Source: Minisyncoccota bacterium (lineage in GTDB: Bacteria; Patescibacteriota; Minisyncoccia; Phycocordibacterales; XYD1-FULL-46-19). Taken from it: a stretch of DNA of 64,000 nt. The translations under genes and the position numbers were made by a program. The stretch covers positions 68,587-132,586 of the forward strand of contig JBAYIK010000001.1 of NCBI GenBank assembly GCA_041665625.1, in the 5' to 3' direction. The notes beneath the pieces were generated by a model. The model saw only the letters and a list, made by a program, of their open reading frames with translations, had not been told where the DNA came from and ran no database searches. This document shows positions 1-64,000 of the stretch, piece after piece. Each line of letters begins with the position of its first letter. Position 1 is the first letter of the stretch.

Positions 1-103
1 GGGAACCCATGATGATCTCTCTGCTCGCGAGGGCACTATCTATGCCAAACTCTGGCAACTCCAAGCCGGTGGGTTTATTGCTTAAGCTTGACGAGATCAA
101 GTA
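1..103 (+). CDS. 3' end of an upstream gene (partial, unknown product)
   Basis: Open frame from window edge to TAA at 101-103; no recognisable motif. Confidence 0.3.
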
Positions 104-192
104 AATATATTATTGTCTGGGCAGAAAAGTGTCCCTTGTCTGTTCCCAACCGCCAAGCCTAAAGAAGCTTGAGTTTAGAGAGGAGGTGTGTC

Positions 193-498
193 GTGAGCCT
201 TATGAGCCTATTCTTAAAGGAATTGTCTGTGACCCCATGCCCCAAAGGGACAGTGATTAGGGTTGATGATTTCTTTGAAACCCGGATTAAGGGCTATGCT
301 CCTAACATGTTGTGGGGTGTAGTTCTGGCCATGTCGAACTGGTTGGACAATCCTGACCTCATGGCGGGAGATCTCAGTGAACTCTTGTCTCTGGATCGTG
401 AGACAAAACGTGAGATGAGGGGAAAAGGTAAGCATAAGCAGCCGGTTCTTGTTCTTAGCATCCATACTATTTGTCGAATAGCGCCCGCCGCGAAGTAA
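193..498 (+). CDS. hypothetical small protein (~100 aa)
   Basis: AGGAGG at 181-186 then GTG 193 (ORF track 169..498); no motif; followed by GC-rich hairpin 483-530. Confidence 0.35.
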   Translation: MSLMSLFLKELSVTPCPKGTVIRVDDFFETRIKGYAPNMLWGVVLAMSNWLDNPDLMAGDLSELLSLDRETKREMRGKGKHKQPVLVLSIHTICRIAPAAK

Positions 499-549
499 TG
501 GCCCTAGCAGGGGTCCATCGCGGTGGGCCTTTCTGTTTATTGACGGGTG

Positions 550-558
550 TGTTATAAT
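550..558 (+). promoter_or_regulatory. extended -10 element TGtTATAAT upstream of uvrA
   Basis: TGTTATAAT at 550-558, ~50 nt upstream of the [10 protein letters not shown] start codon at 607. Confidence 0.4.
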
Positions 559-606
559 TGCACCATTACCCTATGGACAAACCACAGGGCCGTTAATTGT
601 GTATCT

Positions 607-3228
607 ATGGAAGAAAACAAGATAAAAATTAGAGGGGCACGAACGCACAACCTCAAGAATATTAGTTTAGAGATCCCGAGGAATAAGCTCGTGGTTTTTA
701 CTGGTCTCTCGGGTTCGGGCAAATCGAGTTTAGCCTTTGATACAATCTTTGCTGAAGGCCAGCGTCGTTATGTTGAGTCTCTCTCAGCCTATGCCCGACA
801 ATTTTTAAAACAATTACCTAAACCGGACGTGGACGAAATTACTGGCCTTTCTCCCGCTATCTCCATCGATCAGAAGTCACGTTCACACAATCCACGGTCT
901 ACTGTTGCCACTATTACTGAGATCTATGACTACTTAAGAGTTTTGTTTGCGCGCATTGGTCAGCCTCATTGTCCAGTGTGCGGGACGCGCATTGAGAAAC
1001 TTTCTCATGAAGAGATTGTTAATTTTATTAAAGAAAAAATAAAGGATTCCAAGCCTGGGGCGGTCACTCTCTTGGCCCCAGTTGTCCGTGGTCGCAAGGG
1101 TGAGTACTACCAACTTCTTTATGACCTAATTGATAAGGGCTATTCTGAAGTTTTGGTGGATGGTAAGCGCTACAAGTTGCGTGAGCGCATTATTCTGACT
1201 AAAACCAAGAAGCATGATATTGATGTTGTGATTGACGAGATACCTTTAGCTGATCTCAACAACCATGGCGCGGTAGTAACCCGAACTAAAGTTAAGGGTA
1301 AAGAAAAAAATAAAAAAGAGAGTACCCTGGCCTCAGTTGTGGCTGAAGCTAAAACAGATTCAGCTAATGAGCGTTTAACCGAAGGTGTGGAGCGGGCGCT
1401 TAAGGAAGCTGAGGGGCTGGTTAAAGTTTCTATTGGAGCTGAGACTTTTCTTTTATCTTCGAAATTTGCTTGTCCTAACGACGGTTTTTCTTTCCCGGAG
1501 ATTGAGCCTCGCCTTTTCTCTTTTAACTCTCCTTATGGTGCTTGTCCCGCTTGTCATGGCCTGGGGACTAAACATATGTTTGGGGAAGAACTTTGTCCCG
1601 AATGTGAGGGTGCTCGTTTGCGCAAAGAAGCCTTAGAGGTGCGCATTGGTGGCAAAAACATCGTTAATGTTACCGGTATGTCCATCAGAGAGAGCAATGA
1701 TTTTTTTACTAAACTTAAACTCTCTCCTAAAGACAAGGCAATTTCTGAAGTTCTTCTGAATGAGGTTGAGTCTCGTCTCAAGTTCTTGCTTGATGTTGGA
1801 CTAGATTATATTGAGCTCAATCGTCGGGCTGACACTCTCTCTGGTGGTGAGGCTCAACGTATTCGTCTCGCCTCACAACTTGGCTCTCGTTTGGTGGGGA
1901 CTCTCTATGTGCTTGATGAGCCAACTATTGGTCTCCACGCTCGTGATAATGACAAATTGATTAAAACCTTAGTTGAACTTCGTGACCTCGGCAACACGAT
2001 TGTGGTTGTTGAACATGATGAAGATACTATCTTCGCTTCAGATTATCTTGTTGATATTGGCCCCGGTGCGGGTATCCATGGTGGCCATGTGGTTGTCGCG
2101 GGGGAGACCGAGAAACTCTTAACCTCAAAGAAGAATGATTATAATTCTCTAACCGTTGATTATTTGAGAGGGGATCGAGAAATTCCCCTACCTGAGAAAA
2201 GACGTACTAATGATAAAGGTACCCTCCGTATTCGTGGCGGCAACATCTTCAATATCAAGAATCTCAATGTCGATGTTCCCCTTGGCAAAATGGTAGCTAT
2301 TACTGGGGTCTCGGGTTCGGGAAAATCTTCTTTTATTTATGAAATCTTGCACAAGAACTTGCAGGGACGCCTCGAACGTCGTTATCGCACCAATGAATTG
2401 TATAATTGTTCTGAATTTTCTGGTTCGGAGTATGTTGGACGTGTTGTCATGATTGATCAATCCGCAATTGGCCGTACTCCGCGCTCTAATCCAGCTACTT
2501 ATACTGGTTCTTTTACTTTTATTCGTGAATTATTTGCTTCTACGGCGCTGGCCAAGGCCCGCGGGTGGAAAGCTTCACGTTTCTCTTTTAATGTCGCTGG
2601 TGGCCGTTGTGAGGCTTGTCAGGGTAATGGCGAAGTCGCTGTCGAGATGCATTTCTTGCCAACGATCTTTGTTCCTTGTGATGTCTGTATGGGTAAACGT
2701 TATGAGAAAGATACGCTAGAGGTCTTGTATAAGAAAAAGAATATCTATGATGTCTTGCACATGACCATTGAGGAAGCCTTAGAATTCTTCAACGATATCC
2801 CGGCTATCTATGACCGCCTTAAGACTCTTAATGAAGTTGGCTTGGGTTATCTTGAACTTGGACAATCAGCGACCACTCTCTCTGGGGGTGAGGCTCAGCG
2901 GGTAAAAATTTCATCTGAACTTTATCGACCATTTACTCAACGAACTATTTACATCTTAGATGAGCCGACCGTTGGTTTGCACTATGAGGATGTAAAAAAT
3001 TTAAATGAAATTTTGCAAAAATTGGTGGAGAAGGGGAATACTGTTGTCGTGATTGAACACAACATGGAAGTAATTAAATCTTCTGACTATATTATTGATA
3101 TGGGTCCCGAAGGAGGGAATGGTGGCGGGCAAGTGGTGGCTAAGGGCACACCTGAAGAGGTGGCTTATGCCCCGGGTTCATATACTGCCAAGTATCTCAA
3201 GCGCGCGTTGCAACAGCGAAAAAAATAA
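607..3228 (+). CDS. uvrA: excinuclease ABC subunit A (UvrA)
   Basis: Two ABC ATPase modules ([10 protein letters not shown] and [10 protein letters not shown] Walker A; two LSGGEAQR signatures); zinc-finger Cys clusters (CPVCG, CPACHG, CEACQG). Start taken at internal Met ([16 protein letters not shown]) rather than ORF-track 547. Confidence 0.95.
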
Positions 3229-3262
3229 CCCCGGCTTCCTTTCGGTCGCCGGGAGGTGCTCT
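3229..3262 (+). terminator. rho-independent-like hairpin after uvrA
   Basis: cccggc-ttcctttcggtc-gccggg stem-loop immediately after the stop codon, preceded by an A-run. Confidence 0.5.
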
Positions 3263-3674
3263 CTTCACCCAACAGTTCACCGTCTCTGTTGATGGCTAGC
3301 TCGACCTCGCCGAGCAAAAAACGTCATCAGTACTCCCTTCGACTTCCTCCGACCCTTATCCGGCTCGTCGTCATTACATGACGGCTTCGCGCCTGGCTAT
3401 CCAGATGCCGGTCGGCCTCGTCTAGAACAAACGGGGCACTGTTGGCTACTTTTGAGCTTATCGCTCGGCCACAGTTACGCCCATTGGTCGGATAATTGCC
3501 TTTGCCTGGACCAGAAGAAATCCCGTCTTCTCTGTCCGCTTCGTCGGCCATTCTAAGAAGGGCCTCGCGATCAAAAAGCATAATACCTCTCCTCGACACT
3601 TCGAAATTTCGGTTATAACCTGCAAAACGAAACTCCCATTGAGTTTCTCTGATTAGTATTGTAGAATAGACAAA

Positions 3675-4988
3675 ATGATTAGTCAAGACCTAAAAAAATA
3701 TAAGTTGCCCGATAAGCCTGGAGTTTATAGGTTTTTTAAAGGGAAGAACCTCCTCTATATCGGTAAAGCGACTTCGCTTAAAGATCGGGTGCGGAGTTAT
3801 TTTGCTGGTGACCTTGGCGAAACTAGGGGCCCCAAGATCACCCAGATGCTTGCTCTGGCAAATAAAGTTGAATGGCAAGAAACTGACTCGGTTCTCGAAG
3901 CACTGCTTTTAGAAACTGAATTAATTAAGAAATATCAACCTAAATATAACTCGAGAGAAAAAGATGATAAGAGTTATTGGTATGTGGTTATTACTGACGA
4001 AGATTTCCCTCGCATTCTTCCTGTCCGCGGGCGAGAGTTGCAGAATCCAAAATCTCCTTATTTTTCGATATCCAATCTCGAAAAATTTGGGCCTTTTCCT
4101 TATGCAACAGAAATTAAAGAAGCGCTGAAGATTATAAGAAAGATTTTTCCTTATCGTGATAGGTGTGAGCCTTGCAAGGCGAAGAGAGATGGGACCTCAA
4201 GTGAACCCGAGGCCGTTTCTCGCGTAGCTTGCAAAGCTTGCTTTAATAGACAAATTAGACTTTGTCCAGGTGTTTGTACTGGTGAAATTTCTAAAACTGA
4301 ATATCGAAAAATTGTTCGCAATATAAAATTACTTTTCTCCGGCAAGAAGCAAGAAATTATAAAAAATCTTGAGCGGGAAATGAAAGTTCTGGCCAAGAAA
4401 CAAGAATTTGAAAAAGCAGGGAAGATTAGGGATCAGATTTTTGCTCTTAATCATATTCGAGATGTGTCGCTACTGAAAAATAGTGGACGAGCGGGAAGAG
4501 GAGAGTCCTTAAGTGAGCCCAAGGACTTTCCTCGAGGAGCTCGCCCCTCTTCAATTAGAATCGAAGCCTATGACATTGCCCACTTAAGTGGTAAGAAGAC
4601 AGTTGGAGCGATGACAGTCTGGCAAGATGGAGAGTTGGATAAAAGTGAATACAAGAAATTTGAATTAAGAGGCCCTAAGGCCAATCAGGCCGATGATCCA
4701 GCGAACCTTCGGGAGATTCTTGAGCGCCGTTTTAATCATCCGGAGTGGGGAATGCCAGATATTGTGGTGGTGGATGGCAATCAGGTGCAAGTTAATGTGG
4801 CAAAGGAAGTTTTTCTCTCCTCAGTCGCGATTGTTGGCGTTACTAAAGATGCCAAGCATAAAGCGAGCAAATTAATCGGCGATCAACACATCATCCATGA
4901 CTATCATCGAGCGATTGTTGAAGTCAACGCTGAAGCTCATCGTTTCGCGATAAGTTATCACCGCAAAAAGATGCGTCAAATAATCTAG
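3675..4988 (+). CDS. uvrC: excinuclease ABC subunit C (UvrC), short form lacking C-terminal (HhH)2
   Basis: GIY-YIG motif (GVYRFF...LLYIGKATSLKDRVRSYF), Cys-rich region, UvrB-interacting helix (QEFEKAGKIRDQIFAL), RNase H-like endonuclease domain (IEAYDIAH). Only 437 aa, ends before any HhH. Confidence 0.85.
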   Translation: MISQDLKKYKLPDKPGVYRFFKGKNLLYIGKATSLKDRVRSYFAGDLGETRGPKITQMLALANKVEWQETDSVLEALLLETELIKKYQPKYNSREKDDKSYWYVVITDEDFPRILPVRGRELQNPKSPYFSISNLEKFGPFPYATEIKEALKIIRKIFPYRDRCEPCKAKRDGTSSEPEAVSRVACKACFNRQIRLCPGVCTGEISKTEYRKIVRNIKLLFSGKKQEIIKNLEREMKVLAKKQEFEKAGKIRDQIFALNHIRDVSLLKNSGRAGRGESLSEPKDFPRGARPSSIRIEAYDIAHLSGKKTVGAMTVWQDGELDKSEYKKFELRGPKANQADDPANLREILERRFNHPEWGMPDIVVVDGNQVQVNVAKEVFLSSVAIVGVTKDAKHKASKLIGDQHIIHDYHRAIVEVNAEAHRFAISYHRKKMRQII

Positions 4989-5006
4989 TTATGGTAAAAT
5001 AAAGGC

Positions 5007-5987
5007 ATGCTACCAGCGCTGTCTTTTGCATTTATTACCGAACCCGGTTTTATGATCGTCTTTGTCATATTTTTTGTCTTGGCTTATTGCCTTGGTTACT
5101 ATTGGCAGAGTCGTCATAGTCGAGTCAGTCTTCTTATTGAAGAAGCCAATTTCAAAACTGACCAGATTGCCAAATTAGAAAAAGTTAACAAAACTTTAGA
5201 AGATACAAATCGACAACTTTACGCTAAGGAGCTTGAGCTAACGATGGCCAACACTCATTTGGCTTCGCTCGAACAGGCTAAATCAAAATTCATCTCAGTT
5301 ACCACTCATCAACTTCGCACACCGTTGGCGGCCGTTAAATGGACGCTTGATATGGCGGCTAAGGGTGACCTTGGCGTGGTAGATGAAGAACAAAAGAAAT
5401 TCTTAAACAAGGGTCTCGAGAGTATCAACCGGGTTATCTCAATTGTTAATGACTTACTGAAGGTTGACTCTATTAATACAGACAAAGATGATTACCAATT
5501 CAAAGCGCTGGACATTCTTAAGTTGCTCGAGGATGTCTTCTTCGAATTTAATAATCAAGCAATAAGTAAGAAAATAAGCCTGATCATCGAGAAGCCTGAT
5601 AAGGGTGTACCACTGGTCGAGGTTGATGATGATAAAATTCGGATGGTCTTAGAGAATCTCATTGATAACGCTATCAAATATACGCCAGATGGGGGCAAGG
5701 TCACTGTTCGTTTATCTGACTCTAAGCTCAATAGCGCTGTCCCGGCACTAGAAATTTCAGTTATTGATTCCGGTATTGGTATTTCACCCGAGGATTCTGG
5801 TAAAATCTTTCACAAGTTCTTCCGGGCCGCCAACGCGATCAAGAAGGAGCCTGATGGTTCAGGTCTGGGCCTCTTTATCGCCCATGACATTATCGAGAAG
5901 CATGGGGGAGTTGTTTGGTTTGAGAGCCATCCTGGCGACGGTACCACCTTTTTCTTCACTTTACCTTTACATCAGAAGAAAGTATAA
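5007..5987 (+). CDS. sensor histidine kinase (1 TM, coiled coil, HisKA + HATPase_c)
   Basis: H-box TTHQLRTPLAAV; N/G boxes DNAIKYTP...GSGLGL; N-terminal hydrophobic helix. Confidence 0.8.
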   Translation: MLPALSFAFITEPGFMIVFVIFFVLAYCLGYYWQSRHSRVSLLIEEANFKTDQIAKLEKVNKTLEDTNRQLYAKELELTMANTHLASLEQAKSKFISVTTHQLRTPLAAVKWTLDMAAKGDLGVVDEEQKKFLNKGLESINRVISIVNDLLKVDSINTDKDDYQFKALDILKLLEDVFFEFNNQAISKKISLIIEKPDKGVPLVEVDDDKIRMVLENLIDNAIKYTPDGGKVTVRLSDSKLNSAVPALEISVIDSGIGISPEDSGKIFHKFFRAANAIKKEPDGSGLGLFIAHDIIEKHGGVVWFESHPGDGTTFFFTLPLHQKKV

Positions 5988-6041
5988 TATTCTTATATAG
6001 CTTAAACTAAGCAATTAATTAGCAATTTTAATAACAATAAT

Positions 6042-6422
6042 ATGGCAGACGGTAAAAAGAAGATTTACATAGTTGAGGACGACGAATTTTTACGTTCACT
6101 CAACGCCAAGAAGCTTGAGGGCGAGGGTTATGAGGTCGTGGTGGCCGTCGATGGGCCAAGCGCTATTACTGGCATTCCCGAAGCGGCTCCTGACCTTGTT
6201 TTCTTAGACTTGCTCTTGCCTGGGGGCAAAGATGGCTTCGATGTTCTTACTTCAATTAAGGCTGATGAGAAAACCAAGAATATTCCGGTCATTGTCTTTT
6301 CTAACCTTGGTCAGACTGAGGATATTGAGAAAGCTCGCAAATTGGGGGCAATCGACTTCTTAGTTAAAGCCAATTTCACTCTAGACGACGTGGTTCTCAA
6401 AATTAAGGATATTCTAAAATAA
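6042..6422 (+). CDS. single-domain response regulator (REC only)
   Basis: CheY-like receiver: DD near N-terminus, phospho-Asp context LVFLDLLLPGGKDGFDVL, conserved K in FLVKA; 126 aa, no output domain. Confidence 0.85.
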   Translation: MADGKKKIYIVEDDEFLRSLNAKKLEGEGYEVVVAVDGPSAITGIPEAAPDLVFLDLLLPGGKDGFDVLTSIKADEKTKNIPVIVFSNLGQTEDIEKARKLGAIDFLVKANFTLDDVVLKIKDILK

Positions 6423-6425
6423 CCA

Positions 6426-7400
6426 ATGGCACTTATTCGAGTTGGTATCTTGCGCGGTGGGATAGGGCACGAATATGAAGTGTCACTTAAAACTGGTGCT
6501 AGTGTAATTAAAAATCTATCGGGGGATAAATATCAACCGGTGGATATTCTCATTACTCGTGATGGCACCTGGCACTTAGGAGGCAAGGAGGTTACTCCTG
6601 AGCACGCTATCCGTAGTGTCGATGTCGTCTTTAATGCTCTCCACGGTGAATTTGGTGAAGATGGCCAAGTTCAGCAGATATTGGAGGCGGTTCAATCACC
6701 TTATACTGGCTCAGGAGCAGTTGCTTCGGCCTTAGGGATGGATAAGCATAAGGCCAAGGAAATTTTCAAACAAGCGGGCTTCAAAGTGCCCAATGGCGTG
6801 GTCATCAAACGTGATTATCAGACGGATGCCGAAGCGGTGGCCTACGACGCCTTCCAAAAGATTGCTCCACCTTGGATTGTAAAGCCGGCGGGGAGTGGCT
6901 CATCTGTTGGTCTATATCTGGCTAAGACTTTTCCTGAATTAGTGCAAGCTCTAGAAGCCTGTTTTGGTATTAGTGACCGGGTAATTATCGAAGAGTATAT
7001 CAGGGGCAAAGAGGCCACCTGTGGCGTTGTGGAGGCCTTCCGTGATCAGGATCACTACGCTTTGATGCCAATTGAGATTGTTCACCCGGCTGGGGCTGGT
7101 GTTTGGAATTATGAGGCCAAGTATAGTGGTGAGACCGCTGAGCTTTGCCCTGGACGTTTTACCAAAGAAGAGAAAGCCGAGTTGGAGAGACTAGCGACCG
7201 AGATTCATAAGGTGCTTGGTCTTCGTCATTATTCTCGCTCAGATTTTATTATCTCACCTCGTGGTATTTATATTCTGGAGGTTAATACCCTGCCAGGGAT
7301 GACAGAGGAGTCATTGATCCCTAAGGCTCTTAAGTCCGCTGGTATTTCCTATGAGCACTTCTTGGACCATATCATTAGCTTAGCTATGAACAAGCATTAG
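6426..7400 (+). CDS. ddl: D-alanine--D-alanine ligase
   Basis: ATP-grasp Ddl motifs: LRGGIGHEYEVSL, ALHGEFGEDGQVQQILE, SPYTGSGAVASALGMDK; 4 nt after the response regulator stop. Confidence 0.9.
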   Translation: MALIRVGILRGGIGHEYEVSLKTGASVIKNLSGDKYQPVDILITRDGTWHLGGKEVTPEHAIRSVDVVFNALHGEFGEDGQVQQILEAVQSPYTGSGAVASALGMDKHKAKEIFKQAGFKVPNGVVIKRDYQTDAEAVAYDAFQKIAPPWIVKPAGSGSSVGLYLAKTFPELVQALEACFGISDRVIIEEYIRGKEATCGVVEAFRDQDHYALMPIEIVHPAGAGVWNYEAKYSGETAELCPGRFTKEEKAELERLATEIHKVLGLRHYSRSDFIISPRGIYILEVNTLPGMTEESLIPKALKSAGISYEHFLDHIISLAMNKH

Positions 7401-7408
7401 AAATTTTT

Positions 7409-8771
7409 ATGAAGAGAATTATTTTTACACTCATTTTCTTTGCCCTAATGTTTCCATTTGGACTGACCCACGTATTAGCCGAGGAACTCTTCCCTGTTAT
7501 TAGTTTCCATAGCGACGAAACTTTTGAAGCTGATAGTGAGGGAGGGGCAAGCATTTTTTACCCGAACCCAATGGTCGTTGATGATCTTGACGAAAGTTTT
7601 GGGGCCAATTGTTTGCCCGCTTCAGGAGATTTTTTCCCTTTGGGGACAACAACGGTTTATTGTCTTGCCACAGACAGTGAGGGGAATTCAGCGTCTTCAA
7701 CATCATTTAATATCATCGTTGTTGACACAAAAGCCCCAACCCTTATTTTGAATGGGGATAGCAGTATTGATATCACTGGAGGTGATACTTATACTGAGCT
7801 GGGGGCGACCGCCGCCGACATTGTCGATGGAGAGATTACGGCGAGAATTTCCATTACTGGCTCAGTTGATACGCTAAAGGCTGGTTCTTATACTCTTATT
7901 TATGATGTCTCTGACTTATCAGGAAACTCTTCTCAGACGACGAGAATCGTTAATGTCTCTGATGCCTTTGCCCCCGTTATTGAGCTAATTGGTGATAATC
8001 CTCAAATTATTACGCGGAAACAAGCTTATGTTGAACTAGGCGCCACGGCGACTGATGATGTTGATGGGGAGATCTCTATGGATGAAATTGAAAAAAAACG
8101 GTTCAGTTGACACTGCTGTTGCTGGGTCTTATTTTATGGATTATTCAGTTAAAGATTCTAACGGTAATGAGGGTTCTAAACGGCGCGAAATTATTGTTCA
8201 AGATCTTAATCCTGTTATCACCCTGCTTGGTAATTCGGTCATTGACCTGAGAGTTGGAGAAAATTACGTTGATCCTGGTACAACAGCTATTGATGATGTC
8301 GACGGAGATGTCACTGAGGGGGTCATTGTTGGGGGTTTGGTTGACACCGTTCTCGCGGGAACCTACGTTCTAACTTATAGCGTCACAGATGAAGGAGGGA
8401 ATATTTCTTTGCCCGTAACAAGAACTGTAAATGTAACACCTATCCCTGTTATTCCAGAAGTTTCTCCTCCAAGATCTGGTGGCGGAGGGGGAGTTTCTAC
8501 TGTGTTTTTGAAACCTGTGGCCACAACGACGGAGGGCCGAGTCTTGGGGGCTTCAACCTACCGTTTCCTTAAGGTTCTTAAGCTTGGGGCAAGAAGTGTG
8601 GGGGTTAAAGAATTGCAAGATAGATTAAGGACTGAGGGATTTTATAAAGGAGCAACAACTGGTTACTTTGGTAATCTAACTAGAGTGGCTCTAAAAGCTT
8701 ACCAAAAGAAAAATGGATTGGTGCCTTATGGAATATTAAACAAGGCCACAATGTTTGTCTTGAATAAATAA
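7409..8771 (+). CDS. cell-surface protein with signal peptide, HYR/Ig-like repeats and C-terminal peptidoglycan-binding domain; interrupted by a frameshift in an A8 tract (ORF-track pieces 7409..8110 and 8055..8771)
   Basis: Signal peptide MKRIIFTLIFFALMFPFGLTHVLA. Repeats with ATA.D.VDGEI...GSVDT..AGSY..Y.V.D..GN pattern run across the frame break. C-terminal PG_binding_1-like segment (LKLGARSVGVKELQDRLRTEGFYKGATTGYFGNLTRVALKAYQKKNGL). One fewer A at 8091-8098 restores a single ORF. Confidence 0.7.
8091..8098 (+). repeat. A8 homopolymer at frameshift site (candidate slipped-strand phase-variation tract)
   Basis: gaaAAAAAAAAcgg: frame 1 terminates at 8110, frame 2 continues the repeat unit (..KKNGSVDTAVAGSY..). 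Confidence 0.6.
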
Positions 8772-8793
8772 AAAATAGTTTGAACTAAAAAGC

Positions 8794-8840
8794 AATGACC
8801 GGTTTCGCTCTGCGAAACCGGTCATTAGTTTTTGTGTTTT
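8794..8840. terminator. bidirectional hairpin terminator between convergent genes
   Basis: aatgaccggtttcg-ctct-cgaaaccggtcatt perfect 14-bp stem followed by tttttgtgtttt; A-run on the other side. Confidence 0.7.
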
Positions 8841-9334
8841 CTCCACCTCCTTGTTAATCTCAATCTCCAAGCCAAGAGCTTACGAGTTAAATCTGGTAAT
8901 TGTTTGCGCATCACATCGATGTGCCAACAATTGAAACCGCCAGTGGTGATCAGCAGGAACACGTTAATGATGACGAGCAACCAGAAGGTTCTCCCTTGCA
9001 AGTTGGTTAGCCACCCCAAGCAGAAGACGTAGGACAAACTCTTGCTGATAGAGAAAGAGATTGTATCGAGCGTAAAGCGGTGTAGGCTATTCTCACGGTT
9101 TATGAGACCGGTGCGATAGAGCCCTTCTCGTCCTAACCAAAACGGCAGAGCTAGGATACCATCAACAACTAAGCTAACGATACGGAAGCCCCACATGTTT
9201 AACAACGATAACCCGCAATATAGCTCGAGAGGCCAGGCGACCACCGCCCGGGCAACTCCGACGATGTTCATCGAGAGCACCGCCGCTAGCCAACCTTCGA
9301 TCATGTTCTTGAACCAGGTGTTAAGTTTTAACAC
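8825..9334 (-). CDS. hypothetical integral membrane protein (4-5 TM)
   Basis: 169-aa ORF with several hydrophobic helices; no confident family assignment. Confidence 0.5.
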   Translation of the reverse strand: MLKLNTWFKNMIEGWLAAVLSMNIVGVARAVVAWPLELYCGLSLLNMWGFRIVSLVVDGILALPFWLGREGLYRTGLINRENSLHRFTLDTISFSISKSLSYVFCLGWLTNLQGRTFWLLVIINVFLLITTGGFNCWHIDVMRKQLPDLTRKLLAWRLRLTRRWRKHKN

Positions 9335-9390
9335 TTAAATCACCTCCTTTCTAGGGGCTATCTTAGCAGGGTTATACCCAGAAAGCGAGT

Positions 9391-9461
9391 ACTGCTCCAT
9401 CACTTCGTTCAGGGTTATGACCATAAAAAGGTCACTGCTCCATCACTTCGTTCAGGGTTAT
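9391..9461. repeat. 28-bp perfect direct repeat, two copies, period 43 bp, in divergent intergenic region
   Basis: actgctccatcacttcgttcagggttat at 9391-9418 and 9434-9461. Confidence 0.85.
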
Positions 9462-9666
9462 CCACAGATTGCCAGACTGTGCGATATCCAATCTCGCACA
9501 ATAGAGGCCATATTTTTCAATTGTTTCTATCGGACAAACGTTTTTGTCTCTTAGAAATCGAGAAAAACCTTATTTTTGAGCCCCAAAACCGTCTTGACTT
9601 TAATTCTCAGTGCGTTATTTTCAGTGGACAGGTCTATATTATTAAAAAATTATTAGTTTTATTATT

Positions 9667-10662
9667 TTGATATTTATGAGTAAAAAATTATTAACCACCT
9701 TAAGCCTTTTTGCCTGTTCGTTTGCCTTTGTCCTTTCTGCTAGCGCTGTTGTTGGTCCTGAACCAACGGGGACGATTCTTATCAATAATGGGGCCACTTA
9801 TGTTAATAGTCGCAATGTGACGTTAAATCTTTCTACGACAGATGGATCTATTGTAAGGATGGAATTTTCCAATGGCGGATCTTATTCTACCCCAGAACCT
9901 TATGCCACAGCTACTTCCTGGACTTTATCAGCTGGGGCTGATGGCCTTAGAAATGTAAGAGTAAAATTTATTAATACATCTGGTGCTACTACAAGTACAG
10001 GGATTCTTGCTACCACGACTCTTGATACTACCGCTCCTGTTATCACCGCCCCGGTTGACCAAACCTTTGAGGCTACCGGAGCGACAACTACCCCAACTTT
10101 GACCTCGGCTACTTCGACTGATGTCACAAGTTCTACTACGGTAGATTATTCACCTAAGGAATTTTCTGTTGGTACGACAACTGTTACCTGGACTGCCACT
10201 GATGCCGCTGGTAATTTTGCTACCACAAGTTCCTTGGTAATTATCACCGAGAAAGTTGTGACGGTTCCTCCTGTTGTTACCCCAAGTCATCGTGGCGGGT
10301 CCTCTATTATGAAAGTTAATTTTGCTTTGGCCACAAGTACCGGTCAAGTTCTTGGTACTTCGACTGAGAAAGCAGTGAAAGAGAAGGTAATAAAGCGCAA
10401 GTTAACTCCAGAGGAGAAGAAGGCTCGCGTCTTCAAGAAAAGATTGAATCACATTAAGATTGCTATCTACGAGTTGAAGCACCCAGAGTCTAAGGTTCCT
10501 CCAATTGAGATTGTCTTTGGCACTAGTACTCAATCAAGCTCTGTCGGCACTGTCCCGCTTGTCCCTACGAATCTAACTGTTTCTGATTCAGGCGAAATTG
10601 TTGGCACCGGAACCAAGGCGACAACAACTCCAAAGAAGAAACCATTCTGGAAGTTGTGGTAG
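9667..10662 (+). CDS. secreted/surface protein with HYR-like domain and Thr-rich segments
   Basis: Signal peptide (LLTTLSLFACSFAFVLSASA), HYR-like TWTATDAAGN motif, Thr/Ser-rich low-complexity segments, basic C-terminus. Confidence 0.65.
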   Translation: MIFMSKKLLTTLSLFACSFAFVLSASAVVGPEPTGTILINNGATYVNSRNVTLNLSTTDGSIVRMEFSNGGSYSTPEPYATATSWTLSAGADGLRNVRVKFINTSGATTSTGILATTTLDTTAPVITAPVDQTFEATGATTTPTLTSATSTDVTSSTTVDYSPKEFSVGTTTVTWTATDAAGNFATTSSLVIITEKVVTVPPVVTPSHRGGSSIMKVNFALATSTGQVLGTSTEKAVKEKVIKRKLTPEEKKARVFKKRLNHIKIAIYELKHPESKVPPIEIVFGTSTQSSSVGTVPLVPTNLTVSDSGEIVGTGTKATTTPKKKPFWKLW

Positions 10663-10691
10663 GAGAGTAGCGAGATAAATTATAGAAACTA

Positions 10692-10735
10692 AAAGTGCCC
10701 CACCTAGCTTAGCTAGGCGGGGCACTTTGTATTAA
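10692..10735 (+). terminator. hairpin terminator after surface-protein gene
   Basis: gtgcccc-acctagcttagctaggc-ggggcac stem with palindromic loop, then tttgtatt. Confidence 0.6.
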
Positions 10736-10922
10736 AAAAGAAAGCGAGGAGTCCGCCATATGGGGAGTCCTCGCGAGGGGGAAAAGGGGGCTGGCACCGC
10801 GCCTTCAGTTGGGGAACTGTTGGTAAGTGGGGGGGGTAGACAGTCAGTGCACACGGTGCCAGCGGACCTTAGCCTACCATTAAGTTATTTATTTGTAAAG
10901 AGAGGGGGTGGAGCTTATTTTG

Positions 10923-10995
10923 TGGACCATAGCGGGATCGAACCGCTTACCTCTTCCATGCCATGGAAGCGCTCTACCAATTGAGCTAATGGCCC
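10923..10995 (-). tRNA. tRNA-Ala (anticodon GGC)
   Basis: Reverse complement folds as a cloverleaf: acceptor gggccat/atggtcc with G3:U70, D-arm gctc-aattggta-gagc, anticodon stem cttcc/ggaag with loop atGGCat, T-arm agcgg-ttcgatc-ccgct, discriminator A; CCA not encoded. Confidence 0.85.
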
Positions 10996-11061
10996 CTTCG
11001 TTTGATAATATAGCAAATCTTCGTTAAAATGTGAAGTATATTAATAATTTACTAAAAGACT

Positions 11062-11469
11062 ATGTTAAAAGAATTTAAACAATTTCTCCTTCGTGGGAGT
11101 GTCGTCGATCTGGCCGTTGGTGTTGTCATTGGCGCTTCGTTTGGAACCATTGTCACTGCTCTGGTCTCCGACTTACTCACTCCACTCATCGCCGCGATTG
11201 TTCAGGCCCCAGATTTTAGTGGCCTATTCTTCACCTTGAATGGTAGCCAATTTATGTACGGTCACTTCATCAATGCCTTGATCTCCTTCCTCCTCGTGGC
11301 TAGCTCAGTCTTCTTCTTTGTCGTTAAACCAATGAATATTCTCATTGCTCGCTCGCACGAAGGCCGACCAACCGATTTTATCACCAAGAAATGTCCTGAT
11401 TGTCGCAGTGAGATTCCTAAGGATGCCAAGCGTTGCAAATTCTGTAGTCAGCCTCAAGTAATAGAATAA
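11062..11469 (+). CDS. mscL: large-conductance mechanosensitive channel MscL with C-terminal zinc-ribbon extension
   Basis: MLKEFKQFLLRGSVVDLAVGVVIGASFGTIVTALVSDLLTPLI is a classic MscL N-terminus/TM1; C-terminal CPDC...CKFC four-Cys ribbon. Confidence 0.85.
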   Translation: MLKEFKQFLLRGSVVDLAVGVVIGASFGTIVTALVSDLLTPLIAAIVQAPDFSGLFFTLNGSQFMYGHFINALISFLLVASSVFFFVVKPMNILIARSHEGRPTDFITKKCPDCRSEIPKDAKRCKFCSQPQVIE

Positions 11470-11494
11470 AAATTTCTAATAATTTTATAAAAGC

Positions 11495-11532
11495 AAAAGC
11501 GCGTGACCTCGGGGGAGGGCACGCGCTTGTTC
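11495..11532. terminator. bidirectional hairpin between convergent mscL and GC-rich gene
   Basis: gcgcgtg-acctcgggggaggg-cacgcgc stem-loop flanked by A/T runs. Confidence 0.5.
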
Positions 11533-11549
11533 GTCTGAGTTGAGTCTCT

Positions 11550-12314
11550 TCAGTCCTCGGTTTTCTGGGGGTAGGGCGTGAAGGCGTTCTTGCCCTTCTT
11601 GAAGCCGTTGGCCTTGCCCCAGAATTGGGCGCCGTAGACCCAGACCTGACCGTGGCAAAGGATGGTGACCCCGGAGTCCCCTTCACAAACCTCGTCGATG
11701 TCGAAGTCGTCACCGGGTGTGAAGGGGACCGAGAGGATGAAGTCTGTGGGAGTGCCTACTATCACGTAGGCCCAGACCTTCTTTTCGCAGGGCTCTAGCC
11801 ACTTCACCAAGGCGACAGCGGTGCCGGTGTTCTCGTCGGCATGGATCCATTCCCGGCTGATGAAGTCTACACTCGGGAAGGGGGCGTTCATAACCCCTTC
11901 GAGCGCCCAGAGTGTCTCCGTGATGGGGACATTCTTGACGACGAAGTCGTGGGTCCCGACGAAGCCGGTAATCCCTTCGTAGACCTCGGTCAGGGCTTCG
12001 TGGGTGTCGAAGATGAGGTGGCTGCCGAGTATCAATCGCGTGGTCGTCTCGTTCACAAAGACGGCGAGCTCGTAGCGGTCGGGGGCGCAGACTTCAGGGT
12101 TATCGGAGATCTTATCCCCTTTGATAACCCTGATCATCGAGATGAGGCCGACGCCATTCGTCGACCGCAATCCCTTGATGCCGCGCAGATCTCCGCGGAA
12201 GTCGCTCGGGGTCCAGATGGTCCGGCCTTTCTTGGCCTTCGCTAGGGCCACAGGGCTATTGCCGAAGACCGAAGGTTCGACAATGGCGTATCCAAGACGT
12301 TCTTGTTCGGGCAT
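11550..12314 (-). CDS. hypothetical protein (GC-rich islet; paralogous core shared with 12541..12936)
   Basis: ORF-track 11550..12419; start moved to Met of MPEQERLGY (ATG 12314) preceded by AAGGAGA RBS; ~57% GC; APDRYELAVFV segment matches FPRETYFEVAVFV of the neighbouring gene. Confidence 0.6.
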   Translation of the reverse strand: MPEQERLGYAIVEPSVFGNSPVALAKAKKGRTIWTPSDFRGDLRGIKGLRSTNGVGLISMIRVIKGDKISDNPEVCAPDRYELAVFVNETTTRLILGSHLIFDTHEALTEVYEGITGFVGTHDFVVKNVPITETLWALEGVMNAPFPSVDFISREWIHADENTGTAVALVKWLEPCEKKVWAYVIVGTPTDFILSVPFTPGDDFDIDEVCEGDSGVTILCHGQVWVYGAQFWGKANGFKKGKNAFTPYPQKTED

Positions 12315-12365
12315 AGTTACGGTTTCTCCTTTTTTTCCGCTGTTTTTGCCTGAGACAGAGTCTTT

Positions 12366-12420
12366 GAAACTCAACAATTCGAATAACAAAGAACTCTGAT
12401 TACCATTTCTTTTTAGCACG
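12366..12420 (-). promoter_or_regulatory. conserved promoter/leader module, copy A (upstream of 11550..12314)
   Basis: gaaactcaacaattcgaataacaaagaactctgattaccatttctttttagcac, ~75% identical to the copy at 12976-13035. Confidence 0.5.
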
Positions 12421-12439
12421 AAAATTGAGGCAAGTCAAA

Positions 12440-12469
12440 GGGCGCCGTCTCCCGGAGGAAAAGGCGCCC
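12440..12469 (-). terminator. hairpin downstream of 12541..12936
   Basis: gggcgcc-N16-ggcgccc perfect 7-bp GC stem. Confidence 0.35.
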
Positions 12470-12540
12470 AAACTAAAGTCTTGCCCTGCGTAGCCTTGGC
12501 GAAGCAGGGGAGTTCCGTCGGCTGGTCGTCAGCGTGACGA

Positions 12541-12936
12541 TCAGGCCGGGGTAGTCTCGTTCGCCGGCTCGGTGACCTTCACATCGCAGTTCTCGATGTA
12601 TATGGCCATCCTTCTGGCGATGAGATTCTCGGCCTCGAGGTTGGGGACGACGAAGGATGTCCCCTCGACCAGACACCACTCGGTTCCCGTAAGCACGAAG
12701 ACGGCGACCTCGAAGTAGGTCTCCCGGGGGAACTCCGGCTTGGGGGCCCCGGCGACCATGTTCGCGACGAACTGGAACGAGAGTCGGTCCTTGGTGCGAA
12801 GATGCTTCCGCCCGATGACCTTGGTCATGTTCTCGGTTGTCCAGGTTGTCGTCGTGGCACCAACTACCTTCGTGACCCCATCGAGGATGTCCTCAAGAGG
12901 CAGATCCGTTCGGATCACTCTAAGTTCTCTTGCCAT
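12541..12936 (-). CDS. hypothetical protein (GC-rich islet, ~131 aa)
   Basis: ORF-track 12541..12999; start moved to MARELRVIR (ATG 12936) after GAAGGAAG RBS; GC-rich; paralogous core with the adjacent gene. Confidence 0.55.
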   Translation of the reverse strand: MARELRVIRTDLPLEDILDGVTKVVGATTTTWTTENMTKVIGRKHLRTKDRLSFQFVANMVAGAPKPEFPRETYFEVAVFVLTGTEWCLVEGTSFVVPNLEAENLIARRMAIYIENCDVKVTEPANETTPA

Positions 12937-12975
12937 TTGTGTTCTTCTTCCTTCTCTGGTTGAGAGGAGTCCTCC

Positions 12976-13035
12976 GAAACTCAATATATAAAGTAACAAA
13001 GAACTCCCAATACCTTTTAATTATAGCATACAAGA
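12976..13035 (-). promoter_or_regulatory. conserved promoter/leader module, copy B (upstream of 12541..12936) with TATAAT -10 on minus strand
   Basis: gaaactcaatatataaagtaacaaagaactcccaataccttttaattatagcat; minus-strand reading contains tgcTATAATtaaaag. Confidence 0.5.
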
Positions 13036-13099
13036 CCTATTACGTCAAATTTAGACTAAGATATCGAAAACCTAATGTTCGACATCTTGTTTTCCCTTT

Positions 13100-13999
13100 G
13101 TGAAGTTTTTTGAGTTTGTTATAATAAGCGGAATGTTAGGGAACAAGAAGCTCCGCTTAGCTCTGCTCATTGCCTTGGTCATTGAACTCGGCTTTTTAGT
13201 TTTTCCCATTATCTCTACTCTTAATATTTCGGACAAAGGTTTTACTGCCGCAGTTTTGCCAGCCGTCTTAGATCAGTTGACCAACGAGAATCGCCAGGCC
13301 GAGAAGCTCTCAGCCCTAACTGTTAATCCGCTTCTAAACAAGGTGGCCGAGCTCAAGGCCCAAGACATGGCTGAGAAAGGTTATTTCTCTCATGTGAGCC
13401 CCGAGGGCAAGGAGCCTTGGTACTGGTTTCAAAAAGTGGGTTATCAATACGAGAATGCGGGCGAGAACTTGGCTATCGACTTCACCGAATCGGCCGATGT
13501 CACCAAGGCCTGGATGAATTCTCCAACTCACCGCGCCAATATTGTTAAAGGTGCTTATACTGAGGTGGGTACTGGTATTGCCAACGGCAGTTTCGAAGGT
13601 AAGCCAACAACTTTTGTCGCTCAAGTCTTTGGTCGTCCGGCGGACGCCGCTCCTGATAATATTTCTCGTCTCTACGCCTCTAATATTTCTAAGAATGCTA
13701 AAGGTAATAAAGTTCTTGGCGCCTCAACTGACCAGGTAGCTAGCGCTGATCTTAAGTCTAAAGAATCCCTACCGATTGTTATCTTGATATTCCTGGGTAT
13801 TACAGTCTTTGCTATTGTTCTCTTCAAGCTAATTATTTTTCTTAATAAAAAATTCTTCAAGGCCGTGACCGGTATTCTCATTTTCCTTGTTATCGCTCTA
13901 GGAGTATACTTAATCAATAATTATATCGTCGATAAAAAAATGTCCGAGCGGACATCCTTTGCCAGCTTCGAAGGTGAGAAATTCAATTCACCTCAGTAA
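13100..13999 (+). CDS. membrane-anchored CAP/SCP (PR-1-like, YkwD-type) domain protein
   Basis: N- and C-terminal hydrophobic helices; CAP motifs GENLAIDFTESADVTKAWMNSPTHRANIVKGAYTEVGTG. Confidence 0.7.
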   Translation: MKFFEFVIISGMLGNKKLRLALLIALVIELGFLVFPIISTLNISDKGFTAAVLPAVLDQLTNENRQAEKLSALTVNPLLNKVAELKAQDMAEKGYFSHVSPEGKEPWYWFQKVGYQYENAGENLAIDFTESADVTKAWMNSPTHRANIVKGAYTEVGTGIANGSFEGKPTTFVAQVFGRPADAAPDNISRLYASNISKNAKGNKVLGASTDQVASADLKSKESLPIVILIFLGITVFAIVLFKLIIFLNKKFFKAVTGILIFLVIALGVYLINNYIVDKKMSERTSFASFEGEKFNSPQ

Positions 14000-14055
14000 A
14001 ATTTTCCCTTTTTCTCCATTTTATGCTTTAATAGTGCTGTTCTTGTCATCAACAA

Positions 14056-14131
14056 GGGCCCTTAGCTCATCTGGTAGAGCGCCTGCTTTGCAAGCAGGAG
14101 GTGAGCGGTTCGAGCCCGCTAGGGTCCACCA
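14056..14131 (+). tRNA. tRNA-Ala (anticodon TGC), CCA encoded
   Basis: gggccct...agggtcc acceptor with G3:U70, D-arm gctc-atctggta-gagc, anticodon loop ttTGCaa, T-arm agcgg-ttcgagc-ccgct, ACCA end. Confidence 0.9.
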
Positions 14132-14141
14132 AATATCTCTG

Positions 14142-14170
14142 TTGACATATCTCTAAAAAAAGAGTATAAT
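14142..14170 (+). promoter_or_regulatory. consensus sigma70-like promoter (TTGACA-17-TATAAT) driving GC-rich islet 2
   Basis: TTGACA 14142-14147, 17-nt spacer, TATAAT 14165-14170. Confidence 0.6.
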
Positions 14171-14262
14171 ACAGCTAGAGTTTAAGTTCACGCTATGGCA
14201 TCTGTTTGCTAGAGCGTTTTTATAATTTTCGTCATAACACACAAATAAGAAGGAGGTGTGAA

Positions 14263-15375
14263 GTGCTATCTCAGGACATCAACCGAATGGAAAAGGCCCT
14301 GCAGGCACACGAGGACTCTCTCTGGTACTTGCGCCAAATTTGGCAGACCCAGGGGAAGGACTCGAATTGCTTGCCCGAACCCGGAGCCTTGCGCGAAGCT
14401 CTGACGAATGGCGATTGGACAGCCGTGAATGTTATCCTCGCCATGCTGTGGACGTACTTCAAGGAGGAACTGGGGAAGGACACCGGTCTGGCCAGTATCC
14501 TTTTCTACACGGCGATGGATATTGCCGACTGGGTAAGAAACTCTCGGCGAGTTTACTCGCTCTCTCCCAGCTTGGCCGAGATGCTCCTGGCTACGGACCT
14601 TCCGAAGTTTAAGGCTCGCGACGTCAAGTTCGTCTCATTGGTTTTTGCCATTAAGTTGGAGGAGCCGGTGACAACTCCGAGCGGTAAGGTCCATGACTAT
14701 ATCGTCTTTCGCTACCTTCCGGCCGGCGAAGACGGTCTGACCGAGATTGTCATGCGGTCTTACTCGGGTGAGATGGATACTTATCAGAGGGTTTCGGCGG
14801 ACAAGAAGAAGCGGATAGAACGGTTGGCGAGGAATAACCCCGCGGGTTTTGTTCAACATTCGTCGCCTTGCATCGGCGAGTTGAACAAGGCTACCTACAC
14901 GGGCCTTGCCTTCACCTGCCCGGTCGACATCCCGCTTAACGAGATGATGACGGCCCAGGTCTTCGGCGAGGATACTCCGGTTGAAGACCGGGAAGTCCTC
15001 TTCCGCCTCTGTTTCGGCTTGAATCTCTATCTTCAGTCTTCCCGCAAGGATGATTACGAGGCAAAGAGAACGAACCGCGCCTGGCCGAACGAGCGGGGCA
15101 AGCCGGTTACGGACCAGACCGACATCTTCGACCTGAACGTCTCGACCGTCTTCCATCGCAAGTCTCACTCTCTCGAGGACGAGGAAACTTGTCGCTCTGG
15201 GGGTTACGAGATGCGCCCACACCTTCGCAACGGACACTGGCGTCGCCCTTGGGGTTATGGCAAGGACCCCGACGCTCCGGCAACGGTATGGATCAAGCCC
15301 CTGTGGGTCAGGAAAGATCTGATCGCGAAGGGTGTCCAGCCCATCGGAGCGCTACGCAAAGTGGCCAAGCGGTAG
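14263..15375 (+). CDS. hypothetical protein (GC-rich islet 2, ~370 aa)
   Basis: AGGAGG 14251-14256 then GTG 14263 in frame with ORF-track 14206..15375 (alternative ATG 14290); ~56% GC; no recognisable domain. Confidence 0.6.
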   Translation: MLSQDINRMEKALQAHEDSLWYLRQIWQTQGKDSNCLPEPGALREALTNGDWTAVNVILAMLWTYFKEELGKDTGLASILFYTAMDIADWVRNSRRVYSLSPSLAEMLLATDLPKFKARDVKFVSLVFAIKLEEPVTTPSGKVHDYIVFRYLPAGEDGLTEIVMRSYSGEMDTYQRVSADKKKRIERLARNNPAGFVQHSSPCIGELNKATYTGLAFTCPVDIPLNEMMTAQVFGEDTPVEDREVLFRLCFGLNLYLQSSRKDDYEAKRTNRAWPNERGKPVTDQTDIFDLNVSTVFHRKSHSLEDEETCRSGGYEMRPHLRNGHWRRPWGYGKDPDAPATVWIKPLWVRKDLIAKGVQPIGALRKVAKR

Positions 15376-15398
15376 TGACGAAAACCTGTGAGTATCAA

Positions 15399-15436
15399 GA
15401 GCCCGGCGCGAAAGTGTCCGGGCTCTACTGTTTTTA
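15399..15436 (+). terminator. rho-independent terminator
   Basis: gagcccgg-cgcgaaagtgt-ccgggctc stem then ctgttttt. Confidence 0.65.
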
Positions 15437-15566
15437 TAAAATATTAATTATCTAGACACATTAAAGAAAATGTGTTAGTAATAGTTTCAGATTAAGTTCT
15501 TCCGTGGTGAACATAAGTAGCCATAGGAATTGTAAATAATTGCGGACAAAAGGAGATCCAAGCACT

Positions 15567-16286
15567 ATGCCTGATGGTTCAAGTCGTGATTGGGCTGAAG
15601 TCGTCAAACGCAACCCCAAGGGGGACTTCGAGTTCCAGGGAAATGGGAACACTGTCCTCCGCGGGCCGGTCAAGAGCATAACCCTCAGCGACGAAGGACT
15701 CGTCTCCATCGACCTCTGGTGGGCCGCCGAGATGCCCGTCATGGGTGAAGAAGGCTTCGGAATCTGGCATGCCTCGAACAAGCGGCACTTCGGGTTCCCC
15801 AACTTTGCCCTTCCCTATGTCATCGAGGACACCCCGGAGAAGGGCGAGCGCATTCGCTTCGGCATCTCCCTCATCTACCTCGAGCGCCTCGAGGGAGAGA
15901 ACACCTTGGACGTCAGGAAGGTCAATGGTCTCACCTGCGTGACACACGTTGTCGCTGCTCCCGATGGCCCTTGCCCCGCCGGCGGTGTCGCTCTCTCGGT
16001 GGTCTACCGGGATGTGAGCGGTCAGTCATGGGCCGATCCGACCCAAACAATTTCCCCCGAGGAGATTGCCGCAGCCGTTCAGCGCTGCGAGTTCCTGGCG
16101 TTGAAGACGCCGCTGTACCTGACCGAGACGCAGCACATCTTATTCCTGCCGAACGGCAAGTTCGTCTTGGCCGATCTCCGCGACGGGAAGCCCATCGAGG
16201 AGATTGAAGAGGAGGTCGAGTTCGCCGAAGCCCCCGCTCCGGCTCCGGCCGAAGAACCTCCGGCCCCCGAGCCCCCGCAAGAATAA
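15567..16286 (+). CDS. hypothetical protein with Pro/Ala/Glu-rich C-terminus (GC-rich islet 2)
   Basis: AAAGGAG 15550-15556 then ATG 15567 (ORF-track 15540); ~58% GC; C-terminus EEEVEFAEAPAPAPAEEPPAPEPPQE. Confidence 0.55.
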   Translation: MPDGSSRDWAEVVKRNPKGDFEFQGNGNTVLRGPVKSITLSDEGLVSIDLWWAAEMPVMGEEGFGIWHASNKRHFGFPNFALPYVIEDTPEKGERIRFGISLIYLERLEGENTLDVRKVNGLTCVTHVVAAPDGPCPAGGVALSVVYRDVSGQSWADPTQTISPEEIAAAVQRCEFLALKTPLYLTETQHILFLPNGKFVLADLRDGKPIEEIEEEVEFAEAPAPAPAEEPPAPEPPQE

Positions 16287-16294
16287 CGCGCCCA

Positions 16295-16370
16295 GCCCAC
16301 CCCACGAGGATGGCAGAGAAGTCTGCCCTCTCCGTGTGTGGTGGGCTTTTTCTGTGTTTTTTATTTTGAG
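16295..16370 (+). terminator. hairpin + T-rich tract terminator closing GC-rich islet 2
   Basis: gcccaccccac...gtgtggtgggc 11-bp stem (1 mismatch) followed by tttttctgtgttttttatttt. Confidence 0.55.
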
Positions 16371-16452
16371 AACCTAATAAAATTATGGTAATATTAGGAG
16401 GTCTATTCACGACTAAGTCGCGTTCTATTTTATAAATTAATATCATAATTTT

Positions 16453-17421
16453 ATGAAAGAAATTGTTATCTCTAAAAGAAGGCTTTTTATCGTTTCGATA
16501 ATTGTCTTAGTTTTAATTTTCTTGTGCCTTATTGTTGTATCGTCACTTTCTGTTGCTCGCGATAAGATGATGGGCGTAAGCTCTGCCTCAGCGCCTTCTA
16601 TGGGCTTCGGTGAGAGTCAATCTTCGATCAAAATGATTGAGCCTTATTATAATAGAGAGAACCCAACAATTTCTGATACTCGAGAATTTCTAAAGACTAG
16701 CTACTCTTCTACTCTCCGAACCAGGAATGTTTCGAGTATGATTAAAGAAGTTCGCAATGCCATTAAGGGTGCCGATGGGCGCATTGATAATTTCTATAGC
16801 TCCGAGAAAAGTGGGAGCATTAGTTTTGTTGTTGCCAAGAGCAAGTTCGAAGACCTGCGCAGCCAAATTGAAGGTATGACTTATGCCAAACTTTATACTG
16901 AGAGTGTCTCGTCTCAGAACCTATTGAGTCAAAAGCAAAATATTGAAGAACAAACCGTGCGTGTGGTGAGTTCGCTTGAGAGTCTGCAGAAGCAGAAGGA
17001 TGACCTCACGGCTAGCCATACTCAGAAAGCTAACGCTATAAATATTGAGCTTGCTCGCCTTCGTAGCGAATTGGCTAATACCCAAAGTGCCACCGAGAAA
17101 AGTGACCTGCTTAATCAACAAAATATCCAAAACCAGAAATTGAGCACCGAGAATAGCAATTACGCGGCTCAAAGTAAGAACTTAGATGCCCGAATCGCCA
17201 ACGAGAACAGCAATCTCTCAAATGTGAATAAACAAGATGATCAGTTTGCCGATAACATCGAGACCGTTAATGGTTATGTCGCTATCAATTGGGTTAGCTG
17301 GTGGCAATTGGTCAAGATTTATTCACCCGTTTCTCCGGTCATTATCATTATTGTTCTAGTAATAATTGCCTGGATTTTACTCCGTCGCAAAGGTTACTTG
17401 CCTAAGATCATCATCCAGTAA
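16453..17421 (+). CDS. membrane protein with N- and C-terminal TM helices and Gln/Asn-rich coiled coil (DUF4349-like architecture)
   Basis: N-terminal TM (LFIVSIIVLVLIFLCLIVV), long coiled-coil segment, C-terminal TM (PVIIIIVLVIIAWILL). Confidence 0.55.
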   Translation: MKEIVISKRRLFIVSIIVLVLIFLCLIVVSSLSVARDKMMGVSSASAPSMGFGESQSSIKMIEPYYNRENPTISDTREFLKTSYSSTLRTRNVSSMIKEVRNAIKGADGRIDNFYSSEKSGSISFVVAKSKFEDLRSQIEGMTYAKLYTESVSSQNLLSQKQNIEEQTVRVVSSLESLQKQKDDLTASHTQKANAINIELARLRSELANTQSATEKSDLLNQQNIQNQKLSTENSNYAAQSKNLDARIANENSNLSNVNKQDDQFADNIETVNGYVAINWVSWWQLVKIYSPVSPVIIIIVLVIIAWILLRRKGYLPKIIIQ

Positions 17422-17423
17422 TT

Positions 17424-17645
17424 ATGTTTAAAGAATTTTTCATTAAGAAGATGCTCAAGAGTAAGGGTGTTCCGGAGGAACAGATTGAACCTCTGATGGA
17501 AGTGATTGAGAAGAATCCAGCCCTCTTCCAGAAGATTGCCGAAGAGATTCAGACCAAACTTAAGCAAGGCGGTGATCAAATGCAGGTGACCATGGAGGTA
17601 ATGCAGAAGTATCAGGCAGAACTTAAGCAAATCTTTCCTAAATAA
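17424..17645 (+). CDS. small alpha-helical hypothetical protein
   Basis: 73-aa ORF 3 nt after the upstream gene, co-directional operon. Confidence 0.4.
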   Translation: MFKEFFIKKMLKSKGVPEEQIEPLMEVIEKNPALFQKIAEEIQTKLKQGGDQMQVTMEVMQKYQAELKQIFPK

Positions 17646-17675
17646 TTTATTTAATTATCAATAACATAATTTAAT

Positions 17676-17981
17676 ATGGACTATTCTATCGAAGCCTTCG
17701 TCGACAAACTTTTACAAGAAAAAGGGGTCACCGGTTTGCCGGCCGAAGTGATGGAGCAATTAAAAGCCGATCTTGTTGAGAGAGCGGAGAACTTAGTGAA
17801 TGCCGAGATCTTGGCCAGCATGCCGGAGTCAGCGCTTGAAGATTTCGAGAAGAAGCTCGATGCTGGTGATGAAGAAGAGCTTCGCAAGTTTTGCCAAGCA
17901 AATATTCCTAATATGGAGGAGGTGGTGGCCGGAGCCTTAATTAAACTCCAAAATATTTATCAACATGACGGAGACATTTAA
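17676..17981 (+). CDS. small acidic hypothetical protein
   Basis: 101-aa ORF; its end overlaps the start of the giant gene. Confidence 0.4.
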   Translation: MDYSIEAFVDKLLQEKGVTGLPAEVMEQLKADLVERAENLVNAEILASMPESALEDFEKKLDAGDEEELRKFCQANIPNMEEVVAGALIKLQNIYQHDGDI

Positions 17982-20900
17982 TCCCACACCCGCCCCAAGA
18001 AAGAAGCGTGTTGCTATTGTCGATACCTCTAGCGCGCTCGAAGAGCAGTCACGTGATATCGCTGAAGAGAAATTAACGACCGCCGCCGGAGATCTGCACG
18101 GTGTTAGCGGTTTTGTCTCTAAAATTTGGAAGCACAATCTCTTTAGAGAATATTATCGCCAGAAAGAAATTACCAAAGCTAAGAGCGATATTTCTCTTTC
18201 GGGCAATTTATATACAGGTGAAGGCGCCAATCGCACGGCCCACAATGAGGCCATGGGCAATATCGTTGACCGTTTTACCACTGATTATGACGAAACTATT
18301 CACACTGAGGCCGGCGAAGAAAAAAGAGTTCTTGATGACGCAACACCTGAAGGACAGAGATTGAATCTTGAGACAAGAATTCTCATTCGTGATTACGCCT
18401 CTGGTATTATCAATGAAGCCGCTTTCAAAATTGAACGCGATCGTATCGTGGCCGATGCTACCGGTCTCTCTGGCGAACAACTGCGCGTAGCGGTGAACCA
18501 CACCGATAATCTCTTGGAGATTGCTCGGCAATCCAAATTGGCTTACGAACATGGTGAGAGCCTCGATGCCATTGACCAAGAAGTAGAGATTGTTGTAGGT
18601 AAAGCCAAATTGGGTGTTAGAACGGAGGCCAAATATAATACTGTCGACCGCATTGCGGCCAAATTGCAATCCACGAGGCTTGGCAAATTTGTTAATGAGT
18701 CTACAATCTCGGCTGGTGTCGCGATCGCTTATTCCCTAACTGTTGGTCTCTCGCAGAGACTGGCCCGAAGCAAAGTTTTTGCTATTGGGACGCTCGGTGC
18801 CTCCGCTTTATTGGGCGGCGCAATTGCCGGCGCGCGTGAGAGTGTGAAGGTGGCTGATGAGCGACGACAACATTCACGTGAGCGAGCTAAAGGCAAGGAT
18901 TTCGACCTGAACATGGAACGAAGAATGGAAATGGAAGAAACTATTTATAAAACCGCTTCCGCTAGCGCCCTAACTGAATCTATTACCAATCTATCTGACA
19001 ATGTCGCCAGTGACGCAGACTTTCTGAATGCTCTGAACGAATTGGCGATGGCCGAATCTCGTATCAAACTATCGGATACGGAAAAGATTGATCTACTTTC
19101 TTACTCAGATTTCAAATCTGTTGAGAAAGAGCGCTTGAACCTAGACATTGCACGAGCTCAAGCTAAAGTTAAGCTAAGAAACCTCGCTCAAAGTGGTAAT
19201 TTTTCTACACCTGACGGGCGACCCTTTGATGAATTCTATACATCGGCCGTTGATACCCAGTCCGACTTCCTACGTAATGGGACAGAGGGCATGACCACTA
19301 AAGATCGCGTCTTCCAGAAGATGCGTCGCAAGAAGGTGGCTAAGGCTGTCTTCAAGGCGGCTGTTACCGGCGTCGTTATTGGTGGCGTGGCTCAAGAGAT
19401 AGGCGCTTTTGCTAGTGACAGCAAAGAGGGCCTCTTCGAACATTGGCTTGGCAATAATGGTGGCCACAAGCCAGAGAGCGTGACAGCCTTAGACGGCTTC
19501 AGACGTTGGATTGACGGGGAACACGTTCCCGTCCGAACACTCCATGACACTGTTCTCCCTGATGGCTCTAAGGTCACCCTGCCAGATGGTGTCGAGATTG
19601 CTCCGAATCCTAAAACTCCTGGTGAATTTCTCTTTACTAAAGACGGGGAAGTTGTTTCTGATAAAATTCAATTTGCCGATGGTAAATTAACAGAGGCCTC
19701 AGAAGAAATCCTGAAGCAACAAGGCGTGGATGTTGGGCGTAGCATTACTTATATTAATGAGTCGCACGAAGTGACCACGACAACCAAGGGCTTTGCCAAT
19801 GAACACTCCGAACTCTTCAAGCCGATTCATCGCAAGTTCTGGTATGACAATAACACTACTGTCTTTGATAAAAATGAATTGCGCCTACATTGGGGTGGAC
19901 AAAATGGCACCGGTATTACCGCCGATGGCCATTACTCCTTCAATGTGGCCAAGATGACGCCCGATGGCTCGACCTTCAAGGATCTCTCAATTCAAGCGCA
20001 AGAAGAAATTAAGGCCGGCAAGCTTAGTATGCTTCTCTCGCTTAGTCGTGACACTCAGATGAACGCGGTTGAGGTACCTATTGATGTCCACGGCAACGCC
20101 ATTATTGATCCCGAGAGTCCGATCGGCAAAATGTTCTTTAAGACCGTTGACGGCAAGCTAACCTTCATCGGGAAATTTGCTGAGGTGGCCCACCAAGCTG
20201 GGTTAGCACCAGATGGCGCTCCGCAATATGAAATCTTAGCGACCCATGTTGGGGCCGGAGTTGAAGCTGTCCCTGTACCTGATCAAACTATAACAACTTT
20301 TACAAATACTGTTATTGAGAATCCGGTGACTTCTTTCCAAGTGACAGACACTGAGCCTTATGTAACACCATTTATGCCGATGCCTCTCTTTGGGCGTACT
20401 CCGCTTGAGCGAATGAGAAATGGAGTACCTCGACCACCAGTGGGCCCGGGTGGTTATTATGGCTATGGTGAACCACCAGAGGCGGAGAGTTGGACAGAGA
20501 GTTTTTCACCTCGGATTAGGGAGAATCCTAACGCTCAATTAAATCCACAAGAAGAAGTTGATTGGTATTTTGAGGATCAGGAAAATCGCAATCCAGGTTA
20601 TGCCGAGAATGAACTCTTACCACTTCACCAACAGAATCCTGAGAAAATGGGCAAGAATGTTGAAGGCGTAGTTTGCCTTGCCGTTGCTGGCCACCAGGAA
20701 CATAAGAATATCTTCCGCACGCTTGAGACTTACCGTGTTCAGCAGGACAAGAAGGGCCAAAGTATTTGGAATGGGGACAAGAGTAAGTTTGAGATTCTTG
20801 TCTTTGTTAACTGGCCAGCAGGCAAAGATCCTCAACTAACTCTTGACGAGATTGAGCGTTTCAAACGAGAACACCCTGAGGTACCCGTTCGAGTTTATAC

Positions 20901-21858
20901 CGAAGAAATTACTAATGGGAAAATTGAACTTGGCTGGTATAAGAAAAAAGTTTTTGATCTTGGGCTTAAACGTCACCAAGAAAGGGCTAATGGTAAAGAC
21001 ATACTTCTCATTGCCAACGATGCTGACATGGTCTTCTCTTCGCCACTCTATCTTGAGAGTGTGCGCGGAGCGATGTCCAAACCTGAAAACACCAGTCTTG
21101 ATGCTTTGGTTGGGCGTTATGATCTTGATCCAAGTATTTACGAGAAGCATCCAGCCTTCCACACGGTGATGAGATTCTGGCAATTTATGGAGGCCGCGAT
21201 GAGACAAAAGTATGCCATGGTAGGAACTCAGGGGCGCAATACTATTATGCGAGGCTCGAGTTATGCCGCTGTCGGGGGTAATCGAACCAGAGAATTCTGG
21301 GCGGACGTTGAATTTGGACAACTTTTTGATACCGCGAGGAGAAGAAAGGATACTGTTGCTTACCTGAATAATTCTTGGGTCATGGTTGATCCACGTCGCG
21401 AAATTGATAAATTCTTAAGCGGTGAGAAAGTTGCTCATACCTGGTTTGACTTCAATACCCGAGAAGTCCGCGGGACGAAGAGCCAATACACAACAACTAG
21501 CAACTTAGATGCGGAAGCCCTTGCCGATTTACCAGAGACAGATGCTGAAGTGATAACTTTCAAGAATCGAATTGAGGATGAGATTAAGGAAATTATTAAC
21601 GTCTTCTTCCCACCGATTAATCAAGGCTATATCTCTTCCTCTGACATGGCCGAGAAACATTTTGCCGATGTCAAAGAATTGACCGAGAAGGCGGCTCGAT
21701 TAATGGGGCTAAAGATAGAGGTCACTCACGACGGTCAAAAACTAGAACTTCATATTCTCGATACTGCTGAATTAAGAAAGAATCTTAAAGACTATAAACT
21801 GAAGAATCGCAAAGAAGTAAAATTGAATTCGCGCAATCGTCGCAATCCTCTGTTATAA
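17965..21858 (+). CDS. giant hypothetical protein (1297 aa) with N-terminal hydrophobic segments; possible GT-A-like C-terminal region (weak)
   Basis: Long uninterrupted ORF; hydrophobic helices near residues 250-300 and ~470; IANDADMVF resembles a DxD motif but no confident family. Confidence 0.65.
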   Translation: MTETFNPTPAPRKKRVAIVDTSSALEEQSRDIAEEKLTTAAGDLHGVSGFVSKIWKHNLFREYYRQKEITKAKSDISLSGNLYTGEGANRTAHNEAMGNIVDRFTTDYDETIHTEAGEEKRVLDDATPEGQRLNLETRILIRDYASGIINEAAFKIERDRIVADATGLSGEQLRVAVNHTDNLLEIARQSKLAYEHGESLDAIDQEVEIVVGKAKLGVRTEAKYNTVDRIAAKLQSTRLGKFVNESTISAGVAIAYSLTVGLSQRLARSKVFAIGTLGASALLGGAIAGARESVKVADERRQHSRERAKGKDFDLNMERRMEMEETIYKTASASALTESITNLSDNVASDADFLNALNELAMAESRIKLSDTEKIDLLSYSDFKSVEKERLNLDIARAQAKVKLRNLAQSGNFSTPDGRPFDEFYTSAVDTQSDFLRNGTEGMTTKDRVFQKMRRKKVAKAVFKAAVTGVVIGGVAQEIGAFASDSKEGLFEHWLGNNGGHKPESVTALDGFRRWIDGEHVPVRTLHDTVLPDGSKVTLPDGVEIAPNPKTPGEFLFTKDGEVVSDKIQFADGKLTEASEEILKQQGVDVGRSITYINESHEVTTTTKGFANEHSELFKPIHRKFWYDNNTTVFDKNELRLHWGGQNGTGITADGHYSFNVAKMTPDGSTFKDLSIQAQEEIKAGKLSMLLSLSRDTQMNAVEVPIDVHGNAIIDPESPIGKMFFKTVDGKLTFIGKFAEVAHQAGLAPDGAPQYEILATHVGAGVEAVPVPDQTITTFTNTVIENPVTSFQVTDTEPYVTPFMPMPLFGRTPLERMRNGVPRPPVGPGGYYGYGEPPEAESWTESFSPRIRENPNAQLNPQEEVDWYFEDQENRNPGYAENELLPLHQQNPEKMGKNVEGVVCLAVAGHQEHKNIFRTLETYRVQQDKKGQSIWNGDKSKFEILVFVNWPAGKDPQLTLDEIERFKREHPEVPVRVYTEEITNGKIELGWYKKKVFDLGLKRHQERANGKDILLIANDADMVFSSPLYLESVRGAMSKPENTSLDALVGRYDLDPSIYEKHPAFHTVMRFWQFMEAAMRQKYAMVGTQGRNTIMRGSSYAAVGGNRTREFWADVEFGQLFDTARRRKDTVAYLNNSWVMVDPRREIDKFLSGEKVAHTWFDFNTREVRGTKSQYTTTSNLDAEALADLPETDAEVITFKNRIEDEIKEIINVFFPPINQGYISSSDMAEKHFADVKELTEKAARLMGLKIEVTHDGQKLELHILDTAELRKNLKDYKLKNRKEVKLNSRNRRNPLL

Positions 21859-21884
21859 GAGAAAATAAGTTTAGTATTTAAACT

Positions 21885-22475
21885 ATGGCTGATGATTTAA
21901 ACAATATCGAAACTCCTAGTACTCCGACTCCGGTTGAACCAGTCGTCCCAAATCCCGAACAAGTTGCCCCGACACTAGAGCCAGTAATCCCGCCAGCAGA
22001 GACTGCTCCTATTCCTGAGCCTGTCATTCCTCCAGCTGAATCTGTTCCTGTTCCGGTGGTAGAAGAGCCAGTTCCTGTCCCAGCCCCGGTACCAGAACCC
22101 ATTGTCCCTGTTCCTGTCACTCCAGTTGAAACGAAACCAGCCGAAGTGCCGGTCACTGTTTCTGAAGCCAAACCACTGCCGGTAGTAACTCCAGCGATTG
22201 AGACAATTGAGGATTATAGTCTCATGAGGCCGTCTAAAGGTTTCATGGCTTGGCTCCGAGCTAAGGCTCAGGCGGCTCTTCGGGCTCTTCGTCAGAAGAA
22301 GCTCAATCGTATAATGACCCTCTTCGACAAGAAGCCCCAAGTGACCAATGATATGGTCGAGAAACTTCTGCGCGTCTCTCATGGCACGGCCACTAAATAT
22401 CTTAATATTTTAGTTAAAGATGGGAAACTTAAACGTGAAGGACAAGGTTCCGCTGTCCACTACGAGAAAATTTAA
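21885..22475 (+). CDS. Pro-rich repeat protein with C-terminal winged-helix-like DNA-binding domain
   Basis: N-terminal PxxP/PVxP repeats (PVEPVVPNPEQVAP...); C-terminal helix-turn-helix-like LLRVSHGTATKYLNILVKDGKLKREGQGSAVHY. Confidence 0.5.
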   Translation: MADDLNNIETPSTPTPVEPVVPNPEQVAPTLEPVIPPAETAPIPEPVIPPAESVPVPVVEEPVPVPAPVPEPIVPVPVTPVETKPAEVPVTVSEAKPLPVVTPAIETIEDYSLMRPSKGFMAWLRAKAQAALRALRQKKLNRIMTLFDKKPQVTNDMVEKLLRVSHGTATKYLNILVKDGKLKREGQGSAVHYEKI

Positions 22476-22478
22476 TTT

Positions 22479-23288
22479 CTAACTCCCAAAGGTCATAAAA
22501 TTCGAACTCTCATAGCGCTTAACGGCGTAGTTAAAAAGTTTTAGTGATAAAACAAACCAGATAAGGCCAAGGGCAATGGTTAGGATTATTTTTGATAGTG
22601 ACACATCACGCACCGCTTCTACTGGTATCGCTCCGAGCAAAAGTGAGGGAACAATAAAAGTAAAGACAAAGCGCATCACGCCTTGGAAGGCGCCACCGTG
22701 GAAGAGTGATGGGGTTAAGAAAAATTCGAAGAGGCCTCGAGTGACGTTCTCTGCTTCAGTAAAGAAGAAACTTAAAGAGTAAATCATTATGGTTACGGCC
22801 AAGAAAACAAGCGAGGTCGCGAGAATCATTAAAATAATTAAGGCAATCTGAAAGAGACTAGCTTGAATCAGGATGGCGTAGATGATAAGACAGGCCAGCC
22901 CGAAGATAAAGTCACCGATAACCGAAGCACCAAAGTAGGAGGTGGCGACGCGAAGCAGAAGATTCTTGGGCGAGAGCATGAAGTGGTCGAAGACGCCGGA
23001 TAGGGTATATTCAGAAATACGCCGAATGCCCCCGGCCACTGAGAAAACGATGCCATAGGAGATAGTTGAGAAGCCCATCAAGCCGATAATATCCGCCGCT
23101 GTCCAACCGCCGATAACCCCCACCGACTTGACGAAGAAGACCCAGAGGATGATGAAGGCAGTGTTGTTGATCGCCATACCAACAACGTTCATCAAGAAGC
23201 TTGTGCGTAGCTCAGCACTACTCTGGATATTCTTTTTTATTGCGTATAAAGCAAAATATAATTCTTTTTTCATATTTTTAACCACCAT
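22479..23288 (-). CDS. ABC-2 family transporter permease
   Basis: 6 predicted TM helices; downstream in a three-gene ABC exporter operon. Confidence 0.65.
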   Translation of the reverse strand: MVVKNMKKELYFALYAIKKNIQSSAELRTSFLMNVVGMAINNTAFIILWVFFVKSVGVIGGWTAADIIGLMGFSTISYGIVFSVAGGIRRISEYTLSGVFDHFMLSPKNLLLRVATSYFGASVIGDFIFGLACLIIYAILIQASLFQIALIILMILATSLVFLAVTIMIYSLSFFFTEAENVTRGLFEFFLTPSLFHGGAFQGVMRFVFTFIVPSLLLGAIPVEAVRDVSLSKIILTIALGLIWFVLSLKLFNYAVKRYESSNFMTFGS

Positions 23289-24078
23289 TTACCGAAACTT
23301 TTTTCTTCGCTTGCTCGAACATAAAATAAACAACGATGCTAATTATAATAATCCAGAAAATTTGGATTCCAATGAGTTGGTACCAATTACTCGCCCAAGA
23401 CTCATTAACGGTGTGAGTGACGAATTGTGAGGCTCCAAATGGGCTGTAGAGAGCCATTTTGTACATTAGAGGAGGAAAGAGCGCTACCGGGAGATATGAC
23501 CCTCCTAGAATCATTATCGCTTTATCCACGATCCAGAAGACGGGGTTCACATCCTCAATCCAGAAGGCGAGAAGCCCCACAGCGATATAGATTAGGAGTG
23601 ACAAAGCTCCAGCAAACAAGAAAGTCAAAATAAGGGTGGGGAGGAAAAGGCTCAAGGTCATTGTGAACGGCAAACCAATGAGCAAGTAGAGACCCAGACC
23701 GGCAACTGCCGTGATAACAAGAAAGGAATATAGACCAAGGCCAATTTGCCACCAAGCTCGATAAGAAAGATAAGAAACGGGTTTGCTAAAAAGGACTTCG
23801 ACATTACCACTCTGAATATCTACCATTATTTGTCGAGCAATATCACGGAGACGAAGAGTTGAGAAAGAAAAATAGAAGAAAATGCTCCAGGCAACAAAAA
23901 CAAAGCTGGTACCGTTGATGAGGCCGCCCTTCAGATTATAGACATACCAATATAGGAGTAATAAAATTCCACACCGTGAGATAACCGTGAGTGTGTCCAC
24001 CATAAGTCGCCCGGGATATTGCAAGCGATCCTTGGTTAGAGTTTTTAGAATTTTAATAGCCAGTCGAGTCTCTTTCAT
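23278..24078 (-). CDS. ABC-2 family transporter permease
   Basis: Multi-TM protein overlapping the ATPase gene end by 26 nt. Confidence 0.65.
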   Translation of the reverse strand: MKETRLAIKILKTLTKDRLQYPGRLMVDTLTVISRCGILLLLYWYVYNLKGGLINGTSFVFVAWSIFFYFSFSTLRLRDIARQIMVDIQSGNVEVLFSKPVSYLSYRAWWQIGLGLYSFLVITAVAGLGLYLLIGLPFTMTLSLFLPTLILTFLFAGALSLLIYIAVGLLAFWIEDVNPVFWIVDKAIMILGGSYLPVALFPPLMYKMALYSPFGASQFVTHTVNESWASNWYQLIGIQIFWIIIISIVVYFMFEQAKKKVSVNGG

Positions 24079-25048
24079 ATATATGACGAATCACGGTCTC
24101 AAGATCGGCGTTATAGACATCAAGATCCTCAACCTCAAAGAGACCCAGTAATTGGCGCAGAGAATCTTGGAGATTCATTTGGTTGACGTTGGCCACAACT
24201 GTAATCTTAGCCTTATCTTTGGCGAGATAACGTAGGCCTTCTGGCAAGGCTGGGAATTCGGTGAATTTATTTTTAGCAATGAGGTCAATATATTTCTCAT
24301 AAGCAAAAGTCTTAGCCAGTTCGGTTGTTGGGATATCTTTAATTACCAGCCCATGATTAATAATAGTGCGATCACACAGAGACTCAATGTCACCGACATC
24401 GTGGGAAGTTAAGAAGATAGTAGTTTTTTCTTCTTTGTTAATTTTCAATAATAAATCACGCAAAGCTTTTTTGGCGACGACATCCAAGCCAATGGTTGGT
24501 TCGTCGAGAAGAATAATTTGAGGTTTGTGAATTAAAGATGCCGCCACTTCGGCTCTCATGCGTTGGCCCAGTGAGAGCTTGCGTACTGGTTGGCGGATAA
24601 AATCACCGAGGTCAAAGAGTTTTACCAATTCGGCAATACGCACTTTAATTTCCTCATCAGGGATGTCATACATCACGCCAAAGAATTCTAATGAGTCAGT
24701 GAGAGGTAGATTGGGAAAGAGTTGCGAGCGCTGACCAAAGACAGTGCCAATCTTATAGGCCAATTGCTTGCGATCTTTAGTAGGGTCAAGACCTAAGACA
24801 CTAATTGTACCAGCTGTCGGGAAGAGAATCCCGGTAAGCATCTTGATGGTCGTAGACTTGCCCGCGCCATTGGGGCCAATGAAGGCTACGCGTTCGCCCG
24901 ACTTAATAGAGAAAGAGATGTTATCAACAGCGATTATCTCCTTGGTTTCGGGGACAAATAAATTCTTAATCCAGCCGTGAGAAGCATTCTTCGCTTTGTA
25001 AGTGAATTTTTTAGTTAAGCCAGAGACAATAATTGAATTAGCTTTCAT
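24053..25048 (-). CDS. ABC transporter ATP-binding protein
   Basis: Walker A GPNGAGKSTT, signature LSLGQRMR, Walker [13 protein letters not shown]. Confidence 0.9.
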   Translation of the reverse strand: MKANSIIVSGLTKKFTYKAKNASHGWIKNLFVPETKEIIAVDNISFSIKSGERVAFIGPNGAGKSTTIKMLTGILFPTAGTISVLGLDPTKDRKQLAYKIGTVFGQRSQLFPNLPLTDSLEFFGVMYDIPDEEIKVRIAELVKLFDLGDFIRQPVRKLSLGQRMRAEVAASLIHKPQIILLDEPTIGLDVVAKKALRDLLLKINKEEKTTIFLTSHDVGDIESLCDRTIINHGLVIKDIPTTELAKTFAYEKYIDLIAKNKFTEFPALPEGLRYLAKDKAKITVVANVNQMNLQDSLRQLLGLFEVEDLDVYNADLETVIRHIYERDSTGY

Positions 25049-25105
25049 TCAATTTATTTTAACACAAGGGAGTGTTTTTAGTTAAAAGGGGATAACGAAT
25101 TAATA

Positions 25106-25133
25106 TTGACAATATTTAAATATACTTTATAAT
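25106..25133 (+). promoter_or_regulatory. consensus sigma70-like promoter (TTGACA-16-TATAAT) driving GC-rich islet 3
   Basis: TTGACA 25106-25111, TATAAT 25128-25133. Confidence 0.55.
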
Positions 25134-25196
25134 CTCAAGTAGAAAAACCGAGCCAGATCGGCTCATAACGCTCATTGAGAGAAGGACTAGAGAAAG

Positions 25197-25724
25197 ATGA
25201 AGACTTTTAGCGTCCTCATTTTGGGGACAGAATGTCGAGATCTGGCATCAGGCCTGAAAGGGACCGTGACGCACTGGACCTGCGACATGGGAGGGAGAGT
25301 TGAATACTTCTTCCAGCCCCTCGGGTTGGATGAGGACGGACAACCGGTCAAGAAGCTTTATGTCTGCGACCAACGACTGGAGGTCAAGCCGAAGGACTTC
25401 GAAGCGGTAGAGGTGCCCTTCGAGATCCTTGGGACGATAGTCACCGACAAGGCCAGCGGGTTCACCGGTATGGCGATAAACTTCGTTCGCCATCTCAATG
25501 GGTGTTTCCATGTGGTGATCCAGCCACAGGGGATGCTCAAGGGGAAGAACGTCCCGGTTGAAGCGGCGGATTTTGACCTCAGAGGCTGCAAGGGGAAGAT
25601 GATAACGCAGATGTCGGAGGAAGAGAAGAAGGAAAGCACACAGAAGAATCCTTCCCCCACCGGCGATCGTTTCACTCGGCCCCAGCCCCCCTCGTCCCCG
25701 AAGCCCCCTTCTTGCCGGCGATAG
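25197..25724 (+). CDS. hypothetical protein (GC-rich islet 3)
   Basis: 175-aa ORF, ~57% GC, Pro/Ser-rich basic C-terminus; no motif. Confidence 0.5.
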   Translation: MKTFSVLILGTECRDLASGLKGTVTHWTCDMGGRVEYFFQPLGLDEDGQPVKKLYVCDQRLEVKPKDFEAVEVPFEILGTIVTDKASGFTGMAINFVRHLNGCFHVVIQPQGMLKGKNVPVEAADFDLRGCKGKMITQMSEEEKKESTQKNPSPTGDRFTRPQPPSSPKPPSCRR

Positions 25725-25735
25725 CCTGGCAAATC

Positions 25736-25778
25736 CCGCCCGAAGAGCCGCTCGCTCTTCGGGCGGTTTCTATTTTTG
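25736..25778 (+). terminator. strong rho-independent terminator
   Basis: ccgcccgaagagc-cgctc-gctcttcgggcgg perfect 13-bp stem followed by tttctattttt. Confidence 0.75.
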
Positions 25779-26111
25779 GATTAAATCTCTTAAATTTGTT
25801 ATAGTTTCCCCATGTCATTAAGTATCGGAATCCTGCGAGCGTCGCACGTCTGTTTGAGATCAAAGAAAGTACCTTCCTTCTTCCATTCGAGTTCGTAATA
25901 AAATTACCTAAGCCTAAATGGCAAACAATTAAGGGGTTTAAACGCCCTAAAAAAGAGGGGATTAAATAAACTTATAAAACATTGACATTTTTTGTAAATG
26001 TTATATAACATAAGAGGATTAAAACTTTGTCAAAGACTAGGAATAATAAGGAATTGAGGCTCAAAACAACAACCCAACTCTTAATTGAGTAGGGAGTGAG
26101 GAGACCGCTTC

Positions 26112-27329
26112 ATGAAGAACTTGTTGGTAGTGGTACTTGTGGTACTGTTCAGCCTGACCTTGGCCCTGTCGGCCCAGGCTGGCGCCTTCAGCCCAACACC
26201 CGGTGGACGTTCCACTGGGACCCAACTTGGAGGAGACCAGAGCGACGGTTCGCTTCTGGCTTCGGACCTTTGGGGGTATTTTGACCTCCACAAGGAAGAG
26301 AAACTCAAACTGAATTTTGGCACAGAAGTTATCGTGCCCAAGTTTACTGTCGAGGACGCCTTCGGACACAAGCAGGCATCGCGAGGAATTTACCATCCGC
26401 TACCGTGGGCAACCGCGGCGTGGCAGGTGAGCGATAAACTCGCCGTAGGCTTGAATGTCGACAACCCCTTCCGGCTCGGTTCGGCCTACAAGGCCAACCC
26501 CTACCAGTATGGGTTCGACACACAGAGCCTTGTCGGTCTCACAACCGCAAGCTTTCTCGCTGATATCAAACTCAGCGACAAACTGCACTTGTCGTTCGGA
26601 CCAGTCGTTGGGGTGGCACAGGTCATCTACAACGCAGCCTTCGACCTCGACCGTACGCCGCTCCCGATCTTTACTGAGACCAAAGCCATGGGCATTGGTT
26701 TTGGGGGAACAGCGAGCTTGTTCTGGTCACCTAACGACCGGACGAGGTTGGGCTTGCAGTATGTGAGCCCGATAGCCCCGGATATCTGGGGACACACCAA
26801 GATCCATATTTTGGGGTTCACGATTAAGGACCGCATCGAATTGCGGGATATCGTGTTCCCACAGACGGTCACGGTGGCCGGGAGTTACCAAATTACCGAC
26901 CGAATCCAACTTGACGGCGACGCTTACTGGGCGAATTACAACAACACCCCGCGCGCGTTCGAGCTCAAGTTCCGTAACTTGGGTATTGTTCACCCTCTCC
27001 CCACCGAATTTGTCGATGTCTTCGGTATCCACGCCGGAGCCAACTACAAAATCAATGAGGACTGGATGGTTCGCGGAGGAGTTGGCTGGCTCTCACAGGG
27101 TGTGCCTGACAAGAGGTTGGACACTCTGACTCAAGACGTCGCGGGCTGGGATCTGGCCGCAGGTCTCAGCTATAAGGGTCTCAACTTCGGTTGGACCCAT
27201 GCTTGGGGATCAAGCAACACGGGGAGTGGTCTTTCGTACAAGAAATACGGCATCACCATCGACACCTTCAGCGTCGGGGGAACCATCCAATGGCGCCCAC
27301 GGCCCAACAATTGCAACAACAGGAGTTAA
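26112..27329 (+). CDS. secreted beta-barrel protein resembling the FadL/OmpP1/TodX outer-membrane transporter family (tentative)
   Basis: Signal peptide (LVVVLVVLFSLTLALSAQA). Alternating-hydrophobic amphipathic beta-strands throughout (GLSYKGLNFGWTHAW, YGITIDTFSVGG, YQITDRIQLDGDAYWANY). Segment PWATAAWQVSDKLAVGLNVDNPFRLGSAY resembles FadL [20 protein letters not shown]. ~56% GC. Confidence 0.45.
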   Translation: MKNLLVVVLVVLFSLTLALSAQAGAFSPTPGGRSTGTQLGGDQSDGSLLASDLWGYFDLHKEEKLKLNFGTEVIVPKFTVEDAFGHKQASRGIYHPLPWATAAWQVSDKLAVGLNVDNPFRLGSAYKANPYQYGFDTQSLVGLTTASFLADIKLSDKLHLSFGPVVGVAQVIYNAAFDLDRTPLPIFTETKAMGIGFGGTASLFWSPNDRTRLGLQYVSPIAPDIWGHTKIHILGFTIKDRIELRDIVFPQTVTVAGSYQITDRIQLDGDAYWANYNNTPRAFELKFRNLGIVHPLPTEFVDVFGIHAGANYKINEDWMVRGGVGWLSQGVPDKRLDTLTQDVAGWDLAAGLSYKGLNFGWTHAWGSSNTGSGLSYKKYGITIDTFSVGGTIQWRPRPNNCNNRS

Positions 27330-27335
27330 GTCGCC

Positions 27336-27587
27336 ATGAAGAAGCTCTATTTTTGGGGAATTGAATTCCCCCTACAGACCCTGCTCACAGCCATCTTGTC
27401 ACTCGTCTTCGGGCTGGGCTTCTCGATCTGGATTGCTGTGATGCATCTGGTCGAAATCCGCTCGTTTTGGACCGGTTGGCGTGATGAGTTGACCTTCTGG
27501 ACAGGAGGAGTCGTGACGTTCTTTCTTGGAGCAATTCTTTGCCCTGTCTATGGCCTTCAAGAGGTCTGGGCTGAGGCTCACACCTAG
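27336..27587 (+). CDS. small membrane protein (2 TM)
   Basis: 83-aa ORF 6 nt after the beta-barrel gene, two hydrophobic helices. Confidence 0.4.
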   Translation: MKKLYFWGIEFPLQTLLTAILSLVFGLGFSIWIAVMHLVEIRSFWTGWRDELTFWTGGVVTFFLGAILCPVYGLQEVWAEAHT

Positions 27588-27813
27588 TCCACACGCAATG
27601 ACCGCACAATCGGCCACTTTCCACAGGGAGAGGGGCCGATTTCTAATTGACCTAAAATTTTAAGCATCAATCTTCTAACCGTTGACAGGTAAGAGATTAT
27701 GAGCTATTCTATTGACAGATTCGTAAGAATGATGGATTATCTGCCATCTTCAAGCGATTGATCTTATTATATGGTTACGAGGTTAAAGAATACCCCTAAA
27801 AAGGAGAAGTCCC

Positions 27814-28950
27814 ATGACGACACGAAGCTTTGCGTTTATTGCTCACTACGTGGAAGACTGGAACTGGCTCCTCAGGTGGTGCCTCTTCAGTCGACTCCAT
27901 ACCCACCCCGCCGAGCATTTCTACTGGAGCTGGTTGTGGCCGATTTATACGGTCGCAGCGCTCTTGGACATGATCGGCAAGAAATCGTTCGACGTCGTCG
28001 ATGATTTCGCCTTTGGTAAAAAGTTGCGGGGTCGGACAGTCCTTCTACGCAACTTCGCTTGGCAATTTTTCATCCCACAGTATCGGGATCGGATTCGGGA
28101 ACGGATTCTGAAAACGGTATTAGAAACCCAGAAATTCGTCGAGGTGATAGGGCTTGGAGCCCTCATCAAAGACGAGAGTCTGACTCGTGGCGGGGAGTGG
28201 ATTGTCGAGAAACTTGGTAGTCAGCTCAAGGTCCCAATTGTCCACGGTGACACCCTTACGGCTGCCACGGTCTTTGAACAGGTCATGGCTCTAAGAGAAA
28301 AAAGAGGGCTTGAAGCCGATGATCCCGTGATGGTTACAGGTTCGACGAGTAAGATAGGACGAGCCATTGTCCTGCTTCTTGCGGAGAAGGGAATTAAGGT
28401 GAAGATGTTCACTCTCAGTAACGATCGCTTCCTCGCGATAAAGACTGAGGCTGGCGCCAAGAGCGAGAACATTGAGTGGGCCTCGTCCCTCTCGGATGGC
28501 AAGTGTTGCCCGATCTGGGTGACAGGGAAATCAATTCCCCGTGGCCGAGACCTTTTGGACCTCATCCCTTACGAGGCTGATGTTCTAAACTTCGCGGTAC
28601 CGAATCCGCTGAACGTGTCTTGGAAAAAGACGCGGTCTGATCTGGTTTTCCATGAGGGAGGACTCTTGGCCTACAAGCCTGATACAACGAGTCTGCGCTT
28701 CACCATGAGACTTCGTCCTGGTCTCACTTACGCCTGCCACGCTGGAACAATGGTCCATGCCGCTATGGGCTGGACTCATCACGAAGTGGGCCAGGTCGAT
28801 ATCCCCCAGATTGAAGTGACCTGGAAGGCAGCCCTAGAACTGGGATTTTCCCTTCCTCCACTTGGCGAGCGCGAGCTAGTTGGGAACAAAATAGAAGGAG
28901 AGGTCAAACAGCTTAAGTCTGCCAAGAACTTCTTGTCCTGGTTTTTCTAA
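27814..28950 (+). CDS. NAD(P)-binding oxidoreductase resembling the cyanobacterial long-chain acyl-ACP reductase (AAR) family (tentative)
   Basis: AAGGAGA RBS then ATG 27814. SFAFIAH near the N-terminus (AAR begins MFGLIGH). HGDTLTAATV, Rossmann motif VMVTGSTSKIGRAIV (AAR: VAVVGATGDIGSAV) and MVHAAMGWTH (AAR: MLLEFEGWH) align by eye. Confidence 0.5.
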   Translation: MTTRSFAFIAHYVEDWNWLLRWCLFSRLHTHPAEHFYWSWLWPIYTVAALLDMIGKKSFDVVDDFAFGKKLRGRTVLLRNFAWQFFIPQYRDRIRERILKTVLETQKFVEVIGLGALIKDESLTRGGEWIVEKLGSQLKVPIVHGDTLTAATVFEQVMALREKRGLEADDPVMVTGSTSKIGRAIVLLLAEKGIKVKMFTLSNDRFLAIKTEAGAKSENIEWASSLSDGKCCPIWVTGKSIPRGRDLLDLIPYEADVLNFAVPNPLNVSWKKTRSDLVFHEGGLLAYKPDTTSLRFTMRLRPGLTYACHAGTMVHAAMGWTHHEVGQVDIPQIEVTWKAALELGFSLPPLGERELVGNKIEGEVKQLKSAKNFLSWFF

Positions 28951-28971
28951 ACAGGTCACCTCAGTAAACAG

Positions 28972-29025
28972 ATCCGGCTCTTCCATAACAACGTTTTGCG
29001 TTGCGGGGGGGCCGGATATTTTGTT
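28972..29025 (+). terminator. compound hairpin terminator closing GC-rich islet 3
   Basis: atccggc...gccggat outer stem with inner caacg-tttt-cgttg hairpin, followed by attttgtt. Confidence 0.5.
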
Positions 29026-29054
29026 ATAATAAAAAAGACTTTTTAAATCTATCT

Positions 29055-31220
29055 ATGGACATCACAACAATCTTACCTTTAGTCAGTGCTATCTTTGTTT
29101 TTGGTTTGGGTATTTTTGTTTTGCTAAAGAATACGAATTCTAGGTTGAATGTCACCTTTTTCCTTCACGCCATTGCTATTTCTTTTTGGCTTTTTGCTAC
29201 CTTTATGATGTTCCTTAACAAAGGGAATATTGATCAAATTGTCTTCTGGGATCGAATGGTTTATGTCGGGGTTGTTTTTATCCCCACTTTTATGTATCAC
29301 TTCTGTTTGGCCCTAACCAATCGTCCTAAAAATTTTGCCCTTTACCTGTCATATATTTTAGCTGTTTTCTTTTTAATCGTTAGTCAGACAGATTTTTTTG
29401 TCCGAGATATCTTTGTTTATCAATGGGGTGTCCACACTAAGGCTCAACTTTTCCACCATCTTTTCCTTGTTTATTTTGCCGTCTATGTTGTGGCTGGATT
29501 TACTATCATTTATTCATATTATCGACAAGAGGCAATCTCTTCTATTCGTCGGCAACAAATTAAGTATTCTTTTCTGGCATTTTTCTTTCTATTCACCATT
29601 GGGCCGTTAGCTTTTTTGCCCGCCTATGGTATCGGCATCTATCCTTTTGCTTATTTGTCGGGTGTTATTTTCGCTATCATTTTAAGTTATGCCATTCTTC
29701 GTTACAGGTTAATGAATATCCAGATTATTGCCCGAAAAATATTTATCTATGCCGGAGTTGCTGTTTTTGCCTATTTTGTTTTTTACTTGCTCTCTTGGGT
29801 CTACACAGAATTCTTGGGAGGAATTTTTACTTTGAAGAGCTATCTCTTCGGGATGGTTATTGCCCCAACCTTTGTTTTTCTTTTATATAAGACGGAGAAT
29901 GTCATCAGGTCTTTTGCGAATCAATATTTTTTCTTCGCTCTTTATAATTATCAAGAAACAATTAACCGTGTCTCTGGCCAACTAACTCACTATACCGACT
30001 TATCTAAAATCGACGGCTTGGTCTCGGACACCATTAAGGAATCTCTTGGCGTCACGCGAGTAGAGATAAATTTATTTGATAAAAATAGTCGCTCAGCAAA
30101 AAAGGATCCACTTATAAAATATTTGCAAACTAATCAACGGCCGGTCGTGTTGGAAGAGCTAAACCTTTTGGTTAATGACGAGAGACTAAAAGACCAGCGA
30201 GAAACTTTTAGTGCTGTTTACGAACAAGTTGAAAACTTGGGAGCGGCGATCTGTTTACCGATGGTCAGTAACGAGCGTCTGATTGGCATTATTATTCTTG
30301 GACCTAAAGTAATTGGCGATCCGTTTACTGTCGAAGACCTAGAATTGTTGATGACGCTTTCAAACCAAGCCGCGATTGCGATTGATAACGCTGAATTGTA
30401 CAAGGAGGTTAAGGACTTTAATAAAACACTCAAGCAAAAAGTTAATGAACAGACGATGAGCTTGCAAGATAAAACAAAAGTTTTGGAGGAGCAAGCGGAA
30501 CACTTAAAGAAACTGTTGGCTATGAGGTCAGAGTTCCTTGATATTGCTTCACACCAACTGAAGACACCAATCTCCGTTATTTCTGGCACCATCTCCATGT
30601 TTAAAGAGGGTTCGGTGCAAAAGATGCCTGTTGAGACACAGAATAAGTTAATTGATAATATTTACCAGAAGTCACTTAAGATTAGTCAGATTATTCGTGA
30701 TATTCTCCAGGCTTCTGAGTTTGATACCGAGAAATTTAGTTTTGTGGAAAAAAGAATCGTGCCCGTTGAACTCAACAAGCTACTGTCCGATGTCATGACG
30801 GACAACCAATCCTTTGCCGATGAGAAAAAACTTAAATTGGTCTTCACCCCCAATCCCGCTAACCCGCAAGTCAATTCTGACCCCGATTATCTCGAGCAAG
30901 CCTTCTTTAATTTGGTTGATAACGCTCTTAAATACACCAAGGAGGGTAAGGTCGAGGTGCTACTGGACGAAAATCCCCAAAGTATTATCATTAAGGTTAA
31001 AGATACTGGTGTCGGTATCCCCAAAGATGATCAGATAAGAATGTTTGGCAAGTTCGAGCGAGCAAAAAACGCTGTTGATATGTATACGGATGGTTCTGGC
31101 CTAGGCCTCTTTATCACTAAAGAAATTATCGAAGCCCACCCTGGTGGCACGGTCACTTTCGCTAGTGAGGAAGGTAAAGGCACTGAGTTCACAGTAATAA
31201 TTCCCAAAACTAAAAAATAA
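29055..31220 (+). CDS. multi-TM sensor histidine kinase with GAF domain
   Basis: ~8 N-terminal TM helices, GAF-like region (ICLPMVSNERLIGIIILGPK...), H-box ASHQLKTPISVI, HATPase_c (DNALKYT...GSGLGLFI); start at Met of MDITTIL (ORF-track 29001). Confidence 0.85.
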   Translation: MDITTILPLVSAIFVFGLGIFVLLKNTNSRLNVTFFLHAIAISFWLFATFMMFLNKGNIDQIVFWDRMVYVGVVFIPTFMYHFCLALTNRPKNFALYLSYILAVFFLIVSQTDFFVRDIFVYQWGVHTKAQLFHHLFLVYFAVYVVAGFTIIYSYYRQEAISSIRRQQIKYSFLAFFFLFTIGPLAFLPAYGIGIYPFAYLSGVIFAIILSYAILRYRLMNIQIIARKIFIYAGVAVFAYFVFYLLSWVYTEFLGGIFTLKSYLFGMVIAPTFVFLLYKTENVIRSFANQYFFFALYNYQETINRVSGQLTHYTDLSKIDGLVSDTIKESLGVTRVEINLFDKNSRSAKKDPLIKYLQTNQRPVVLEELNLLVNDERLKDQRETFSAVYEQVENLGAAICLPMVSNERLIGIIILGPKVIGDPFTVEDLELLMTLSNQAAIAIDNAELYKEVKDFNKTLKQKVNEQTMSLQDKTKVLEEQAEHLKKLLAMRSEFLDIASHQLKTPISVISGTISMFKEGSVQKMPVETQNKLIDNIYQKSLKISQIIRDILQASEFDTEKFSFVEKRIVPVELNKLLSDVMTDNQSFADEKKLKLVFTPNPANPQVNSDPDYLEQAFFNLVDNALKYTKEGKVEVLLDENPQSIIIKVKDTGVGIPKDDQIRMFGKFERAKNAVDMYTDGSGLGLFITKEIIEAHPGGTVTFASEEGKGTEFTVIIPKTKK

Positions 31221-31228
31221 TAAATATT

Positions 31229-31612
31229 ATGGCTGAAGAAATAAAACAAGTATTGATGATTGAGGATGATAAAGATCAGATATTTTTGTATAAATCAGCC
31301 TTTGATCTAATGAAAATCCCTAGTGTTATGGCGCTCGGTGGCGAGATTGGAGTTGAACAAGCCAAGAGATGGCTTCCTAAAGTCATTGTCTTAGATATCG
31401 TTATGGAGGGTATGGATGGTGAAGAAGTATTGAAACAATTAAAAACTGACCCCACCACTAAAGATATCCCAGTTATTGTCTTTACTAATCTCGACAAGAA
31501 ACCGGTTAAAGAAAAATTTATGGCTCTCGGTGCCACCGAGTTCTGGGGCAAGACTGAATTAATGCCAATGGCCTTAGCGGCTAAAGTTCAAGACTATTTT
31601 GATCGAAGGTAA
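31229..31612 (+). CDS. single-domain response regulator (REC only)
   Basis: Receiver-like fold with VIVLDIVMEGMDG phospho-acceptor context; 127 aa; 8 nt after the kinase gene. Confidence 0.7.
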   Translation: MAEEIKQVLMIEDDKDQIFLYKSAFDLMKIPSVMALGGEIGVEQAKRWLPKVIVLDIVMEGMDGEEVLKQLKTDPTTKDIPVIVFTNLDKKPVKEKFMALGATEFWGKTELMPMALAAKVQDYFDRR

Positions 31613-31615
31613 TTA

Positions 31616-32284
31616 TTAAGCTGGGCTTAAGAATTCAATAGTGTCATCAATTAACTCTTTTTCTTTTTCTTGCGTCTCAGCTGAGTGCCCCATGTCTTTT
31701 ATTTTTGCTACGTCAGAGTAAAGCAGTAGGCCAGCTATTTTGAGAGAGTTCTCAAGAAGAACATTTCTGTCTTTGGTACCGTGAATAATTTTCACGGGCA
31801 CTTTTATACTAGACAATAAATCTCTATCGACAGTTACTTCTAACAAGGAGCTAATCTCAGAAAAAAGAGTATCAATTTTTTCATTTAAGTTGCCTTTGTC
31901 GTCGGCGATACCTATAGCTGGAGCCCAGAGGACCATCTTGGTAATCTCAGGATAATTACGGGTCAGAAGAATTCCTCCACCAAAACTTTTACCGATAGCA
32001 AATATCTTAGTATAGCCTCCAGACTTTAAAAATTTGATAGCTTCATCAATATCCTCTTGAATTTGTCTAATATTTTTCTGCTCTAGTTCTTCGACGCTAT
32101 CCCAACTTTGGACACGAAGAAAATCCATACCTAATTTCAAACATTCGTCCGATAGTTGCTTATATTTATCAGAAAAAGCTTTACCGCTAACACCGGGGAT
32201 AAAAATAACGGCGGTGTTAGATTCCTCAGCACCCTTATCAAGGACAACCTTAGTTTTGCCATTAGCTAATGTTTTTATTTCCAT
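31616..32284 (-). CDS. alpha/beta-hydrolase fold protein (esterase/dienelactone hydrolase-like)
   Basis: GxSxG nucleophile elbow in AIGKSFGGG, FIPGVSG oxyanion region, C-terminal His in GHSAE. Confidence 0.65.
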   Translation of the reverse strand: MEIKTLANGKTKVVLDKGAEESNTAVIFIPGVSGKAFSDKYKQLSDECLKLGMDFLRVQSWDSVEELEQKNIRQIQEDIDEAIKFLKSGGYTKIFAIGKSFGGGILLTRNYPEITKMVLWAPAIGIADDKGNLNEKIDTLFSEISSLLEVTVDRDLLSSIKVPVKIIHGTKDRNVLLENSLKIAGLLLYSDVAKIKDMGHSAETQEKEKELIDDTIEFLSPA

Positions 32285-32356
32285 AAGTTAGATAATACCA
32301 TCAAGTCACTACTGTGGCGAGTTGAGATATGTCAGCTTTTCTATTATCATAGTTAG

Positions 32357-33811
32357 ATGTCAAGTAATCCAAATGAAAAAACAATTGAGAAGAAAATCAC
32401 CCCTAGGCTCGAGGATTATTCTCAGTGGTATTTGGACATAATCTCAGTCGCTGATCTCGCCGATTATGGTCCTGTCAAAGGAACAATGATAATTAAGCCC
32501 TATGGCTATGCCTTATGGGAAAAAACTCAAGAGATCCTAAACAAGAAGTTTAAGGAAACCGGAGTTCAGAATGCCTATTTCCCAATGCTTATTCCTGAGA
32601 AGCTTTTAAACCGAGAAAAAGACCATGTTGAGGGATTTGCTCCAGAAGTAGCAGTAGTAACTCACGCTGGCGGCAAAAAGCTTGAAGAGCCGTTGGTTGT
32701 TCGCCCAACGTCTGAGACAATAATGTATGATACTTTTTCTAAGTGGATTCAATCATACCGCGATTTACCTCTTTTGATTAATCAATGGGCCAATGTTGTT
32801 AGGTGGGAAATGCGCCCTCGATTATTCTTGCGAACAACGGAATTTCTTTGGCAAGAAGGACACACTGTTCACGAAACAGAAAAAGAAGCCGACGATCGTG
32901 CTCGAATGATGCTTGATATATATCGAGACTTTGCTGAAAACTATATGGCAATACCGGTTATCCCCGGAGTTAAGTCTGAATCGGAGAAGTTTGCTGGAGC
33001 TCTTCGGACCTACTCTGTCGAGGCAATGATGCAGGATGGGAAAGCCCTGCAATATGCCACCTCTCATAATCTGGGGCAAAATTTCTCAAAGGCATTTGGT
33101 GTCAAATTTATCGATCAAGAGAACGTTGAACAATTTGGTTGGCAAACTAGCTGGGGTTTGAGTACCAGGACAATTGGAGGGCTAATTATGACCCATAGCG
33201 ACGATAAGGGTTTAGTCCTGCCCCCTGAGGTAGCCTCTATTCAGGTCATTATTACTACGATTCTTCCTTCTGAAGAGGAGGGAAAGAAGGTCAACAAGAG
33301 GGCAGAAGAGCTCAGTACCCTTCTAAAGTCTAAAGGAGTCAGATCAAGCGTTGACCCCAGAGATATTCGTCCAGGGGAAAAATATTTTGAGTGGGAAAAG
33401 AAGGGTGTCCCGATAAGAATTGAGCTCGGTCCTAAAGATATTGCTAGTGATTCGGCCATCCTTGTTCGTCGTGATACAGGAGAGAAGATTAAGACATCTT
33501 TAGATAAAATTGATGAGGCTGTTGGCTCGTTACTGAAGGAAATTCAACAAAATTTATACAATAAAGCCCTGGAATATCAAAAAGCTAAAACAAAAACTGT
33601 TGATACTTGGGAGGATTTTGTAAAGGCGATAGATGAAGGAAACTTTGTTTTAGCTCATTGGTCTGGCGAAAAGGAAGACGAAGCAAAAATAAAAGAAGAG
33701 ACTGGGGCGACAATCAGATGTATCCCGTTTAGCCAAGAAAAAGAATCTGGTAAGTGCATAAAGTCCGGCAAACCCTCTTCTGGCCGAGTTATTTTTGCTA
33801 AGGCCTACTAA
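32357..33811 (+). CDS. proS: proline--tRNA ligase, archaeal/eukaryotic type
   Basis: Class II motifs, N-terminus ITPRLEDYSQWYLDI..ADLADYGPVKGTMIIKPYGYALWE typical of archaeal-type ProRS, C-terminal zinc-binding-like domain. Confidence 0.9.
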   Translation: MSSNPNEKTIEKKITPRLEDYSQWYLDIISVADLADYGPVKGTMIIKPYGYALWEKTQEILNKKFKETGVQNAYFPMLIPEKLLNREKDHVEGFAPEVAVVTHAGGKKLEEPLVVRPTSETIMYDTFSKWIQSYRDLPLLINQWANVVRWEMRPRLFLRTTEFLWQEGHTVHETEKEADDRARMMLDIYRDFAENYMAIPVIPGVKSESEKFAGALRTYSVEAMMQDGKALQYATSHNLGQNFSKAFGVKFIDQENVEQFGWQTSWGLSTRTIGGLIMTHSDDKGLVLPPEVASIQVIITTILPSEEEGKKVNKRAEELSTLLKSKGVRSSVDPRDIRPGEKYFEWEKKGVPIRIELGPKDIASDSAILVRRDTGEKIKTSLDKIDEAVGSLLKEIQQNLYNKALEYQKAKTKTVDTWEDFVKAIDEGNFVLAHWSGEKEDEAKIKEETGATIRCIPFSQEKESGKCIKSGKPSSGRVIFAKAY

Positions 33812-33889
33812 TATTTATGATCTCTCTCGGTCATTTTTTACAAAAAATATGGACTTGTTTCTCTTGTTGTCTCGTGTTATCTTAATGTA

Positions 33890-35041
33890 ATGACTATGGG
33901 ACCCTACGAGGCAAAAAAGATCGGGAATAGAAAAGTGGTCTCCTATGTTGGAAACAAAATTTTTCCAAAGATAGATGATGTAACCTTAAAGGAATTTAAT
34001 CAGCAGACCGTTGAGGCCCATTTTTATGAATTAGGCAAGTCAGATTATTTTTATCATCTCCACAAAATCGATAGCGGGATATTTCTTGCTTGCGTTGAGT
34101 ACTTCAAGAGGATTGGGGCTGAATGGTGTAATTTACCACTAACAACGTTAATGATTTCTTCTCCTGGGGAAGTTTATGCCGGTAAAAATCTCGATTACAC
34201 TACTGACGCCTTGCCTGTCAAATTAAAATGGTTTGACAATCAGAGAGAGATTTTTTTATCAGAAAGTTCTCAATTTTATTTGGAATTACAACTTGTCGTT
34301 GAAAAAATTGACAGAGTTTTTTCGATTTATAATTCTTTTCGTAAAGAAAAGACTGACTATTGCCATCTGTCAGAATTCCAGCATGTAGAGTTCGAAGGTA
34401 AAATTAAACTAGACGAAAATGTTAAGATTGCTAAAGACTTATTAAAATACGTCACTGATTACTTACTAAAAAATAACAGAGATAACTTATCTTTTTTCCT
34501 TGAGGATAACGACCTCGTTGCGATGAAAACGGCAATGGCAGATTCAAGTTTTAAAGAAATGACACTAAAAGAGGCCTTAGCTCTTCTTTATAAAGATACT
34601 GGGGATGAAGAATACAAAGAGTTTTCCCTTAAAAATTTTGGGTCATGGGAAGAGGTCAGAGTGACTAACATTGCCGGGGCTAATGTTATTCTTAAAGAAT
34701 TCCCCATGTTAGAAATCCCTTTTTATCATAATGAGCTTAAAAAAGATGAAAATGGGGTAACTCTAACGCAAAATGCCGATATTATCTTAAACGGCTTTAG
34801 GGAAACAATTGGTGCGGGGCAACGAATTAAAGATATTGAGATATTAAAAAATAAAGCTAAGGTTTTTAATTTACCATTGGACGATTACGAACCTTATCTC
34901 AAGATGAGGGAGCTAGAGAACTACCAAGAGACCTCGGGCTTTGGTATGGGTTGGCAAAGGTATGTACAGTGGCTTTTAAAATTACCATATATCTGGGAGG
35001 CCACCTATGTACCAAGAAGTCACTTAATTCCTAAACCATAA
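33890..35041 (+). CDS. class II aaRS-like catalytic-domain protein, AsnA (aspartate--ammonia ligase)-like
   Basis: No anticodon-binding domain; motif-3-like C-terminus SGFGMGWQRYVQWLLKLPYI resembles AsnA GGGIGQSRLTMLLLQLPHI. Confidence 0.55.
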   Translation: MTMGPYEAKKIGNRKVVSYVGNKIFPKIDDVTLKEFNQQTVEAHFYELGKSDYFYHLHKIDSGIFLACVEYFKRIGAEWCNLPLTTLMISSPGEVYAGKNLDYTTDALPVKLKWFDNQREIFLSESSQFYLELQLVVEKIDRVFSIYNSFRKEKTDYCHLSEFQHVEFEGKIKLDENVKIAKDLLKYVTDYLLKNNRDNLSFFLEDNDLVAMKTAMADSSFKEMTLKEALALLYKDTGDEEYKEFSLKNFGSWEEVRVTNIAGANVILKEFPMLEIPFYHNELKKDENGVTLTQNADIILNGFRETIGAGQRIKDIEILKNKAKVFNLPLDDYEPYLKMRELENYQETSGFGMGWQRYVQWLLKLPYIWEATYVPRSHLIPKP

Positions 35042-35066
35042 TTAATAGATAAAAATAAAACTGAAG

Positions 35067-35900
35067 ATGAATAAAAAAGAATTTAAAAACTTTTTTGTAG
35101 ACTACGCCCAAAATGTTGATAAAGCGAATAACAGTTTTTTCTGGCGCTTGTCGGACGACTTAATAATGTCAATTATTAAGGATAATATACCAAAGGACCT
35201 CGGCCGAGAGAAAATTATTTTTGATGCCGGAGGAGGAACTGGTCGCTGGGTTTGTATGATGAGCAGTATCTTTAAGGCTAATTTTATTGTTTATGATTTG
35301 TCGGAAGAAATGCTTACTAAGGCTAACCATAATATTAAGGTCCAAAAAATTGAGGAGCGCGTTAAGCTTCTTAGGGGAGATCTTATTGATATTAAAAAAA
35401 TGAAGGATGAGTCCGTCGATTATGTTACTAGTATCTACAGCCCCATTAGTTTTATAGACAAACCAGAAAAGATGGCTAGGGAAATTCATAGGATCTTAAA
35501 GAAAGGGGGTAAGGCCATTATTATGGGCCATAGTTTCTACAATGCTCTCGCTTCAAAAATTAATAATTCCGCCAGTCTTAAAGATTTACGTCTTCTGGAG
35601 AAAGAGGCTAAAGTTAAATGGGCTTCTCATGTGCCCCAATTAAATACTTTTTCTAAAGAGACGATGGAAGGATTATTTAAAAAAGTTGGCTTTAAGATTG
35701 TAAAAACCCACGGAGTCCCTGTCTTTGTCCAACCAGGACCTGAGGATTGGGATCCGGAGAATAAAAAAGTGAGTAATATTTCTAAGGCTTTGTCTGACAA
35801 AAAATTCTACACAGAAGTCTTTAATTTAGAGAAAAAATATAATCATTTAGAAAATATTGCTAATCGCGGGATGAACATAATCAGCGTCTTCCAGAAATAG
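35067..35900 (+). CDS. class I SAM-dependent methyltransferase
   Basis: Motif I IIFDAGGGTGRW, acidic motif II YDLSEEM, Rossmann-fold layout. Confidence 0.75.
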   Translation: MNKKEFKNFFVDYAQNVDKANNSFFWRLSDDLIMSIIKDNIPKDLGREKIIFDAGGGTGRWVCMMSSIFKANFIVYDLSEEMLTKANHNIKVQKIEERVKLLRGDLIDIKKMKDESVDYVTSIYSPISFIDKPEKMAREIHRILKKGGKAIIMGHSFYNALASKINNSASLKDLRLLEKEAKVKWASHVPQLNTFSKETMEGLFKKVGFKIVKTHGVPVFVQPGPEDWDPENKKVSNISKALSDKKFYTEVFNLEKKYNHLENIANRGMNIISVFQK

Positions 35901-35950
35901 TTAAGAAATCCCCCTGGCCTTGTGGACCAGGGGGATGTGAGCAGAAAGAA

Positions 35951-37261
35951 CTACTGATGGACAGGGTAGAGGATTGTCTCACGGATATCCCGTGGCAAGT
36001 CGCCCATAAAAGTCATGAAAAGCCTATTCATGGAAAGTCCAAAGCCAGAGACAAGGGGCATCCCCATTTCAAGAACGGCCAAGAACTCTTCGTTTATCGG
36101 AGAACCGTTCTTTTTTGACTGTTCAGACAGCACAAGACGAATCTTTTTGGGGTCACTCTCGTCGCATCCAATCGTGGCGATATTCATCCCTTGCGAGATA
36201 AGTATGGCCCCTTCTGACCTTTCTGGGTTATCCTCTACTGATCGGGTAAAAGGGAACATTGCTGACGGAAGGTCCGTAACGAAGGTCGGGTTCATTACGC
36301 CAGGGGTAACCAGTTTGCTTAGAAGTTTGTGGATCCAAGTAAAGTTTGGCATCCCGTCAGTAAATGTATCAGGGAAGACTTTCCTCAAACGTTCAAGGCT
36401 CGGTGCTTCGTCTAGTCCTAGCCAGTTCTGGCAAACTTCGTCAAAACTCACAGCGGTAAAGGGCTCATTGTAATCAACTGTGACAAGGGAGCCCCCTTTC
36501 TTGTACTGGACAAGACCGTCTCCTGTTACCTTCAAGATCACGTCTCTAACAAGAGACTCAACCAAAGAGAGTGTCTCACTGTATCCGTGGGCTGTTGAGT
36601 ACGCTTCAAGCAGAGTAAACTCTGGAGAATGCAGTTTATCTACACCCTCATTCCTGAACGATTGAGAAATCTCATACACCTGCCTGAACCCTGAGGCGAG
36701 AAGCCTCTTTAGCTTTAGCTCGCTAGTTAGACTTAGGCTCATTACTCTTCCGTTGGCAAAGCACAAGGTCTCGAATGGTCGAGCTAGGCCTCCCTCAAAT
36801 ACTCTTTGGAGAATGCCAGTGTTGAACTCTCGAAAGCCCTTGGATTGCAAGAAGTTTCTCGTGGAGCTTGTCGCCTCTGATATCTGAGAAAAGAAAGAGA
36901 AAGACTCCCAATTCCTCGTCAGATCGAGAGACCGACTCCTGTAACGTTCTGGGCCTGACGACTTTTCTTCAAATAGACCCTCTGGACACTCGTAATTCAC
37001 CTCCAGGCTGTTGACAAAAATCGAGTGTTCCCCAGACTTCGTCATTCCTTTTTCCCCGGAAAAAGAGAATAGGCTTCCAAGCCTTAAATTCCCCAAATCC
37101 TTGAAGTTGCCCAGTTTTTCTGGAGAAAGAACGATTTGGACATCCATTTCCAGAAACCTGACAACCCAGAACATTATTTTCCCCAGGTTGCGTTTTTTTA
37201 ACAGTCGGGCTTGACCAGAAAAAGCTTGTCCATTAACAGTGGACTTAAGATTTCTATCCAT
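35951..37261 (-). CDS. lysS: lysine--tRNA ligase (class II), compact form
   Basis: N-terminal OB-fold anticodon-binding region; motif 2 SFRNEGVDKLHSPEFTLLEAY; motif 3 GFGLSMNRLFMTFMG. Confidence 0.75.
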   Translation of the reverse strand: MDRNLKSTVNGQAFSGQARLLKKRNLGKIMFWVVRFLEMDVQIVLSPEKLGNFKDLGNLRLGSLFSFSGEKGMTKSGEHSIFVNSLEVNYECPEGLFEEKSSGPERYRSRSLDLTRNWESFSFFSQISEATSSTRNFLQSKGFREFNTGILQRVFEGGLARPFETLCFANGRVMSLSLTSELKLKRLLASGFRQVYEISQSFRNEGVDKLHSPEFTLLEAYSTAHGYSETLSLVESLVRDVILKVTGDGLVQYKKGGSLVTVDYNEPFTAVSFDEVCQNWLGLDEAPSLERLRKVFPDTFTDGMPNFTWIHKLLSKLVTPGVMNPTFVTDLPSAMFPFTRSVEDNPERSEGAILISQGMNIATIGCDESDPKKIRLVLSEQSKKNGSPINEEFLAVLEMGMPLVSGFGLSMNRLFMTFMGDLPRDIRETILYPVHQ

Positions 37262-37345
37262 TTTCCACCTCCTTGTAAAAGACCAGAGATTAGACCTCCC
37301 AAACTCTTCGGAAGATACTCTGTCTAAAATTGTACCATACCTTTT

Positions 37346-38425
37346 CTAATCTTGCAATAGCAGTTTTTTTGTTTTTAAACTACTTAAAATATACTTTAAG
37401 AATCTCATCCTGGTCGCTGTGGCTATACCAGGGTATATTTTCTCATCCATGGCAACAAGACCAACAAATCCGAGATAAACTACGGCTATTTCTTTTATAA
37501 ATAAATCATTTGTCTCGGAAATATATTTTTCTATAAAGATATTTGCCAACTTTTTGTAATAATCATTTTTGAGATAATAGGACATGCAAATTAGATAAGA
37601 ATAAAGACAACCAACATCAACACCTGGTTCGCCAAATTCGAATCTAGAGTAGTCTATGAAGTCGACATCCCCGTTGTCTCTGACGAGAATATTTTTAGGT
37701 ATAAAATCTCCATGAATTAAGCTGATTCTCTGATAATATTTTTGGTAATATTCTATAACCTCGAGCATTTCTTTAAGGTAATCAGCCTTGACCTTTCCTC
37801 GGAAAATCTTACTCTCCCCCAAATTGTTAACAATAAAAGAGATTGATAGCTCTGGATGAATCATTACGTCCTTCAGACATCGGCTGTACTTCTCTCTTTT
37901 TTGGTCCTCTGTAAATTTTGGTTTTATTTTATGAACCTCCGCTAATTTTTTTGCAATATGTCCTATTGTCTCAATGTCACCGGGCAGAATAAGTCCACTC
38001 TTGGGGGTCATTAATAAGTCTTGGTAGATGTTTCCTTCTAAAAAATCTTGGAATTGGAGGGCCATGTCATCTTCTGTGATGGAGGGAAGAGAGACAATTT
38101 TTTTCTCCTTAGCCAAATATAAATAGGACCTTGAGAAATTTTTCCTACCATTGGCCTTGTTGTTAATTTTTTGGCTTAAAACGTAGGATAGGACCTGATC
38201 TTCCTTTCTTTCTAATCCACAAAAAGCCCTCTCTCTGGAGACTTTACAAATATAGGCTTTATCTAAGTTTCCAATAACCTTATCAAAAACCTCAATTTTA
38301 TAGACATCTGACAAAAAACCACCAGGAATTTCCTTTATTTTGATGGAAAAATTTTCTTCTTTAATATTGAACTTAGAAGATAGAATTTTCCTTATCTGTG
38401 TTTCGGCCTCTGGTGACTTTTTCAT
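37346..38425 (-). CDS. phosphotransferase-family kinase (APH/choline-kinase-like fold)
   Basis: Brenner motif LIHGDFIPKNILV and DFIDYSRFEFG; protein kinase-like fold. Confidence 0.65.
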   Translation of the reverse strand: MKKSPEAETQIRKILSSKFNIKEENFSIKIKEIPGGFLSDVYKIEVFDKVIGNLDKAYICKVSRERAFCGLERKEDQVLSYVLSQKINNKANGRKNFSRSYLYLAKEKKIVSLPSITEDDMALQFQDFLEGNIYQDLLMTPKSGLILPGDIETIGHIAKKLAEVHKIKPKFTEDQKREKYSRCLKDVMIHPELSISFIVNNLGESKIFRGKVKADYLKEMLEVIEYYQKYYQRISLIHGDFIPKNILVRDNGDVDFIDYSRFEFGEPGVDVGCLYSYLICMSYYLKNDYYKKLANIFIEKYISETNDLFIKEIAVVYLGFVGLVAMDEKIYPGIATATRMRFLKYILSSLKTKKLLLQD

Positions 38426-38472
38426 AGAAAATGTTATAGTTAGTTTATTGTTAAATTTTATATAGTATTATT

Positions 38473-39474
38473 ATGATTATGAAACCTCAGCACCTTAATG
38501 TCAACGACAATGTTGGAATAGTGAGCCCTTCTTCCCCTATAAACAAGTATCCGAGAAGAACAAAAAGAGGGATCGAATCACTTTCTAGCCTAGGCTTAAA
38601 TGTTTTGTTTGGACCAAATTCACAAAAGGCCCAAGGGCACAATGCTGGAACAGCAAGAGAAAGGGCCGAGGATATTAATAACTTTTTTTCTGACCCTAAT
38701 ATTAAAGGGATAATTGCCTCTACTGGTGGATACAATACAAACGCTATTTTGCCATACTTGGACTTCGAAAATATTAAGAAAAATCCTAAAATTTTTTGTG
38801 GTTTTAGCGATGTTACTGTTTTAAATATTGCTATTTATGCCAAGACAGGGCTAGTGACTTTTAATGGGCCAACAATTCTTCCCACTTTTGGAGATTTTGG
38901 TGGAATTATTAAATATTCTGAAGAATCTTTTAAAAAGGCACTGTTCGATAGCGAGCCGCTAGGGGTTATCGAGTATCCCAAAGAATACACCGAGGACAAT
39001 CCTTGGTGGGAAAAGGATGATAACCAAAAGAGGGAAATGAAAGAGGCTCCAGCTCCAAGGATGATAACTGGTGGGGTTGCGAAGGGGACCTTAATTGTGG
39101 CTAACCTAAATACTTTTTGTATATTAGGAGGAACAGAATATTTCCCAGACTTAAACCAATCTATACTCTTTCTTGAAGAAGAAGGGGAGTCTCCTTCCAG
39201 TATTGAACGCAATCTAATCTATCTAGAACAGCTCGGTGTCTTTTCTAAAATTAAAGGGCTAGTCTTTGCCCGGCCCTCAGGTATGTCGACAAAGTCGGAG
39301 GATCGAACTCTGTATGACGTGCTATCTGAGTTTGGCTCCAAATATAAAATACCAGTAATTGCCGATGTTGATTTTGGTCATACCAACCCGTTAATTACTT
39401 TACCAATTGGAGTAATGGTTGAAATTGACGCTGATAAAGTCCAGATTAATATCATTGAATCGGCCACACTTTAA
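38473..39474 (+). CDS. ldcA: LD-carboxypeptidase (peptidase S66, LdcA/MccF-like)
   Basis: VGIVSPSSPI N-terminal motif, GFSDVTVL nucleophile region, C-terminal ADVDFGHTNP. Confidence 0.8.
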   Translation: MIMKPQHLNVNDNVGIVSPSSPINKYPRRTKRGIESLSSLGLNVLFGPNSQKAQGHNAGTARERAEDINNFFSDPNIKGIIASTGGYNTNAILPYLDFENIKKNPKIFCGFSDVTVLNIAIYAKTGLVTFNGPTILPTFGDFGGIIKYSEESFKKALFDSEPLGVIEYPKEYTEDNPWWEKDDNQKREMKEAPAPRMITGGVAKGTLIVANLNTFCILGGTEYFPDLNQSILFLEEEGESPSSIERNLIYLEQLGVFSKIKGLVFARPSGMSTKSEDRTLYDVLSEFGSKYKIPVIADVDFGHTNPLITLPIGVMVEIDADKVQINIIESATL

Positions 39475-39637
39475 AAAATACCTGTCGTTTAGATATTGAT
39501 GGTCTTTGTCTTTTGTTATTTTAATGATATGAATAAAATACTTATCCTTGCAATAGCCCTAAAATCCTTGTACAGTCAACTCTAACCCTGTTCTTTGTTT
39601 TTAACGTTAACCCCCCTTAGAAAGGAGGTGATTGGTC

Positions 39638-40288
39638 ATGAAGACAGCAATAGACAAGCCTGTGGCGACCGGTGAGGACCATGTGAGCTTCTTGAGACGG
39701 TTTAGGCTCAAAGTGACACCAACTGACCTTAAACGGCTCGATATGGCCTATGACATGGCGAAATACGGCCACCGTAACCAGTTTCGGGAGTCAGGCGAAC
39801 GATACTTCGAGCATGTCAGGAACACGGCGATCATCCTTGTCGATGAACTAGGAGTTTACGACGTTGAGCTGATAATGGCCGCGTTGCTCCATGACATCTT
39901 GGAGGATAGCTTCCTACTCAAAGGTGATCGAACCGAAATGATCTTTGGGGCTCGCGTGGCTTACATAACCACAACAGTCTCTAAGCTCCCCAAGGACGAT
40001 CCACGTTTTGCTACGCCGAAGCAACGACTACTCTTCTATCATCAGCAGATCAAGAATGGCAACTGGGAGGTTAAGTTGGTCAAATTGGCCGACCGCCTCC
40101 ACAATCTGCGGACATTAATGAGTTGCTCGTTGGAGAAACAAAAGCGTAAACTGGCCGAAACGAAAAGGTCCTATCTGCCTCTGGTCCGTGATCTCAGCAG
40201 TGATTACCGCGAAACGGCCAAGCAACTCGAGACGGCTTTTCGCCAAGCCATCGCGACCGTTCAGAAGTCCATAGCCTCCGCATGGTGA
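39638..40288 (+). CDS. HD-domain (p)ppGpp-hydrolase-like protein (RelA/SpoT N-terminal hydrolase type)
   Basis: AGGAGG 39622-39627 then ATG 39638; AKYGHRNQFRESGERYFEHVRNTAIIL...AALLHDILED matches the RelA/SpoT HD hydrolase signature; locally higher GC. Confidence 0.6.
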   Translation: MKTAIDKPVATGEDHVSFLRRFRLKVTPTDLKRLDMAYDMAKYGHRNQFRESGERYFEHVRNTAIILVDELGVYDVELIMAALLHDILEDSFLLKGDRTEMIFGARVAYITTTVSKLPKDDPRFATPKQRLLFYHQQIKNGNWEVKLVKLADRLHNLRTLMSCSLEKQKRKLAETKRSYLPLVRDLSSDYRETAKQLETAFRQAIATVQKSIASAW

Positions 40289-40375
40289 GGAGTCTCGTTC
40301 TCAGCCCCGATTTTCGCAGTATGCGGATGTCGGGGTCTTATTTTGATAAGTGAAATAATTTGGTAGAATGAAGAT

Positions 40376-40879
40376 ATGATTATCTTTTTAAACGGCTCAA
40401 TAAATTCTGGTAAGACCACTGTGGCGAAGATTCTCGCCCAAAAGCTTTCTAACGTGGCAATTGTTGAGATTGACGCTCTTCGAGCGATGATTGAGTGGAT
40501 GCCAATTGATCAAGCAATACCAGTTAATCTTGAGAATGCCATCTCTGTTATTAGAAATTTCTCTAAGAGGGGATTGGATGTGATAGTTCCCTACCCACTT
40601 TCTCAGAAGAATTATGAGTATCTAACTGCGGGGGTTAAAGACCTTGAAGCTGAGCCTCACGTATTCACCCTCGCCCCAAACCTAGAAAAGGTTCTCACAA
40701 ATCGAGGGAGCCGAGAATTAAGTGGAGAAGAACAAGAGCGAATTAAATATCATTATGATATTGGTATCCACAGTCCCAGCTTTGGAGAAATAATTGATAA
40801 TTCTGACCAAACTCCAGAAGAGACGGCTGATTATATTCTCTCAAAAATAAATAAACACCTAGAAGTCAGGCCCTACTAA
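40376..40879 (+). CDS. P-loop NTPase/kinase-like protein
   Basis: Walker A FLNGSINSGKTTV at N-terminus; small (167 aa) AAA_33/zeta-toxin-like kinase architecture. Confidence 0.55.
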   Translation: MIIFLNGSINSGKTTVAKILAQKLSNVAIVEIDALRAMIEWMPIDQAIPVNLENAISVIRNFSKRGLDVIVPYPLSQKNYEYLTAGVKDLEAEPHVFTLAPNLEKVLTNRGSRELSGEEQERIKYHYDIGIHSPSFGEIIDNSDQTPEETADYILSKINKHLEVRPY

Positions 40880-41022
40880 TCCCCTTTATTTTCTCGAAGC
40901 ACTTGCTCAATCAGGATATCTGCGAGTTGCTCTTCGATTTGTTTCAATCTTTCTATTCCTCGACCTGTGAGTTCATTAGCGTAATCACCTAAAGATTTTG
41001 TAAATTCTTCTAAAGAGACCAT
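40876..41022 (-). CDS. small acidic helical protein (48 aa), not in ORF track
   Basis: Hand-translated MVSLEEFTKSLGDYANELTGRGIERLKQIEEQLADILIEQVLRENKGD; AGGA 9 nt upstream of the ATG; overlaps the convergent kinase stop by 4 nt. Confidence 0.3.
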   Translation of the reverse strand: MVSLEEFTKSLGDYANELTGRGIERLKQIEEQLADILIEQVLRENKGD

Positions 41023-41033
41023 CTAAATTTATC

Positions 41034-41192
41034 CTAATTATATTTGTTAAAAATCTTATCTAACTGGTGATCAATAATAGCGTCTAGTGTTTTGTCTAGT
41101 TGAGCTATTTCTTGGTCATCTAATCCGATTGTTTTGAGGTTAGAAATACACTCCTTAAGAGACAGATACTCCTCTTTGTAATTATTAGACAT
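41034..41192 (-). CDS. small acidic helical protein (52 aa), not in ORF track
   Basis: Hand-translated MSNNYKEEYLSLKECISNLKTIGLDDQEIAQLDKTLDAIIDHQLDKIFNKYN; its stop is 12 nt upstream of the next small ORF's start (tandem pair). Confidence 0.3.
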   Translation of the reverse strand: MSNNYKEEYLSLKECISNLKTIGLDDQEIAQLDKTLDAIIDHQLDKIFNKYN

Positions 41193-41304
41193 TTATCTTC
41201 TAATAATAGACTTTTTGTGGCCGAAATTAAAGGGCTAAAAGTCTTCTTTATTTAAACTTAAATCTGTGGTAGTATTTAAAGACAATTTAATATTAGAAGT
41301 AGCC

Positions 41305-41450
41305 TAAACCAGTGAGTAATCGCTGGCATGGTGAATAAGCCCAGTCAAACGTAAAGAACCCAACATGTGGGGCCGTTTGACTGGCTGTATCGGGAAACCG
41401 ATGCAGAGGGCGCAAGCTCTCACTCACGTGTTGGGCTTTTTGGTTTCTAA
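41305..41450 (+). ncRNA. candidate structured RNA (unknown family) with GNRA hairpin and long-range stem ending in a T-tract
   Basis: GC-rich 145-nt island in an AT-rich intergenic region. ccagtcaaacg/cgtttgactgg 11-bp stem, atcgg-GAAA-ccgat tetraloop hairpin, cccaacatgtg pairing with cacgtgttggg followed by ctttttggttt. Confidence 0.3.
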
Positions 41451-41479
41451 CAAAAAATTATTAATTAATAAAATATTCT

Positions 41480-41992
41480 ATGGGCTTTTTCTCAAACATC
41501 TCTTCTCAGGGGAAATTTAATAAAAAATTGACGACGGTTTCGACACATCGGAATAAAATTTTGATGTCAGAAATTAAGTCAGTTCACCCATTGTTTACAA
41601 TCATTCCGATGTACCTGGGATCTTTTTATCAAGGAGTATTAACAGATGACAAAGCTAGTGTATTTTTTGAGATATTAGCCGAAGCCACCGAACAACAAAT
41701 TGATTTTGTTAATAGACTCCTCACTGTATGGTTTTTTTGGTCCGCCGACCGTCTTATGGATATAAAAGTTTTAAAAGAGAGAAGTGTCGTTGTCGGTTTT
41801 AGTAAGGTTTGGTCTCTGTCGGATGTTGAATTAAAATCTCTGGTTTCTTCTCTGGATGCATCTGGTCAAGGTAAAGATATTTTATATTTGTGGAAGAAGA
41901 TAGAGGAAGTCCTCAATCATGGAGATATTAATCCGCTATATGTTTTTCCTCATTTGAGAAATGCAATGACATCAGTCTTGCAAGGTAGGTAA
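41480..41992 (+). CDS. hypothetical protein
   Basis: 170-aa ORF, no motif recognised. Confidence 0.45.
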   Translation: MGFFSNISSQGKFNKKLTTVSTHRNKILMSEIKSVHPLFTIIPMYLGSFYQGVLTDDKASVFFEILAEATEQQIDFVNRLLTVWFFWSADRLMDIKVLKERSVVVGFSKVWSLSDVELKSLVSSLDASGQGKDILYLWKKIEEVLNHGDINPLYVFPHLRNAMTSVLQGR

Positions 41993-42030
41993 TATAAATT
42001 TTAAAAAATTATTAACTAATAAATAATATT

Positions 42031-43584
42031 ATGAAGAAGGTCTATCTTGGTCTCTTTGCTCTCGCCATATCGCTCTCGGCTCTTGGCGTTTATGCAACAA
42101 TGGCTCCTGTCTTGCTATTCTCTGACAGCTTCGAGGGCGGTAATTTTAACAATTGGACCACGGCGGATAAAGGAGCGTACAAGTGGGCAGTCTTGCCCGG
42201 CATCTTAATTAAGGTTCAAGATGGTAAAAAAGACGCTGAAGTTTCGAGAATTCTTAAGAAGCCTAGCACTGATTGGAAATTAGCCAAAAACATTTCTACT
42301 GTTGGCTACGATAACCTAACCCTTAGCTTCTATTATCTAATTCCTAGACTTGGTCATCTGGAATCTAATGACCATTTTGTTGTCGAATGCTTCGACGGGA
42401 CCACTTGGCAGAAAGTTGGGGATATCACAAATACAGATACGGGTAAATCTTGGCAGTTAGCGAGCTTCTCTTTGCCTGCAGGCACTAACAACAATACCAA
42501 CTTCGCCTTTCGTCTAAGAGCCCAATTTAGCCCAGAGGTAAAAGGTTTAGACGCTCTTGATACGGTGATTATTGATAATGTTAAGTTGATGGGCCAGGCC
42601 ATACCACCGGCTATTACAACTTATGTTATTACCGCCTCTGCTGGTGAAGGTGGAACTATCTCACCTTCTGGGCCCGTTTCAGTTAAAGCGGGAAGTGACA
42701 TTAACTTTATCATTACTGCCAATCCTGGTTATCAAAACGCGAATAAAAAAGTTGATGGAGCTAATGTTGGAGGGCAAATTGGGGCGAATGATTCCTATAA
42801 CTTTACTTCTGTTAACGCGAACCACATAATAGAGGTTTTCTTTATGAAAGGGAATGACGCTAATCTGGGCGATTTGACCTTAAGTAATGGGACCCTCTCG
42901 CCAGCCTTTCATCCCAATAAGCTTGCTTATGAGGTCGAGTTACCAGAAGACACGACAGTTGTCCCCACTGTGAACGTGAGGACAAATGACCGATTTGCTA
43001 TAGCTGAAGTAGCTCCAGCTATAACCATTCCTGGGACCACAACAATTAGAGTCATGGCTCAGGATGGAGTTTCTGAGCTAACTTATACCGTAGCCTTTAC
43101 TGTTGCCAAACATCTTCCTTTGGCAACTCTTAATGTTTCTCTTAGCCCTTATAGCCCTAATTCTTCCACTATTTTTGCCACTGGGGGTGAAAAGGAAAAT
43201 ATTCCTCTTCTTGCCTTTGACATCAAGGCTCAAAGAGGTGATGCTGTTGTCACTAGTCTAAAAGCTTCAATCTTAAAATTAGGGATTGGTACGGCAGATA
43301 TAACCGCCGTTTACTTGTATGATGGGCCGGCCCTGATTGCTTCTGCCATCGTTGACCCTAATGGACTGGTGAGCTTTTATGATATTACCACTGTTATTCT
43401 TAGGGACTCTAGGAAGACTTTTACCTTGAAGATTAATATCAAAAATATCTCTGGTGGGCCCGTCACTTTGTCTTCTTCTGTTAACGGATCAGATATTATT
43501 GCTAGCGACGCTAACGATGACGCTGTTGTCCCTGAGGGTTCAGCTGTTGGGACTGACATGACTATCATAAATTCTGAATTCTAA
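42031..43584 (+). CDS. secreted protein with cadherin-like beta-sandwich domain
   Basis: Signal peptide (LGLFALAISLSALGVYA); LGDLTLSNGTLSPAFHPNKLAYEVELPEDTTVVPTVNV matches the cadherin-like beta-sandwich consensus. Confidence 0.65.
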   Translation: MKKVYLGLFALAISLSALGVYATMAPVLLFSDSFEGGNFNNWTTADKGAYKWAVLPGILIKVQDGKKDAEVSRILKKPSTDWKLAKNISTVGYDNLTLSFYYLIPRLGHLESNDHFVVECFDGTTWQKVGDITNTDTGKSWQLASFSLPAGTNNNTNFAFRLRAQFSPEVKGLDALDTVIIDNVKLMGQAIPPAITTYVITASAGEGGTISPSGPVSVKAGSDINFIITANPGYQNANKKVDGANVGGQIGANDSYNFTSVNANHIIEVFFMKGNDANLGDLTLSNGTLSPAFHPNKLAYEVELPEDTTVVPTVNVRTNDRFAIAEVAPAITIPGTTTIRVMAQDGVSELTYTVAFTVAKHLPLATLNVSLSPYSPNSSTIFATGGEKENIPLLAFDIKAQRGDAVVTSLKASILKLGIGTADITAVYLYDGPALIASAIVDPNGLVSFYDITTVILRDSRKTFTLKINIKNISGGPVTLSSSVNGSDIIASDANDDAVVPEGSAVGTDMTIINSEF

Positions 43585-43600
43585 GAACAATCACGCACTC

Positions 43601-43639
43601 AAAAATGGCACTAACCCCTAGGGGCTAGTGCCATTTTTG
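43601..43639. terminator. bidirectional rho-independent terminator
   Basis: aaaaATGGCACTAACCCC-TA-GGGGCTAGTGCCATttttt 14-bp stem with one mismatch, A-run before and T-run after. Confidence 0.75.
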
Positions 43640-43801
43640 TTTCGTCGCTATTAAGCACGTAGGTATAGGGCCAAAGATTTGGCAGTGACTATTCTCGCAT
43701 ATTCTTAGGCTAGTCGGCCGTGATATCTTAGAATATGTCCCAGCGATATATTCGCATCTCTACATCTACGCACTGGATAGCGACGAATGGGTTTTTCCTC
43801 T

Positions 43802-44479
43802 TTACTTAAGCCCAACAAACGAGCTGATCTGTTCGCTGGCCTCTTGCCTTGTCATGGTCAACAGAGAACTCAAGGATTCTTCCCTCTCGTTCTCATCGGG
43901 GACATGATCATAGATGAGCTGTGTCAGGTAGTTTTTTTGTCGTTCGCTAATCATAGGTACGCCATCAGACCTTTCTTCTTCTATCTGAATCGGACCGCCA
44001 TAATTCGCTCGATCGTCTAAATCCATGGTGAAGTAAGCGGAGATGTTAGCCGAGCGTATGATTGCCGATAAAAATGCGGATTTCTCAGCGAGCTTAATAG
44101 TCTTGTTTTCGTCATTGTCATTGCGAGATAATGATGCGCATCCACGACCTTCCCCAGCTACTATCCCTGTTGGGTGGTAAATAATGCACTTAAAGGCCAC
44201 TAAATTCTTAGCATCGCTAAAAGAGGCCAAAGTGTCTCGATCAAGCTCAAAACGACTGGTAAAGCCGAAAATTTGCGCAATGCGTTCGCCACCTCCTTTG
44301 CTTAGGACCTTCTTGCCATCAATGACATTGTAGTCTTGGCCTTTTTGGAGAATCGGTAAAACCTTGTCGATAAAATATCTCCTTTTTAACAACATCAAGT
44401 TAACACCTTGCTTGAAGTAATCTAAAGTATTAAGAACTTCACTAACTCTAATTGCTCCTGGTTTGTTAAGAGTTTCCAT
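43802..44479 (-). CDS. hypothetical protein
   Basis: 225-aa ORF, no motif recognised. Confidence 0.45.
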   Translation of the reverse strand: METLNKPGAIRVSEVLNTLDYFKQGVNLMLLKRRYFIDKVLPILQKGQDYNVIDGKKVLSKGGGERIAQIFGFTSRFELDRDTLASFSDAKNLVAFKCIIYHPTGIVAGEGRGCASLSRNDNDENKTIKLAEKSAFLSAIIRSANISAYFTMDLDDRANYGGPIQIEEERSDGVPMISERQKNYLTQLIYDHVPDENEREESLSSLLTMTRQEASEQISSFVGLK

Positions 44480-44491
44480 AACGATTATTAA

Positions 44492-44788
44492 TTAGTTTTT
44501 TGCTAATGGCTGGACCTGGAGCCGGTGAAAAAGGGCAATCCGTTTCGGGTATTTTTTGAGGACTTGGCCGTCCTGATCTTTCTTCTCTACCATAGTTAGA
44601 CTGGAGAGAGACTTCTCGCCTTTTTTGACGACAAAGCCTAACTTAATCCATTCACGAAAGGTTCTAGCGTCTTGATAGGGGTCAAAGGACTCGGCAACTT
44701 CTTCTGAGAAGCGTTGAGCGATCTGTGCCTTCACGTCCTCATAGGTGCGAAGTGACCCACGATAATTTGTCTTAGTTAAAGTGACCAT
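44492..44788 (-). CDS. hypothetical small basic protein
   Basis: 98-aa ORF 12 nt upstream of 43802..44479 on the same strand. Confidence 0.45.
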   Translation of the reverse strand: MVTLTKTNYRGSLRTYEDVKAQIAQRFSEEVAESFDPYQDARTFREWIKLGFVVKKGEKSLSSLTMVEKKDQDGQVLKKYPKRIALFHRLQVQPLAKN

Positions 44789-45105
44789 AATAATTAAAGG
44801 TTAACGAGTAAAGACCTCGCTGGACTAGAGTGAGGAAAGGGGTGAAGTAACCAAGTCATCGACCTATTTCTTAATCACTTCAATTATTTAGTCGATAAAT
44901 TCTTAGGGGGGTACCCGGGGTTGTTCGGTTAACATCCCTAGATTGTGGCTGGTACCATAAGGTAGCGGGGACATTCTCGCCCGTGGCGACTATTTCCAAT
45001 CTCTATTAAAAAGGCCTAATCTGACCACCCTTAGATTAGGGAAAAATTTTTGTAAAAATTTGCCAAAAGTGCTATCATCTTGTCAAGTATGAAGTTATTC
45101 TCATA

Positions 45106-46074
45106 TTGAGGAATAAGGACATTCTCCCAGTTTTTAGTAAACAAAATATGAAAAGTTATTATCGAATAATGCTTGGCCACAGGAGTATCTATGCCGAGGA
45201 TGCGTACAAGGGTAATTTTATCGCTGCCGGCTTTATTAAAGACAAAGACCTGGTTAACCATCTTTTTGACAGTCGTCGCGAGTTCAACGAGGAGTTTATT
45301 CCTATTTTTTTGAAACAAAATCCAGACAAGACAAAAGTTGGTGCTGGTCTTGCTTGTGGAATGCTTTGGACAATTGTCAAAGGTATACAAATTGGCGATA
45401 TTATTCTTTGTCCTGACGGTAAAGGAAATTATTATGTTGGTGAAGTTGTTGGCGGTTATGAGTATCGCAAGGGTGAAATTTTGCCCCATCGTCGGCCTGT
45501 TCACTGGTTTCCAAAAACAATCTCAAGAAACGAGATGAGCCAGTCATTAAAAAACTCAACTGGGGCGATTGGAACAGTCAGTGATATTAGTCGATATTCT
45601 TCTGAATTAGAATCCTTGCTTTCCGGGAATAACCCTCAGGCAATTATTACTGTAGATGACACTATTGAAGATCCCAGTGTTTTTGCTCTAGAAAAGCACC
45701 TAGAAGATTTCCTTGTCCATAATTGGAAGCATACTGAGTTAGGAAAACATTATGATATTTATGAGGAAGAAGGAGAAATTGTGGGACAGCAGTATCCAAG
45801 CGATACGGGGCCAATTGATATTCTGGCAATAAGTAAAGATAAAAAAGAAATATTGGTGGTAGAGCTTAAAAGAGGAAGAATAAGTGATGTCGTTGTGGGG
45901 CAAATTCAACGCTATATGGGTTATGTTAAAGAAGAGTTACTAGAAAAGAACCAGACAGTCCGTGGGGCCATAATTGCATTTGAGGATGATGTCAGGGTTC
46001 ATCGTGCCCTTTCTGTCGCAGCAAATATAGATTTTTATACGTATAAGGTTCATTTTGAATTAAGGAAAAAATAG
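45106..46074 (+). CDS. PUA(EVE)-like N-terminal domain fused to NucS/DUF91-like PD-(D/E)xK nuclease; putative Type IV modification-dependent restriction enzyme
   Basis: N-terminal LWTIVKGIQIGDIILCPDGKGNYYVGEVVGGYEY resembles the EVE/PUA beta-barrel pattern; C-terminal GPIDILAISKDKKEILVVELKRGRISDVVVGQIQRYMGYV matches the NucS-type PD-(D/E)xK core. Real start may be Met at 45148. Confidence 0.55.
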   Translation: MRNKDILPVFSKQNMKSYYRIMLGHRSIYAEDAYKGNFIAAGFIKDKDLVNHLFDSRREFNEEFIPIFLKQNPDKTKVGAGLACGMLWTIVKGIQIGDIILCPDGKGNYYVGEVVGGYEYRKGEILPHRRPVHWFPKTISRNEMSQSLKNSTGAIGTVSDISRYSSELESLLSGNNPQAIITVDDTIEDPSVFALEKHLEDFLVHNWKHTELGKHYDIYEEEGEIVGQQYPSDTGPIDILAISKDKKEILVVELKRGRISDVVVGQIQRYMGYVKEELLEKNQTVRGAIIAFEDDVRVHRALSVAANIDFYTYKVHFELRKK

Positions 46075-46078
46075 GTAT

Positions 46079-48640
46079 ATGACAAACTCTAAAGAAGCAT
46101 CTGCTCGAATTAAGATAAACAAACTGCTTGAAGCCTCTGGCTGGCGTTTTGGAGACGACAAAAAAGGAAAAGCTAATATACAACTTGAGCCAGGAGTTAA
46201 GTATTCCGAGCTTGGCGACGACTTTGAAAACGAAACTCACGGTTTTATTGATTTTCTTTTGCTTGACAAAGATGGCCGGGCGCTTGTGGTCCTAGAGGCA
46301 AAAAAGGAATCGATTGACCCTCTTTCTGCCAAAGAGCAAGCTAGAAACTACGCTCGTAATGTTGGAGCGCGGTTCGTCATTCTTTCTAATGGTAACATCC
46401 ATTATTTCTGGGATACTAAACATGGAAACCCTGATGCCATTTCTCGTTTTCCGACTCAAGACTCAATAACTCAATATGAAAAATACACTCCAAACCCTGA
46501 GGAATTAGCTAATACTTTGGTTGACGAGAACTACATTGCCTTAACTCAAATGCCAGGTTTAGTAAATGACCCTGCTTTCCTAAATGAGGCAACGAGAGTT
46601 GAGTTCTTAAGAAATAATAATTTAAAACAACTTCGACCTTACCAACTGAAGTCAATTAAGGCTCTTCAGGAGTCCGCCATGTCTGGTAATCAACGTTTTC
46701 TTTTTGAGATGGCTACGGGTACGGGAAAGACACTCATTTCGGCGGCTGTTATTAAATTATTCCTAAAATCTGGCAATGCCCGCAGAGTTCTTTTTCTTGT
46801 TGATCGATTAGAACTTGAGGGCCAAGCCTATAAAGCATTTAAAGCTTATCTCGGCCATGATTTTGCTACGGTTATTTATAAAGATAACCGCGATTCCTGG
46901 CAAAATGCCAGTGTCGTTGTTTCCACTATTCAAACTTTTCTCGCTGGCGATCGTTATAAAAAGGAATTCTCTCCTACCGATTTTGAGTTAGTTATCTCTG
47001 ACGAAGCCCATCGTTCTATTGGTGGTAATAGTCGAGCGGTCTTTGAATATTTTGTTGGTTATAAATTAGGTTTAACTGCCACACCTAAAAACTATATCAA
47101 GGGCGTTGACCCTGAGGGGGCGGATGTTCAGAGAGAATATGAGCGTCGATTACTTCTTGATACTTACAAAACTTTTGGCTGTGAGCCGGGCAATCCGACG
47201 TTTACCTATGATCTTCTTCAGGGTTCAAAAGACGGATTTCTTATTCAGCCGACCTTGGTTGATGCTCGAACAGAAATTACAACCGAGCTTTTGTCAGAAA
47301 AAGGCTATGCGGTTCATTCCACAACCGAGGAAGGAGAGAATGTCGATCAAGTCTTTAATGAGCGACACTATGAGCGAAAGTTCTTCAACGAAGAAACTAA
47401 TATTGCTATGTGTAAGGCCTTTATTGATAATGGCCTTTTTGACCCAGTAGCACAAAAACAGGGTGTTCAGCTTTTTGGTAAATCAATTGTCTTCTGTGTC
47501 TCACAAAAACACGCTTCGAGAGTGACCAATATTCTTAACAAATTGGCGTTTGAGAGATGGCCAGATCAATACGGTGAATCAGATTTTGCTATGCAAGTGA
47601 CCTCGCAGGTATCCAGTGCTCAACAGATGACAGTTAATTTCTCTAATAATCGTCTCGGTGGTCAAGTTAAGAAACCAGAAGGCTATGATTCTAGTAAGAC
47701 ACGCATTGCGGTAACTGTGGGAATGATGACGACAGGTTATGATTGCCAAGATTTGCTTAACATCGCTTTAATGCGCCCCGTTTTTAGTCCTGCCGACTTC
47801 GTCCAGATTAAGGGACGCGGGACCAGAAAATGGTTATTTGAGTATAAAGATTATGTTGACAAGGAAACAACTCAGATAGCTAAAGAAAGATTTAAATTCT
47901 TTGATTTCTTTGCCACTTGCGAATACTTCGAAGAAGGATTTCCTTATGACGAGAAGATAAAGCTCCCACAAATTAAAAAAGTTGTTGAATCTGAAACTTC
48001 GGGGGATAAAGCTTCGTCTCAGGGAGAATTTGTTGATGAAAAAGGTAACAAGATCTTTAAAGGACCAATTGATTTGGCTACCTCGGACGAGATTGCCTCT
48101 GTCTCCGAGACTGTTATCGGGGAAGAAGGTATGAGAATTGACCGTGAAGGCTTCAAAAGAGCCGTCGAAGAAGATATTCTCGGCAACGAGAAGCTTAAGA
48201 ATATGTGGGAGAACGGCGATACAGAGGAAGCGGAAGACTTTGCTAAAAAAGAGATTTTTGATAAGCCTAAATATTTCTTGAACCTCGATAAGATTCGTAG
48301 GATTTTTGGCGTTGATCGTCGGGTGACTGTTAAGGAATTTTTGCAGGTAGCCTTTGGTGATAAAGAAACATTTGAGATGAAGGACGATCTCTTGGAGTCC
48401 GAATGGCAGAAGTTCGTCGATATTTATGATGTTGATCAACCTCATTATCAACCCGCGAAGAATTTCTTTAAAGCCTATATCTCAGATGAAGAAGTCCGCG
48501 ACATTGTTAAGCGCAATCAACCTGCCGAATTCTATCATTGCCCGTCCTTCGACTTCGAAGATTATCAAAAACTAAACGGATATAGAGTGATCGTCCCACA
48601 ATATGTCCGTGACTATGCCTATCAATTAACAAACTTATAA
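46079..48640 (+). CDS. hsdR: Type I restriction enzyme R subunit (HsdR), compact
   Basis: N-terminal PD-(D/E)xK (DFLLLDKDGRALVVLEAKK), SF2 helicase motifs I (MATGTGKT) and II (VISDEAHRS), canonical KINKLLEASGW N-terminus. Confidence 0.85.
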   Translation: MTNSKEASARIKINKLLEASGWRFGDDKKGKANIQLEPGVKYSELGDDFENETHGFIDFLLLDKDGRALVVLEAKKESIDPLSAKEQARNYARNVGARFVILSNGNIHYFWDTKHGNPDAISRFPTQDSITQYEKYTPNPEELANTLVDENYIALTQMPGLVNDPAFLNEATRVEFLRNNNLKQLRPYQLKSIKALQESAMSGNQRFLFEMATGTGKTLISAAVIKLFLKSGNARRVLFLVDRLELEGQAYKAFKAYLGHDFATVIYKDNRDSWQNASVVVSTIQTFLAGDRYKKEFSPTDFELVISDEAHRSIGGNSRAVFEYFVGYKLGLTATPKNYIKGVDPEGADVQREYERRLLLDTYKTFGCEPGNPTFTYDLLQGSKDGFLIQPTLVDARTEITTELLSEKGYAVHSTTEEGENVDQVFNERHYERKFFNEETNIAMCKAFIDNGLFDPVAQKQGVQLFGKSIVFCVSQKHASRVTNILNKLAFERWPDQYGESDFAMQVTSQVSSAQQMTVNFSNNRLGGQVKKPEGYDSSKTRIAVTVGMMTTGYDCQDLLNIALMRPVFSPADFVQIKGRGTRKWLFEYKDYVDKETTQIAKERFKFFDFFATCEYFEEGFPYDEKIKLPQIKKVVESETSGDKASSQGEFVDEKGNKIFKGPIDLATSDEIASVSETVIGEEGMRIDREGFKRAVEEDILGNEKLKNMWENGDTEEAEDFAKKEIFDKPKYFLNLDKIRRIFGVDRRVTVKEFLQVAFGDKETFEMKDDLLESEWQKFVDIYDVDQPHYQPAKNFFKAYISDEEVRDIVKRNQPAEFYHCPSFDFEDYQKLNGYRVIVPQYVRDYAYQLTNL

Positions 48641-48643
48641 TAA

Positions 48644-51193
48644 ATGAACGCTGACACCAAAAGACATATCGATTCGGCTCGCCAAGTGTTAGTTGGGGTG
48701 GTTCCAAATCCGACTTCGCAGATAGACCAGATCACGAACGCGTTGATTTATAAGTTTATGGATGATATGGATCAGTCCGCGATTAAGGCTGGCGGTGAGC
48801 CTTCGTTCTTTGTTGGTAGTCTTGAGCGTTATGCTTGGACTCGCTTGATGGACGCTCGCATTGGCAATCAAGAGCGAATGAATCTTTACTCCGAAGCTCT
48901 ACTTAAATTCTCTGAAGCAAAACAACTGCCAGAACTTTTTAGAGGAATTTTTAAATCTGCCTTCTTACCTTATCGCTCGCCTGAAACTCTAGGTTTATTT
49001 CTTAAAGAGATTGATTATTTCGACTATTCTCATCCAGAAGAACTTGGTAATGCTTATGAATATCTGCTGTCGATAATGTCCTCTCAAGGTGACGCGGGGC
49101 AATTCCGTACCCCCCGTCACATTATCGACTTCATTGTTGACGTGGTTAACCCTACCAAAGACGATAAGGTTCTCGATCCTGCTTGTGGGACCGGTGGCTT
49201 CTTGGTGAGCTCCTATAAACATATTCTTGAACAGCATGATGGTAAAGATGACCCAGACAAGAAGGAAAAATCACTTACTCCCGACCAGCGCCGAGCTTTG
49301 GCAAATAACTTTGAAGGCTATGACATCGACCCGGGGATGGTCCGTATTGCTCAAGTTAATATGTATCTTCACCAATTTAAGAATCCAAAAATCTTTCAAT
49401 ATGATTCTCTCTCAAGTGATGAGCGTTGGAACGATAAGTTTAGCGTAATCTTGGCTAACCCACCCTTCATGTCTCCTAAAGGTGGGATTAAACCGCACAG
49501 TAAGTTTAGTATTCAATCGAGCCGAAGTGAGGTGTTGTTTGTTGATTATATAATGAATCATCTTCAGCCCAAAGGCCGAGCTGGTATTATTGTCCCAGAA
49601 GGTGTCATCTTTCAATCGGGGACTGCTTATAAACAACTCCGCAAGAATCTTGTCGAAGATGGTTTATTTGCTGTTGCCTCTTTGCCGTCAGGAGTTTTTA
49701 ATCCTTATGCCGGTGTCAAAACAAGTATCCTCTTTTTCGATAATGAGATCTCAAAGAGGACAAATGATATTTTGTTTATAAAAATTAAGAACGATGGCTT
49801 TGACTTGGGAGCCCAGAGACGACCAATTGATAAAAATGATTTGCCTGGGGCAATTAGTTTCATCAACCAATACAAAGAATATCTTGGTAATGATAAAGCT
49901 GCTCTGGCTAAACTATGGGCACATACAGGGGAAGACAAGTTCTTTTCTGTTGAGAAGGCAAAAATTTCTGAGGACGGTGACTATAATCTTTCTGGTGATC
50001 GTTACCGAGTCGCGACTGACTATTCTAACTCTAAGTGGCCGATGATAGGATTGGGAAAATTAGAAGAAGAAGGGAAAATTGAATTTTTAAGAGGTCAAGG
50101 ACTATCAAAGAGTGATTTAATTGAAGAAGGTAAAAGTAAGTGTATCCACTATGGCGAAATTTATACCTTATATGATCCCATTATTAAGAATGTCATAAGT
50201 AGGACTGATTTTGAAGGTAAGGTTACGTCATTAAAAGGTGATGTTCTTGTCCCCGCAACGACAACTGCTGATGCGATGGGGATTGCCGTGGCGAGATCAT
50301 TAAATGAGCAGGGGGTGATAATTGGGGGTGACATAAATATTATCAGAACGAGAAATAAGTTTATGTTGGCCGATTATCTAGCTTTATTAATTAGTAACCC
50401 TCCATTAAAAATAGAACTTTCTAGGTCTGCTAAGGGTGCAAACATACTCCATTTGTCAAACAGTGATTTAAAAAGGCTTCTGATTCCTCTCCCTCCGCTT
50501 GAAATCCAAGAGCAAATCGTCTCAGAGTTGGACGGCTACTCAAGTATAATTTCCGGCGCTAAACAAATCTCTCAAAACTGGAAACCTAAAATCGAGATTG
50601 ACCCTGAGTGGGAGGAGGTTAAGATAGAGGAAATCTCTGATTTAATTACAAAAGGCACAACGCCGACCACTAACGGCGGTAAATTCACGGAAACAGGAAT
50701 CAATTTTATAAAAGTTGAAAGTTTGTCTGAAACTGGTGAAATTGACCTTAAAAAAACATCTTTTATTTCTGGTGAGTGCCATGAGTCACTAAAGCGAAGT
50801 CAATTAAGAGAGAATGACATATTGTTTTCCATCGCTGGTACGAAAATGGGATTATCGGCTATCGTTTCTAAAAATATTTTACCTGCAAACACAAATCAAG
50901 CCTTGGCAATTATAAGATTAAAAAATAATACTGACCCGCAATATGTACTAAATTACTTGAGGTCTATTGCTTTAATATCGCTAATTGAAAACATTAAGGT
51001 CGGAGTTGCTCAGTTTAATCTCTCATTAAAACAAGTAGGTGAACTAGAAATACCTTTCCCTCCTCTCGAAACCCAGAAACAAATCGTAGAAAAAATCGAA
51101 GCTGAACGCATCTTGGTAGACTCTGCCAAAAAATTGATTGGGATTTATGAGAAAAAGACTAGGGAGGTTCTAGCTAAGCTTTGGGAGAAATAG
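48644..51193 (+). CDS. hsdMS: fused Type I methyltransferase-specificity subunit (HsdM-HsdS in one polypeptide)
   Basis: N-terminal half: N6-adenine MTase motifs DPACGTGGFL (I) and LANPPF (IV). C-terminal ~400 aa: two target-recognition domains each followed by a conserved LPPLEIQEQIV / FPPLETQKQIV helix. Confidence 0.8.
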   Translation: MNADTKRHIDSARQVLVGVVPNPTSQIDQITNALIYKFMDDMDQSAIKAGGEPSFFVGSLERYAWTRLMDARIGNQERMNLYSEALLKFSEAKQLPELFRGIFKSAFLPYRSPETLGLFLKEIDYFDYSHPEELGNAYEYLLSIMSSQGDAGQFRTPRHIIDFIVDVVNPTKDDKVLDPACGTGGFLVSSYKHILEQHDGKDDPDKKEKSLTPDQRRALANNFEGYDIDPGMVRIAQVNMYLHQFKNPKIFQYDSLSSDERWNDKFSVILANPPFMSPKGGIKPHSKFSIQSSRSEVLFVDYIMNHLQPKGRAGIIVPEGVIFQSGTAYKQLRKNLVEDGLFAVASLPSGVFNPYAGVKTSILFFDNEISKRTNDILFIKIKNDGFDLGAQRRPIDKNDLPGAISFINQYKEYLGNDKAALAKLWAHTGEDKFFSVEKAKISEDGDYNLSGDRYRVATDYSNSKWPMIGLGKLEEEGKIEFLRGQGLSKSDLIEEGKSKCIHYGEIYTLYDPIIKNVISRTDFEGKVTSLKGDVLVPATTTADAMGIAVARSLNEQGVIIGGDINIIRTRNKFMLADYLALLISNPPLKIELSRSAKGANILHLSNSDLKRLLIPLPPLEIQEQIVSELDGYSSIISGAKQISQNWKPKIEIDPEWEEVKIEEISDLITKGTTPTTNGGKFTETGINFIKVESLSETGEIDLKKTSFISGECHESLKRSQLRENDILFSIAGTKMGLSAIVSKNILPANTNQALAIIRLKNNTDPQYVLNYLRSIALISLIENIKVGVAQFNLSLKQVGELEIPFPPLETQKQIVEKIEAERILVDSAKKLIGIYEKKTREVLAKLWEK

Positions 51194-51196
51194 GCC

Positions 51197-51988
51197 ATGT
51201 TTAATGAAGTTGTTATGTATTTATTACAAATTCTGCAGAAATATCAAGCTCAAGATCTAACGGGTTATGCTGGTCAAATAATTCAACTCAAAAATATCCT
51301 TTATGATTGGGCAAATGGCTGCCTTCTCGAAATAAAAGATTCCGGCTCGAGGGCCAAAGGGACAGCGATTTCTTTGGCTTCAGATGTTGATTATTTAATT
51401 TCTCTTTCTAATGGGTGTAACCAAAGTAATGGGGGGTTAGAGTTTACTTTTAACCAACTCTTCCAACATTTGAAAGATCAGGGCTATCAAAACGTTAGGA
51501 AACAGAACGTTTCAACAAGAATTACCCTAGGCTCTCTTGAGATAGATATCACTCCAGCGACAAAACAGCTCGGTAATACTAGCGACCATAGTATTTGGAG
51601 ATCCAAGAACGGCACATGGCAAAAAACTAATATCCAAAGGCACATAACGGACGTTTCCCAGTCAGGAAGAATAAATGAGATAAAACTAATTAAAATTTGG
51701 AGAGAATTAAATAACTTGGACTTTCCTTCAATCTATCTCGAATACCTGATAATAAATAATGTTTTATTAAACAAGTCCACCGATGTCGCGAATCTTGGTA
51801 ACAATGTCTGGTATATCTTAACTGAATTGGCAAAAGACTACGGAAATCCGTTGTTTGCTAGGGTTGTTGATCCCGCAAATTCTAATAACATCCTTTCTGA
51901 ATTGTTAAGTCAAACAGAAAAAAATAAAATTATAAGCATGGCCAAGATATCCTCGAGCCAATCTAACTGGAACCAGATTCTCTGGTAG
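51197..51988 (+). CDS. Pol-beta superfamily nucleotidyltransferase, SMODS/CD-NTase-like
   Basis: GS-x11-DVD motif (IKDSGSRAKGTAISLASDVDYLISL) and downstream third acidic strand LEIDITPA; start 3 nt after the hsdMS stop. Confidence 0.55.
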   Translation: MFNEVVMYLLQILQKYQAQDLTGYAGQIIQLKNILYDWANGCLLEIKDSGSRAKGTAISLASDVDYLISLSNGCNQSNGGLEFTFNQLFQHLKDQGYQNVRKQNVSTRITLGSLEIDITPATKQLGNTSDHSIWRSKNGTWQKTNIQRHITDVSQSGRINEIKLIKIWRELNNLDFPSIYLEYLIINNVLLNKSTDVANLGNNVWYILTELAKDYGNPLFARVVDPANSNNILSELLSQTEKNKIISMAKISSSQSNWNQILW

Positions 51989-51997
51989 CCTTTTACT

Positions 51998-52687
51998 ATG
52001 AGTAAAAAAATTAACATTAGAAAATTATTTATGGCGCTTGATGAAGAAATGCGCCTAAAATTATCGAGTAAAATTGATGAGATTTATCATCCTACCTCAA
52101 AGGGGAGCGAGTCTGAGTTAAACTGGATCGGGCTATTAAGGACTTATTTACCAGATAGATATACTGTCGACAGTGGGTTTGTCGTTGATCATGAGGGTAA
52201 TATTAGTGATCAAATAGACGTTATTATATATGATCGTCATTTTACCCCCTTTATTTTTAGGGGTGAAAATATTGTTTACATTCCAGCAGAAGGTGTCTAT
52301 GCGATTTTTGAGGTTAAACCCCACTTTGGCAAAACCAATTATGATTATGCCGTTAAAAAATTAAACAGTGTCAAGACCTTAAAAAGAACCTCTGCTGAGT
52401 TTGCTCACATTATGGGTAAAGATAAAAAAGATCTTTTTGAAATTATTGGAGGAATCCTGACAGGAGAAAACAAAGGTAAAAAATATTTTAATGAGCTAAA
52501 TGTTAATTCCAAGCTATCAATAGCCCTTTCGCTAGATAGTGGAGTAAAGATAATTGACGGAGATCTAATGGAGGTCCAAAGTAAAGGACCCGTTCTGGCT
52601 TTTTTCTTGCTCAAGTTAATTAAAAAACTTCAGACACTTGGTACTGTCCCCGCCCTAGAGGTGGATAAATATCTAGGAGTTTGTTAA
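51998..52687 (+). CDS. hypothetical protein with PD-(D/E)xK-like core
   Basis: DQIDVIIYD ... AIFEVKPH spacing fits the D...(D/E)xK restriction-endonuclease fold; also an RTSAEFAH (Rx6H) segment. Confidence 0.4.
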   Translation: MSKKINIRKLFMALDEEMRLKLSSKIDEIYHPTSKGSESELNWIGLLRTYLPDRYTVDSGFVVDHEGNISDQIDVIIYDRHFTPFIFRGENIVYIPAEGVYAIFEVKPHFGKTNYDYAVKKLNSVKTLKRTSAEFAHIMGKDKKDLFEIIGGILTGENKGKKYFNELNVNSKLSIALSLDSGVKIIDGDLMEVQSKGPVLAFFLLKLIKKLQTLGTVPALEVDKYLGVC

Positions 52688-52693
52688 ATACTT

Positions 52694-53428
52694 ATGAACT
52701 CTCCACTTCCTTCATATCTATCGCTTCTGTGTGAAAATGAAGAAGAATTGAGGTATATTTCTGGCCTCCTTGATCAGTTTGATCTTGCTAAGACGTCTGG
52801 GTCATTTCATTTGGCTCTTTTTGCCTACCACCTACTCTTTATGACTTTTGTCTATCAGACGATCTTTAAAATAAAAATTTGGATGCCAGACAGGTTCAAC
52901 GACGCTCTCGTTCAATCGCCATCTGAAAAAAGAAAAAAATATCAGGAGTCTTCATCCGTTTGGGACCTCTCAGAATTTCGGGAAAGTTCAATCTTTGAGC
53001 TTCTTAACCTCCTTCAATCCTGTGAAGAAGAAGTCGTCAGATGTAAAAATATTATTAAGTATCGGAACCGTGGTTTTGGCCATGCGACGGGAGTACTTGT
53101 CTCAGAAGAAGAATTTGGAAAGAAAATAGAAGAATATGACCAGATGGCCTCAGAAATTCATCTATTAACTCATAACGAATTGGCCAAAATATTTGATGAA
53201 TATTTTAAGTCTCTGGATCCTACTCTAGAACAAACAAAAGACGACCTAGAGATTTATCTTATTGGCCCCAACAGGCTGAGTGACAAGGACCTGGAATCTT
53301 TGGCCGCGGAGTGCCTTATCGGAAGGACTGTTCCGCTAGAGAAAAGGAAACAGATTTTTGGGATACTTCAAGACAATTTTAATATGCACATCGAATTATT
53401 AGATTTTAAGCCCGCACAAGACAAGTGA
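52694..53428 (+). CDS. hypothetical protein with one hydrophobic helix and a HEPN-like YRNRGFGH motif
   Basis: FHLALFAYHLLFMTFVYQTIF hydrophobic segment; RNRGFGH resembles the HEPN Rx4-6H motif; no confident family. Confidence 0.35.
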   Translation: MNSPLPSYLSLLCENEEELRYISGLLDQFDLAKTSGSFHLALFAYHLLFMTFVYQTIFKIKIWMPDRFNDALVQSPSEKRKKYQESSSVWDLSEFRESSIFELLNLLQSCEEEVVRCKNIIKYRNRGFGHATGVLVSEEEFGKKIEEYDQMASEIHLLTHNELAKIFDEYFKSLDPTLEQTKDDLEIYLIGPNRLSDKDLESLAAECLIGRTVPLEKRKQIFGILQDNFNMHIELLDFKPAQDK

Positions 53429-54231
53429 CTAGCCCTCACGCATTAAAATTGTATGTTGATGGCTCCGCCTTTAGGAATCCTGGTCATGAAGGTGGCTTCT
53501 CGGTCTTTGCTGAATATCCCGATTCTTTCGGACTCTCGACATTAGAAGTGGCAAATGGGAGTTATGAGGAGACGACAAATAATCGGATGGAATTAAGAGC
53601 TTGTATTGAGGCCTTTAAATTTGCCAGAAAAGAAGTCGAGCGGCTTAAAATTCGCCATGTGATTGTGGTAACTGATTCTCATTATGTTTATAGCAATCAA
53701 TATCGAGCTATCTATTGGAAAAGAGATAACTGGGAGAATAGAGATGGTCGTCCTGTAGATAACCCAGACCTCTGGAAGGAATTTTTATCTCTTAAACAAA
53801 AGGTTAGAGCAAATCTTGAGGTTAACTGGCAGAAAGGAAAAACCACACAAATTCTTAATGCTGTTGATAAAGGAGCAAAACAGGCGGCAAAGGGGATAAA
53901 GACAACTGACTTTGGGTTTAGACGAGGCAAGATCTCAAGGACAAAGGTCAGAGGAGGAGGGATATTGATGTTTCCCGCAAACGGACAGAAAGAGATCATT
54001 AGAGTTTTTAAATATGAAAATAAAGCTATCAACGAGTGGAAGGTTTGTTTTGAATTATACTCTGAAGAGAAAGGCGGGTTTATTTCTAAACACTTTGCCT
54101 ATATACGCTCTCTTGAGAGCCTCCATCGACACGGGTATTATAAAGCTAGTTTTAATGACAACTCTCAGTACCCCCTAATTGAGATCCTTGAGGTGGTAAC
54201 TAGTCCAGAAAAGGGAATCCATCTATCCTGA
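53425..54231 (+). CDS. RNase HI domain fused to an uncharacterised ~120-aa C-terminal domain
   Basis: LYVDGSAFRNPGHEGGFSVF...TTNNRMELRACIEAF...IVVTDSHYV...WKRDNWENRDG are RNase H1 motifs; GTG start overlaps the upstream TGA (GTGA). Confidence 0.7.
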   Translation: MTSPHALKLYVDGSAFRNPGHEGGFSVFAEYPDSFGLSTLEVANGSYEETTNNRMELRACIEAFKFARKEVERLKIRHVIVVTDSHYVYSNQYRAIYWKRDNWENRDGRPVDNPDLWKEFLSLKQKVRANLEVNWQKGKTTQILNAVDKGAKQAAKGIKTTDFGFRRGKISRTKVRGGGILMFPANGQKEIIRVFKYENKAINEWKVCFELYSEEKGGFISKHFAYIRSLESLHRHGYYKASFNDNSQYPLIEILEVVTSPEKGIHLS

Positions 54232-54306
54232 CGACCAACCATCTCCGCAGGGCTTTATTGTATCTTTTGATTTTTAGGTGGTAATATTGGCTAATAAAGA
54301 TGATTT

Positions 54307-55143
54307 ATGTGGCAAAAACTCTCAAAACTGATTAAATTATTGCTTAAGACCATCGCGGTTTTGTTGCTTATTGGCCTTTGGTCTACGGCTTCATACTTTG
54401 CCATAAATTACTTTGCTAAGCTGACAGAAGAGAAAAATGACTGTAATATCTCAGGGATTAGCTTGCACGGGGAAGTGGTCACCTATAACAGCGCTGATTC
54501 CTATAACGATAACGGGGACCTTGTCCGTGATCAGACCTCGGCCGATGAAGTTCTCTATATTGTTAGGCAGGCTCAATCTAATGACGATATAAAAGCTATC
54601 GTTGTCGATATTGATTCTGGTGGAGGATACCCAGAAGCGGGGGAAGAGATGATGAATGCCTTCAAGCAGTCTAAGAAGCCCGTAATAGCCTTTATTCGGG
54701 GCCAGGGGCTCTCTGCCGCTTACCTTGCTGCTACTGGTGCTCAGACAATATTCGCTTCTAAATTCTCCGATATAGGAAGTATTGGAATCACGGGTTCGTA
54801 TCTTCAAGAGACAGAGAAGAACAAGAAGGAAGGCTTAACCTATATTGACCTGAGTTCTGGTAAGTATAAGGATACGGGTAATACGGGGCGCGCCTTAACT
54901 CTGGATGAGAAGAAACTATTCATGAGGGATATTAATATCATGTTTAGCTATTTTGTTGAGATAGTGGCTAAGAACAGGAAGATAGACATCACGAAGGTGC
55001 GGGAGATTGCCGATGGTTCTAGCATGCTTGGAGACGCCGCTCTTAAGGCTGGTTTGATTGATCGAATTGGTCTATATCCTGACGTTAGGAAGTATCTATC
55101 TGAGAAGATCGGGACTGAGGCAAAGATTTGTTGGGAGAACTAG
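54307..55143 (+). CDS. membrane-anchored S49-family peptidase (SppA-like)
   Basis: N-terminal TM anchor; S49/ClpP-like core VVDIDSGGGYPEAGEEMMNAFKQSKKPVIAFIRGQGLSAAYLAATGA. Confidence 0.65.
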   Translation: MWQKLSKLIKLLLKTIAVLLLIGLWSTASYFAINYFAKLTEEKNDCNISGISLHGEVVTYNSADSYNDNGDLVRDQTSADEVLYIVRQAQSNDDIKAIVVDIDSGGGYPEAGEEMMNAFKQSKKPVIAFIRGQGLSAAYLAATGAQTIFASKFSDIGSIGITGSYLQETEKNKKEGLTYIDLSSGKYKDTGNTGRALTLDEKKLFMRDINIMFSYFVEIVAKNRKIDITKVREIADGSSMLGDAALKAGLIDRIGLYPDVRKYLSEKIGTEAKICWEN

Positions 55144-55352
55144 CTCCCAATTTCTTCCCCGCTATTGCTGACGACAAAGACAGCTTTTTTGGGATAAAAC
55201 TGTTATCAAGATAGGTTCTAGTGGTGGGAGGATTCCTCTGAGCTAGCTCTGCTGACATTAGGGGCCTTCTTTCGGATAAATCCGCAATTTGGAGGGAAAC
55301 AGAAGCTAAGGAACCCTTTAAAATAACCTTTTATCGTGATATATTATAAAAA

Positions 55353-56150
55353 ATGCCCATCAATAATGTCGATTTTAATTCTCTGGAGGTTAAGGAGTAC
55401 TTGAAAAGGTTGGATCAGGTTATTTATGATATTTTTAGCATTGTTGAGACTCATATTGAGACGAGAACAACTAATATCAATAAAAAATTAGGCTCTTACT
55501 ATCGGGATAGACTAAAAAGATTAGAAGAACTCTTAAATGAGAATTCTTGGGGGAAGAAAATAGTTAAGAGCAATAAGAAGCCTCGGACAGATCTGGTTGT
55601 CTTATTGGAGGAAAGAGACGAGTTAATTCTAAGAAAAACCAAGAAAGACTTATCTCTGATCTTGTTAGAAATTCAGGTATTAAGAAATTTGCCTCCAAAC
55701 GAAACAGAGACCGGTGTAGCAGACGAAGATTTAAAAAACTATCTCGAGGGTTTAATTTATGCCCAAAATAATAATTTAGGTATTGGTATTGCTAGCCAAT
55801 ACATAATAAAAAAGGCTGATGGGGAATACCTTTATAACAATAAGCCTATTGTTTTTCATAGTAAAAAAACTGACTACTTCAAATTATTCGATAGTCTTTA
55901 TGATATCACTAATGGAGGGGGAGAAGTCACTTATAGCGAACTTTATCGAGAATATCGCAAACATGGAGGGAAAAAGCCCAAAAAGGGGGAGACTGCGGAT
56001 GAGATAAAACACAAAATCTCAAACTTGGTAACAAGTTTCTTTTCCTTCGTCCGGGTTGACGGGAGAAAAATCTCTAGAGTCAACCTTGGGGGGCGGAATT
56101 TTATTGAGGCAATAACAATTTCAGGTCTTCGTTTTAATAATAAAAGGTAG
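55353..56150 (+). CDS. hypothetical basic protein
   Basis: 265-aa ORF, Lys-rich, no motif. Confidence 0.45.
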   Translation: MPINNVDFNSLEVKEYLKRLDQVIYDIFSIVETHIETRTTNINKKLGSYYRDRLKRLEELLNENSWGKKIVKSNKKPRTDLVVLLEERDELILRKTKKDLSLILLEIQVLRNLPPNETETGVADEDLKNYLEGLIYAQNNNLGIGIASQYIIKKADGEYLYNNKPIVFHSKKTDYFKLFDSLYDITNGGGEVTYSELYREYRKHGGKKPKKGETADEIKHKISNLVTSFFSFVRVDGRKISRVNLGGRNFIEAITISGLRFNNKR

Positions 56151-56287
56151 TTCTTATTTTTGACGACAAGGTTCTTTCTAATTCGACCTATAAGGGTCGT
56201 TTTTTTGTTGCAAACAAAGGGTAAAACGGGGAGAGCAAGAAATCGCAAGAAATAGTGAGAAGCTTTTGAGTATGGAAAAATAACACC

Positions 56288-58159
56288 ATGACAAACAATT
56301 TATCCCTCAACAACAAACGTGAAATGGCTCTTGCCTATGCCGGCTTAGGTTGGAAAATCTTCCCTTGTCACAACACAGGTGGAAATAGGTGCTCTTGTGG
56401 CAACACCAATTGTGACAAACAAGGGAAACATCCAAGAACGCCAAACGGCTTTAAGGATGCGACGAGCGATCCTTTAATAATAACTGATTGGTGGACTAAG
56501 TGGCCAGAGGCCAATATTGCAGTAGCGACGGGCAAGGTATCGGGAATTTCTGTCGTCGATATCGATTGTGAAAAAGACGACACCGGACAAGTTACAAAAA
56601 TGGGGCTTAATGAGGGGCTACCTACAACCCTAATGGCCAGAAGTGGAGGACTTGGATGGCATTATTTTTATCAATATCAAGAGGGTCTAGCAAGTAAAAT
56701 TGGATTTAGAGAATTAGTCGATTTAAAATCCGATGGTGGATATATCATCTTGCCTCCGTCAGACCATAAGTCTGGTAATAAGTATGAATGGCACAGTGAT
56801 TTAGGCAAAAATCTAATAGCACCTTTCCCCGAAGAAATTTTGTTAGAACTTTCTCAATCTAAAGGAACCAGCCAACAATTACCAATTGTTACTACAAATA
56901 ATACCTCGACTGTTCCCTTTGAGATACCAGTGGGCACTCGAAACGGAGCCTTTGCTTCAATTGTCGGGAAACTTGTTAGCCACCTCCCTGTGACTGACTG
57001 GGAATCTTGGGCTAAACCCTTGATCTTTATGGCTAACTCTGGGAACAAAGAACCTTTGCCCGAGACAGAATTACAGAGTGTCTACTCGTCAATTACCCAA
57101 AGGGAGTTGGCAAAAAGAACCTCTTCTCCGACCAAGGGCAAAATTGAAGTACTTAGCGCTAAAGAGTTAGAAGATACAATCTTCCCTGAAGCAAACTGGG
57201 CAATCTATAGTTTTTTCGAGACAGGGACGGTAAACATGATCTCTGCGGAGCCCAATAACTACAAGAGTTGGGTGATGCTAGATGCCGCGGTTTCTCTCGC
57301 TTCCGGACGGCCGCTATTTGGCCAATTTAAGACTGAAAAACAGTCTGTCCTTATCGTTAATGAAGAGGATTATCACTCTCAGCTAAGGACAAGAATGATG
57401 ATGATTGATAAGAATTGGAGTCAGTTACCTATATACTTCGCTATCCAAAATGGGGTAAAACTAATTGATAGCGACATTGAGAAGATTATCAGTCTGGCCA
57501 AAGAAAAGGGGGTTGGTTTCATTATCTTTGATTCACTGCGAAGTCTTCACTCGGCCGAAGAAAACAGCTCGACAGAGATGCAAGCGGTCCTTGATCAGTT
57601 AAAAAAGGTCACTAAAGCTGGTTTTACCGTCCTATTTAGCCACCATAATCGTAAAAAGGGGATTTCTTCTTCTGATAATGGTAATGAATCACGCGGAAGC
57701 TCGGGGATAAACGCGGCCGTTCATGGCCACATAACCTGCGAACCGAAAGAGGAGGGAGGACAAACCTTTTTAATCATCTCTCAGCCAAAACTAAAGGGTG
57801 GTCCCAAGATGGATCCGTTTCGCGTGAGAATTGATCTAAGTAGCGATAAACCCTTCGTTTATGACGGAGTTTACAGCAAGGGGCTGACCAAAAACGAACT
57901 CGAGGAAGAAATAATCAAATTATTAGAATTCCACGAGGGGAAGGGACTAGATGTTGGCCACTTTTTAGCCGCAAATATTGCCGGGGATAGGAGGCTGAGA
58001 GAAACTCTCCGCACAATGTCAGGAGATCAGACGATTACCGCAATCCTCTGGAAAGATGTCCAAAAATCAGGGCTACCTGTGGCTAGTGAAGGGGTTAATC
58101 CCAATGAGAAGTTCTATTTTTTGCCGGATAGCTTAATAAATGATGATATTCCACCTTAA
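56288..58159 (+). CDS. bifunctional primase-polymerase (Prim-Pol) N-terminal domain fused to RecA-like/AAA_25-type domain with degenerate Walker A
   Basis: PrimPol N-terminal signature: GWKIFPC...GKHPRTPNGFKDATSD...ANIAVATG...SGISVVDID. C-terminal RecA-fold layout: FIIFDSLRSLHS Walker-B-like; AEPNNYKS in the Walker A position. Confidence 0.75.
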   Translation: MTNNLSLNNKREMALAYAGLGWKIFPCHNTGGNRCSCGNTNCDKQGKHPRTPNGFKDATSDPLIITDWWTKWPEANIAVATGKVSGISVVDIDCEKDDTGQVTKMGLNEGLPTTLMARSGGLGWHYFYQYQEGLASKIGFRELVDLKSDGGYIILPPSDHKSGNKYEWHSDLGKNLIAPFPEEILLELSQSKGTSQQLPIVTTNNTSTVPFEIPVGTRNGAFASIVGKLVSHLPVTDWESWAKPLIFMANSGNKEPLPETELQSVYSSITQRELAKRTSSPTKGKIEVLSAKELEDTIFPEANWAIYSFFETGTVNMISAEPNNYKSWVMLDAAVSLASGRPLFGQFKTEKQSVLIVNEEDYHSQLRTRMMMIDKNWSQLPIYFAIQNGVKLIDSDIEKIISLAKEKGVGFIIFDSLRSLHSAEENSSTEMQAVLDQLKKVTKAGFTVLFSHHNRKKGISSSDNGNESRGSSGINAAVHGHITCEPKEEGGQTFLIISQPKLKGGPKMDPFRVRIDLSSDKPFVYDGVYSKGLTKNELEEEIIKLLEFHEGKGLDVGHFLAANIAGDRRLRETLRTMSGDQTITAILWKDVQKSGLPVASEGVNPNEKFYFLPDSLINDDIPP

Positions 58160-58244
58160 ACCACGCCTGGCACCTAGCATAACCTAGAGGTTGTTGCCAG
58201 GTGCCAAGTAACTTATTAGGTAAATTAACTAACAAATAAAAAAT

Positions 58245-58838
58245 ATGAATGATTATAGTTTAGAGGTCAAGGAAGAAGAGCTTCTTAAAGAAAAAAGAAC
58301 TCTATGGGATACTCTTGTTAAAAGAGGAGAAGAAATTGGTGTTGAAGATGGGGCAAGAGAGATTGTTGTGGCTCTTAATGCCAATAACCTCCCAACGGCC
58401 TGGTCCTGTGGTGGACATGTTGATACCTCAATCGAGCAAACAGATGATTATTGGCAGAGAAACCCCTGGGTCTATTTTGAGTTATGTGAGCACCATACTT
58501 ACCCCTCAGAAGATTCCGAAGAGGGTCGGGCCTCGGCTGCTCTTTTTGAAGTCAGGAAGGGGATGACAACAGAGGTTCCTGAGCTTATTGAAGAATTTTA
58601 CAAAACAAGAACTCCACAAAATGGAGTTCGGTTAATGTTTTCTAAGGTGGGCGGATTGGATTACTTATATCGACTTGACGCGGTAAGTGATGGGCCAGAC
58701 ATTATAACGGAAGATTGTGACCTTTCTTGTCTGAATCAGAAACTTTTTTACCAACAAGAAGAGATGAGGGCTTTTGCAAAGTTCTTAGAAGATCGCTACT
58801 TATCCCCCTCTCGACCAATTAGTCATGAAAGGGGTTAA
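58245..58838 (+). CDS. acidic hypothetical protein
   Basis: 197-aa ORF, no motif. Confidence 0.45.
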   Translation: MNDYSLEVKEEELLKEKRTLWDTLVKRGEEIGVEDGAREIVVALNANNLPTAWSCGGHVDTSIEQTDDYWQRNPWVYFELCEHHTYPSEDSEEGRASAALFEVRKGMTTEVPELIEEFYKTRTPQNGVRLMFSKVGGLDYLYRLDAVSDGPDIITEDCDLSCLNQKLFYQQEEMRAFAKFLEDRYLSPSRPISHERG

Positions 58839-59072
58839 ATTAGTGGTTAAATTAACTTGATGTTAAAATGAAGAAACTACACGAAGACGATGACAAAATA
58901 GTTAATATTGTGTCCAGCGAAGGGCAACGAGGGTCTTTGTGTAGTAACAAGATGTCTTCTCGTTGCCCTTCTTTGGATTATGAAGATATTGGCGCATCTG
59001 GCTCAGTTAGCGACGCTTACGATATTCTTTTTAATAAAACGGTCGAAGTTATAAATAATAGGAAAATATTAT

Positions 59073-60767
59073 ATGAATCTTATCGCAATTTACGGAAGAG
59101 TATCCACATCGAGACAGGAAAATGAGGATACTGTTGAGAATCAACTACACTCAATAAAGGAATTTGCCGACAAAAAATATCTAACGGATGGTGGTTATCA
59201 AATCATTCGCGAATATACTGATGAAGGGTGGAGTGGTGATTCATTGATTCGCCCAGGGCTTGATAACTTGCGCCAAGATGCCAGGAAGAAAATCTGGGAC
59301 ACAGTTATTATCTATGACCCTGATCGCCTAGCTCGACGCTATTCATACCAAGAACTAGTTATTGATGAACTCAAGGAGGCAGGCGTTGAAGTCTTGTTTG
59401 TTACGATAAAATTACCAGAGAATGATGATGACAAGATTCTTTATGGTGTGCGAGGCTTATTTTCTCAATATGAGAGGGCAAAAATCGCCGAAAGGTTTAG
59501 ACAAGGGAAACTTCGCAAAGTAAGAGAAGGCCATATTTTGGTTAGCGAAGCTCTTTATGGCTATCGTTATGTTCCCAAGGTTGAGGCCCCTGGCTCCGCG
59601 AGAATCCATGGCTACTATGAGATTGATCCCGAAGAGTCAGAGGTGGTAATAAAGATTTTTGATTGGGTGGTAAAGGATAAACTAACCCTTAGAACTATCG
59701 TTAAAAAATTACAAGAAGAAGGAATCAAGCCTCGCAAAAGTATTCGTGGAGTCTGGGCAACAAGCACACTAACAACAATGTTAAGGCACGAGGGCTATAT
59801 TGGTAAGGCTCATTGGGGTAGCTCTTATGCGGTGATACCAGAAAATCCAACCAAAAAAGAAAAATATCGACGTATCAAAAAGAGTAGCCGTCGGGCAAAA
59901 CTAAAAAGTGACTGGTTTATAATAGCCATTCCCCCGATTATCTCCGAAGATACTTTCTTTAGAGCTCGTCATCAATTAGAGATTAACTATAAGATGCACC
60001 CACGCAACAGAAAGAACGACTATCTCTTAGCAGGGATGATTAGGTGTACTTGTGGGAGGTCAAGAGCAGGAGAAGGACCTAAACAAGGAACACATCTATA
60101 CTATCGTTGCAGTGATCGAGTCAGTTCCTACCCTTTACCCCGAACCTGCCACAAAAATGGCTTAAACGCGAGGATTGCAGATCAATTAGTTTGGGACAAA
60201 TTAACAGGTTTAATGGCGTCTCGATCACTAATTACCAAAGAAATTGAGCGCTGGAGTAAAGAAGAGGATGGGCCTAGGGATGTAGTCGATATTAAAGCTG
60301 TCCAGAAGGAATTAAGTAAGTTAAAGAAGGAAGAGGACCGTTACAACCGAGCTTATGCTGAAGGAATCTTTTCAATGGAGAAGTTAAAAGAGTATCTTGA
60401 GCCAGTTAGGGCAAAGATGGCTAAGCTTGAGTCTTCTCTAAGAGAAACAGGAAGAAAGCCACAAGGGAGAAATGAGCTTTTATCAGTGTTATCAGAGAGG
60501 GTTAATGTCGCTTTAGAGGCACCTCTGGTTTTGGCGGAGAATTTGGATTTTGCCACAAAACGTGAGATTATAACTAGGACCATTGATCAAGTTGTGGGCG
60601 ATCAGGAGGAAATAAAGGTTACTGGCCACATTCCACTACAAACTAATGTCGAAGATTATTCAACTAACAATAAAGGGGTATTAAGCCTTATTCAAACAAA
60701 TGTCGAGTTCTGCACTAACGATTGGAATTGTCGGGCTACCAAACGTCGGGAAATCGACGCTTTTTAA
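59073..60767 (+). CDS. large serine recombinase (integrase)
   Basis: Resolvase catalytic domain with nucleophile Ser (IAIYGRVSTSRQ), recombinase domain, Cys4 zinc ribbon (CTCGRS...YYRCSDR), coiled coil; 564 aa. Confidence 0.9.
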   Translation: MNLIAIYGRVSTSRQENEDTVENQLHSIKEFADKKYLTDGGYQIIREYTDEGWSGDSLIRPGLDNLRQDARKKIWDTVIIYDPDRLARRYSYQELVIDELKEAGVEVLFVTIKLPENDDDKILYGVRGLFSQYERAKIAERFRQGKLRKVREGHILVSEALYGYRYVPKVEAPGSARIHGYYEIDPEESEVVIKIFDWVVKDKLTLRTIVKKLQEEGIKPRKSIRGVWATSTLTTMLRHEGYIGKAHWGSSYAVIPENPTKKEKYRRIKKSSRRAKLKSDWFIIAIPPIISEDTFFRARHQLEINYKMHPRNRKNDYLLAGMIRCTCGRSRAGEGPKQGTHLYYRCSDRVSSYPLPRTCHKNGLNARIADQLVWDKLTGLMASRSLITKEIERWSKEEDGPRDVVDIKAVQKELSKLKKEEDRYNRAYAEGIFSMEKLKEYLEPVRAKMAKLESSLRETGRKPQGRNELLSVLSERVNVALEAPLVLAENLDFATKREIITRTIDQVVGDQEEIKVTGHIPLQTNVEDYSTNNKGVLSLIQTNVEFCTNDWNCRATKRREIDAF

Positions 60768-61788
60768 TGCGTTGACTCAGAAGGGGGTGCCGGCTGAGAA
60801 TTACCCATTCTGCACCATTGATCCAGCCGTGGGCATTGTTGCTGTACCAGACGAGAGGGTAGATATTCTCGCTGAGTTCTCTAAGTCAGCTAAAAAAATC
60901 CCCGCAGCGATTGAATTCGTGGACATTGCCGGTTTGGTTAAAGGTGCCTCCGAAGGCGAAGGCTTGGGCAATAAATTCCTTGCTCATATTCGCGAAGTTG
61001 ATGCTATTGCTGAGGTGGTACGTATCTATGAAGATTCTAATATCACGCATGTTTCTAACAAGATTGACCCGATTGATGATATTGAGACTATTAATCTCGA
61101 GTTAATTCTCGCTGACCTACAAACGGTAACCAAAAGAATCAACAACATCGCCCGCGAAGTTAAGCGTGGCGATAAAGCCGAAGTGGCCGAGAACGCGGTC
61201 TTGCAAGACATTAAAAAAATTCTTGAGTCTGGCCAGATGATAAATAATTTTGAGAATACTAAAGAATGGTGGTCAGCTGTCTGGCAATTGAATTTGCTGT
61301 CCTCCAAACCAATTCTTTATGTCTTAAATAAGAAAAATGGAGCTAAAGCAGTAGATACTGCCCCGGTTGAAGAATATTTGAAAAAACTAAAAGCTTGTTA
61401 CGTGATAGTTGATGCCAAAATAGAAGGGGAGTTGTCCGAACTAGAAAAGGATGACAAAGAAGTCTTCAAAAAAGAATTGGGTGTCGAAGATGACGGTATT
61501 AATGACTTGATTAAAGAAAGTTATAAGCTACTTGGCCTAATGACTTATCTCACGACTGGCGAAGATGAGACAAGAGCCTGGACAGTCAAACAGGGTTCAA
61601 CGGCACCTGAAGCGGGGATGGCTATTCACACAGACTTCAAAGAGAAGTTCATTCGGGCTGAAGTGATCAATTGGCAAGACCTCCTCAAGGCCGGTTCTTA
61701 TGGCAAAGCTCGTGAGCAAGGCCTTGTTCGCACCGAAGGCAAAGAGTACATAGTCAAAGACGGCGACGTGATTGAGTTTAAGATTTAA
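60700..61788 (+). CDS. ychF: ribosome-binding ATPase YchF
   Basis: GIVGLPNVGKSTLFNALT Walker A, FCTIDP, TGS C-terminal domain (GDVIEF); start overlaps the integrase 3' end. Confidence 0.9.
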   Translation: MSSSALTIGIVGLPNVGKSTLFNALTQKGVPAENYPFCTIDPAVGIVAVPDERVDILAEFSKSAKKIPAAIEFVDIAGLVKGASEGEGLGNKFLAHIREVDAIAEVVRIYEDSNITHVSNKIDPIDDIETINLELILADLQTVTKRINNIAREVKRGDKAEVAENAVLQDIKKILESGQMINNFENTKEWWSAVWQLNLLSSKPILYVLNKKNGAKAVDTAPVEEYLKKLKACYVIVDAKIEGELSELEKDDKEVFKKELGVEDDGINDLIKESYKLLGLMTYLTTGEDETRAWTVKQGSTAPEAGMAIHTDFKEKFIRAEVINWQDLLKAGSYGKAREQGLVRTEGKEYIVKDGDVIEFKI

Positions 61789-61791
61789 GTT

Positions 61792-62328
61792 ATGATTATC
61801 AAGAATATTATCCAGCTAGGGAATCCTATACTAAGCAAGAAATCTAAACCCGTTACTGATCTAAAAAGTAAGGAAACACAACGAGTTATCAAGAATCTTA
61901 TTGATTCAGTGCGTTATCATAACTTGATAGGGATGGCGGCATCGCAAATTGGCGAGAAACTAGCAATTTTTGTCACCGAAGTGAGGCCAACAAAATATCG
62001 CAACCTTAAGAAAGATATTCTACGGGTTTATATTAATCCAAAGATAACTTGGTCATCAAAAAAAGAGGTAACCATTTATGAAGGCTGTGGTAGTGTCGCC
62101 AATGCGAATTTCTTTGCCCCAGTCAGACGTCCAGAAAAAATAATTATTGAGGCTCTAGATGAGAAGGGGAATAAATTCAAACTTGAAGCCGGGGAGATGC
62201 TTGGTCGCGTTATCCAGCACGAATATGATCACTTGAAGGGGATTGAGTTTACCGAGAAAATAACAGACATCAGATTGGCCATGAGCGGGGAGGAATATAA
62301 GAAGAAAATGGGTTTAAAAGATAAATAA
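61792..62328 (+). CDS. def: peptide deformylase
   Basis: YEGCGSV (EGCLS-type) and QHEYDHLKG (HExxH) metal-binding motifs. Confidence 0.9.
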   Translation: MIIKNIIQLGNPILSKKSKPVTDLKSKETQRVIKNLIDSVRYHNLIGMAASQIGEKLAIFVTEVRPTKYRNLKKDILRVYINPKITWSSKKEVTIYEGCGSVANANFFAPVRRPEKIIIEALDEKGNKFKLEAGEMLGRVIQHEYDHLKGIEFTEKITDIRLAMSGEEYKKKMGLKDK

Positions 62329-62335
62329 TAACTAA

Positions 62336-62932
62336 ATGGTAGACGAGAAAGTTGAACAATTTTTGCGGGATACAATTATCCCCGACCTTGAGAAAGGCCG
62401 GCATAATTTTGATGCACCACATACACTTGAGGTTGTCAGTTGGATTAAAAAGATTATGGCTGAGCACCCGGAGCTCAACTTAGACCAAGATACTCTTATT
62501 ATCGCAGCTTATGCCCACGATTGGGGCTATTCGGGCCTCTTTGAGGGCAAGGACAGACTAAATTCAGCCGAAGTTACCAGTATGAAGCCTCTCCATATGG
62601 AAATTGGGGCCAAGAAGACAAAAGATTTGCTTAAAAATGATATTTTCTCTTTCTTAACAGACAAACAGAAGGAAAGAATTGTTCACTTGGTCTTTATGCA
62701 TGACAAAATTCACGATCTCACAGATACTGACGAGTTGGTCTTGGCCGAAGCGGACATCTTAAGTGGGCTTGATGTGGCAAGCCTTAAGCCAACCTTCGAC
62801 CACGAATCGAATGTGAAATTTATGGAGTCCGTCGCCCGCCGAAGAATTCCGCGCTTCATTACTGATTTTAGTAAAAAAGAAGTCGAGAGATTGTTCAAGT
62901 TAAGATTAGAGTATTATAAAAAGAATACTTAA
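62336..62932 (+). CDS. HD-domain phosphohydrolase
   Basis: AAYAHDWGY (HD dyad) and downstream His/Asp; 198 aa. Confidence 0.6.
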   Translation: MVDEKVEQFLRDTIIPDLEKGRHNFDAPHTLEVVSWIKKIMAEHPELNLDQDTLIIAAYAHDWGYSGLFEGKDRLNSAEVTSMKPLHMEIGAKKTKDLLKNDIFSFLTDKQKERIVHLVFMHDKIHDLTDTDELVLAEADILSGLDVASLKPTFDHESNVKFMESVARRRIPRFITDFSKKEVERLFKLRLEYYKKNT

Positions 62933-62940
62933 ATAAAATT

Positions 62941-63579
62941 ATGTCCAAAATTAAATTAGCGATCTTTGATGTTGACGGGGTCGTCATAGACTCATTTTCT
63001 GGGATTGTCGCTGCCACCAACAAGACTCTTAAGCGCTTTGGTGGGCAAGAAATAAGTGAAGAGGAATTTAGAAATACCCAGATTGGTTCCTACGAGCTCT
63101 TTATGTTCTCGCGCGGGATCCCGGCCACTGTTAATTGGCAAGAAATTTCTGATGATTTAGACGGACACCTGAATGAACCCGAAATTTATAAGGAAAGACC
63201 GGGGATAAGAGCGGTTTTTGATTTTCTCAAAGAGAAGGGGATTGCGATATATCTAGTCAGTGCTGTTAATAAAAGAGTCACGACCAACAAGATCAATTAT
63301 CAAGAAGGTCTGGCTGATTATATTACTGATACTTTTGGTGGCGAAGAAAAAGGGGAGATAATTGGGAAACTTCTGACCGATTTGAATATCTCACCGGCTG
63401 AAGCCCTTTTTGTCAGCGATATGGAGAGAGACTTTATTCATGTTAATCCGCTTGGCCTCGCCCATAATATTGCTATAGTTAGTCAATTCTCAGCCGTCGA
63501 GAGACTTCGACCCGAAGCTGACCACCTCGTTTTTGACCACCAAGAGCTGCTCTCTCTGTTGCAAAATATATTGACATAA
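62941..63579 (+). CDS. HAD-superfamily hydrolase (phosphatase)
   Basis: Motif I LAIFDVDGVVIDS, motif II-like YLVSAV, C-terminal LFVSDMERD. Confidence 0.75.
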   Translation: MSKIKLAIFDVDGVVIDSFSGIVAATNKTLKRFGGQEISEEEFRNTQIGSYELFMFSRGIPATVNWQEISDDLDGHLNEPEIYKERPGIRAVFDFLKEKGIAIYLVSAVNKRVTTNKINYQEGLADYITDTFGGEEKGEIIGKLLTDLNISPAEALFVSDMERDFIHVNPLGLAHNIAIVSQFSAVERLRPEADHLVFDHQELLSLLQNILT

Positions 63580-63638
63580 AAGGCAAAAGTTTGTATAACA
63601 ACAAAGGAATCCAAACCTGAACAGAAGGAGTCTACGCC

Positions 63639-63812
63639 ATGGACAGTATCGAAGCCGTTTTGGTGAAAACCACACAGGAGAACGGGAAGTATGTGGCCTA
63701 TCTGGAGGAGAATCCCGAAGTTCGCGGCGAAGGCGACTGCCTCGACGCGGCGCTCGGGAACCTTGTCCGGAACAACCCGGAGGCCTGCAAGTTCATAATC
63801 AGCGAGGAATAG
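63639..63812 (+). CDS. small HicB-like (UPF0150) protein, orphan, in GC-rich islet; not in ORF track
   Basis: AAGGAG 8 nt upstream of ATG 63639; 57 aa MDSIEAVLVKTTQENGKYVAYLEENPEVRGEGDCLDAALGNLVRNNPEACKFIISEE resembles the HicB N-terminal pattern (yvA..pe.pG....GdT.dEAl.nl); ~60% GC. Confidence 0.4.
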   Translation: MDSIEAVLVKTTQENGKYVAYLEENPEVRGEGDCLDAALGNLVRNNPEACKFIISEE

Positions 63813-63833
63813 GGAGACTCTGCTCAATCCCTG

Positions 63834-63885
63834 ACCTCGCCCACCCCGTCACCATGCGCAAGCGAGGTGACGGGGTTCAATTTTG
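63834..63885 (+). terminator. hairpin terminator
   Basis: ccccgtcacc-atgcgcaagcga-ggtgacgggg perfect 10-bp stem then ttcaatttt. Confidence 0.6.
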
Positions 63886-64000
63886 AACTAAAAACTGGTT
63901 TTTGGTATAATTACTCTATGAAAAATTTTATCTCTAAAGCTAAAAAATATAGCTTATTTATTATTGTCATTATTATCGTTGCCGTTATTGCCTATTATTT

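Follow-up and report, generated by a model that had tools for sequence, protein, structure and literature searches.

A frameshift at an A8 tract splits a lineage-specific surface-protein gene downstream of ddl in a Candidatus Paceibacterota genome

Downstream of ddl in the 64-kb stretch of DNA analysed here (hereafter the window), a run of eight A residues occupies positions 8091-8098. Direct reading of the sequence gives the run and its flanks as G-AAAAAAAA-C (8090-8099), in the local context GAAATTG-A8-CGGTTC. The run lies where two open reading frames meet, both of which are recorded as separate proteins (MFA6475848.1 and MFA6475849.1) of a Candidatus Paceibacterota MAG. Removal of one A generates a single ORF of 453 aa, with a gene span of 7409-8771, in which the run sits at codon 228 and is thus located in the middle of the gene. 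In its A7 form the tract reads GAA-AAA-AAC (E-K-N), and codon counts identify GAA and AAA as the commoner codons for Glu and Lys, respectively. The repaired reading crosses the junction as …DEIEKNGSVDTAVAGSY… / …GEISMDEIEKNGSVDTAVAGSY…, and the C-terminus of the upstream product as it stands is …DEIEKKRFS. The features of the gene are as follows:

7409-8110, plus strand: ORF1, encoding a truncated product of 233 aa (NCBI MFA6475848.1)
7409-7480, plus strand: putative Sec signal peptide, MKRIIFTLIFFALMFPFGLTHVLA followed by EE (MKR-hydrophobic-VLA/EE, judged by eye)
7544-7720, plus strand: HYR domain (PF02494), aa 46-104, Pfam
7748-7957, plus strand: Ig-like domain 1 (PF16403), aa 114-183, Pfam
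7964-8204, plus strand: Ig-like domain 2 (PF16403), with the frameshift within its D-G-E...G-S-V-D-T loop
8082-8771, plus strand (alternative ATG at 8055): ORF2, in the +1 frame relative to ORF1 (NCBI MFA6475849.1)
8091-8098, plus strand: A8 homopolymer, the site of the frame break; one ORF is restored by A7, A10 or A4
8217-8435, plus strand: Ig-like domain 3 (PF16403), Pfam
8601-8753, plus strand: PG_binding_1 (PF01471), peptidoglycan-binding anchor, Pfam

ORF1 contains the signal peptide, the HYR domain, the first Ig-like domain and the first half of the second; after the tract it adds three out-of-frame residues, R-F-S, and then terminates at TGA. The frame of ORF2 is open from 8040, offers ATG codons at 8055 and 8082, and stops at 8771, the recorded products being 229 and 238 aa. 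It encodes the second half of the second Ig-like domain, the third Ig-like domain, a Gly-rich linker with the sequence GRVLGAST, and PG_binding_1, and it lacks a signal peptide of its own. An A9 variant would yield a different truncated product of 280 aa. In this third frame (8091-8250) the N-terminal fragment would acquire a hydrophobic, transmembrane-like tail of 50 residues (TVQLTLLLLGLILWIIQ…), a feature that the shifted frame probably has by chance.

Pfam analysis of the repaired protein identified a single HYR domain (39.4 bits against a gathering cutoff of 21.7) and three stretches of PF16403, Bact_surface_Ig-like (DUF5011), with a combined score of 183 bits (E 7.7e-55, cutoff 27); scored separately, ORF1 and ORF2 give 85 and 103 bits, respectively, for this family. 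PG_binding_1 at aa 398-448 scores 50 bits in the repaired protein and 52 bits in ORF2 (cutoff 23). The frame break falls inside the second PF16403 domain. In an alignment of four repeats, three from the repaired protein and one from the protein at the same position in the relative L043, the junction preserves every one of the 18 invariant columns (…D-G…G-x-V-D-T…G…Y…D…N…R), with a loop that is one residue longer. The first-pass annotation, which proposed that an A8 frameshift splits a gene for a signal-peptide protein of about 450 aa ending in a peptidoglycan-binding domain, with a repeat unit that continues over the break, is therefore borne out in these respects, although the repeated unit is the PF16403 Ig-like domain and not, as it had suggested, HYR, which is present once. 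MFA6475848.1 and MFA6475849.1 should thus be annotated as the two halves of one frameshifted gene. From its domain content the intact gene would encode a secreted, peptidoglycan-anchored, adhesin-like surface protein.

The motif G[QR]VLG[AT]ST behind the Gly/Ser-rich linker recurs in secreted proteins that otherwise differ from one another. Its carriers are the split gene (8530-8555), the neighbouring gene at 9667-10662, the L043 protein (5093-6139) and the proteins P0014, P0023 and P0078; two of the proteins with this motif end in KKPFWK[LF]W. The motif may represent a processing or sorting signal specific to the Candidate Phyla Radiation (CPR).

The conserved upstream neighbour, Ddl, served as the anchor for reaching the corresponding loci of relatives. 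In the closest sister species (L038-L040), which display ~82% DNA identity to the window and a Ddl that is >90% identical in protein sequence, the alignment runs to 7409 and resumes at 8787. The 1.38-kb gene is precisely missing, and the ddl stop codon is followed directly by the terminator. Two features mark the position:

7410-8786, no strand assigned: lineage-specific gene-sized segment, missing in L038-L040
8794-8826, no strand assigned: bidirectional intrinsic terminator hairpin, common to the convergent gene at 8825-9334 and conserved in the sister species

Other relatives carry different genes at this position, or none. In L041 ddl is followed by a gene for a 554-aa MBG_3/Big_4 protein, in L042 by genes for Big_5 and Dockerin proteins, in L045 by unrelated sequence, and in the P0129 contigs by no gene. 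L043, L044 and L046 encode here a 348-aa protein with one PF16403 domain. The 348-aa protein of L043 and L046 is not an ortholog but a mosaic relative that is 42-45% identical in one domain to the repeats of the split gene. Compared between the window and L038, L041, L042, L043, L045 and L046, the interval from ddl to the terminator (7401-8793) has the appearance of a hotspot for the replacement of surface proteins. That close relatives have a differing Ig-like gene or none at this site indicates rapid turnover of cell-surface proteins. Horizontal transfer has left no mark that we could detect, in that gene and window are equal in GC content (0.430 and 0.432, respectively) and flanking direct repeats were not found around the gene. 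Judged by this comparison of loci, the split gene is an accessory gene at a position where surface proteins turn over fast.

Several other features of the window were noted. The middle of the gene at 9667-10662, from 9689 to 10331, has no aligned counterpart in the sister species. The intergenic region at 10742-10888 (9030-9165 in L038) shows nearly 100% conservation in the comparison with the sister species, where identity elsewhere is ~82%. It is predicted to fold into a 5' hairpin and a long hairpin, whose closing stem spans 10 bp (GCUGGCACCG/CGGUGCCAGC) and whose interior differs between the species, with a minimum free energy of -67 kcal/mol and z-scores of -4.2 (plus strand) and -4.4 (minus strand). 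The region matches no Rfam family and includes the only G8 run of the window (10829-10836), which is G6 in the sister species. It is a candidate for an unnamed structured RNA, predicted from folding and conservation, and adjoins a tRNA gene (10923-10995, minus strand) that is 100% identical to the sister copy (L038 9241-9314) but inverted relative to its flanks. At 41301-41421 (plus strand) lies a strong match to LOOT RNA (RF03000), which scores 87.6 bits where the Rfam gathering score is 46.4. A G7 run at 29005-29011, seemingly at the 5' end of a 739-aa ORF, was dismissed as a coding tract, as it is located in a terminator-like hairpin upstream of the likely start codon, ATG 29056, of a gene for a 7TM-GAF histidine kinase.

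The A8 tract is present in all five of the assemblies that were compared, namely the NCBI MAG, the ENA/GEM MAG, a JGI contig and two Logan runs. The two MAG contigs differ in length (293,061 bp at NCBI and 292,983 bp at ENA/GEM) and therefore represent at least two MAG assemblies. The JGI contig (3300037810, Ga0376277_0032059) shows one SNP in 6.7 kb, at 5520 and thus outside the gene; Logan SRR6484324 equals the window in sequence, and Logan SRR18595301 is the same as the window over 7778-9140. Direct reading of these three contigs gave GAAATTG-A8-CGGTTC in each. Indeed, the exact 233-aa and 229/238-aa products are recorded at NCBI, ENA/GEM, JGI and Logan. With 0-1 SNP in 6.7 kb, the five assemblies sample a single near-clonal population, probably of one site, and they are compared at the level of the consensus, in which minority alleles are hidden. 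The sample behind JGI 3300037810 was taken in October 2017 from GW1, a groundwater well next to a landfill in Southern Ontario (10.1101/2024.05.30.596742). From accession ranges alone, SRR6484324 is probably a July 2016 deposit and SRR18595301 a 2017 GW1 deposit. If these dates hold, the consensus carried A8 at two time points separated by 15 months.

It could be argued that the true sequence is A7 and that the eighth A is an artefact of sequencing or assembly, homopolymers being classic error sites and the data all deriving from one near-clonal population. Against this view, the concordant assemblies come from no fewer than three pipelines and from three or more read sets, and the 2017 site data are described as having passed through the read-trimming and assembly pipeline that was also applied to Illumina 2x150 libraries (10.1101/2024.05.30.596742). 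The 58 ORF-level genes of the 64-kb window occupy 89% of its length, and 23 of its 27 A7/T7 runs lie within intact ORFs; no homopolymer in the window other than A8 coincides with a frame break. Further split genes were sought as a sign of poor assembly, but the overlapping ORF pairs at 17.9 kb (DUF5663 and an unknown protein) and at 22.5-25 kb (an ABC-2 permease, an unknown protein and an ABC ATPase) proved to be distinct genes. Because the five assemblies agree and A8 is the sole homopolymer frame break, an error is very unlikely, and the possibility of a homopolymer sequencing error, which the first-pass annotation had allowed for, is effectively excluded.

The A7, A10 and A4 forms of the repaired protein had no exact match among ~15 billion public proteins, and searches of a protein-cluster database (5.8 billion clusters) with the repaired protein or with ORF1 returned no near-identical intact allele. 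In that database the best matches to the repaired protein were multi-repeat proteins that are 41-49% identical, and the best non-self match to ORF1 displayed 52% identity. Among 1.84 billion representatives, the sole protein more than 51% identical to ORF2 was ORF2 itself. In species-representative genomes and JGI metagenomes, identity did not exceed 37% over the repeat region, and short C-terminal peptidoglycan-binding segments reached up to 49% in the same contig scans. Thus, the cluster, representative, genome-contig and metagenome-contig searches found no ortholog, the closest match being 52% identical, and the state of the tract cannot be compared in orthologs, as had been proposed at the outset; the sister species, as described above, are without the gene.

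The first-pass annotation viewed the tract as a candidate phase-variable contingency locus. In a full form of this reading, slipped-strand mispairing would toggle the gene at high frequency between an ON state (A7), in which the adhesin-like protein is made and anchored, and an OFF state (A8); the switch would be kept by selection on host attachment, or on phage or host recognition. The structural element of the reading stands, as A8 is a coding tract in which a change of length shifts the frame and A7 restores the ORF. Eight residues also fall in the length range of proven poly-A/T switches, such as M. hominis vaa, which is ON at A8, OFF at A7 or A9 and switches at a rate of 1e-3 to 1e-4, and C. 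coli flhA, in which T8 changes to T7 at 3e-4 (PMC524362, PMC2831843). Furthermore, the gene belongs to the surface-protein class usually affected by contingency loci and occupies a hypervariable position, its A8 is the sole A/T run of at least 8 in the window, and ORF2 is undegraded, as the downstream part of an OFF-phase allele would also be. The evidence on polymorphism and on tract excess, however, is negative. Only the OFF length was seen in the five assemblies, probably of 2016 and 2017, and the ON allele is absent among the 15 billion proteins, both observations being at the consensus level. The tract is not near the gene's 5' end, where switch tracts are preferentially placed (PMC2831843), and it is built of the ordinary codons GAA and AAA plus AAC. 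Base composition predicts ~2.3 A and 1.6 T runs of at least 8 in the window, where one is observed; A8 is therefore not statistically unusual, the tract being no longer than composition would lead one to expect. Across 47 kb of the relatives' loci there are eight A8/T8 runs, five of which fall in frame within uvrA, response-regulator and histidine-kinase genes that are intact (L041 241-248, L046 124-131, L038 2324-2331, and L042 1518-1525 and 2424-2431), while the relatives' surface genes at the ddl position contain no run of 8 or more. As five of the eight runs leave genes intact and the surface genes have none, A8 is neither intolerable in this clade nor a marker of contingency genes; A7/A8 runs are common in the clade's intact housekeeping genes, runs of 8 being stable there in the relatives and tolerated in essential genes, and runs of 8 are absent from the genes at the same position. 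In addition, we found no ortholog that shows conservation of the tract. Given a useful intact protein and reversion at the rates of the known switches, one would expect to see the ON allele somewhere. We thus consider phase variation at this tract unlikely. By the test that the first-pass annotation itself had set out, in which reads of a single length that keeps the frameshift, together with split orthologs, mark a fixed pseudogene, the consensus-level evidence points to a fixed frameshift.

Two further readings would retain a function for the A8 allele. In one, slippage by RNA polymerase or +1 ribosomal frameshifting on A AAA AAA CGG would supply a useful fraction of full-length protein. Runs of A are indeed slippery for RNA polymerase and for tRNA-Lys, among Arg codons CGG, which follows the run, is used least (at 4.8 per 1000 it is low in frequency without being rare), and endosymbiont genes are rescued at long poly(A) runs (reviewed in PMC5009743). 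The cases documented in that review, however, are at long poly(A) runs, whereas here there are 8 A. Restoration of the frame would require the loss of one nucleotide or the gain of two, and genome-wide data show that slippage at A/T runs produces chiefly single-base insertions, deletions being rare (PMC5574713). The commonest slip would thus generate an A9 transcript encoding the 280-aa truncated product, in which the frame is not restored. None of the stimulators of programmed +1 frameshifting or slippage (a rare or stop codon, a Shine-Dalgarno (SD)-like element at suitable spacing, RNA structure, or a run of at least 9) is found at the tract. The predicted folds 5' of, 3' of and across the run are no better than those of shuffled sequences (z -0.87, +0.09 and -0.75, respectively), the nearest SD-like element, GGGGAG, ends 19 nt before the tract, which is not a prfB-like spacing, and no ortholog displays conservation of the site. 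Some full-length protein may plausibly leak through at a low level without any programming, but the sequence gives no indication of a programmed recoding mechanism, and rescue at the level of expression appears improbable. The other reading holds that each ORF encodes a working protein of its own, with an N-terminal fragment that is released and a C-terminal one translated from ATG 8082. It finds some support in the separate annotation of both ORFs by NCBI and JGI, and in the GGGGAG motif 10 nt upstream of this ATG. The break, however, halves an Ig-like beta-sandwich, no homologue with such a split was found, and, as ORF2 lacks a signal peptide, its peptidoglycan-binding domain would be stranded in the cytoplasm. 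An internal promoter for ORF2 was also sought; the sole consensus-like site (8107-8135) lies downstream of the start of ORF2 and is not meaningful. That the split gene yields two functional proteins is thus very improbable indeed.

We regard a recent A7 to A8 frameshift, fixed in the population and located in a dispensable, lineage-specific gene for a peptidoglycan-anchored Ig-like surface protein, as the probable explanation of the locus. The frame is disrupted in the DNA itself, and relatives live without the gene, which would make it dispensable. In this model the intact gene would be co-transcribed downstream of ddl, and its product exported through the signal peptide and held at the wall by the C-terminal PG_binding_1, so that the HYR and three Ig-like domains, as the domain content suggests, would be displayed outwards. 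Replication slippage at an ordinary mutation-prone run would then have inserted one A. In the resulting A8 state translation would end three codons past the tract, and the product would be, at most, a secreted 233-aa fragment that includes half an Ig-like domain and has no anchor. The 3' two-thirds of the information would be silent or, at best, expressed without a signal peptide, and the insertion would have become fixed in the sampled near-clonal groundwater population. The undegraded downstream frame (103 bits for PF16403 and 52 bits for PG_binding_1) indicates that the event is recent.

As it stands, therefore, the locus presents a routine knock-out of a surface-protein gene at a homopolymer. 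The variable position 3' of ddl is the more informative result, as the hotspot suggests quick turnover of surface proteins in ultra-small, probably host-attached bacteria. The stronger proposition, that a change between A7 and A8 serves to turn on and off a peptidoglycan-anchored Ig-like adhesin of a Paceibacterota (CPR) episymbiont at a surface-replacement position 3' of ddl, is doubtful. If true, homopolymer phase variation would be described here for the first time in the Candidate Phyla Radiation; classical contingency-locus biology would then reach the CPR, and the tract would provide a simple in situ marker of surface variation. In the literature searched, no paper coupling Patescibacteria with phase-variable genes was found, and the nearest CPR precedent was a hypervariable 9-mer repeat gene in Gracilibacterium (PMC6851277).

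The domain organization of the intact protein resembles that of the CPR/Patescibacteria proteins P0014, P0023 and P0078, which contain HYR, PF16403 repeats and PG_binding_1 in the same order and share its C-terminal module of a Gly-rich linker, G[RQ]VLGAST and PG_binding_1. In contrast to the split gene none of the three is frameshifted, and, with 40-43% identity and other repeat numbers, none is an ortholog. With respect to the frame break, the site is similar to the poly(A) genes of Buchnera and Blochmannia and to Citrobacter rodentium tssM, in which a poly-A run is also found at a frame break (PMC5009743, PMC4256274). In the endosymbionts, however, the runs are long and corrected transcripts have been demonstrated (PMC5009743), whereas the tract described here consists of 8 A, would require a change of -1 or +2 and is known from DNA alone. 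The locus also resembles homopolymer-frameshift truncation alleles and pseudogenes such as the A6 to A7 change in L. monocytogenes inlA and the microevolution of homopolymeric tracts in Bordetella pertussis, in which a surface protein is truncated, and so loses its wall anchor, through a single-base indel in a short A run, with the allele fixed in a lineage (PMC2831843, PMC1891110). Those examples come from cultured pathogens with many strains, while the present allele comes from one near-clonal environmental CPR population in which the gene has no orthologs that we could find. Similar to M. hominis vaa, the locus has a short poly-A run (7-9 A) in the coding region of a surface adhesin-type gene, the bacterium is host-dependent and has a small genome, and the gain or loss of one A shifts the frame; the vaa locus, too, varies between strains (PMC524362). 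In vaa, however, the tract is at the 5' end and both lengths, as well as a rate of 1e-3 to 1e-4, have been observed, while here the tract is mid-gene and a single length is seen. By analogy, M. hominis vaa and truncation alleles such as that of L. monocytogenes inlA appear to be the closest known counterparts of this locus in mechanism and appearance.

Follow-up and report, generated by a model that had tools for sequence, protein, structure and literature searches.

Phage 'morons', as known from lambdoid phage genomics, are autonomous promoter-ORF-terminator units of deviant base composition. A second described system is the AcrVA2/FinQ family, whose activity is the translation-dependent down-regulation of a specific mRNA, that of Cas12a in the case of AcrVA2 and those of F transfer genes in the case of FinQ. 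AcrVA2 is an inhibitor of Cas12a, and its residues H286, R288 and H291 are required for mRNA down-regulation (Marino et al., bioRxiv 10.1101/2022.11.29.518452). Here we describe a Candidatus Paceibacterota (CPR) chromosome in which two variable spots adjoining tRNA-Ala genes contain four horizontally acquired GC-rich genes (A–D), one of which, A, is a member of the AcrVA2/FinQ family. The window referred to throughout is the whole 64-kb stretch of DNA that was analysed.

Four GC-rich genes around a conserved CAP-domain gene

The genes of the locus and the other GC3-rich regions of the window are as follows.

8825–9334 and 39632–40288: single GC3-rich genes
10922–10995, minus strand: tRNA-Ala(GGC), ARAGORN and Rfam in agreement
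11550–12314, minus strand: gene C, ORFan, 254 aa, 59% GC, GC3 0.79
12541–12936, minus strand: gene D, ORFan, 131 aa, 59% GC, GC3 0.79
13100–13999, plus strand: host-like CAP-domain membrane protein, the conserved anchor gene between two variable blocks
14056–14131, plus strand: tRNA-Ala(TGC), CCA encoded, ARAGORN and Rfam in agreement; the variable slot is bounded on the left by its 3′ end
14263–15375, plus strand: gene A, AcrVA2/FinQ-family protein, 370 aa, 56.8% GC, GC3 0.72
15567–16286, plus strand: gene B, ORFan, 239 aa, 61.5% GC, GC3 0.75
16397–17422, plus strand: third variable slot, from comparison with the sister genome
25.2–29.0 kb: third GC3-rich islet

Both tRNA-Ala genes, the GC-rich islets (islet 1 with C and D, islet 2 with A and B), the consensus promoter, the ORFs of islet 2 and their two terminators lie where the initial annotation had placed them, and only the GC content of B slightly exceeds the 56–58% given there. 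The picture of two tRNA genes bracketing an islet is misleading, as the 3-kb interval mixes host-like genes, for MscL and the CAP-domain protein, with two foreign ones. The tRNA-Ala(GGC) gene is itself part of a lineage-specific block, and the two tRNA genes form an 80-nt inverted repeat (83% complementary).

In 1-kb windows the GC content rises from a background of ∼0.43 to 0.55–0.57 in islet 1 and 0.52–0.56 in islet 2. All three codon positions of A–D are shifted upward: GC3 is 0.72–0.79 against about 0.40 in the rest of the window and in typical host-like genes, GC2 is 0.42–0.44 against about 0.34, and GC1 is elevated as well (means over all window genes: GC3 0.45, overall GC 0.44). Relative synonymous codon usage correlates among the islet genes (0.5–0.8) and negatively with host genes. 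Together with the scarcity of homologues (0–4 for the islet genes among 5.8 billion proteins), the unrelated genomic contexts of those found, the absence of the blocks from relatives and the different content of A's slot in a sister genome, this bears out the proposal that the ORFs are foreign. The anomaly is real but not unique. Many such regions along the contig had been named in advance as an argument against it, and 9 of the 56 genes in the window are GC3-rich, at least five beyond A–D, so that this objection holds in part. For a GC-rich symbiotic host as donor, also suggested, we found nothing in support, and the nearest relatives of A lie on low-GC metagenomic contigs.

The other three genes, B, C and D, are ORFans restricted to the lineage. 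A database search with C returned only C itself, its AF2 model was unusable, and it carries a weak trypsin-like C-x-GDSG motif close to the C-terminus. D weakly resembles C in the latter's N-terminal half, with 24% identity over 91 aa.

Each gene is predicted to be an autonomous cassette

By prediction A, B, C and D are each monocistronic, with their own promoter, a leader of 80–95 nt, a ribosome-binding site and an intrinsic terminator, and judged from sequence each would thus combine the single ORF, private promoter and terminator and deviant composition of a moron. The control elements are as follows.

11490–11530, minus strand: terminator of C, GC-rich hairpin then T-run, fold z = –5.1
12315–12438, minus strand: promoter (TTGACT-17-TAAAAA) and leader of C with 5′ stem-loop, homologous to the module upstream of D
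12440–12469, minus strand: terminator hairpin of D, fold z = –4.3
12937–13048, minus strand: promoter (TTGACG-17-TG-n-TATAAT, 11/12) and leader stem-loop of D
14142–14170, plus strand: perfect sigma-70 consensus promoter of A, TTGACA-17-TATAAT, starting 10 nt after tRNA-Ala(TGC)
14171–14262, plus strand: leader of A, with an AGGAGG ribosome-binding site before the GTG start
15398–15437, plus strand: intrinsic terminator of A, fold z = –4.1, then T-run
15448–15566, plus strand: promoter-like site (TAGACA-17/18-TAGTAAT) and leader of B, conserved in the sister genome, where it is the right boundary of slot 1
16294–16368, plus strand: terminator of B, long hairpin and T-run, fold z = –5.6

The promoter of A is the sole 12/12 consensus match in the 64 kb when both strands are searched. 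Allowing up to one mismatch, four sites were found versus 0.42 expected in the 64 kb, and two of these drive A and D. Promoter scores of at least 10.5/12 are confined to sites upstream of GC3-rich genes (post-hoc Mann-Whitney p = 0.013). The promoters of A and D are near consensus, and the weakest islet promoter is that of B (8.5/12). A simple scanner missed the terminators at 15398–15437 and 16294–16368, which are supported by their fold z-scores and T-runs. The promoter-leader modules of C and D share a 53-nt repeat (75% identity) with compensatory changes in the leader stem-loops; the two genes form a tandem pair built on a single promoter-leader module that has been duplicated.

The non-coding DNA flanking the islet genes has a GC content of 0.33–0.49. 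It is host-like (0.33–0.40) around A and B and upstream of D, and higher (0.45–0.49) in two spacers consisting mostly of terminator hairpins. GC-rich ORFs give way abruptly to AT-rich promoters and leaders, which simple transfer from a GC-rich genome does not explain.

B and the corresponding gene of the sister genome share 85% identity. Their dN/dS of 0.14 and dS of 0.56 fall in the range seen for flanking core genes, which shows B to be maintained by purifying selection. Together with the near-consensus promoters, strong ribosome-binding sites and terminators, this supports the earlier suggestion that the genes are probably expressed, functional cargo. B is also older than the divergence of the two strains and has kept its GC3 of 0.70–0.75, so that 'recent' import of the islet genes is to be understood as relative only, or GC3 is being maintained.

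Strain-level turnover on both sides of the CAP gene

In the sister genome (L007, 84% nucleotide identity) A is replaced by an unrelated AT-rich gene of 299 aa. The match to the window extends to 14129 and resumes at 15448. The breakpoint falls exactly after the tRNA discriminator base, and the tRNA there lacks the CCA. The far junction (1050–1059 in the sister genome) carries 10 nt identical to the tRNA 3′ end (GGGTCCACCA); about 0.02 such exact copies would be expected by chance at that locus. In the third slot, a host-like 322-aa membrane/coiled-coil gene (16453–17421) lies between a promoter (16366–16394) and a downstream 73-aa gene; it is missing in the sister genome, where a GC-rich 142-aa receiver-like cassette is found instead, directly upstream of the promoter, near 16356/16397. 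Both blocks are missing in more distant Paceibacterota, in which the gene at 8055–8771 is followed directly by the CAP gene. The DNA flanking the CAP gene thus turns over between closely related strains.

This pattern might suggest that islet 2 is an integrase-mediated genomic island, or its remnant, inserted site-specifically in the 3′ end of tRNA-Ala(TGC), in line with the classic tRNA 3′-end integration put forward in the initial annotation, which is borne out only in part. Its foreign DNA begins 10 nt past the tRNA, and the sister genome supplies both the precise breakpoint and a replacing gene bracketed by the tRNA and the exact 10-nt copy. However, the partial tRNA-Ala 3′ repeats that had been anticipated downstream are absent from the window at up to three mismatches over 25 nt, and 9-mers of the tRNA 3′ half do not recur in 14132–17500 except for one chance 9-mer within B. 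Over about 10 kb, the annotated ORFs on either side gave no Pfam match to an integrase, recombinase or transposase, and thus neither a tyrosine or serine integrase beside the tRNA nor a distal direct repeat of its 3′ end is present in the window. Each unit comprises one gene and spans about 1.3 kb, and homologous recombination via the conserved flanks would yield the same pattern. We therefore regard an integrated island as unlikely, although it is the likeliest of the alternatives.

Gene A is a member of the AcrVA2/FinQ family

A precomputed match to PF26125 ('AcrVA2-like') is recorded for a 100%-identical database copy of A (P0001) and for all close homologues, P0002–4 and P0014 among them. 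A local Pfam-A scan gave no match for A or its homologues even at E ≤ 10, where the PF26125 model was possibly missing. Sequence-only similarity between A and AcrVA2 is marginal (E = 0.4–0.5) and a four-sequence profile search recovered no AcrVA2 link for A, so that membership rests on the precomputed Pfam match, the fold and the motif. The AF2 model of A (pLDDT 71, pTM 0.74) has 7ci2_A as its sole Foldseek match at E ≤ 0.001 (E = 4.4e-4), and the predicted fold is the same as that of AcrVA2 (7CI1/7CI2), with an identity of only 8–12% in the structural alignments. In the phmmer alignment RPHLRNGHW of A stands opposite RPHIRRGHW of AcrVA2. The motif H320-x-R322-x-x-H325 of A aligns to AcrVA2 chain residues 287/289/292, which, assuming a one-residue numbering offset, we read as H286/R288/H291; on this alignment the C-terminal His/Arg residues of AcrVA2 appear to be conserved in A. 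Over 31 family members there is no variation at H320 and G324 and almost none at R322, W326 and R328.

Within about 10 kb of A, Pfam scans of the neighbouring annotated ORFs detected no phage, plasmid, integrase or transposase genes, and the viral contigs and phage records searched yielded nothing related. A is therefore not seen to be carried on a mobile element, an association that is typical of the family rather than a strict requirement. Its patchy, context-free distribution indicates mobility all the same. The AcrVA2-like genes in L001 and L002 are also solo, each with a TTGAC-type promoter and a terminator.

Alternatively, A might be a bona fide anti-CRISPR silencing this bacterium's Cas12a or another Cas12, left by a degraded prophage or plasmid. 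The family membership and the conserved functional motif speak for such a role, AcrVA2 itself being such an inhibitor. However, neither Cas12a nor another target of A is visible in the 64-kb window, which also yielded no cas gene, CRISPR array or tandem array; the 1297-aa neighbour has no Pfam match at E ≤ 0.01, Cas12a models included; prophage and plasmid genes are lacking nearby; and family members are typically found without Cas12a (Marino et al., bioRxiv 10.1101/2022.11.29.518452). An anti-CRISPR role against a resident Cas12 is thus improbable.

Proposed explanation

We favour, with a probability of roughly 0.7, an accessory-gene hotspot flanking the CAP gene that is filled by autonomous single-gene cassettes from a GC-richer source or sources, including the AcrVA2/FinQ-type gene A. 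Such cassettes would enter on both sides of the CAP gene, each bringing a near-consensus sigma-70 promoter, a leader of about 80–95 nt and a ribosome-binding site ahead of a GC3-rich ORF, which is followed by an intrinsic terminator. By analogy with AcrVA2, A would most likely recognise one specific protein, belonging to a defence system or to a competing mobile element, by binding its nascent N-terminal peptide, and would trigger loss of the corresponding mRNA by means of the conserved C-terminal H-x-R-x-x-H region.

A more speculative extension is that the cassettes arise by recurrent capture in CPR episymbionts, with ORFs of a GC-richer partner organism, or of the mobile elements of that partner, placed behind reusable host-type promoter-leader modules at tRNA-linked hotspots. 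It is prompted by the C/D module, which is far better conserved than its ORFs, by the TTGACA promoters ahead of almost every GC3-rich gene, and by the lasting high GC3 of B despite a dS of 0.56. If it were true, the AcrVA2-like protein would be a domesticated silencer of a specific host-bacterium, phage or rival-element gene acting via nascent-peptide recognition, but we think this a long shot.

That the GC-rich genes are native and owe their composition to translational selection or high expression is very unlikely. The strongest promoters in the window do precede these genes, and the high GC3 of B is kept in two lineages at that dS. Yet GC1 and GC2, and hence the amino-acid composition, are shifted too, the genes are missing in relatives and replaced in the sister strain, homologues are nearly absent, and the ribosomal-protein genes on a related contig are low, not high, in GC3. 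Finally, assembly chimeras or MAG contamination, to which the abrupt compositional jumps and the MAG source might point, are scarcely credible, as an independent JGI contig (L032) spans C, D, CAP, tRNA and A (window 12235–15328) at 99.6–100% identity, an independent Logan assembly shows synteny for B and its flanks, and the jumps fall at ORF boundaries with complete host-like promoters and terminators on the same molecule.

On the favoured hotspot reading, an ultra-small CPR bacterium has an AcrVA2/FinQ-type regulator encoded by a solo chromosomal gene with a strong predicted promoter. To our knowledge, few genes of anti-defence or inter-element conflict have been described in such bacteria. 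The locus offers a compact example for finding AcrVA2/FinQ-type targets where Cas12a is absent. As the sister-genome comparison shows single-gene cassettes replacing one another at the 3′ end of a tRNA over the timescale of strain divergence, the locus is a useful marker of accessory-gene flux in Paceibacterota. In other respects it is a clear case of an ordinary, well-documented event, horizontal transfer into a variable region.

Comparison with known systems

The locus resembles tRNA-linked islands in its position directly 3′ of a tRNA, its strain-variable cargo and the short tRNA 3′-end repeat of the sister genome, but it lacks an integrase, att repeats are missing from the window, and its units measure 1–1.3 kb versus 10 kb or more for islands. 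With integron cassettes it shares tandem, strain-variable single-gene units, but each islet unit has its own promoter; we found no attC-like repeats, conserved imperfect inverted repeats at cassette ends, IntI integrase or common promoter Pc.

A conforms to the AcrVA2/FinQ family in size (about 320–390 aa), in the C-terminal R-P-H-x-R-x-G-H-W motif holding the AcrVA2 activity residues, in a divergent N-terminal half, as reported for the family, and in having no evident Cas12a; it differs as a solo chromosomal gene of a CPR bacterium rather than one on a recognisable phage or plasmid. Finally, the islet units differ from phage morons in sitting amid chromosomal core genes, not in a prophage, and in having host-like regulatory DNA with only the ORF GC-rich, and resemble them in their own sigma-70 promoters and factor-independent terminators, their sharply deviant composition and their differences between close relatives.

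Composition and layout of the islets

The initial annotation placed two tRNA-Ala genes, a consensus promoter, two GC-rich ORFs (A and B) and their terminators in this region, and all of these were found to be present in the window, which comes from a ~293 kb contig in a metagenome-assembled genome assigned to Candidatus Paceibacterota (CPR).

Features of the locus
10922-10995 (-), tRNA-Ala(GGC), found by ARAGORN and Rfam
11550-12314 (-), gene C, islet 1
12541-12936 (-), gene D, islet 1
13100-13999 (+), host-like CAP-domain membrane protein (CAP gene)
14056-14131 (+), tRNA-Ala(TGC), found by ARAGORN and Rfam
14142-14170 (+), promoter TTGACA-17-TATAAT, 10 nt past tRNA-Ala(TGC)
14263-15375 (+), gene A, islet 2, deposited as WCV68_00420
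15398-15437 (+), terminator, stable hairpin then T-run, fold z = -4.1
15567-16286 (+), gene B, islet 2, deposited as WCV68_00425
16294-16368 (+), terminator, stable hairpin then T-run, fold z = -5.6

Against a background GC of ~0.43 per 1-kb window, islet 1 rises to 0.55-0.57 and islet 2 to 0.52-0.56. GC at third codon positions (GC3) is 0.72 for A, 0.75 for B and 0.79 for both C and D, versus a mean of 0.45 for all 56 genes of the window and ~0.40 for a typical host-like gene. GC1 (0.56-0.65) and GC2 (0.42-0.44) are raised as well, indicating that the compositional shift reaches beyond codon choice to amino-acid composition, and the three-position GC gradient argues for A-D being genuine coding sequence. 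The codon usage of the islet genes is mutually correlated (r = 0.5-0.8) and negatively correlated with that of host genes. The islets are not an assembly chimera; an independent JGI contig matches window positions 12235-15328 at 99.6-100% identity, and synteny from B onward is kept in a separate Logan assembly.

The GC profile of the window confirmed that the anomaly is real, but it recurs at other GC3-rich genes in the window, namely 8825-9334, 25197-25724, 26112-27329 (a FadL/Toluene_X-like barrel), 27814-28950 and 39632-40288 (an HD domain protein). A third GC-rich islet (25197-28950, GC3 0.60-0.71) comprises three genes, encoding a 175-aa ORFan, the FadL/Toluene_X-like outer-membrane beta-barrel and a CER1-like_C/SDR protein, each behind a TTGACA promoter. 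As CPR bacteria are presumed to have no outer membrane, the barrel is odd there. Ahead of the GC3-rich ORFan at 8825-9334 (-), a 43-nt repeat occurs in two tandem copies, 81% identical, with part of a third (9367-9452). On L030, another metagenomic contig with an AcrVA2-like gene, a run of biosynthetic genes for SAICAR synthase, OMP decarboxylase and a methyltransferase (1851-7890) has a GC3 of 0.57-0.65, with a flanking aminoacyl-tRNA synthetase at 0.30-0.33; mosaic composition may be common in genomes of this kind.

Each islet gene is a self-contained cassette

By sequence prediction, all four genes A-D carry a leader of 80-95 nt, a ribosome-binding site and a terminator of their own. The promoter of A matches the consensus at 12 of 12 positions and is the sole such site in the 64 kb; sites with at most one mismatch number 4 versus 0.42 expected, and two of these drive A and D. 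Gene D is preceded by TTGACG-17-TATAAT with an extended TG, C by TTGACT-17-TAAAAA and B by a weaker TAGACA site. Where intergenic sequence precedes a gene, promoter scores of at least 10.5 out of 12 are confined to GC3-rich genes (post-hoc Mann-Whitney p = 0.013). The non-coding spacers have a GC of 0.33-0.49. Those flanking A and B and the one preceding D are host-like (0.33-0.40), so the compositional switch there falls at the ORF ends, and the two spacers at 0.45-0.49 are mostly terminator hairpins. These predicted signals, together with a dN/dS of 0.14 for B relative to its orthologue in the sister genome L007, which points to purifying selection, support functional expression of the islet genes, proposed as expressed cargo in the initial annotation.

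The promoter-leader regions of C and D share a 53-nt repeat (75% identity) and their leaders form equivalent 5′ stem-loops with compensatory differences (z = -2.1 and -2.8), and this homology makes islet 1 look like a tandem pair on one regulatory module. The similarity of the two proteins is marginal (24% over 91 aa, E = 0.07). A leader motif common to all four cassettes was rejected as too weak, consisting only of 'AGTTC' ~15 nt past the -10 element, with clear homology just between C and D. The C/D leader motif was not found in the viral contigs or in the comparison loci, no Rfam family was found in the islets or leaders, and the window contains no integron-like repeat.

Structured RNA was also predicted outside the islets. 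Downstream of tRNA-Ala(GGC) on the same strand, ~190 nt of GC-rich non-coding sequence (10729-10921, -) folds into a long-range stem of 13 bp with a terminator at its end (MFE -54.9 kcal/mol, z = -4.8, no Rfam match); this may represent a small structured RNA transcribed together with the tRNA. At 41301-41421 (+), within 600 nt of intergenic sequence preceding the ORF 41480-41992, lies a full-length LOOT RNA (Rfam RF03000) that scores 87.6 bits where the gathering threshold is 46.4.

The cassettes occupy lineage-specific blocks on both sides of the CAP gene

In L007 (84% nt identity to the window, flanking-gene dS 0.35-1.15) the match runs through tRNA-Ala(TGC) to 14129, the discriminator base, and is followed by an unrelated AT-rich 299-aa gene in place of A, with homology returning at 15448, the start of the B promoter region. 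The L007 tRNA-Ala(TGC) (1-60) lacks an encoded CCA, and an exact 10-nt copy of the window tRNA 3′ end (GGGTCCACCA; ~0.02 expected by chance in that locus) lies just past the 299-aa gene at 1050-1059. Together, the tRNA and this copy give the site a signature like that of attL/attR. Between the B terminator and the promoter of a 73-aa gene, L007 also carries a GC3-rich (0.76) 142-aa CheY-like receiver gene (2098-2526, -; promoter TTGACA-17-TATACT) that is missing from the window, and a 322-aa host-like gene inserted between the conserved promoter at 16366-16394 and the 73-aa gene downstream is found in the window only. In more distant Paceibacterota the CAP gene directly follows the gene at 8055-8771 and the 73-aa gene lies within 1-4 kb past CAP, which indicates that the blocks 8772-13099 and 14000-17423 are both lineage-specific. 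This absence and replacement of genes in relatives, along with the deviant composition, bears out the suggested foreign origin of the islet ORFs.

Classic integration at the tRNA 3′ end, as also proposed in the initial annotation, is only partly supported; the L007 breakpoint and the 10-nt copy of the tRNA end favor it, but the window itself contains no integrase and no tRNA-derived direct repeat, including the partial tRNA-Ala 3′ repeats looked for downstream of islet 2. Nor does it contain a transposase, phage or plasmid gene, the islet neighbors being UvrA, UvrC, a two-component system, Ddl, surface Ig-like proteins and an ABC transporter. Nothing related to A-D was found in phage records or viral contigs, and plasmid records returned one weak Nocardia match only.

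The tRNA-Ala pair (10916-10995 and 14056-14135) also constitutes an 80-nt inverted repeat, 83% complementary and 3,060 nt apart, between whose copies recombination could in principle invert the MscL-C-D-CAP segment.

Gene A belongs to the AcrVA2/FinQ family

A word-indexed search of 5.8 billion proteins returned only three non-self homologues of A, and a profile search of 1.84 billion representatives gave 611 relatives. A precomputed Pfam match to PF26125 ('AcrVA2-like') exists for the identical database copy of A and for close homologues. The local Pfam scan did not reproduce this match, and searching PDB sequences with A itself and with two profiles gave marginal or no AcrVA2 matches, so the link needed a fold comparison, in which the AcrVA2 structure 7ci2_A was the sole match to the AF2 model of A at E ≤ 0.001 (E = 4.4e-4). 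In the only sequence-level alignment RPHLRNGHW of A aligns with RPHIRRGHW of AcrVA2, placing H320/R322/H325 opposite AcrVA2 chain residues 287/289/292. Assuming a one-residue numbering offset, we read these as H286/R288/H291; AcrVA2 mutated at these residues no longer down-regulates Cas12a mRNA (Marino et al., bioRxiv 10.1101/2022.11.29.518452). Across 31 relatives of A, H320 is invariant and R322 nearly so. Together, the PF26125 record, the fold, the aligned motif and the conserved residues indicate that A is a member of the AcrVA2/FinQ family.

This family, to which the plasmid fertility inhibitor FinQ also belongs, is reported to be common on mobile elements; Cas12a is usually missing where its members occur, and their N-terminal regions, which recognize the target, diverge (bioRxiv 10.1101/2022.11.29.518452). 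No cas gene was seen in the 64-kb window. By analogy with the family, A probably acts on one specific target, recognizing its nascent peptide and silencing it by loss of the mRNA.

The first eight codons of A (14263-14286) are probably missing from its deposited annotation (362 aa); the GTG at 14263 is preceded by an AGGAGG ribosome-binding site, and homologues conserve the added N-terminal residues DINRMEKAL.

Homologues of A elsewhere likewise stand alone, each with a promoter and terminator of its own, and their surroundings are unrelated (next to a ribosomal-protein operon, a LexA-like/RmuC region and a type I restriction-modification system). The excess of their GC3 relative to neighboring genes ranges from none to strong, as repeated transfers of different ages would produce. 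On the metagenomic contig L001, a solo AcrVA2-like gene lies just upstream of rpsS, and a diversity-generating retroelement (bAvd and reverse transcriptase, 7402-9915) sits inside the ribosomal-protein operon.

Genes B, C and D

Local Pfam, PHROGs, PADLOC and NCBIfam scans gave nothing significant for A-D, and PDB sequence searches with B, C and D no matches of value. Gene B has one close (85%) and one partial homologue, C matches only itself in the database, and for D an exact-sequence look-up and viral-contig scan gave the same strain only. A trypsin-like C-x-GDSG-x4-C-x-G motif near the C-terminus of C (Pfam E = 0.14, PDB E ~1; single-sequence AF2 model pLDDT 32) is a lead only. A and B were compared as possible paralogues, but their 26% identity over 143 aa was judged not meaningful, the database used for scoring having only six sequences.

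A probable accessory hotspot filled by single-gene cassettes

The best reading of the locus is an accessory hotspot that varies between strains and lies on both sides of the CAP gene. The tRNA-Ala(TGC) 3′ end would form one of its edges, and horizontally acquired, moron-like single-gene cassettes would fill it. A GC-rich symbiotic host, raised as a speculative source in the initial annotation, would be one candidate donor. This hotspot reading incompletely explains why compositional boundaries fall exactly at ORF ends with host-like regulatory modules, one of them duplicated, and why the high GC3 of B persists over a dS of ~0.56. The ORF-end boundaries and the persistent GC3 would also allow a more structured, though unlikely, process of capture, for which the shared module gives n = 2. 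Overall, A adds to the known AcrVA2-like family, and the cassettes fit known horizontal transfer at tRNA-linked hotspots.

Follow-up and report, generated by a model that had tools for sequence, protein, structure and literature searches.

The E. coli ompA 5′ UTR and the B. subtilis aprE leader carry 5′-terminal stem-loops that stabilize the mRNA. To our knowledge, stabilizers of this type depend only on their structure, with no sequence conserved across a family, and the upper limit for 5′-end protection by stem-loops is about five to six unpaired 5′ nucleotides. Protein-binding leader operators, which include ribosomal-protein leaders and the phage MS2 coat-protein and T4 RegA operators, classically overlap or adjoin the Shine-Dalgarno sequence or the start codon. 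RNase III processing hairpins are found in the 5′ leaders of phage T7 early mRNAs and in the rnc and pnp leaders; as far as we know, such sites are not normally as conserved in sequence as the leader described here. We analyzed a 64-kb window, the whole stretch of DNA examined, on a 293-kb contig of a Candidatus Paceibacterota (CPR) bacterium. Two neighboring, lineage-restricted paralogues on the chromosome make up the locus, and each is preceded by a copy of the same leader hairpin.

Gene A (11550-12314, minus strand) encodes a rapidly evolving, two-domain orphan protein of 254 aa, and gene B (12541-12936, minus strand) encodes a stand-alone homologue of its N-terminal domain (131 aa). An earlier note on this DNA had described these as two minus-strand, GC-rich paralogous ORFs, and both appear as described in the ORF list and, with identical starts, in the NCBI annotation of the same MAG. 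The JGI in-frame N-terminal extensions, which begin at the TTG of the conserved TTGAGTTTC, were rejected because the frame is lost both in L001, a relative with ~83% nucleotide identity to the window, and in L002, where A is 33% identical. The GC content of A and B is 59.1% and 59.3%, respectively. GC3 is 0.788 in both genes, compared with 0.33-0.48 for most window genes, and GC1 and GC2 are ordinary; because only third positions are raised, this composition is a strong coding signal, which the earlier note had asked for. High GC3 is nevertheless not confined to the A/B islet, since ~8 of the 56 window ORFs have GC3 of at least 0.6. The remaining GC-rich window genes have no leader and do not belong to the A/B protein family. 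The ORFs of A and B are both intact in independent assemblies and relatives.

The flanking genes named previously, mscL, a CAP-domain gene and two tRNA-Ala genes, were all confirmed. The tRNA-Ala genes have different anticodons (GGC and TGC) and are therefore ordinary genes, not att-site duplicates. The order CAP-B-A-mscL also occurs in L001 and L071, where the locus has diverged about as much as neighboring genes; the GC content is likewise high in the relative, whose synonymous divergence from the window is ~0.8-1.3. The conserved synteny and the same high GC in the relative indicate that the islet was not recently inserted. Between the two tRNA-Ala genes, the examined ORFs and repeats included no integrase and no flanking direct repeat, and the sole recombinase found was a serine recombinase 46 kb from the locus. 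Atypical GC, orphan ORFs, nearby tRNA genes and an imperfect hairpin per ORF are features that the locus shares with tRNA-flanked islands or integron cassettes, but it differs from them in having no integrase or direct repeats and in being syntenic in the relative. A mobile genomic island was rejected because the GC anomaly was the only one of its hallmarks present, mobility genes and direct repeats being absent and the gene order being kept in L001 and L071. An integron gene cassette was rejected as well: no integrase domain was seen nearby, and the element is located 5′ of the ORFs, behind promoters. Unlike attC, the hairpin depends on G-U pairs for its fold and, by reading, lacks the core motifs RYYYAAC and GTTRRRY.

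BLASTP gave only a marginal match between A and B (E 0.07), whereas profile methods established their paralogy firmly, with an hhalign probability of 97.4% (E 1.3e-11) for B against the A family and hmmsearch support at E 3e-15. B aligns end to end with ~130 N-terminal residues of the A family, and a coding-core repeat (12054-12075 and 12694-12715) is 86% identical. AF2 predicts for B an antiparallel beta-sheet followed by a C-terminal helix (pLDDT 85, pTM 0.80); A was modeled at pLDDT 70.5. In L001, the B orthologue is 78% identical with dN/dS of 0.21. The A orthologue is 41% identical, with dN of 0.48 versus 0.02-0.10 in neighboring genes and dN/dS of 0.45; A thus evolves 5-25 times faster than its neighbors. 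Both proteins are acidic (pI ~5; N-domain net charge -1 to -4). The family is small, with seven A/B clusters among ~15 billion proteins and 5 members of the A family among 1.8 billion representative proteins. In agreement with the earlier note, which could assign no family, Pfam, PHROGs, NCBIfam, PADLOC and PDB sequence searches with all family members gave no family match; PADLOC returned 0 matches for 7 proteins, PHROGs returned no match to the A/B family below E 0.4, and neither tblastn against INPHARED nor IMG/VR yielded one. The best Foldseek matches were of the Whirly type and not significant (E 0.06, TM 0.15-0.2), and a Whirly or PC4-like single-strand-binding fold was rejected for want of a significant structural superposition. 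Also rejected were a trypsin-like serine protease (PF00089; 12.7 bits versus a cut-off of 20.6, in one of five members), whose GDSG is not kept, its Ser being F, D, E or D in homologues, and an internal repeat between the N- and C-domains of A (hhalign probability 0.3%). A and B as soluble, acidic, beta-rich and fast-evolving proteins suit an accessory or conflict-related role better than housekeeping.

Consensus matches predict a separate sigma-70-type promoter for each gene. The promoter of B (13020-13048, minus strand) consists of TTGACG, a 17-nt spacer and TG-n-TATAAT, and is divergent from the CAP-gene promoter. It matched 11 of 12 positions in a consensus scan and has the extended TG, so that the -10-like box reported earlier is well supported; both boxes are kept in L001. 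The promoter of A (12410-12438, minus strand; TTGACT, 17 nt, TG-c-TAAAAA) was read from the sequence. Its -10 box is weaker, with the extended TG present, and the consensus scan missed it because position 6 of this box is A. The L001 copy differs only in the spacer. Candidate ribosome-binding sites were a Shine-Dalgarno-like AAGGAAG 10 nt before the ATG of B (12947-12953, minus strand) and, by reading, AGGAG 11 nt before the ATG of A (12326-12330, minus strand).

The earlier note had placed hairpin terminators on both sides of the genes, and this was borne out for A and in part for B. The intrinsic terminator of A (11487-11528, minus strand) is an inverted repeat with 14-bp arms followed by UUUUGCUUUU, is conserved in L001, and combines a GC-rich stem-loop (11497-11528; -24.1 kcal/mol, z -5.5) with a good U tract. 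The terminator-like hairpin 3′ of B (12440-12469, minus strand; GGGCGCC...GGCGCCC) also has a strong stem (z -4.15) and is conserved in L001, but it is followed by no more than UUU, and this tail overlaps the -35 box of promoter A. Some read-through from B into A is therefore possible.

A mechanical repeat search recovered the conserved upstream element, which had been given as ~55 nt, as a 53-nt repeat of 75% identity (12366-12418 and 12976-13028), and the shared leader sequence GAGTTCTTTGTTA occurs exactly twice in the 64 kb. The leader of B forms a hairpin (12965-13008, minus strand) in which a 2x2 UU/UU internal loop separates a 12-bp outer stem from a 4-bp inner stem. The hairpin of A (12356-12398, minus strand) has the same architecture with one bulged U and an inner stem of 6 bp. 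Transcription is predicted to start 7 nt after the -10 box (G13014 or G13013 in B, G12404 or G12403 in A), which would leave 5-6 unpaired 5′ nucleotides before the hairpin in both genes. The B leader folds at -24 kcal/mol in RNAfold (z -3.1; none of 200 shuffles was as stable), compared with -11.6 kcal/mol for the antisense strand, and the centroid of the A leader is at -17.7 kcal/mol (z -2.25). Between the end of the hairpin and the Shine-Dalgarno sequence downstream lie 20-40 nt; both this sequence and the AUG are outside the hairpin and remain single-stranded in the minimum-free-energy and suboptimal folds.

Three metagenomic genomes yielded five distinct hairpin copies (window A, window B, L001 A, L001 B and L002), all with the same two-tier structure of ~43 nt. 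Across these copies the 57-nt hairpin segment folds at -14 to -22 kcal/mol; single-sequence z-scores are modest (-0.5 to -3.1). In a structural alignment built by hand, 76 of 77 pair cells contain a standard pair. Two pairs vary on both sides, for example from G-C to A-U, and six vary on one side, as G/A opposite U or C/U opposite G, with zero changes at stem positions opposite A or C. The statistical power of this covariation is low because the five copies come from only three lineages. RNAalifold gave -20.5 kcal/mol for the alignment, compared with -1.85 +/- 1.6 for 500 column shuffles and -4.4 for the antisense alignment. The conserved fold is thus strand-specific; as it needs G-U pairs, it works only on the mRNA strand. 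The outer stem is formed by (G/A)GAGUUCUUUG paired with a variable, purine-rich 3′ arm, and the inner stem, after the UU/UU internal loop, ends in an invariant UUGAGU. Apart from the single U/C position, all five copies have identical GAGUUCUUUGU(U/C)A and UUGAGUUUC blocks, and 4-5 of the 5 copies agree throughout the internal loop, the 5′ arm and UUGAGUUUC. These blocks are held constant although the proteins fall to 20-33% identity, and a 3-nt deletion in L002 is located in the terminal loop.

The leader is the best-conserved sequence of the locus across genomes. The leaders are 91-95% identical between the window and L001, whereas the adjacent non-coding DNA is 37-48% identical, protein A is 41% identical and synonymous sites differ at ~50% between genomes. 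The leader is therefore under purifying selection and is more conserved than housekeeping synonymous sites. It is kept wherever A is at least 33% identical; in the most distant homologue, L004, the covariance model found no copy. The proposal of tandem paralogues that each have their own promoter and leader module thus stands, with a leader conserved across genomes in one fold. A duplication of element and ORF as a unit, which the earlier note had proposed, may have occurred, but before the transcription start A and B resemble each other in hardly anything beyond the consensus -35 and extended -10 boxes. What speaks for it is thus the shared transcribed leader and N-domain, not the promoters.

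Further copies of the element, for which the earlier note had suggested a search, proved to be few. The nhmmer profile detected only the two leader copies in the window (E 1e-30), in agreement with the covariance model (77.5 bits for the B hairpin and 75.6 bits for the A hairpin). A first scan with the leader pattern gave 0 matches in the metagenome contig collection and 0 in the viral contig collection. A relaxed pattern matched 61 metagenome-contig loci and 5 genome-contig loci, numbers close to chance expectation, and all of these loci were without the 3′ arm. Two of them were marginal in nhmmer (E 0.004 and 0.008, versus 3e-6 or better for true copies), and the subset scored with the covariance model reached at most 21 bits, versus 63-80 for true copies. 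Blastn of the leader against phages and plasmids returned only noise. An Rfam 15 gathering scan of the window found only LOOT RNA and two tRNAs and no leader family, and a permissive Rfam scan of 11450-13100 with E up to 10 found nothing over either hairpin. These results suggest that the hairpin is probably a new regulatory leader with a very narrow distribution.

Several other identities were considered for the element and rejected. A dispersed repeat of the REP or MITE type is inconsistent with two copies in the 64-kb window, both upstream of family genes. A riboswitch is inconsistent with a single unbranched ~43-nt hairpin in all five copies, which has no multi-helix aptamer, and with the lack of an expression platform, there being no U tract 3′ of the hairpin and the Shine-Dalgarno sequence and AUG being unpaired. 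All five leaders contain an open uORF of 10-11 codons, but its start codon is not conserved and lies at or before the predicted transcription start, and its third positions are invariant. L001 lacks the T-loop-like UUCGAAU that the A hairpin has in its inner stem.

The reading that we tentatively favor is that the leader is a new 5′-UTR element recognized by a trans-acting factor that co-regulates the two fast-evolving orphan paralogues. A and B would each be transcribed from their own sigma-70-type promoter, and each mRNA would bear the same ~43-nt hairpin ~5-6 nt from its predicted 5′ end, where it would act on the mRNA as a shared cis-acting element. The putative factor, either an RNA-binding protein or a double-strand-specific RNase, would recognize the hairpin by its sequence and set the stability or the translation of both mRNAs together. 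We infer a function at the RNA level, and with it such a factor and a direction of regulation, from conservation and fold; the invariant blocks exceed the needs of pairing alone and were therefore counted for specific recognition. Like protein-binding operators, the element is a short conserved 5′-UTR hairpin with sequence-specific unpaired nucleotides that is common to genes that would be co-regulated. It differs from them in ending 20-40 nt upstream of the Shine-Dalgarno sequence and in having no Rfam leader match. The hairpin has the invariant unpaired or recognition nucleotides of an operator but not the overlap with the ribosome-binding site, and direct ribosome occlusion, as in classical translational operators, is not evident. 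RNase III hairpins are similar in having a ~18-20 bp helix with a symmetric internal loop in a 5′ leader, but they are not normally as conserved in sequence as the present leader.

A simpler possibility, which we regard as rather unlikely, is that the hairpin only shields both mRNAs from 5′-end-dependent decay, with no specific factor. As in ompA and aprE, a stable hairpin would lie a few nucleotides from the 5′ end, going by the predicted start, in both genes, the ribosome-binding site downstream is left free, and there is no terminator or alternative fold. However, the predicted 5-6 unpaired 5′ nucleotides are at the upper limit for protection, and if structure were all that mattered, both arms should drift. 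Instead, paralogues and genomes all keep one arm and the internal loop unchanged, and the five copies have a frozen 5′ arm, internal loop and inner 3′ arm although protein identity has dropped to 20-33%. The recognizing factor could also be the domain common to A and B, which would bind the shared hairpin and feed back on both mRNAs, domain and operator having been duplicated as a unit. Leader and N-domain are exactly what A and B share, the leader is kept where A is at least 33% identical and was not detected in L004, and the top Foldseek matches, though not significant, are to Whirly-type proteins, which bind single-stranded nucleic acid. We nevertheless consider autoregulation improbable, as A and B are acidic, show no nucleic-acid-binding family and no significant fold match, and the surface of A evolves very fast while the RNA is frozen. 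An extended form of this idea is a self-contained module new to biology, in which a hitherto undescribed small beta-sheet-plus-helix domain recognizes its own conserved 5′-UTR hairpin, domain and operator are co-duplicated, and the cross-regulated genes carry fast-diversifying variable parts (the C-terminal domain and surface of A), driven perhaps by an arms race against phages or the episymbiont's host cell; separately, selection would maintain the high GC3, which would then not mark unameliorated foreign DNA. We give this little credence.

Recognition might instead occur on DNA, by a roadblock transcription factor bound just downstream of the start to the conserved blocks, both of which contain GAGTT. 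The positions of the two invariant blocks, at ~+10 and ~+33 behind the promoter, would suit a repressor. This is doubtful in view of the 3-bp shift in block spacing in L002, of 3′-arm variation that obeys RNA wobble rules and of a fold that is strong on the sense strand only; in addition, a palindrome would have up to five mismatches and a ~28 bp spacer. Very unlikely is a switch between on and off conformers in which UUCUUU of the 5′ arm pairs with the Shine-Dalgarno region and ACUC of the 3′ arm with the second GAGU. A segment engaged in two helices would explain the frozen 5′ arm, and both alternative pairings can be drawn by reading in all three leader types, but any anti-Shine-Dalgarno-like run pairs with any Shine-Dalgarno sequence. 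The full hairpin is far more stable than the 4-bp plus 6-bp alternative, which is absent from the RNAfold suboptimal structures. Finally, the similarity might have no function and be left over from duplication or gene conversion, the GC-rich genes being decaying foreign DNA. The genes are orphans of atypical composition, the dN/dS of A is high, and the counts at third positions are compatible with amelioration from a donor of very high GC3. We find this explanation hardly credible, because the ORFs are intact in independent assemblies and relatives with dN/dS below 1, B is modeled with confidence by AF2, and the leader is conserved beyond housekeeping synonymous sites and persists in L002. The A and B leaders are 72% identical and hence not homogenized.

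Recognition of the leader by a trans-acting factor, our favored reading, would bear on a poorly explored area. Genomes of the CPR/Patescibacteria are tiny, rich in orphan genes and poor in regulators, and we know of almost nothing about post-transcriptional control in these organisms. The practical reach of the finding is limited to the five known copies in three metagenomic populations. Constraint on the leader is far stronger than on the genes that it precedes. Because two paralogues share the leader, it offers a concrete target that can be tested cheaply, and its small size suits gel shifts, structure probing and reporter fusions. The A/B family, without detectable relatives and with one fast-evolving member, is a candidate for conflict or accessory genes in an episymbiotic lineage.

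The islet between mscL and the CAP-domain gene carries two neighbouring minus-strand genes, A (11550-12314, 254 aa) and B (12541-12936, 131 aa), which we recovered at the sizes first reported and with 59% GC. The NCBI annotation of the same MAG (MFA6475853.1 and MFA6475854.1) has starts identical to these ORFs; it names the organism 'Candidatus Paceibacterota bacterium', which leads to phylum Minisyncoccota, within the CPR. JGI calls of 274 aa for A and 147 aa for B are 20 and 16 codons longer than the ATG-start versions and begin at TTG codons within the conserved hairpin block TTGAGTTTC (~12372 and ~12984, respectively, minus strand). These N-terminal extensions were rejected as over-called because their frame is not kept in L001, a relative's locus with both genes, or in L002, an 897-bp contig whose A protein is 33% identical; the NCBI lengths match the ATG starts.

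A and B matched only marginally by BLASTP (E 0.07). An A-family profile recovered the B pair with 97.4% probability (E 1.3e-11, A residues 28-127), hmmsearch related them at E 3e-15, and a repeat finder detected a 22-nt repeat in the coding core (86% identical), bearing out the paralogous core described in the earlier note. Along its whole length B aligns with the N-terminal ~130 residues of the A family, with invariant T-x-W-T and E-x-A-x-F motifs, and is thus a stand-alone N-domain of that family; the C-terminal half of A is not a repeat of this domain. Searched exhaustively, a set of 1.8 billion representative proteins yielded only five A-type proteins and no A/B homologue in any GC-rich organism, and an indexed search added one B-type protein. 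As the first reading had suggested, no family could be assigned to any member by Pfam, PHROG, NCBIfam, PADLOC or PDB sequence searches. A weak match to trypsin was rejected because the GDSG motif behind it is not conserved among homologues. The proteins are acidic (pI ~5), and visual inspection revealed no signal peptide or membrane segment.

The two paralogues have separate consensus-like promoters, each consisting of TTGAC(G/T), a 17-nt spacer and TG-n-TA(T/A)AA(T/A). Predicted transcription starts (G13014/13 for B, G12404/03 for A) are followed 3′ by a conserved GGUA tail and then by the leader hairpin. The repeat finder mechanically located the proposed ~55-nt upstream element as 53-nt copies at 12366-12418 and 12976-13028 (75% identical), and the claim that each gene has its own promoter and leader holds. 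The claim that terminators bracket the genes survived in part: the one 3′ of A is good, but the hairpin 3′ of B, which adjoins the -35 box of A, has only a weak U tract. Compared with L001, the B 3′ UTR (12470-12540, minus strand) contains ~30 extra nt, which form an additional GC-rich hairpin, CCCUGC...GCAGGG.

Five distinct leader copies were compared (A and B of the window, A and B of L001, and L002), and their minimum-free-energy architecture was identical in all five: the outer stem spans 10-12 bp, the internal loop is a 2x2 UU/UU (UC/UU in L002), the inner stem has 4-6 bp, and the terminal loop, in which a 3-nt deletion of L002 falls, varies in length. In a hand-made structural alignment of these copies, 76/77 cells held standard pairs. 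Two pairs changed on both sides (G-C to A-U; G-U / C-G / U-G) and six on a single side, always A/G opposite U or C/U opposite G, while the partners of A and C did not vary. RNAalifold gave -20.5 kcal/mol, compared with -1.85 +/- 1.6 for column shuffles (0/500 as stable) and only -4.4 for the reverse-complement alignment; single-sequence folds gave -24 and -21 in the sense and -11.6 and -14.3 in the antisense direction. Because the fold needs G-U pairs, it belongs to the mRNA strand. The Shine-Dalgarno sequence and start codon lie downstream of the hairpin, unpaired. These analyses show a shared, strand-specific and conserved RNA structure near the predicted 5′ end.

Comparison with L001 (JGI 3300034015; 82-85% nucleotide identity to the window over syntenic DNA) showed strong purifying selection on the hairpin, which is 91-95% identical, with 37-48% identity in the flanking non-coding DNA and ~50% of synonymous sites differing. 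All five copies share GAGUUCUUUGU(U/C)A and UUGAGUUUC as invariant blocks, save the one U/C position in the first. nhmmer and covariance-model searches detected no further leader in the window, L001, or two other contigs with A homologues (L003 and L004). Pattern scans of viral, genome and metagenome collections returned chance matches only, and no Rfam family matched, even at E up to 10. A short frame of 10-11 codons, GUA-nnn-nGA-GUU-CUU-UGU-...-UGA (12365-12405 and 12975-13015, minus strand, plus L001 and L002), is open in 5/5 leaders and stays so despite the deletion in L002; we rejected it as coding and regard it as probably incidental because its start codon is not conserved and its third positions are invariant.

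A and B both have a GC3 of 0.788 but ordinary GC1 and GC2; most window genes have a GC3 of 0.33-0.48. This is a clear coding signal, as the earlier note had asked of the ORFs, plus a clear compositional anomaly, although not one unique to the islet, as ~8/56 window ORFs have GC3 of at least 0.6. An ancestral GC3 of ~0.95 followed by amelioration could explain the third-position counts, although no A/B homologue turned up in any GC-rich organism. GC3 also tends to be raised in A-family members elsewhere (0.67 in L002, 0.67 in L003 and 0.50 in L004), with a background for comparison in L004 only (contig 36% GC overall), L002 and L003 being gene-sized contigs; high GC3 may be a trait of the A family, not of the islet alone.

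The gene order CAP gene, B, A, mscL is the same in L001, whose population is also present in other samples. Between window and L001, neighbouring genes showed dN 0.02-0.10, dS 0.8-1.3 and dN/dS 0.02-0.10; B showed dN 0.15 and dN/dS 0.21, and A dN 0.48 and dN/dS 0.45 (protein identity 41%). Gene A evolves 5-25 times faster than its neighbours at the protein level. At synonymous sites A and B have diverged to a degree similar to their neighbours; the islet was therefore inherited vertically since the split. The ORFs and repeats examined between the two tRNA-Ala genes included no integrase or flanking direct repeats, and these tRNA genes differ in anticodon.

Immediately after tRNA-Ala(TGC) lies a 389-aa GC-rich ORF (14206-15375, plus strand; GC3 0.70; no Pfam match) that is missing in L001, where other genes surround this tRNA gene; the site beside the tRNA gene is a variable spot. 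A second GC-rich orphan gene (15540-16286, plus strand; 248 aa, GC3 0.74) is conserved in L001 (5219-5983; 83% aa identity, dN/dS 0.19), is unrelated to A/B and has no A/B leader. Among the genes of the GC-rich cluster at 25197-28950 are those for a FadL/TodX-like outer-membrane transporter (26112-27329) and, at 27814-28950, a CER1-like/SDR protein. CPR bacteria are expected to lack an outer membrane; these genes are odd for such a bacterium and suggest horizontal acquisition. The regions 46079-51193 and 56288-60767 include a type I restriction-modification system with an R subunit and a fused M/S subunit and, separate from it, a Prim-Pol/AAA_25 gene adjoining a large serine recombinase, a pair that looks like an integrated element. 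A full-length LOOT RNA (RF03000; 41301-41421, plus strand) scored 87.6 bits, well over its gathering score (46.4), and sits ~60 nt upstream of ORF 41480-41992.

Our tentative reading of the hairpin, taken as a whole, is that it would be a cis-acting mRNA element, recognised by a trans-acting factor, that co-regulates A and B. A passive 5′ stabiliser is possible but rather unlikely; the frozen 5′ arm, set against a wobbling 3′ arm, exceeds the needs of a structure-only element. Autoregulation by the domain common to A and B seems improbable, as the acidity of the proteins argues, though not decisively, against RNA binding by that domain. A DNA operator is equally improbable given the reliance of the fold on G-U pairs. 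We give still less weight to a Shine-Dalgarno switch, and the least to a hairpin without function.

The original observation and its main interpretation both stand with co-regulation through the mRNA hairpin as the preferred mechanism. The feature is a new candidate 5′-UTR RNA motif of very narrow distribution and candidate regulatory function, tied to a tiny family of orphan proteins in Paceibacterota.

Follow-up and report, generated by a model that had tools for sequence, protein, structure and literature searches.

A Patescibacteria gene module pairing a predicted acyl-ACP reductase-fold enzyme with a sensor kinase and, in one clade, a FadL-type barrel

Proteins of the FadL family form channels through which long-chain fatty acids and further hydrophobic molecules pass passively. 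In the des-desK-desR locus of Bacillus subtilis, the gene of a lipid-modifying enzyme, the desaturase Des, lies beside a separately transcribed pair of multi-TM kinase and regulator, the kinase DesK having five TM helices and no GAF domain. The locus described here comes from a tiny symbiotic bacterium of the Patescibacteria (CPR), believed to have neither an outer membrane nor fatty-acid synthesis; it is of interest as such a bacterium encodes a FadL-type channel together with a relative of acyl-ACP reductase (AAR), and as this reductase is no stray import, adjoining one particular membrane sensor kinase across CPR genomes. CPR have been described as monoderm (10.1101/2021.05.31.446380; PMC8871954). 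The members of the AAR/TAD superfamily have in common the transfer of an acyl group to an invariant Cys beside the nicotinamide (10.1101/2024.10.28.620694), and PigE reduces a thioester to an aldehyde (PMC8341465). In the TAD branch of the superfamily aldehyde release may be absent altogether.

We analysed a window of 64,000 nucleotides (64 kb) from a Candidatus Paceibacterota MAG, in which a preliminary description had pointed out a GC-rich islet at 25100-29030. Its four open reading frames, all on the + strand, are present as described: gene A (25197-25724, 175 aa), a conserved hypothetical with a Pro/Ser-rich tail; gene B (26112-27329, 405 aa), predicted to encode a short FadL/TodX-family beta-barrel with a Sec signal; gene C (27336-27587, 83 aa), with two hydrophobic segments and only 6 nt behind B; and gene D (27814-28950, 378 aa), for an AAR-fold, Cys-dependent NAD(P)H acyl-thioester reductase-like enzyme. 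Apart from one unrelated gene, A, the islet covers three quarters of a module conserved in Patescibacteria. Further downstream on the + strand are a sensor histidine kinase (29055-31220; HisKA_7TM, GAF, HisKA and HATPase_c in Pfam) and a receiver-only response regulator of 127 aa (31229-31612; Pfam Response_reg) that has no output domain. The right edge of the islet (29030) severs the module from this conserved partner kinase.

The product of B starts with a Sec signal peptide (MKNLLVVVLVVLFSLTLALSAQA|GA) and matches Pfam PF03349 with 51 bits (cut-off 29.7). Comparing the B family profile with the PDB yielded FadL-type structures at E-values of 1e-16 to 3.5e-26, the Pseudomonas aeruginosa FadL homologue reaching 3.5e-26 and Escherichia coli FadL about 2e-23. 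The AF2 model (pLDDT 80, pTM 0.79) is almost entirely beta, its top 24 Foldseek matches in the PDB are all FadL, TodX, TbuX or CymD (TM 0.60-0.74), and an 11-aa basic tail comes after the W that closes the last strand. As modelled, B is thus a beta-barrel of the FadL/OmpP1/TodX family with a shortened hatch; the preliminary description had proposed just such a barrel and had asked whether it carries an N-terminal hatch, and the barrel fold is predicted whereas the hatch is reduced. Since the hatch is shortened, the NPA motif is absent and Asp348 of FadL is not conserved, gating may differ. Because the lineage is treated as monoderm in the literature, an outer-membrane-type barrel is odd in this Paceibacterota host, as had been remarked earlier, and its location is one that we infer. 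Gene C, described as a 2-TM mini-protein, does contain two hydrophobic 19-mers and has no family match in Pfam or NCBIfam; weak homologues (E 1e-4 to 3e-7) are found directly after B in L001, L019, L038, L039, L040 and L041, on either strand. In each of the 10 loci that are informative, B, mostly together with C, adjoins a reductase.

All motifs previously named in D (FAFIAH, HGDTLTAA, VTGSTSKIGRAIV and MVHAAMGWTH) are present. D matches Pfam PF12076 (CER1-like_C) with 68.6 bits (cut-off 28.3), and its best NCBIfam match is the N-terminal part of PigE. The best PDB match of the D family profile is AAR (6jzq, 4e-8), whose Cys294 aligns with the invariant Cys308 of D in TYACH; Cys-His and the TG-TSKIG dinucleotide motif are invariant in the family, and the HGDTLTAA motif is present. 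For the AF2 model (pLDDT 90), Foldseek ranks AAR first (TM 0.69-0.77), followed by the carmabin TAD and then by generic Rossmann folds (~0.35). D is therefore predicted to have the acyl-ACP reductase fold, and, with the next-best folds at a TM of only about 0.35, we rejected its assignment to the ordinary SDR or shikimate-dehydrogenase families. It is nevertheless a separate family and a distant relative of AAR, which a single-sequence search with D did not recover: with an identity of 15-18%, no AAR equivalog among its listed NCBIfam matches and no ADO partner in the 64 kb window, D is not an AAR orthologue. The earlier AAR assignment thus stands for profile, fold and catalytic Cys, but not for orthology. 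As to the ADO or fatty-acid activation genes that might have been expected among the neighbours, we found no genes for ACP, acyl-ACP/acyl-CoA synthetase or Pls and no aldehyde consumer such as ADO in the 64 kb window.

These rankings also bear on a decidedly unlikely alternative, in which the substrate of D would be a non-lipid carrier-bound compound or thioester, be it in TAD-like terminal amidation or peptide/polyketide release or in the reduction of an activated amino acid, and B would carry another hydrophobic compound, e.g. an aromatic one as TodX and TbuX do. TAD domains of the NRPS/PKS lines are indeed the second-best structural relatives of D, the toluene channel TbuX is the best PDB match of B in the single-sequence search, and the JGI label of the D family is 'predicted amino acid dehydrogenase'. 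However, AAR stands above TAD for D in both profile and fold searches, FadL proper outranks TodX/TbuX for B with the family profile, and D is a stand-alone protein, with NRPS, PKS and carrier-protein genes absent from all fetched loci; moreover, the enzyme replacing D in one locus (L034) belongs to the FAR/TR family.

In that locus, the slot between the B and kinase orthologues is occupied by a non-homologous NAD_binding_4 thioester reductase of the FAR type (PF07993, 108.7 bits; TIGR01746; PDB MxaA), and this replacement of D by an analogous enzyme argues for thioester reduction as the selected activity and supports an acyl-thioester-reducing role. D itself is vertically coupled to the kinase just outside the islet: in 26 of 30 informative distinct loci, D has a kinase orthologue immediately behind it on the same strand (the four others being MAGs labelled non-CPR), and the pairwise identities of the two proteins correlate (r = 0.71, Mantel 0/2000), i.e. 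they co-diverge. A response regulator is found near the pair in 11 loci. Most D-kinase loci are without B; D thus does not depend on B. The order B-D-kinase is common to lineages with protein identities of only 30-55%. One MAG labelled Dehalococcoidia has a D homologue two genes away from an acyl-CoA dehydrogenase.

The consensus promoter reported upstream of A is a sigma-70-type site with 12/12 matches (25106-25133, +; TTGACA-16-TATAAT). Promoter-like sites also precede B (25982-26011, +; TTGACA-18-TAACAT, 10/12 matches) and, as a tandem pair starting at 27682 and 27712, D (27682-27740, +; TTGACA-17-TATTCT and TTGACA-17-GATTAT, 10/12 each); the region contains 11 such sites compared to 3.9 +/- 1.7 in shuffles. 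Stable hairpins resembling intrinsic terminators follow A (25736-25766, +; 13-bp stem, 10 of its pairs G-C, and a U-rich tract behind it; MFE -28.6 kcal/mol, z -4.6), C (27608-27641, +; MFE -22.3 kcal/mol, z -3.5; then UUUCUAAUU) and D (28967-29025, +; MFE -29.7 kcal/mol, z -4.5; then AUUUUGUU). The last of them reaches into the 5' end of the kinase ORF as it was called mechanically, with a TTG start at 29001; the kinase more likely starts with the ATG at 29055. Between D and the kinase lie a terminator-like hairpin and a promoter-like site. Given the three hairpins and the 6-nt gap between B and C, the sequence probably comprises four transcription units, namely A, B with C, D, and kinase with regulator, C probably being co-transcribed with B. 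Terminators and promoters had been said to separate each gene, and every transcription unit does carry a promoter-like site and a terminator hairpin. An operator common to the upstream regions of B and D was looked for and none was found.

The close pairing could also mean that D acts on the input side of signalling, either making a ligand (e.g. an aldehyde) for the GAF/7TM part of the kinase or serving as a co-sensor that binds NAD(P)H or acyl thioesters. This would suit the strict, direction-conserved order of D and kinase, the independence of the pairing from uptake in the loci without B, and the GAF domain, a type typically binding small molecules. The hairpin and promoter-like site between the two genes argue against it, as does L034, where conservation of catalysis rather than of a specific protein-protein contact is indicated, although ligand synthesis would still be compatible; we consider this role of D unlikely.

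The islet is indeed GC-rich: GC3 is 0.71 in A, 0.68 in B, 0.63 in C and 0.60 in D, compared to about 0.33-0.46 in most other genes, the enrichment sitting at synonymous sites. It had been taken for one laterally acquired block with a lipid-uptake barrel and an AAR, which would make it a foreign island recently obtained from a diderm or cyanobacterial donor. In line with this, G- and C-ending codons are both elevated, which resembles a compositional shift more than purely translational selection, FadL is otherwise a diderm family, and the transition from the B profile to thousands of classical FadLs is gradual. Yet D co-diverges across loci with a low-GC kinase gene, the order B-D-kinase extends over strongly diverged lineages, the closest classical FadL in the first search has only 25% identity to B (with AAR, as stated, no closer to D), and neither an integrase nor a tRNA nor a repeat boundary borders 25100-29030. 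The families of A-D are widespread in, or mostly restricted to, Patescibacteria, and high GC accompanies them in many other genomes of this group. Gene A, without a family match in Pfam or NCBIfam, has 174 homologues (identity up to 68%; for the 120 listed, 53-68%) from Paceibacterota, Taylorbacteria and Minisyncoccia, in unrelated neighbourhoods; it is an independent, widespread Paceibacteria gene that lies within the islet yet outside the module. A recent foreign origin of the block is thus highly improbable.

Taken together, the best explanation, to which we give a somewhat better than even chance, is a module with D and the adjacent 7TM-GAF sensor kinase as its core, frequently accompanied by a response regulator; in one Paceibacteria clade, to which the present genome belongs, B and C add to this core. 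Hydrophobic acyl compounds scavenged outside would enter through B, and acyl thioesters would be reduced by D, a soluble protein without TM segments that, by analogy to AAR, would receive on Cys308 the acyl group of a thioester carrier such as ACP or CoA and reduce it with NAD(P)H to the aldehyde. The membrane-embedded kinase and its regulator may sense the membrane or lipid state and control the adjacent, separately transcribed genes, much as DesK-DesR acts on the neighbouring des; that B-C, D and kinase-regulator each have promoter-like sites and terminators of their own fits B and D as regulated targets. Substrate, product and direction of regulation are what we infer here.

Cyanobacterial AAR (EC 1.2.1.80; Synechococcus elongatus, PDB 6JZQ/6JZU/6JZY) resembles D over the full-length fold (about 370 aligned columns), in the catalytic Cys and in the Gly-rich dinucleotide and GxTxTA motifs, and the two proteins, of about 340-380 aa, are alike soluble and free-standing; D differs in its Trp-rich N-terminal helix region, in its PF12076 match and in having a sensor kinase as conserved partner, with no aldehyde-deformylating oxygenase in the window. 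The PigE N-terminal domain (prodigiosin MAP pathway) and the carmabin TAD (PDB 9E4U) are likewise AAR-like superfamily members in which the invariant Cys accepts the thioester-bound acyl group (10.1101/2024.10.28.620694), but they occur as domains joined to a transaminase or NRPS modules in biosynthetic clusters, whereas D is free-standing and in no such cluster. The NAD_binding_4 fatty acyl-CoA/terminal thioester reductases (FAR, MxaA R-domain), one of which takes the exact position of D in L034 and is presumably equivalent in function, have an extended-SDR fold unrelated to that of D and work by Tyr-Lys chemistry without an acyl-Cys intermediate. B shares PF03349, the barrel and the Sec signal peptide with E. 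coli FadL and its homologues (P. aeruginosa FadL 3DWO; TodX, TbuX, CymD), and in most members of its family the final strand is aromatic-ended as in FadL; in contrast, B is about 30-50 residues shorter, its N-terminal hatch is ~27 residues shorter than that of a classical homologue and not alignable to FadL, its host lineage is considered monoderm and its gene always adjoins a thioester reductase. The likeness of the module to des-desK-desR is a functional analogy only, as neither D nor the HisKA_7TM region is homologous to anything there.

The locus at 25100-29030 and the genes directly 3' of it join a short-hatch FadL channel, a new family with the fold of cyanobacterial acyl-ACP reductase (AAR) and a 7TM-GAF two-component system into a module specific to Patescibacteria (CPR). 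Four open reading frames lie exactly where the preliminary description had placed them: the hypothetical gene A (25197-25724, 175 aa), the FadL-type barrel gene B (26112-27329, 405 aa), gene C for a two-TM protein (27336-27587, 83 aa) and the enzyme gene D (27814-28950, 378 aa). Just beyond the edge of this region follow a histidine kinase (HK, 29055-31220) with HisKA_7TM, GAF, HisKA and HATPase_c domains and a receiver-only response regulator (RR, 31229-31612). The consensus promoter proposed at 25106-25133 is a perfect match (TTGACA-16-TATAAT), and 11 promoter-like sites are observed in the region (3.9 +/- 1.7 in shuffled sequences). The proposed terminators are likewise borne out by folding energies and z-scores, with stable hairpins and U tracts 3' of A (-28.6 kcal/mol, z -4.6), C (-22.3 kcal/mol, z -3.5) and D (-29.7 kcal/mol, z -4.5). 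As B and C are spaced by 6 nt and hairpins follow A, C and D, it is probable that A, B-C, D and HK-RR are each transcribed separately. A tandem pair TTGACAG...GATTAT is located upstream of D (27682-27740), and its copies could serve as alternative promoters or form a direct repeat to which the response regulator binds. A comparison of the regions upstream of A, B, D and HK revealed no convincing common 8-mer or operator, and Rfam returned zero families for 25000-29100 at a permissive E <= 1.

D is 100% identical to WCV68_00485, encoded on a 293-kb contig of a Candidatus Paceibacterota MAG, and Pfam scans of the ORFs show that the remaining gene content of the window resembles that of a Patescibacteria genome. 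The window also encodes aminoacyl-tRNA synthetases, UvrA, UvrC, Ddl and LD-carboxypeptidase, many proteins without a family match, and a type I restriction-modification system, a prim-pol and a serine recombinase. The last three lie in a block resembling a mobile or defence element (~45100-60770), which contains type I R-M subunits (46079-51193), a SMODS nucleotidyltransferase with DUF6602 (51197-52687), Prim-Pol/AAA_25 (56288-58159) and a large serine recombinase (59073-60767), next to a NucS/PDDEXK-like nuclease, an RNase H and an S49 peptidase. Elsewhere, a LOOT RNA (Rfam RF03000; 87.6 bits, gathering score 46.4) is found at 41301-41421 (+), directly 5' of a 170-aa ORF without family (41480-41992), and the mechanosensitive channel MscL (11062-11469, +) carries a C-terminal CxxC...CxxC zinc-ribbon-like tail with a weak UPF0547 match.

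D had been likened to AAR, and this comparison holds for the fold, the family profile and the catalytic cysteine, but not for orthology. D matches Pfam PF12076 (CER1-like_C) with 68.6 bits (cut-off 28.3). In NCBIfam it scores best against the N-terminal part of PigE, a protein that converts a thioester into an aldehyde by reduction (PMC8341465), and the 25 matches listed there do not include the AAR equivalog. In a single-sequence phmmer search against the PDB, AAR was not retrieved at E <= 1 and only weak Rossmann matches appeared, so that a family profile was needed to connect the two. With this profile, cyanobacterial AAR is the best PDB entry (4e-8, near full length), while the C294S mutant AAR chain 6jzz scores lower than the wild-type entry. 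More than 160 homologues of D (47-82% identity) were found, the named ones mostly from Patescibacteria, and across 29 aligned homologues HGDTLTAA, TG-TSKIG-R, NF-VP-P and Y-A-C308-H309 show little or no variation. In the profile alignment, FAC(294)FAE of AAR falls on the invariant YAC(308)HAG of D, equating the catalytic Cys294 with Cys308, and GATGDIGS of AAR aligns with the nearly invariant TG(S/A)TSKIGR, the Gly-rich NADPH-binding motif. An acidic residue is absent at the end of beta-2, which, judged from the sequence, would be compatible with NADPH use. D is free of transmembrane segments. Its AF2 model (pLDDT 90, pTM 0.87) has the two-lobed fold of AAR, i.e. an N-terminal domain and a Rossmann domain whose C-terminal portion is helical. 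Indeed, the top Foldseek PDB matches are all AAR chains (TM 0.67-0.77), followed by the carmabin terminal amidation domain (TAD) and then by generic Rossmann enzymes at ~0.35; the fold is thus that of AAR and not a generic Rossmann fold. We nevertheless rule out that D is an AAR orthologue: because the two proteins share only 15-18% identity and give no direct pairwise match, D forms a new family of its own with the fold and catalytic apparatus of AAR.

In both AAR and TAD, the acyl group held as a thioester on a carrier protein passes to an invariant Cys beside the nicotinamide (10.1101/2024.10.28.620694). By analogy, Cys308 of D would receive the acyl moiety of an ACP or CoA thioester, and NAD(P)H would serve to reduce this moiety, probably to the aldehyde. 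Alternatively, the substrate of D may be a non-lipid thioester, as for TAD; the carmabin domain ranks second to AAR in the structural comparison. Pfam scans of the ORFs of the 64-kb window revealed no FadD, ACP or Pls genes. A ferritin-like aldehyde-deformylating oxygenase (ADO) partner was found neither in these scans nor in any related locus, and this locus separates the AAR fold from alkane biosynthesis. A natural replacement speaks for acyl-thioester reduction. In one of the homologous loci from other genomes and MAGs (labelled L below), namely L034, orthologues of B (150 bits) and HK (659 bits) flank a gene other than D (8187-9278), coding for a 363-aa NAD_binding_4 protein (PF07993, 108.7 bits) with a TIGR01746 thioester-reductase domain and MxaA as best PDB match. 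This FAR/MxaA-type reductase occupies the slot of D with a fold unrelated to that of AAR, which suggests that acyl-thioester reduction is the function selected at this position. In a Dehalococcoidia-labelled MAG (L012, 7914-10082), the D homologue makes up the N-terminal half of a 722-aa protein with an extra C-terminal ~330 aa without family; an acyl-CoA dehydrogenase is encoded two genes upstream and the kinase is absent.

An HK orthologue with the same four domains follows D on the same strand in every Patescibacteria locus inspected, and the D-then-HK arrangement occurs in 26 of the 30 distinct loci with downstream sequence. The four D loci without HK stem from MAGs labelled Deltaproteobacteria, Myxococcota, Dehalococcoidia and Desulfohalobiaceae. 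A response regulator lies near the pair in 11 loci. Pairwise identities of D and HK across 18 loci are correlated (r = 0.71, a value reached in 0 of 2000 Mantel permutations), and both proteins form the same clades. We propose that the 7TM-GAF kinase and its regulator would respond to the state of the membrane or of lipids by regulating the neighbouring genes, which are probably transcribed as separate units; the des-desKR system of B. subtilis is a comparable arrangement, by analogy only. The constant pairing may also have another meaning, with D making or sensing the ligand of the kinase. B is confined to one D-HK clade (the window, L001, L019, L022, L034, L035/L037, L036, L038, L040 and L042), and a reductase adjoins it in 10 of 10 informative loci. 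Another usual neighbour of B, on either strand, is a 2-TM protein that resembles C but is weakly conserved. Gene A belongs to a separate family, whose 174 homologues (up to 68% identity) are found in unrelated neighbourhoods and do not co-occur with D loci. The module therefore consists of B, C, D, the kinase and the regulator, and A is excluded. A second histidine kinase and receiver pair in the window (5007-6422; 326 aa and 126 aa) is unrelated to the module and matches its HK and RR through generic catalytic domains only. Six of the loci with a CPR-type D-HK pair (L011, L020, L022 and L025-L027) are TPA MAGs titled 'uncultured Gammaproteobacteria', among which L022 shows the complete B-D-HK-GatC-GatA synteny. 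These titles look unreliable and offer no evidence for a proteobacterial distribution.

The assignment of B to the FadL family is confirmed by Pfam PF03349 (FadL/OmpP1/TodX; 51 bits, gathering score 29.7) and by a single-sequence PDB search that retrieved TbuX at 5.5e-9. A profile built from 14 family members matches FadL structures at 1e-23 to 3.5e-26, with the best value for the FadL homologue of P. aeruginosa and ~2e-23 for E. coli FadL, and its alignment to these structures reaches the C-terminal strand. In the AF2 model of B (pLDDT 80, pTM 0.79) residues 65-393 are almost all beta, and the best 24 Foldseek PDB matches are all FadL, TodX, TbuX or CymD chains (TM 0.60-0.74). DSSP counts 18 beta segments, some of which are probably split strands or loop hairpins, compared with 14 strands in the monomeric barrel of the FadL family. 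B carries a typical Sec signal peptide (cleavage-type AQA|GA). A FadL-type N-terminal hatch, as raised in the preliminary description, was not recovered in full: the segment that follows the signal peptide is shortened to 40 residues, is modelled at low to moderate confidence and does not align to FadL. In FadL, the hatch contains a conserved NPA and the buried N-terminus is held by Asp348, whereas B lacks the NPA and has a residue other than Asp at the position of Asp348; in the classical homologue P0133, which has the NPA, the N-terminal segment is ~27 residues longer than in B. An exhaustive profile search yielded ~35 clusters of short relatives (~385-400 aa), the few named members being Vogelbacteria, with a gradual transition to the classical FadLs, which number thousands and measure 410-460 aa; a metagenome scan with narrow search patterns gave 7 loci. 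B and its short relatives are a new short-hatch FadL subfamily. The terminal residue is F or W in 9 of 15 aligned family members, similar to the beta-signal of diderms. Most members stop at this aromatic residue; in the window the last strand of B closes on W, and here and in four relatives a basic Pro/Asn-rich tail follows (11 residues in the window, RPRPNNCNNRS, 27297-27329). A beta-signal occluded in this way could mean a different insertion route. BamA/Omp85 was not detected in Pfam scans of the ORFs of the 64-kb window.

The region had also been described as a laterally acquired block. Its composition is indeed atypical (GC3 of A-D 0.60-0.71; ~0.33-0.46 in most other window genes), yet the synteny with the kinase is conserved, D and HK co-diverge, and the same families are GC-rich elsewhere. 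In most loci D is GC-richer than both the neighbouring kinase and the locus (e.g. D/HK GC3 of 0.54/0.24 in L020, 0.65/0.28 in L022 and 0.58/0.36 in L030); the difference between D and HK is small or nil in L008, L016, L023 and L035. Where measured (L001, L019, L022, L035), B and C are likewise GC-enriched, and homologues of A are GC-rich in their own genomes, e.g. 0.47 versus 0.33 in L032. The borders of the region show no integrase, tRNA or repeat. A recent import of B-D is rejected by the D-HK co-divergence and the cross-locus GC comparisons, the high GC content of A-D provides no evidence for one, and a recent foreign island is the least likely explanation of the block. In fact, because D and the kinase co-diverge, the difference in composition between them has been maintained over a long period of vertical inheritance. 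Expression-linked codon selection is a possible cause of the high GC3 in view of the strong promoters and terminators; against this, the rise in synonymous-site GC in A-D involves G-ending as much as C-ending codons. There are no ribosomal-protein genes within the window for a GC3 comparison. Other genes reach a GC3 of 0.62-0.74 as well (11550-12999 (-), 14206-16286 (+), 8825-9334 (-) and 39632-40288 (+)); they mostly lack a Pfam family (39632-40288 encodes an HD-domain protein), and all of them lack a signal peptide. Two tRNA-Ala genes (10922-10995 (-) and 14056-14131 (+)) bracket the groups at 11550-12999 and 14206-16286, which we considered as further outer-membrane proteins and rejected for their lack of signal peptides and families. 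GC-rich islets seem to be a trait of this genome as a whole. In these genomes they track particular gene families and not recent imports, which bears on HGT calls in CPR MAGs.

Comparative envelope studies place CPR within a monoderm clade (10.1101/2021.05.31.446380; PMC8871954). A FadL barrel in this supposedly monoderm lineage may point to an unrecognised outer barrier, or it may be inserted elsewhere, conceivably in the outer membrane of a host bacterium. In our proposal, B would passively admit acyl compounds that are long-chain or hydrophobic in another way, with C as its putative membrane accessory. A far-reaching reading, which we consider rather unlikely, is that a Paceibacteria clade owns a dedicated module for lipid acquisition and remodelling, with a genuine outer-membrane-type FadL as entry and a reductase under 7TM control. 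The cells could then possess an outer lipid barrier that hosts beta-barrels, or the barrel could be exported and inserted into the outer membrane of the host bacterium to siphon fatty acids; in either case, the AAR-like reductase would process acyl chains under a CPR-wide 7TM sensor of membrane state. The kinase encoded at 37346-38425 (-), ~8 kb away from the module, is of the APH or choline/ethanolamine kinase type and could be linked to lipid head-group salvage, but its matches are weak. Our literature search found no relevant paper on FadL or AAR-like enzymes in CPR/Patescibacteria, and only census papers on HisKA_7TM. For the questions of how CPR obtain and tailor membrane lipids without fatty-acid synthesis and how their envelope is built, the locus supplies concrete candidates: a FadL-type channel that is conserved although the lineage is regarded as monoderm, a thioester reductase of the AAR fold whose gene is locked to that of a 7TM-GAF sensor kinase in many CPR classes, and a natural swap by an analogous enzyme that narrows the chemistry.
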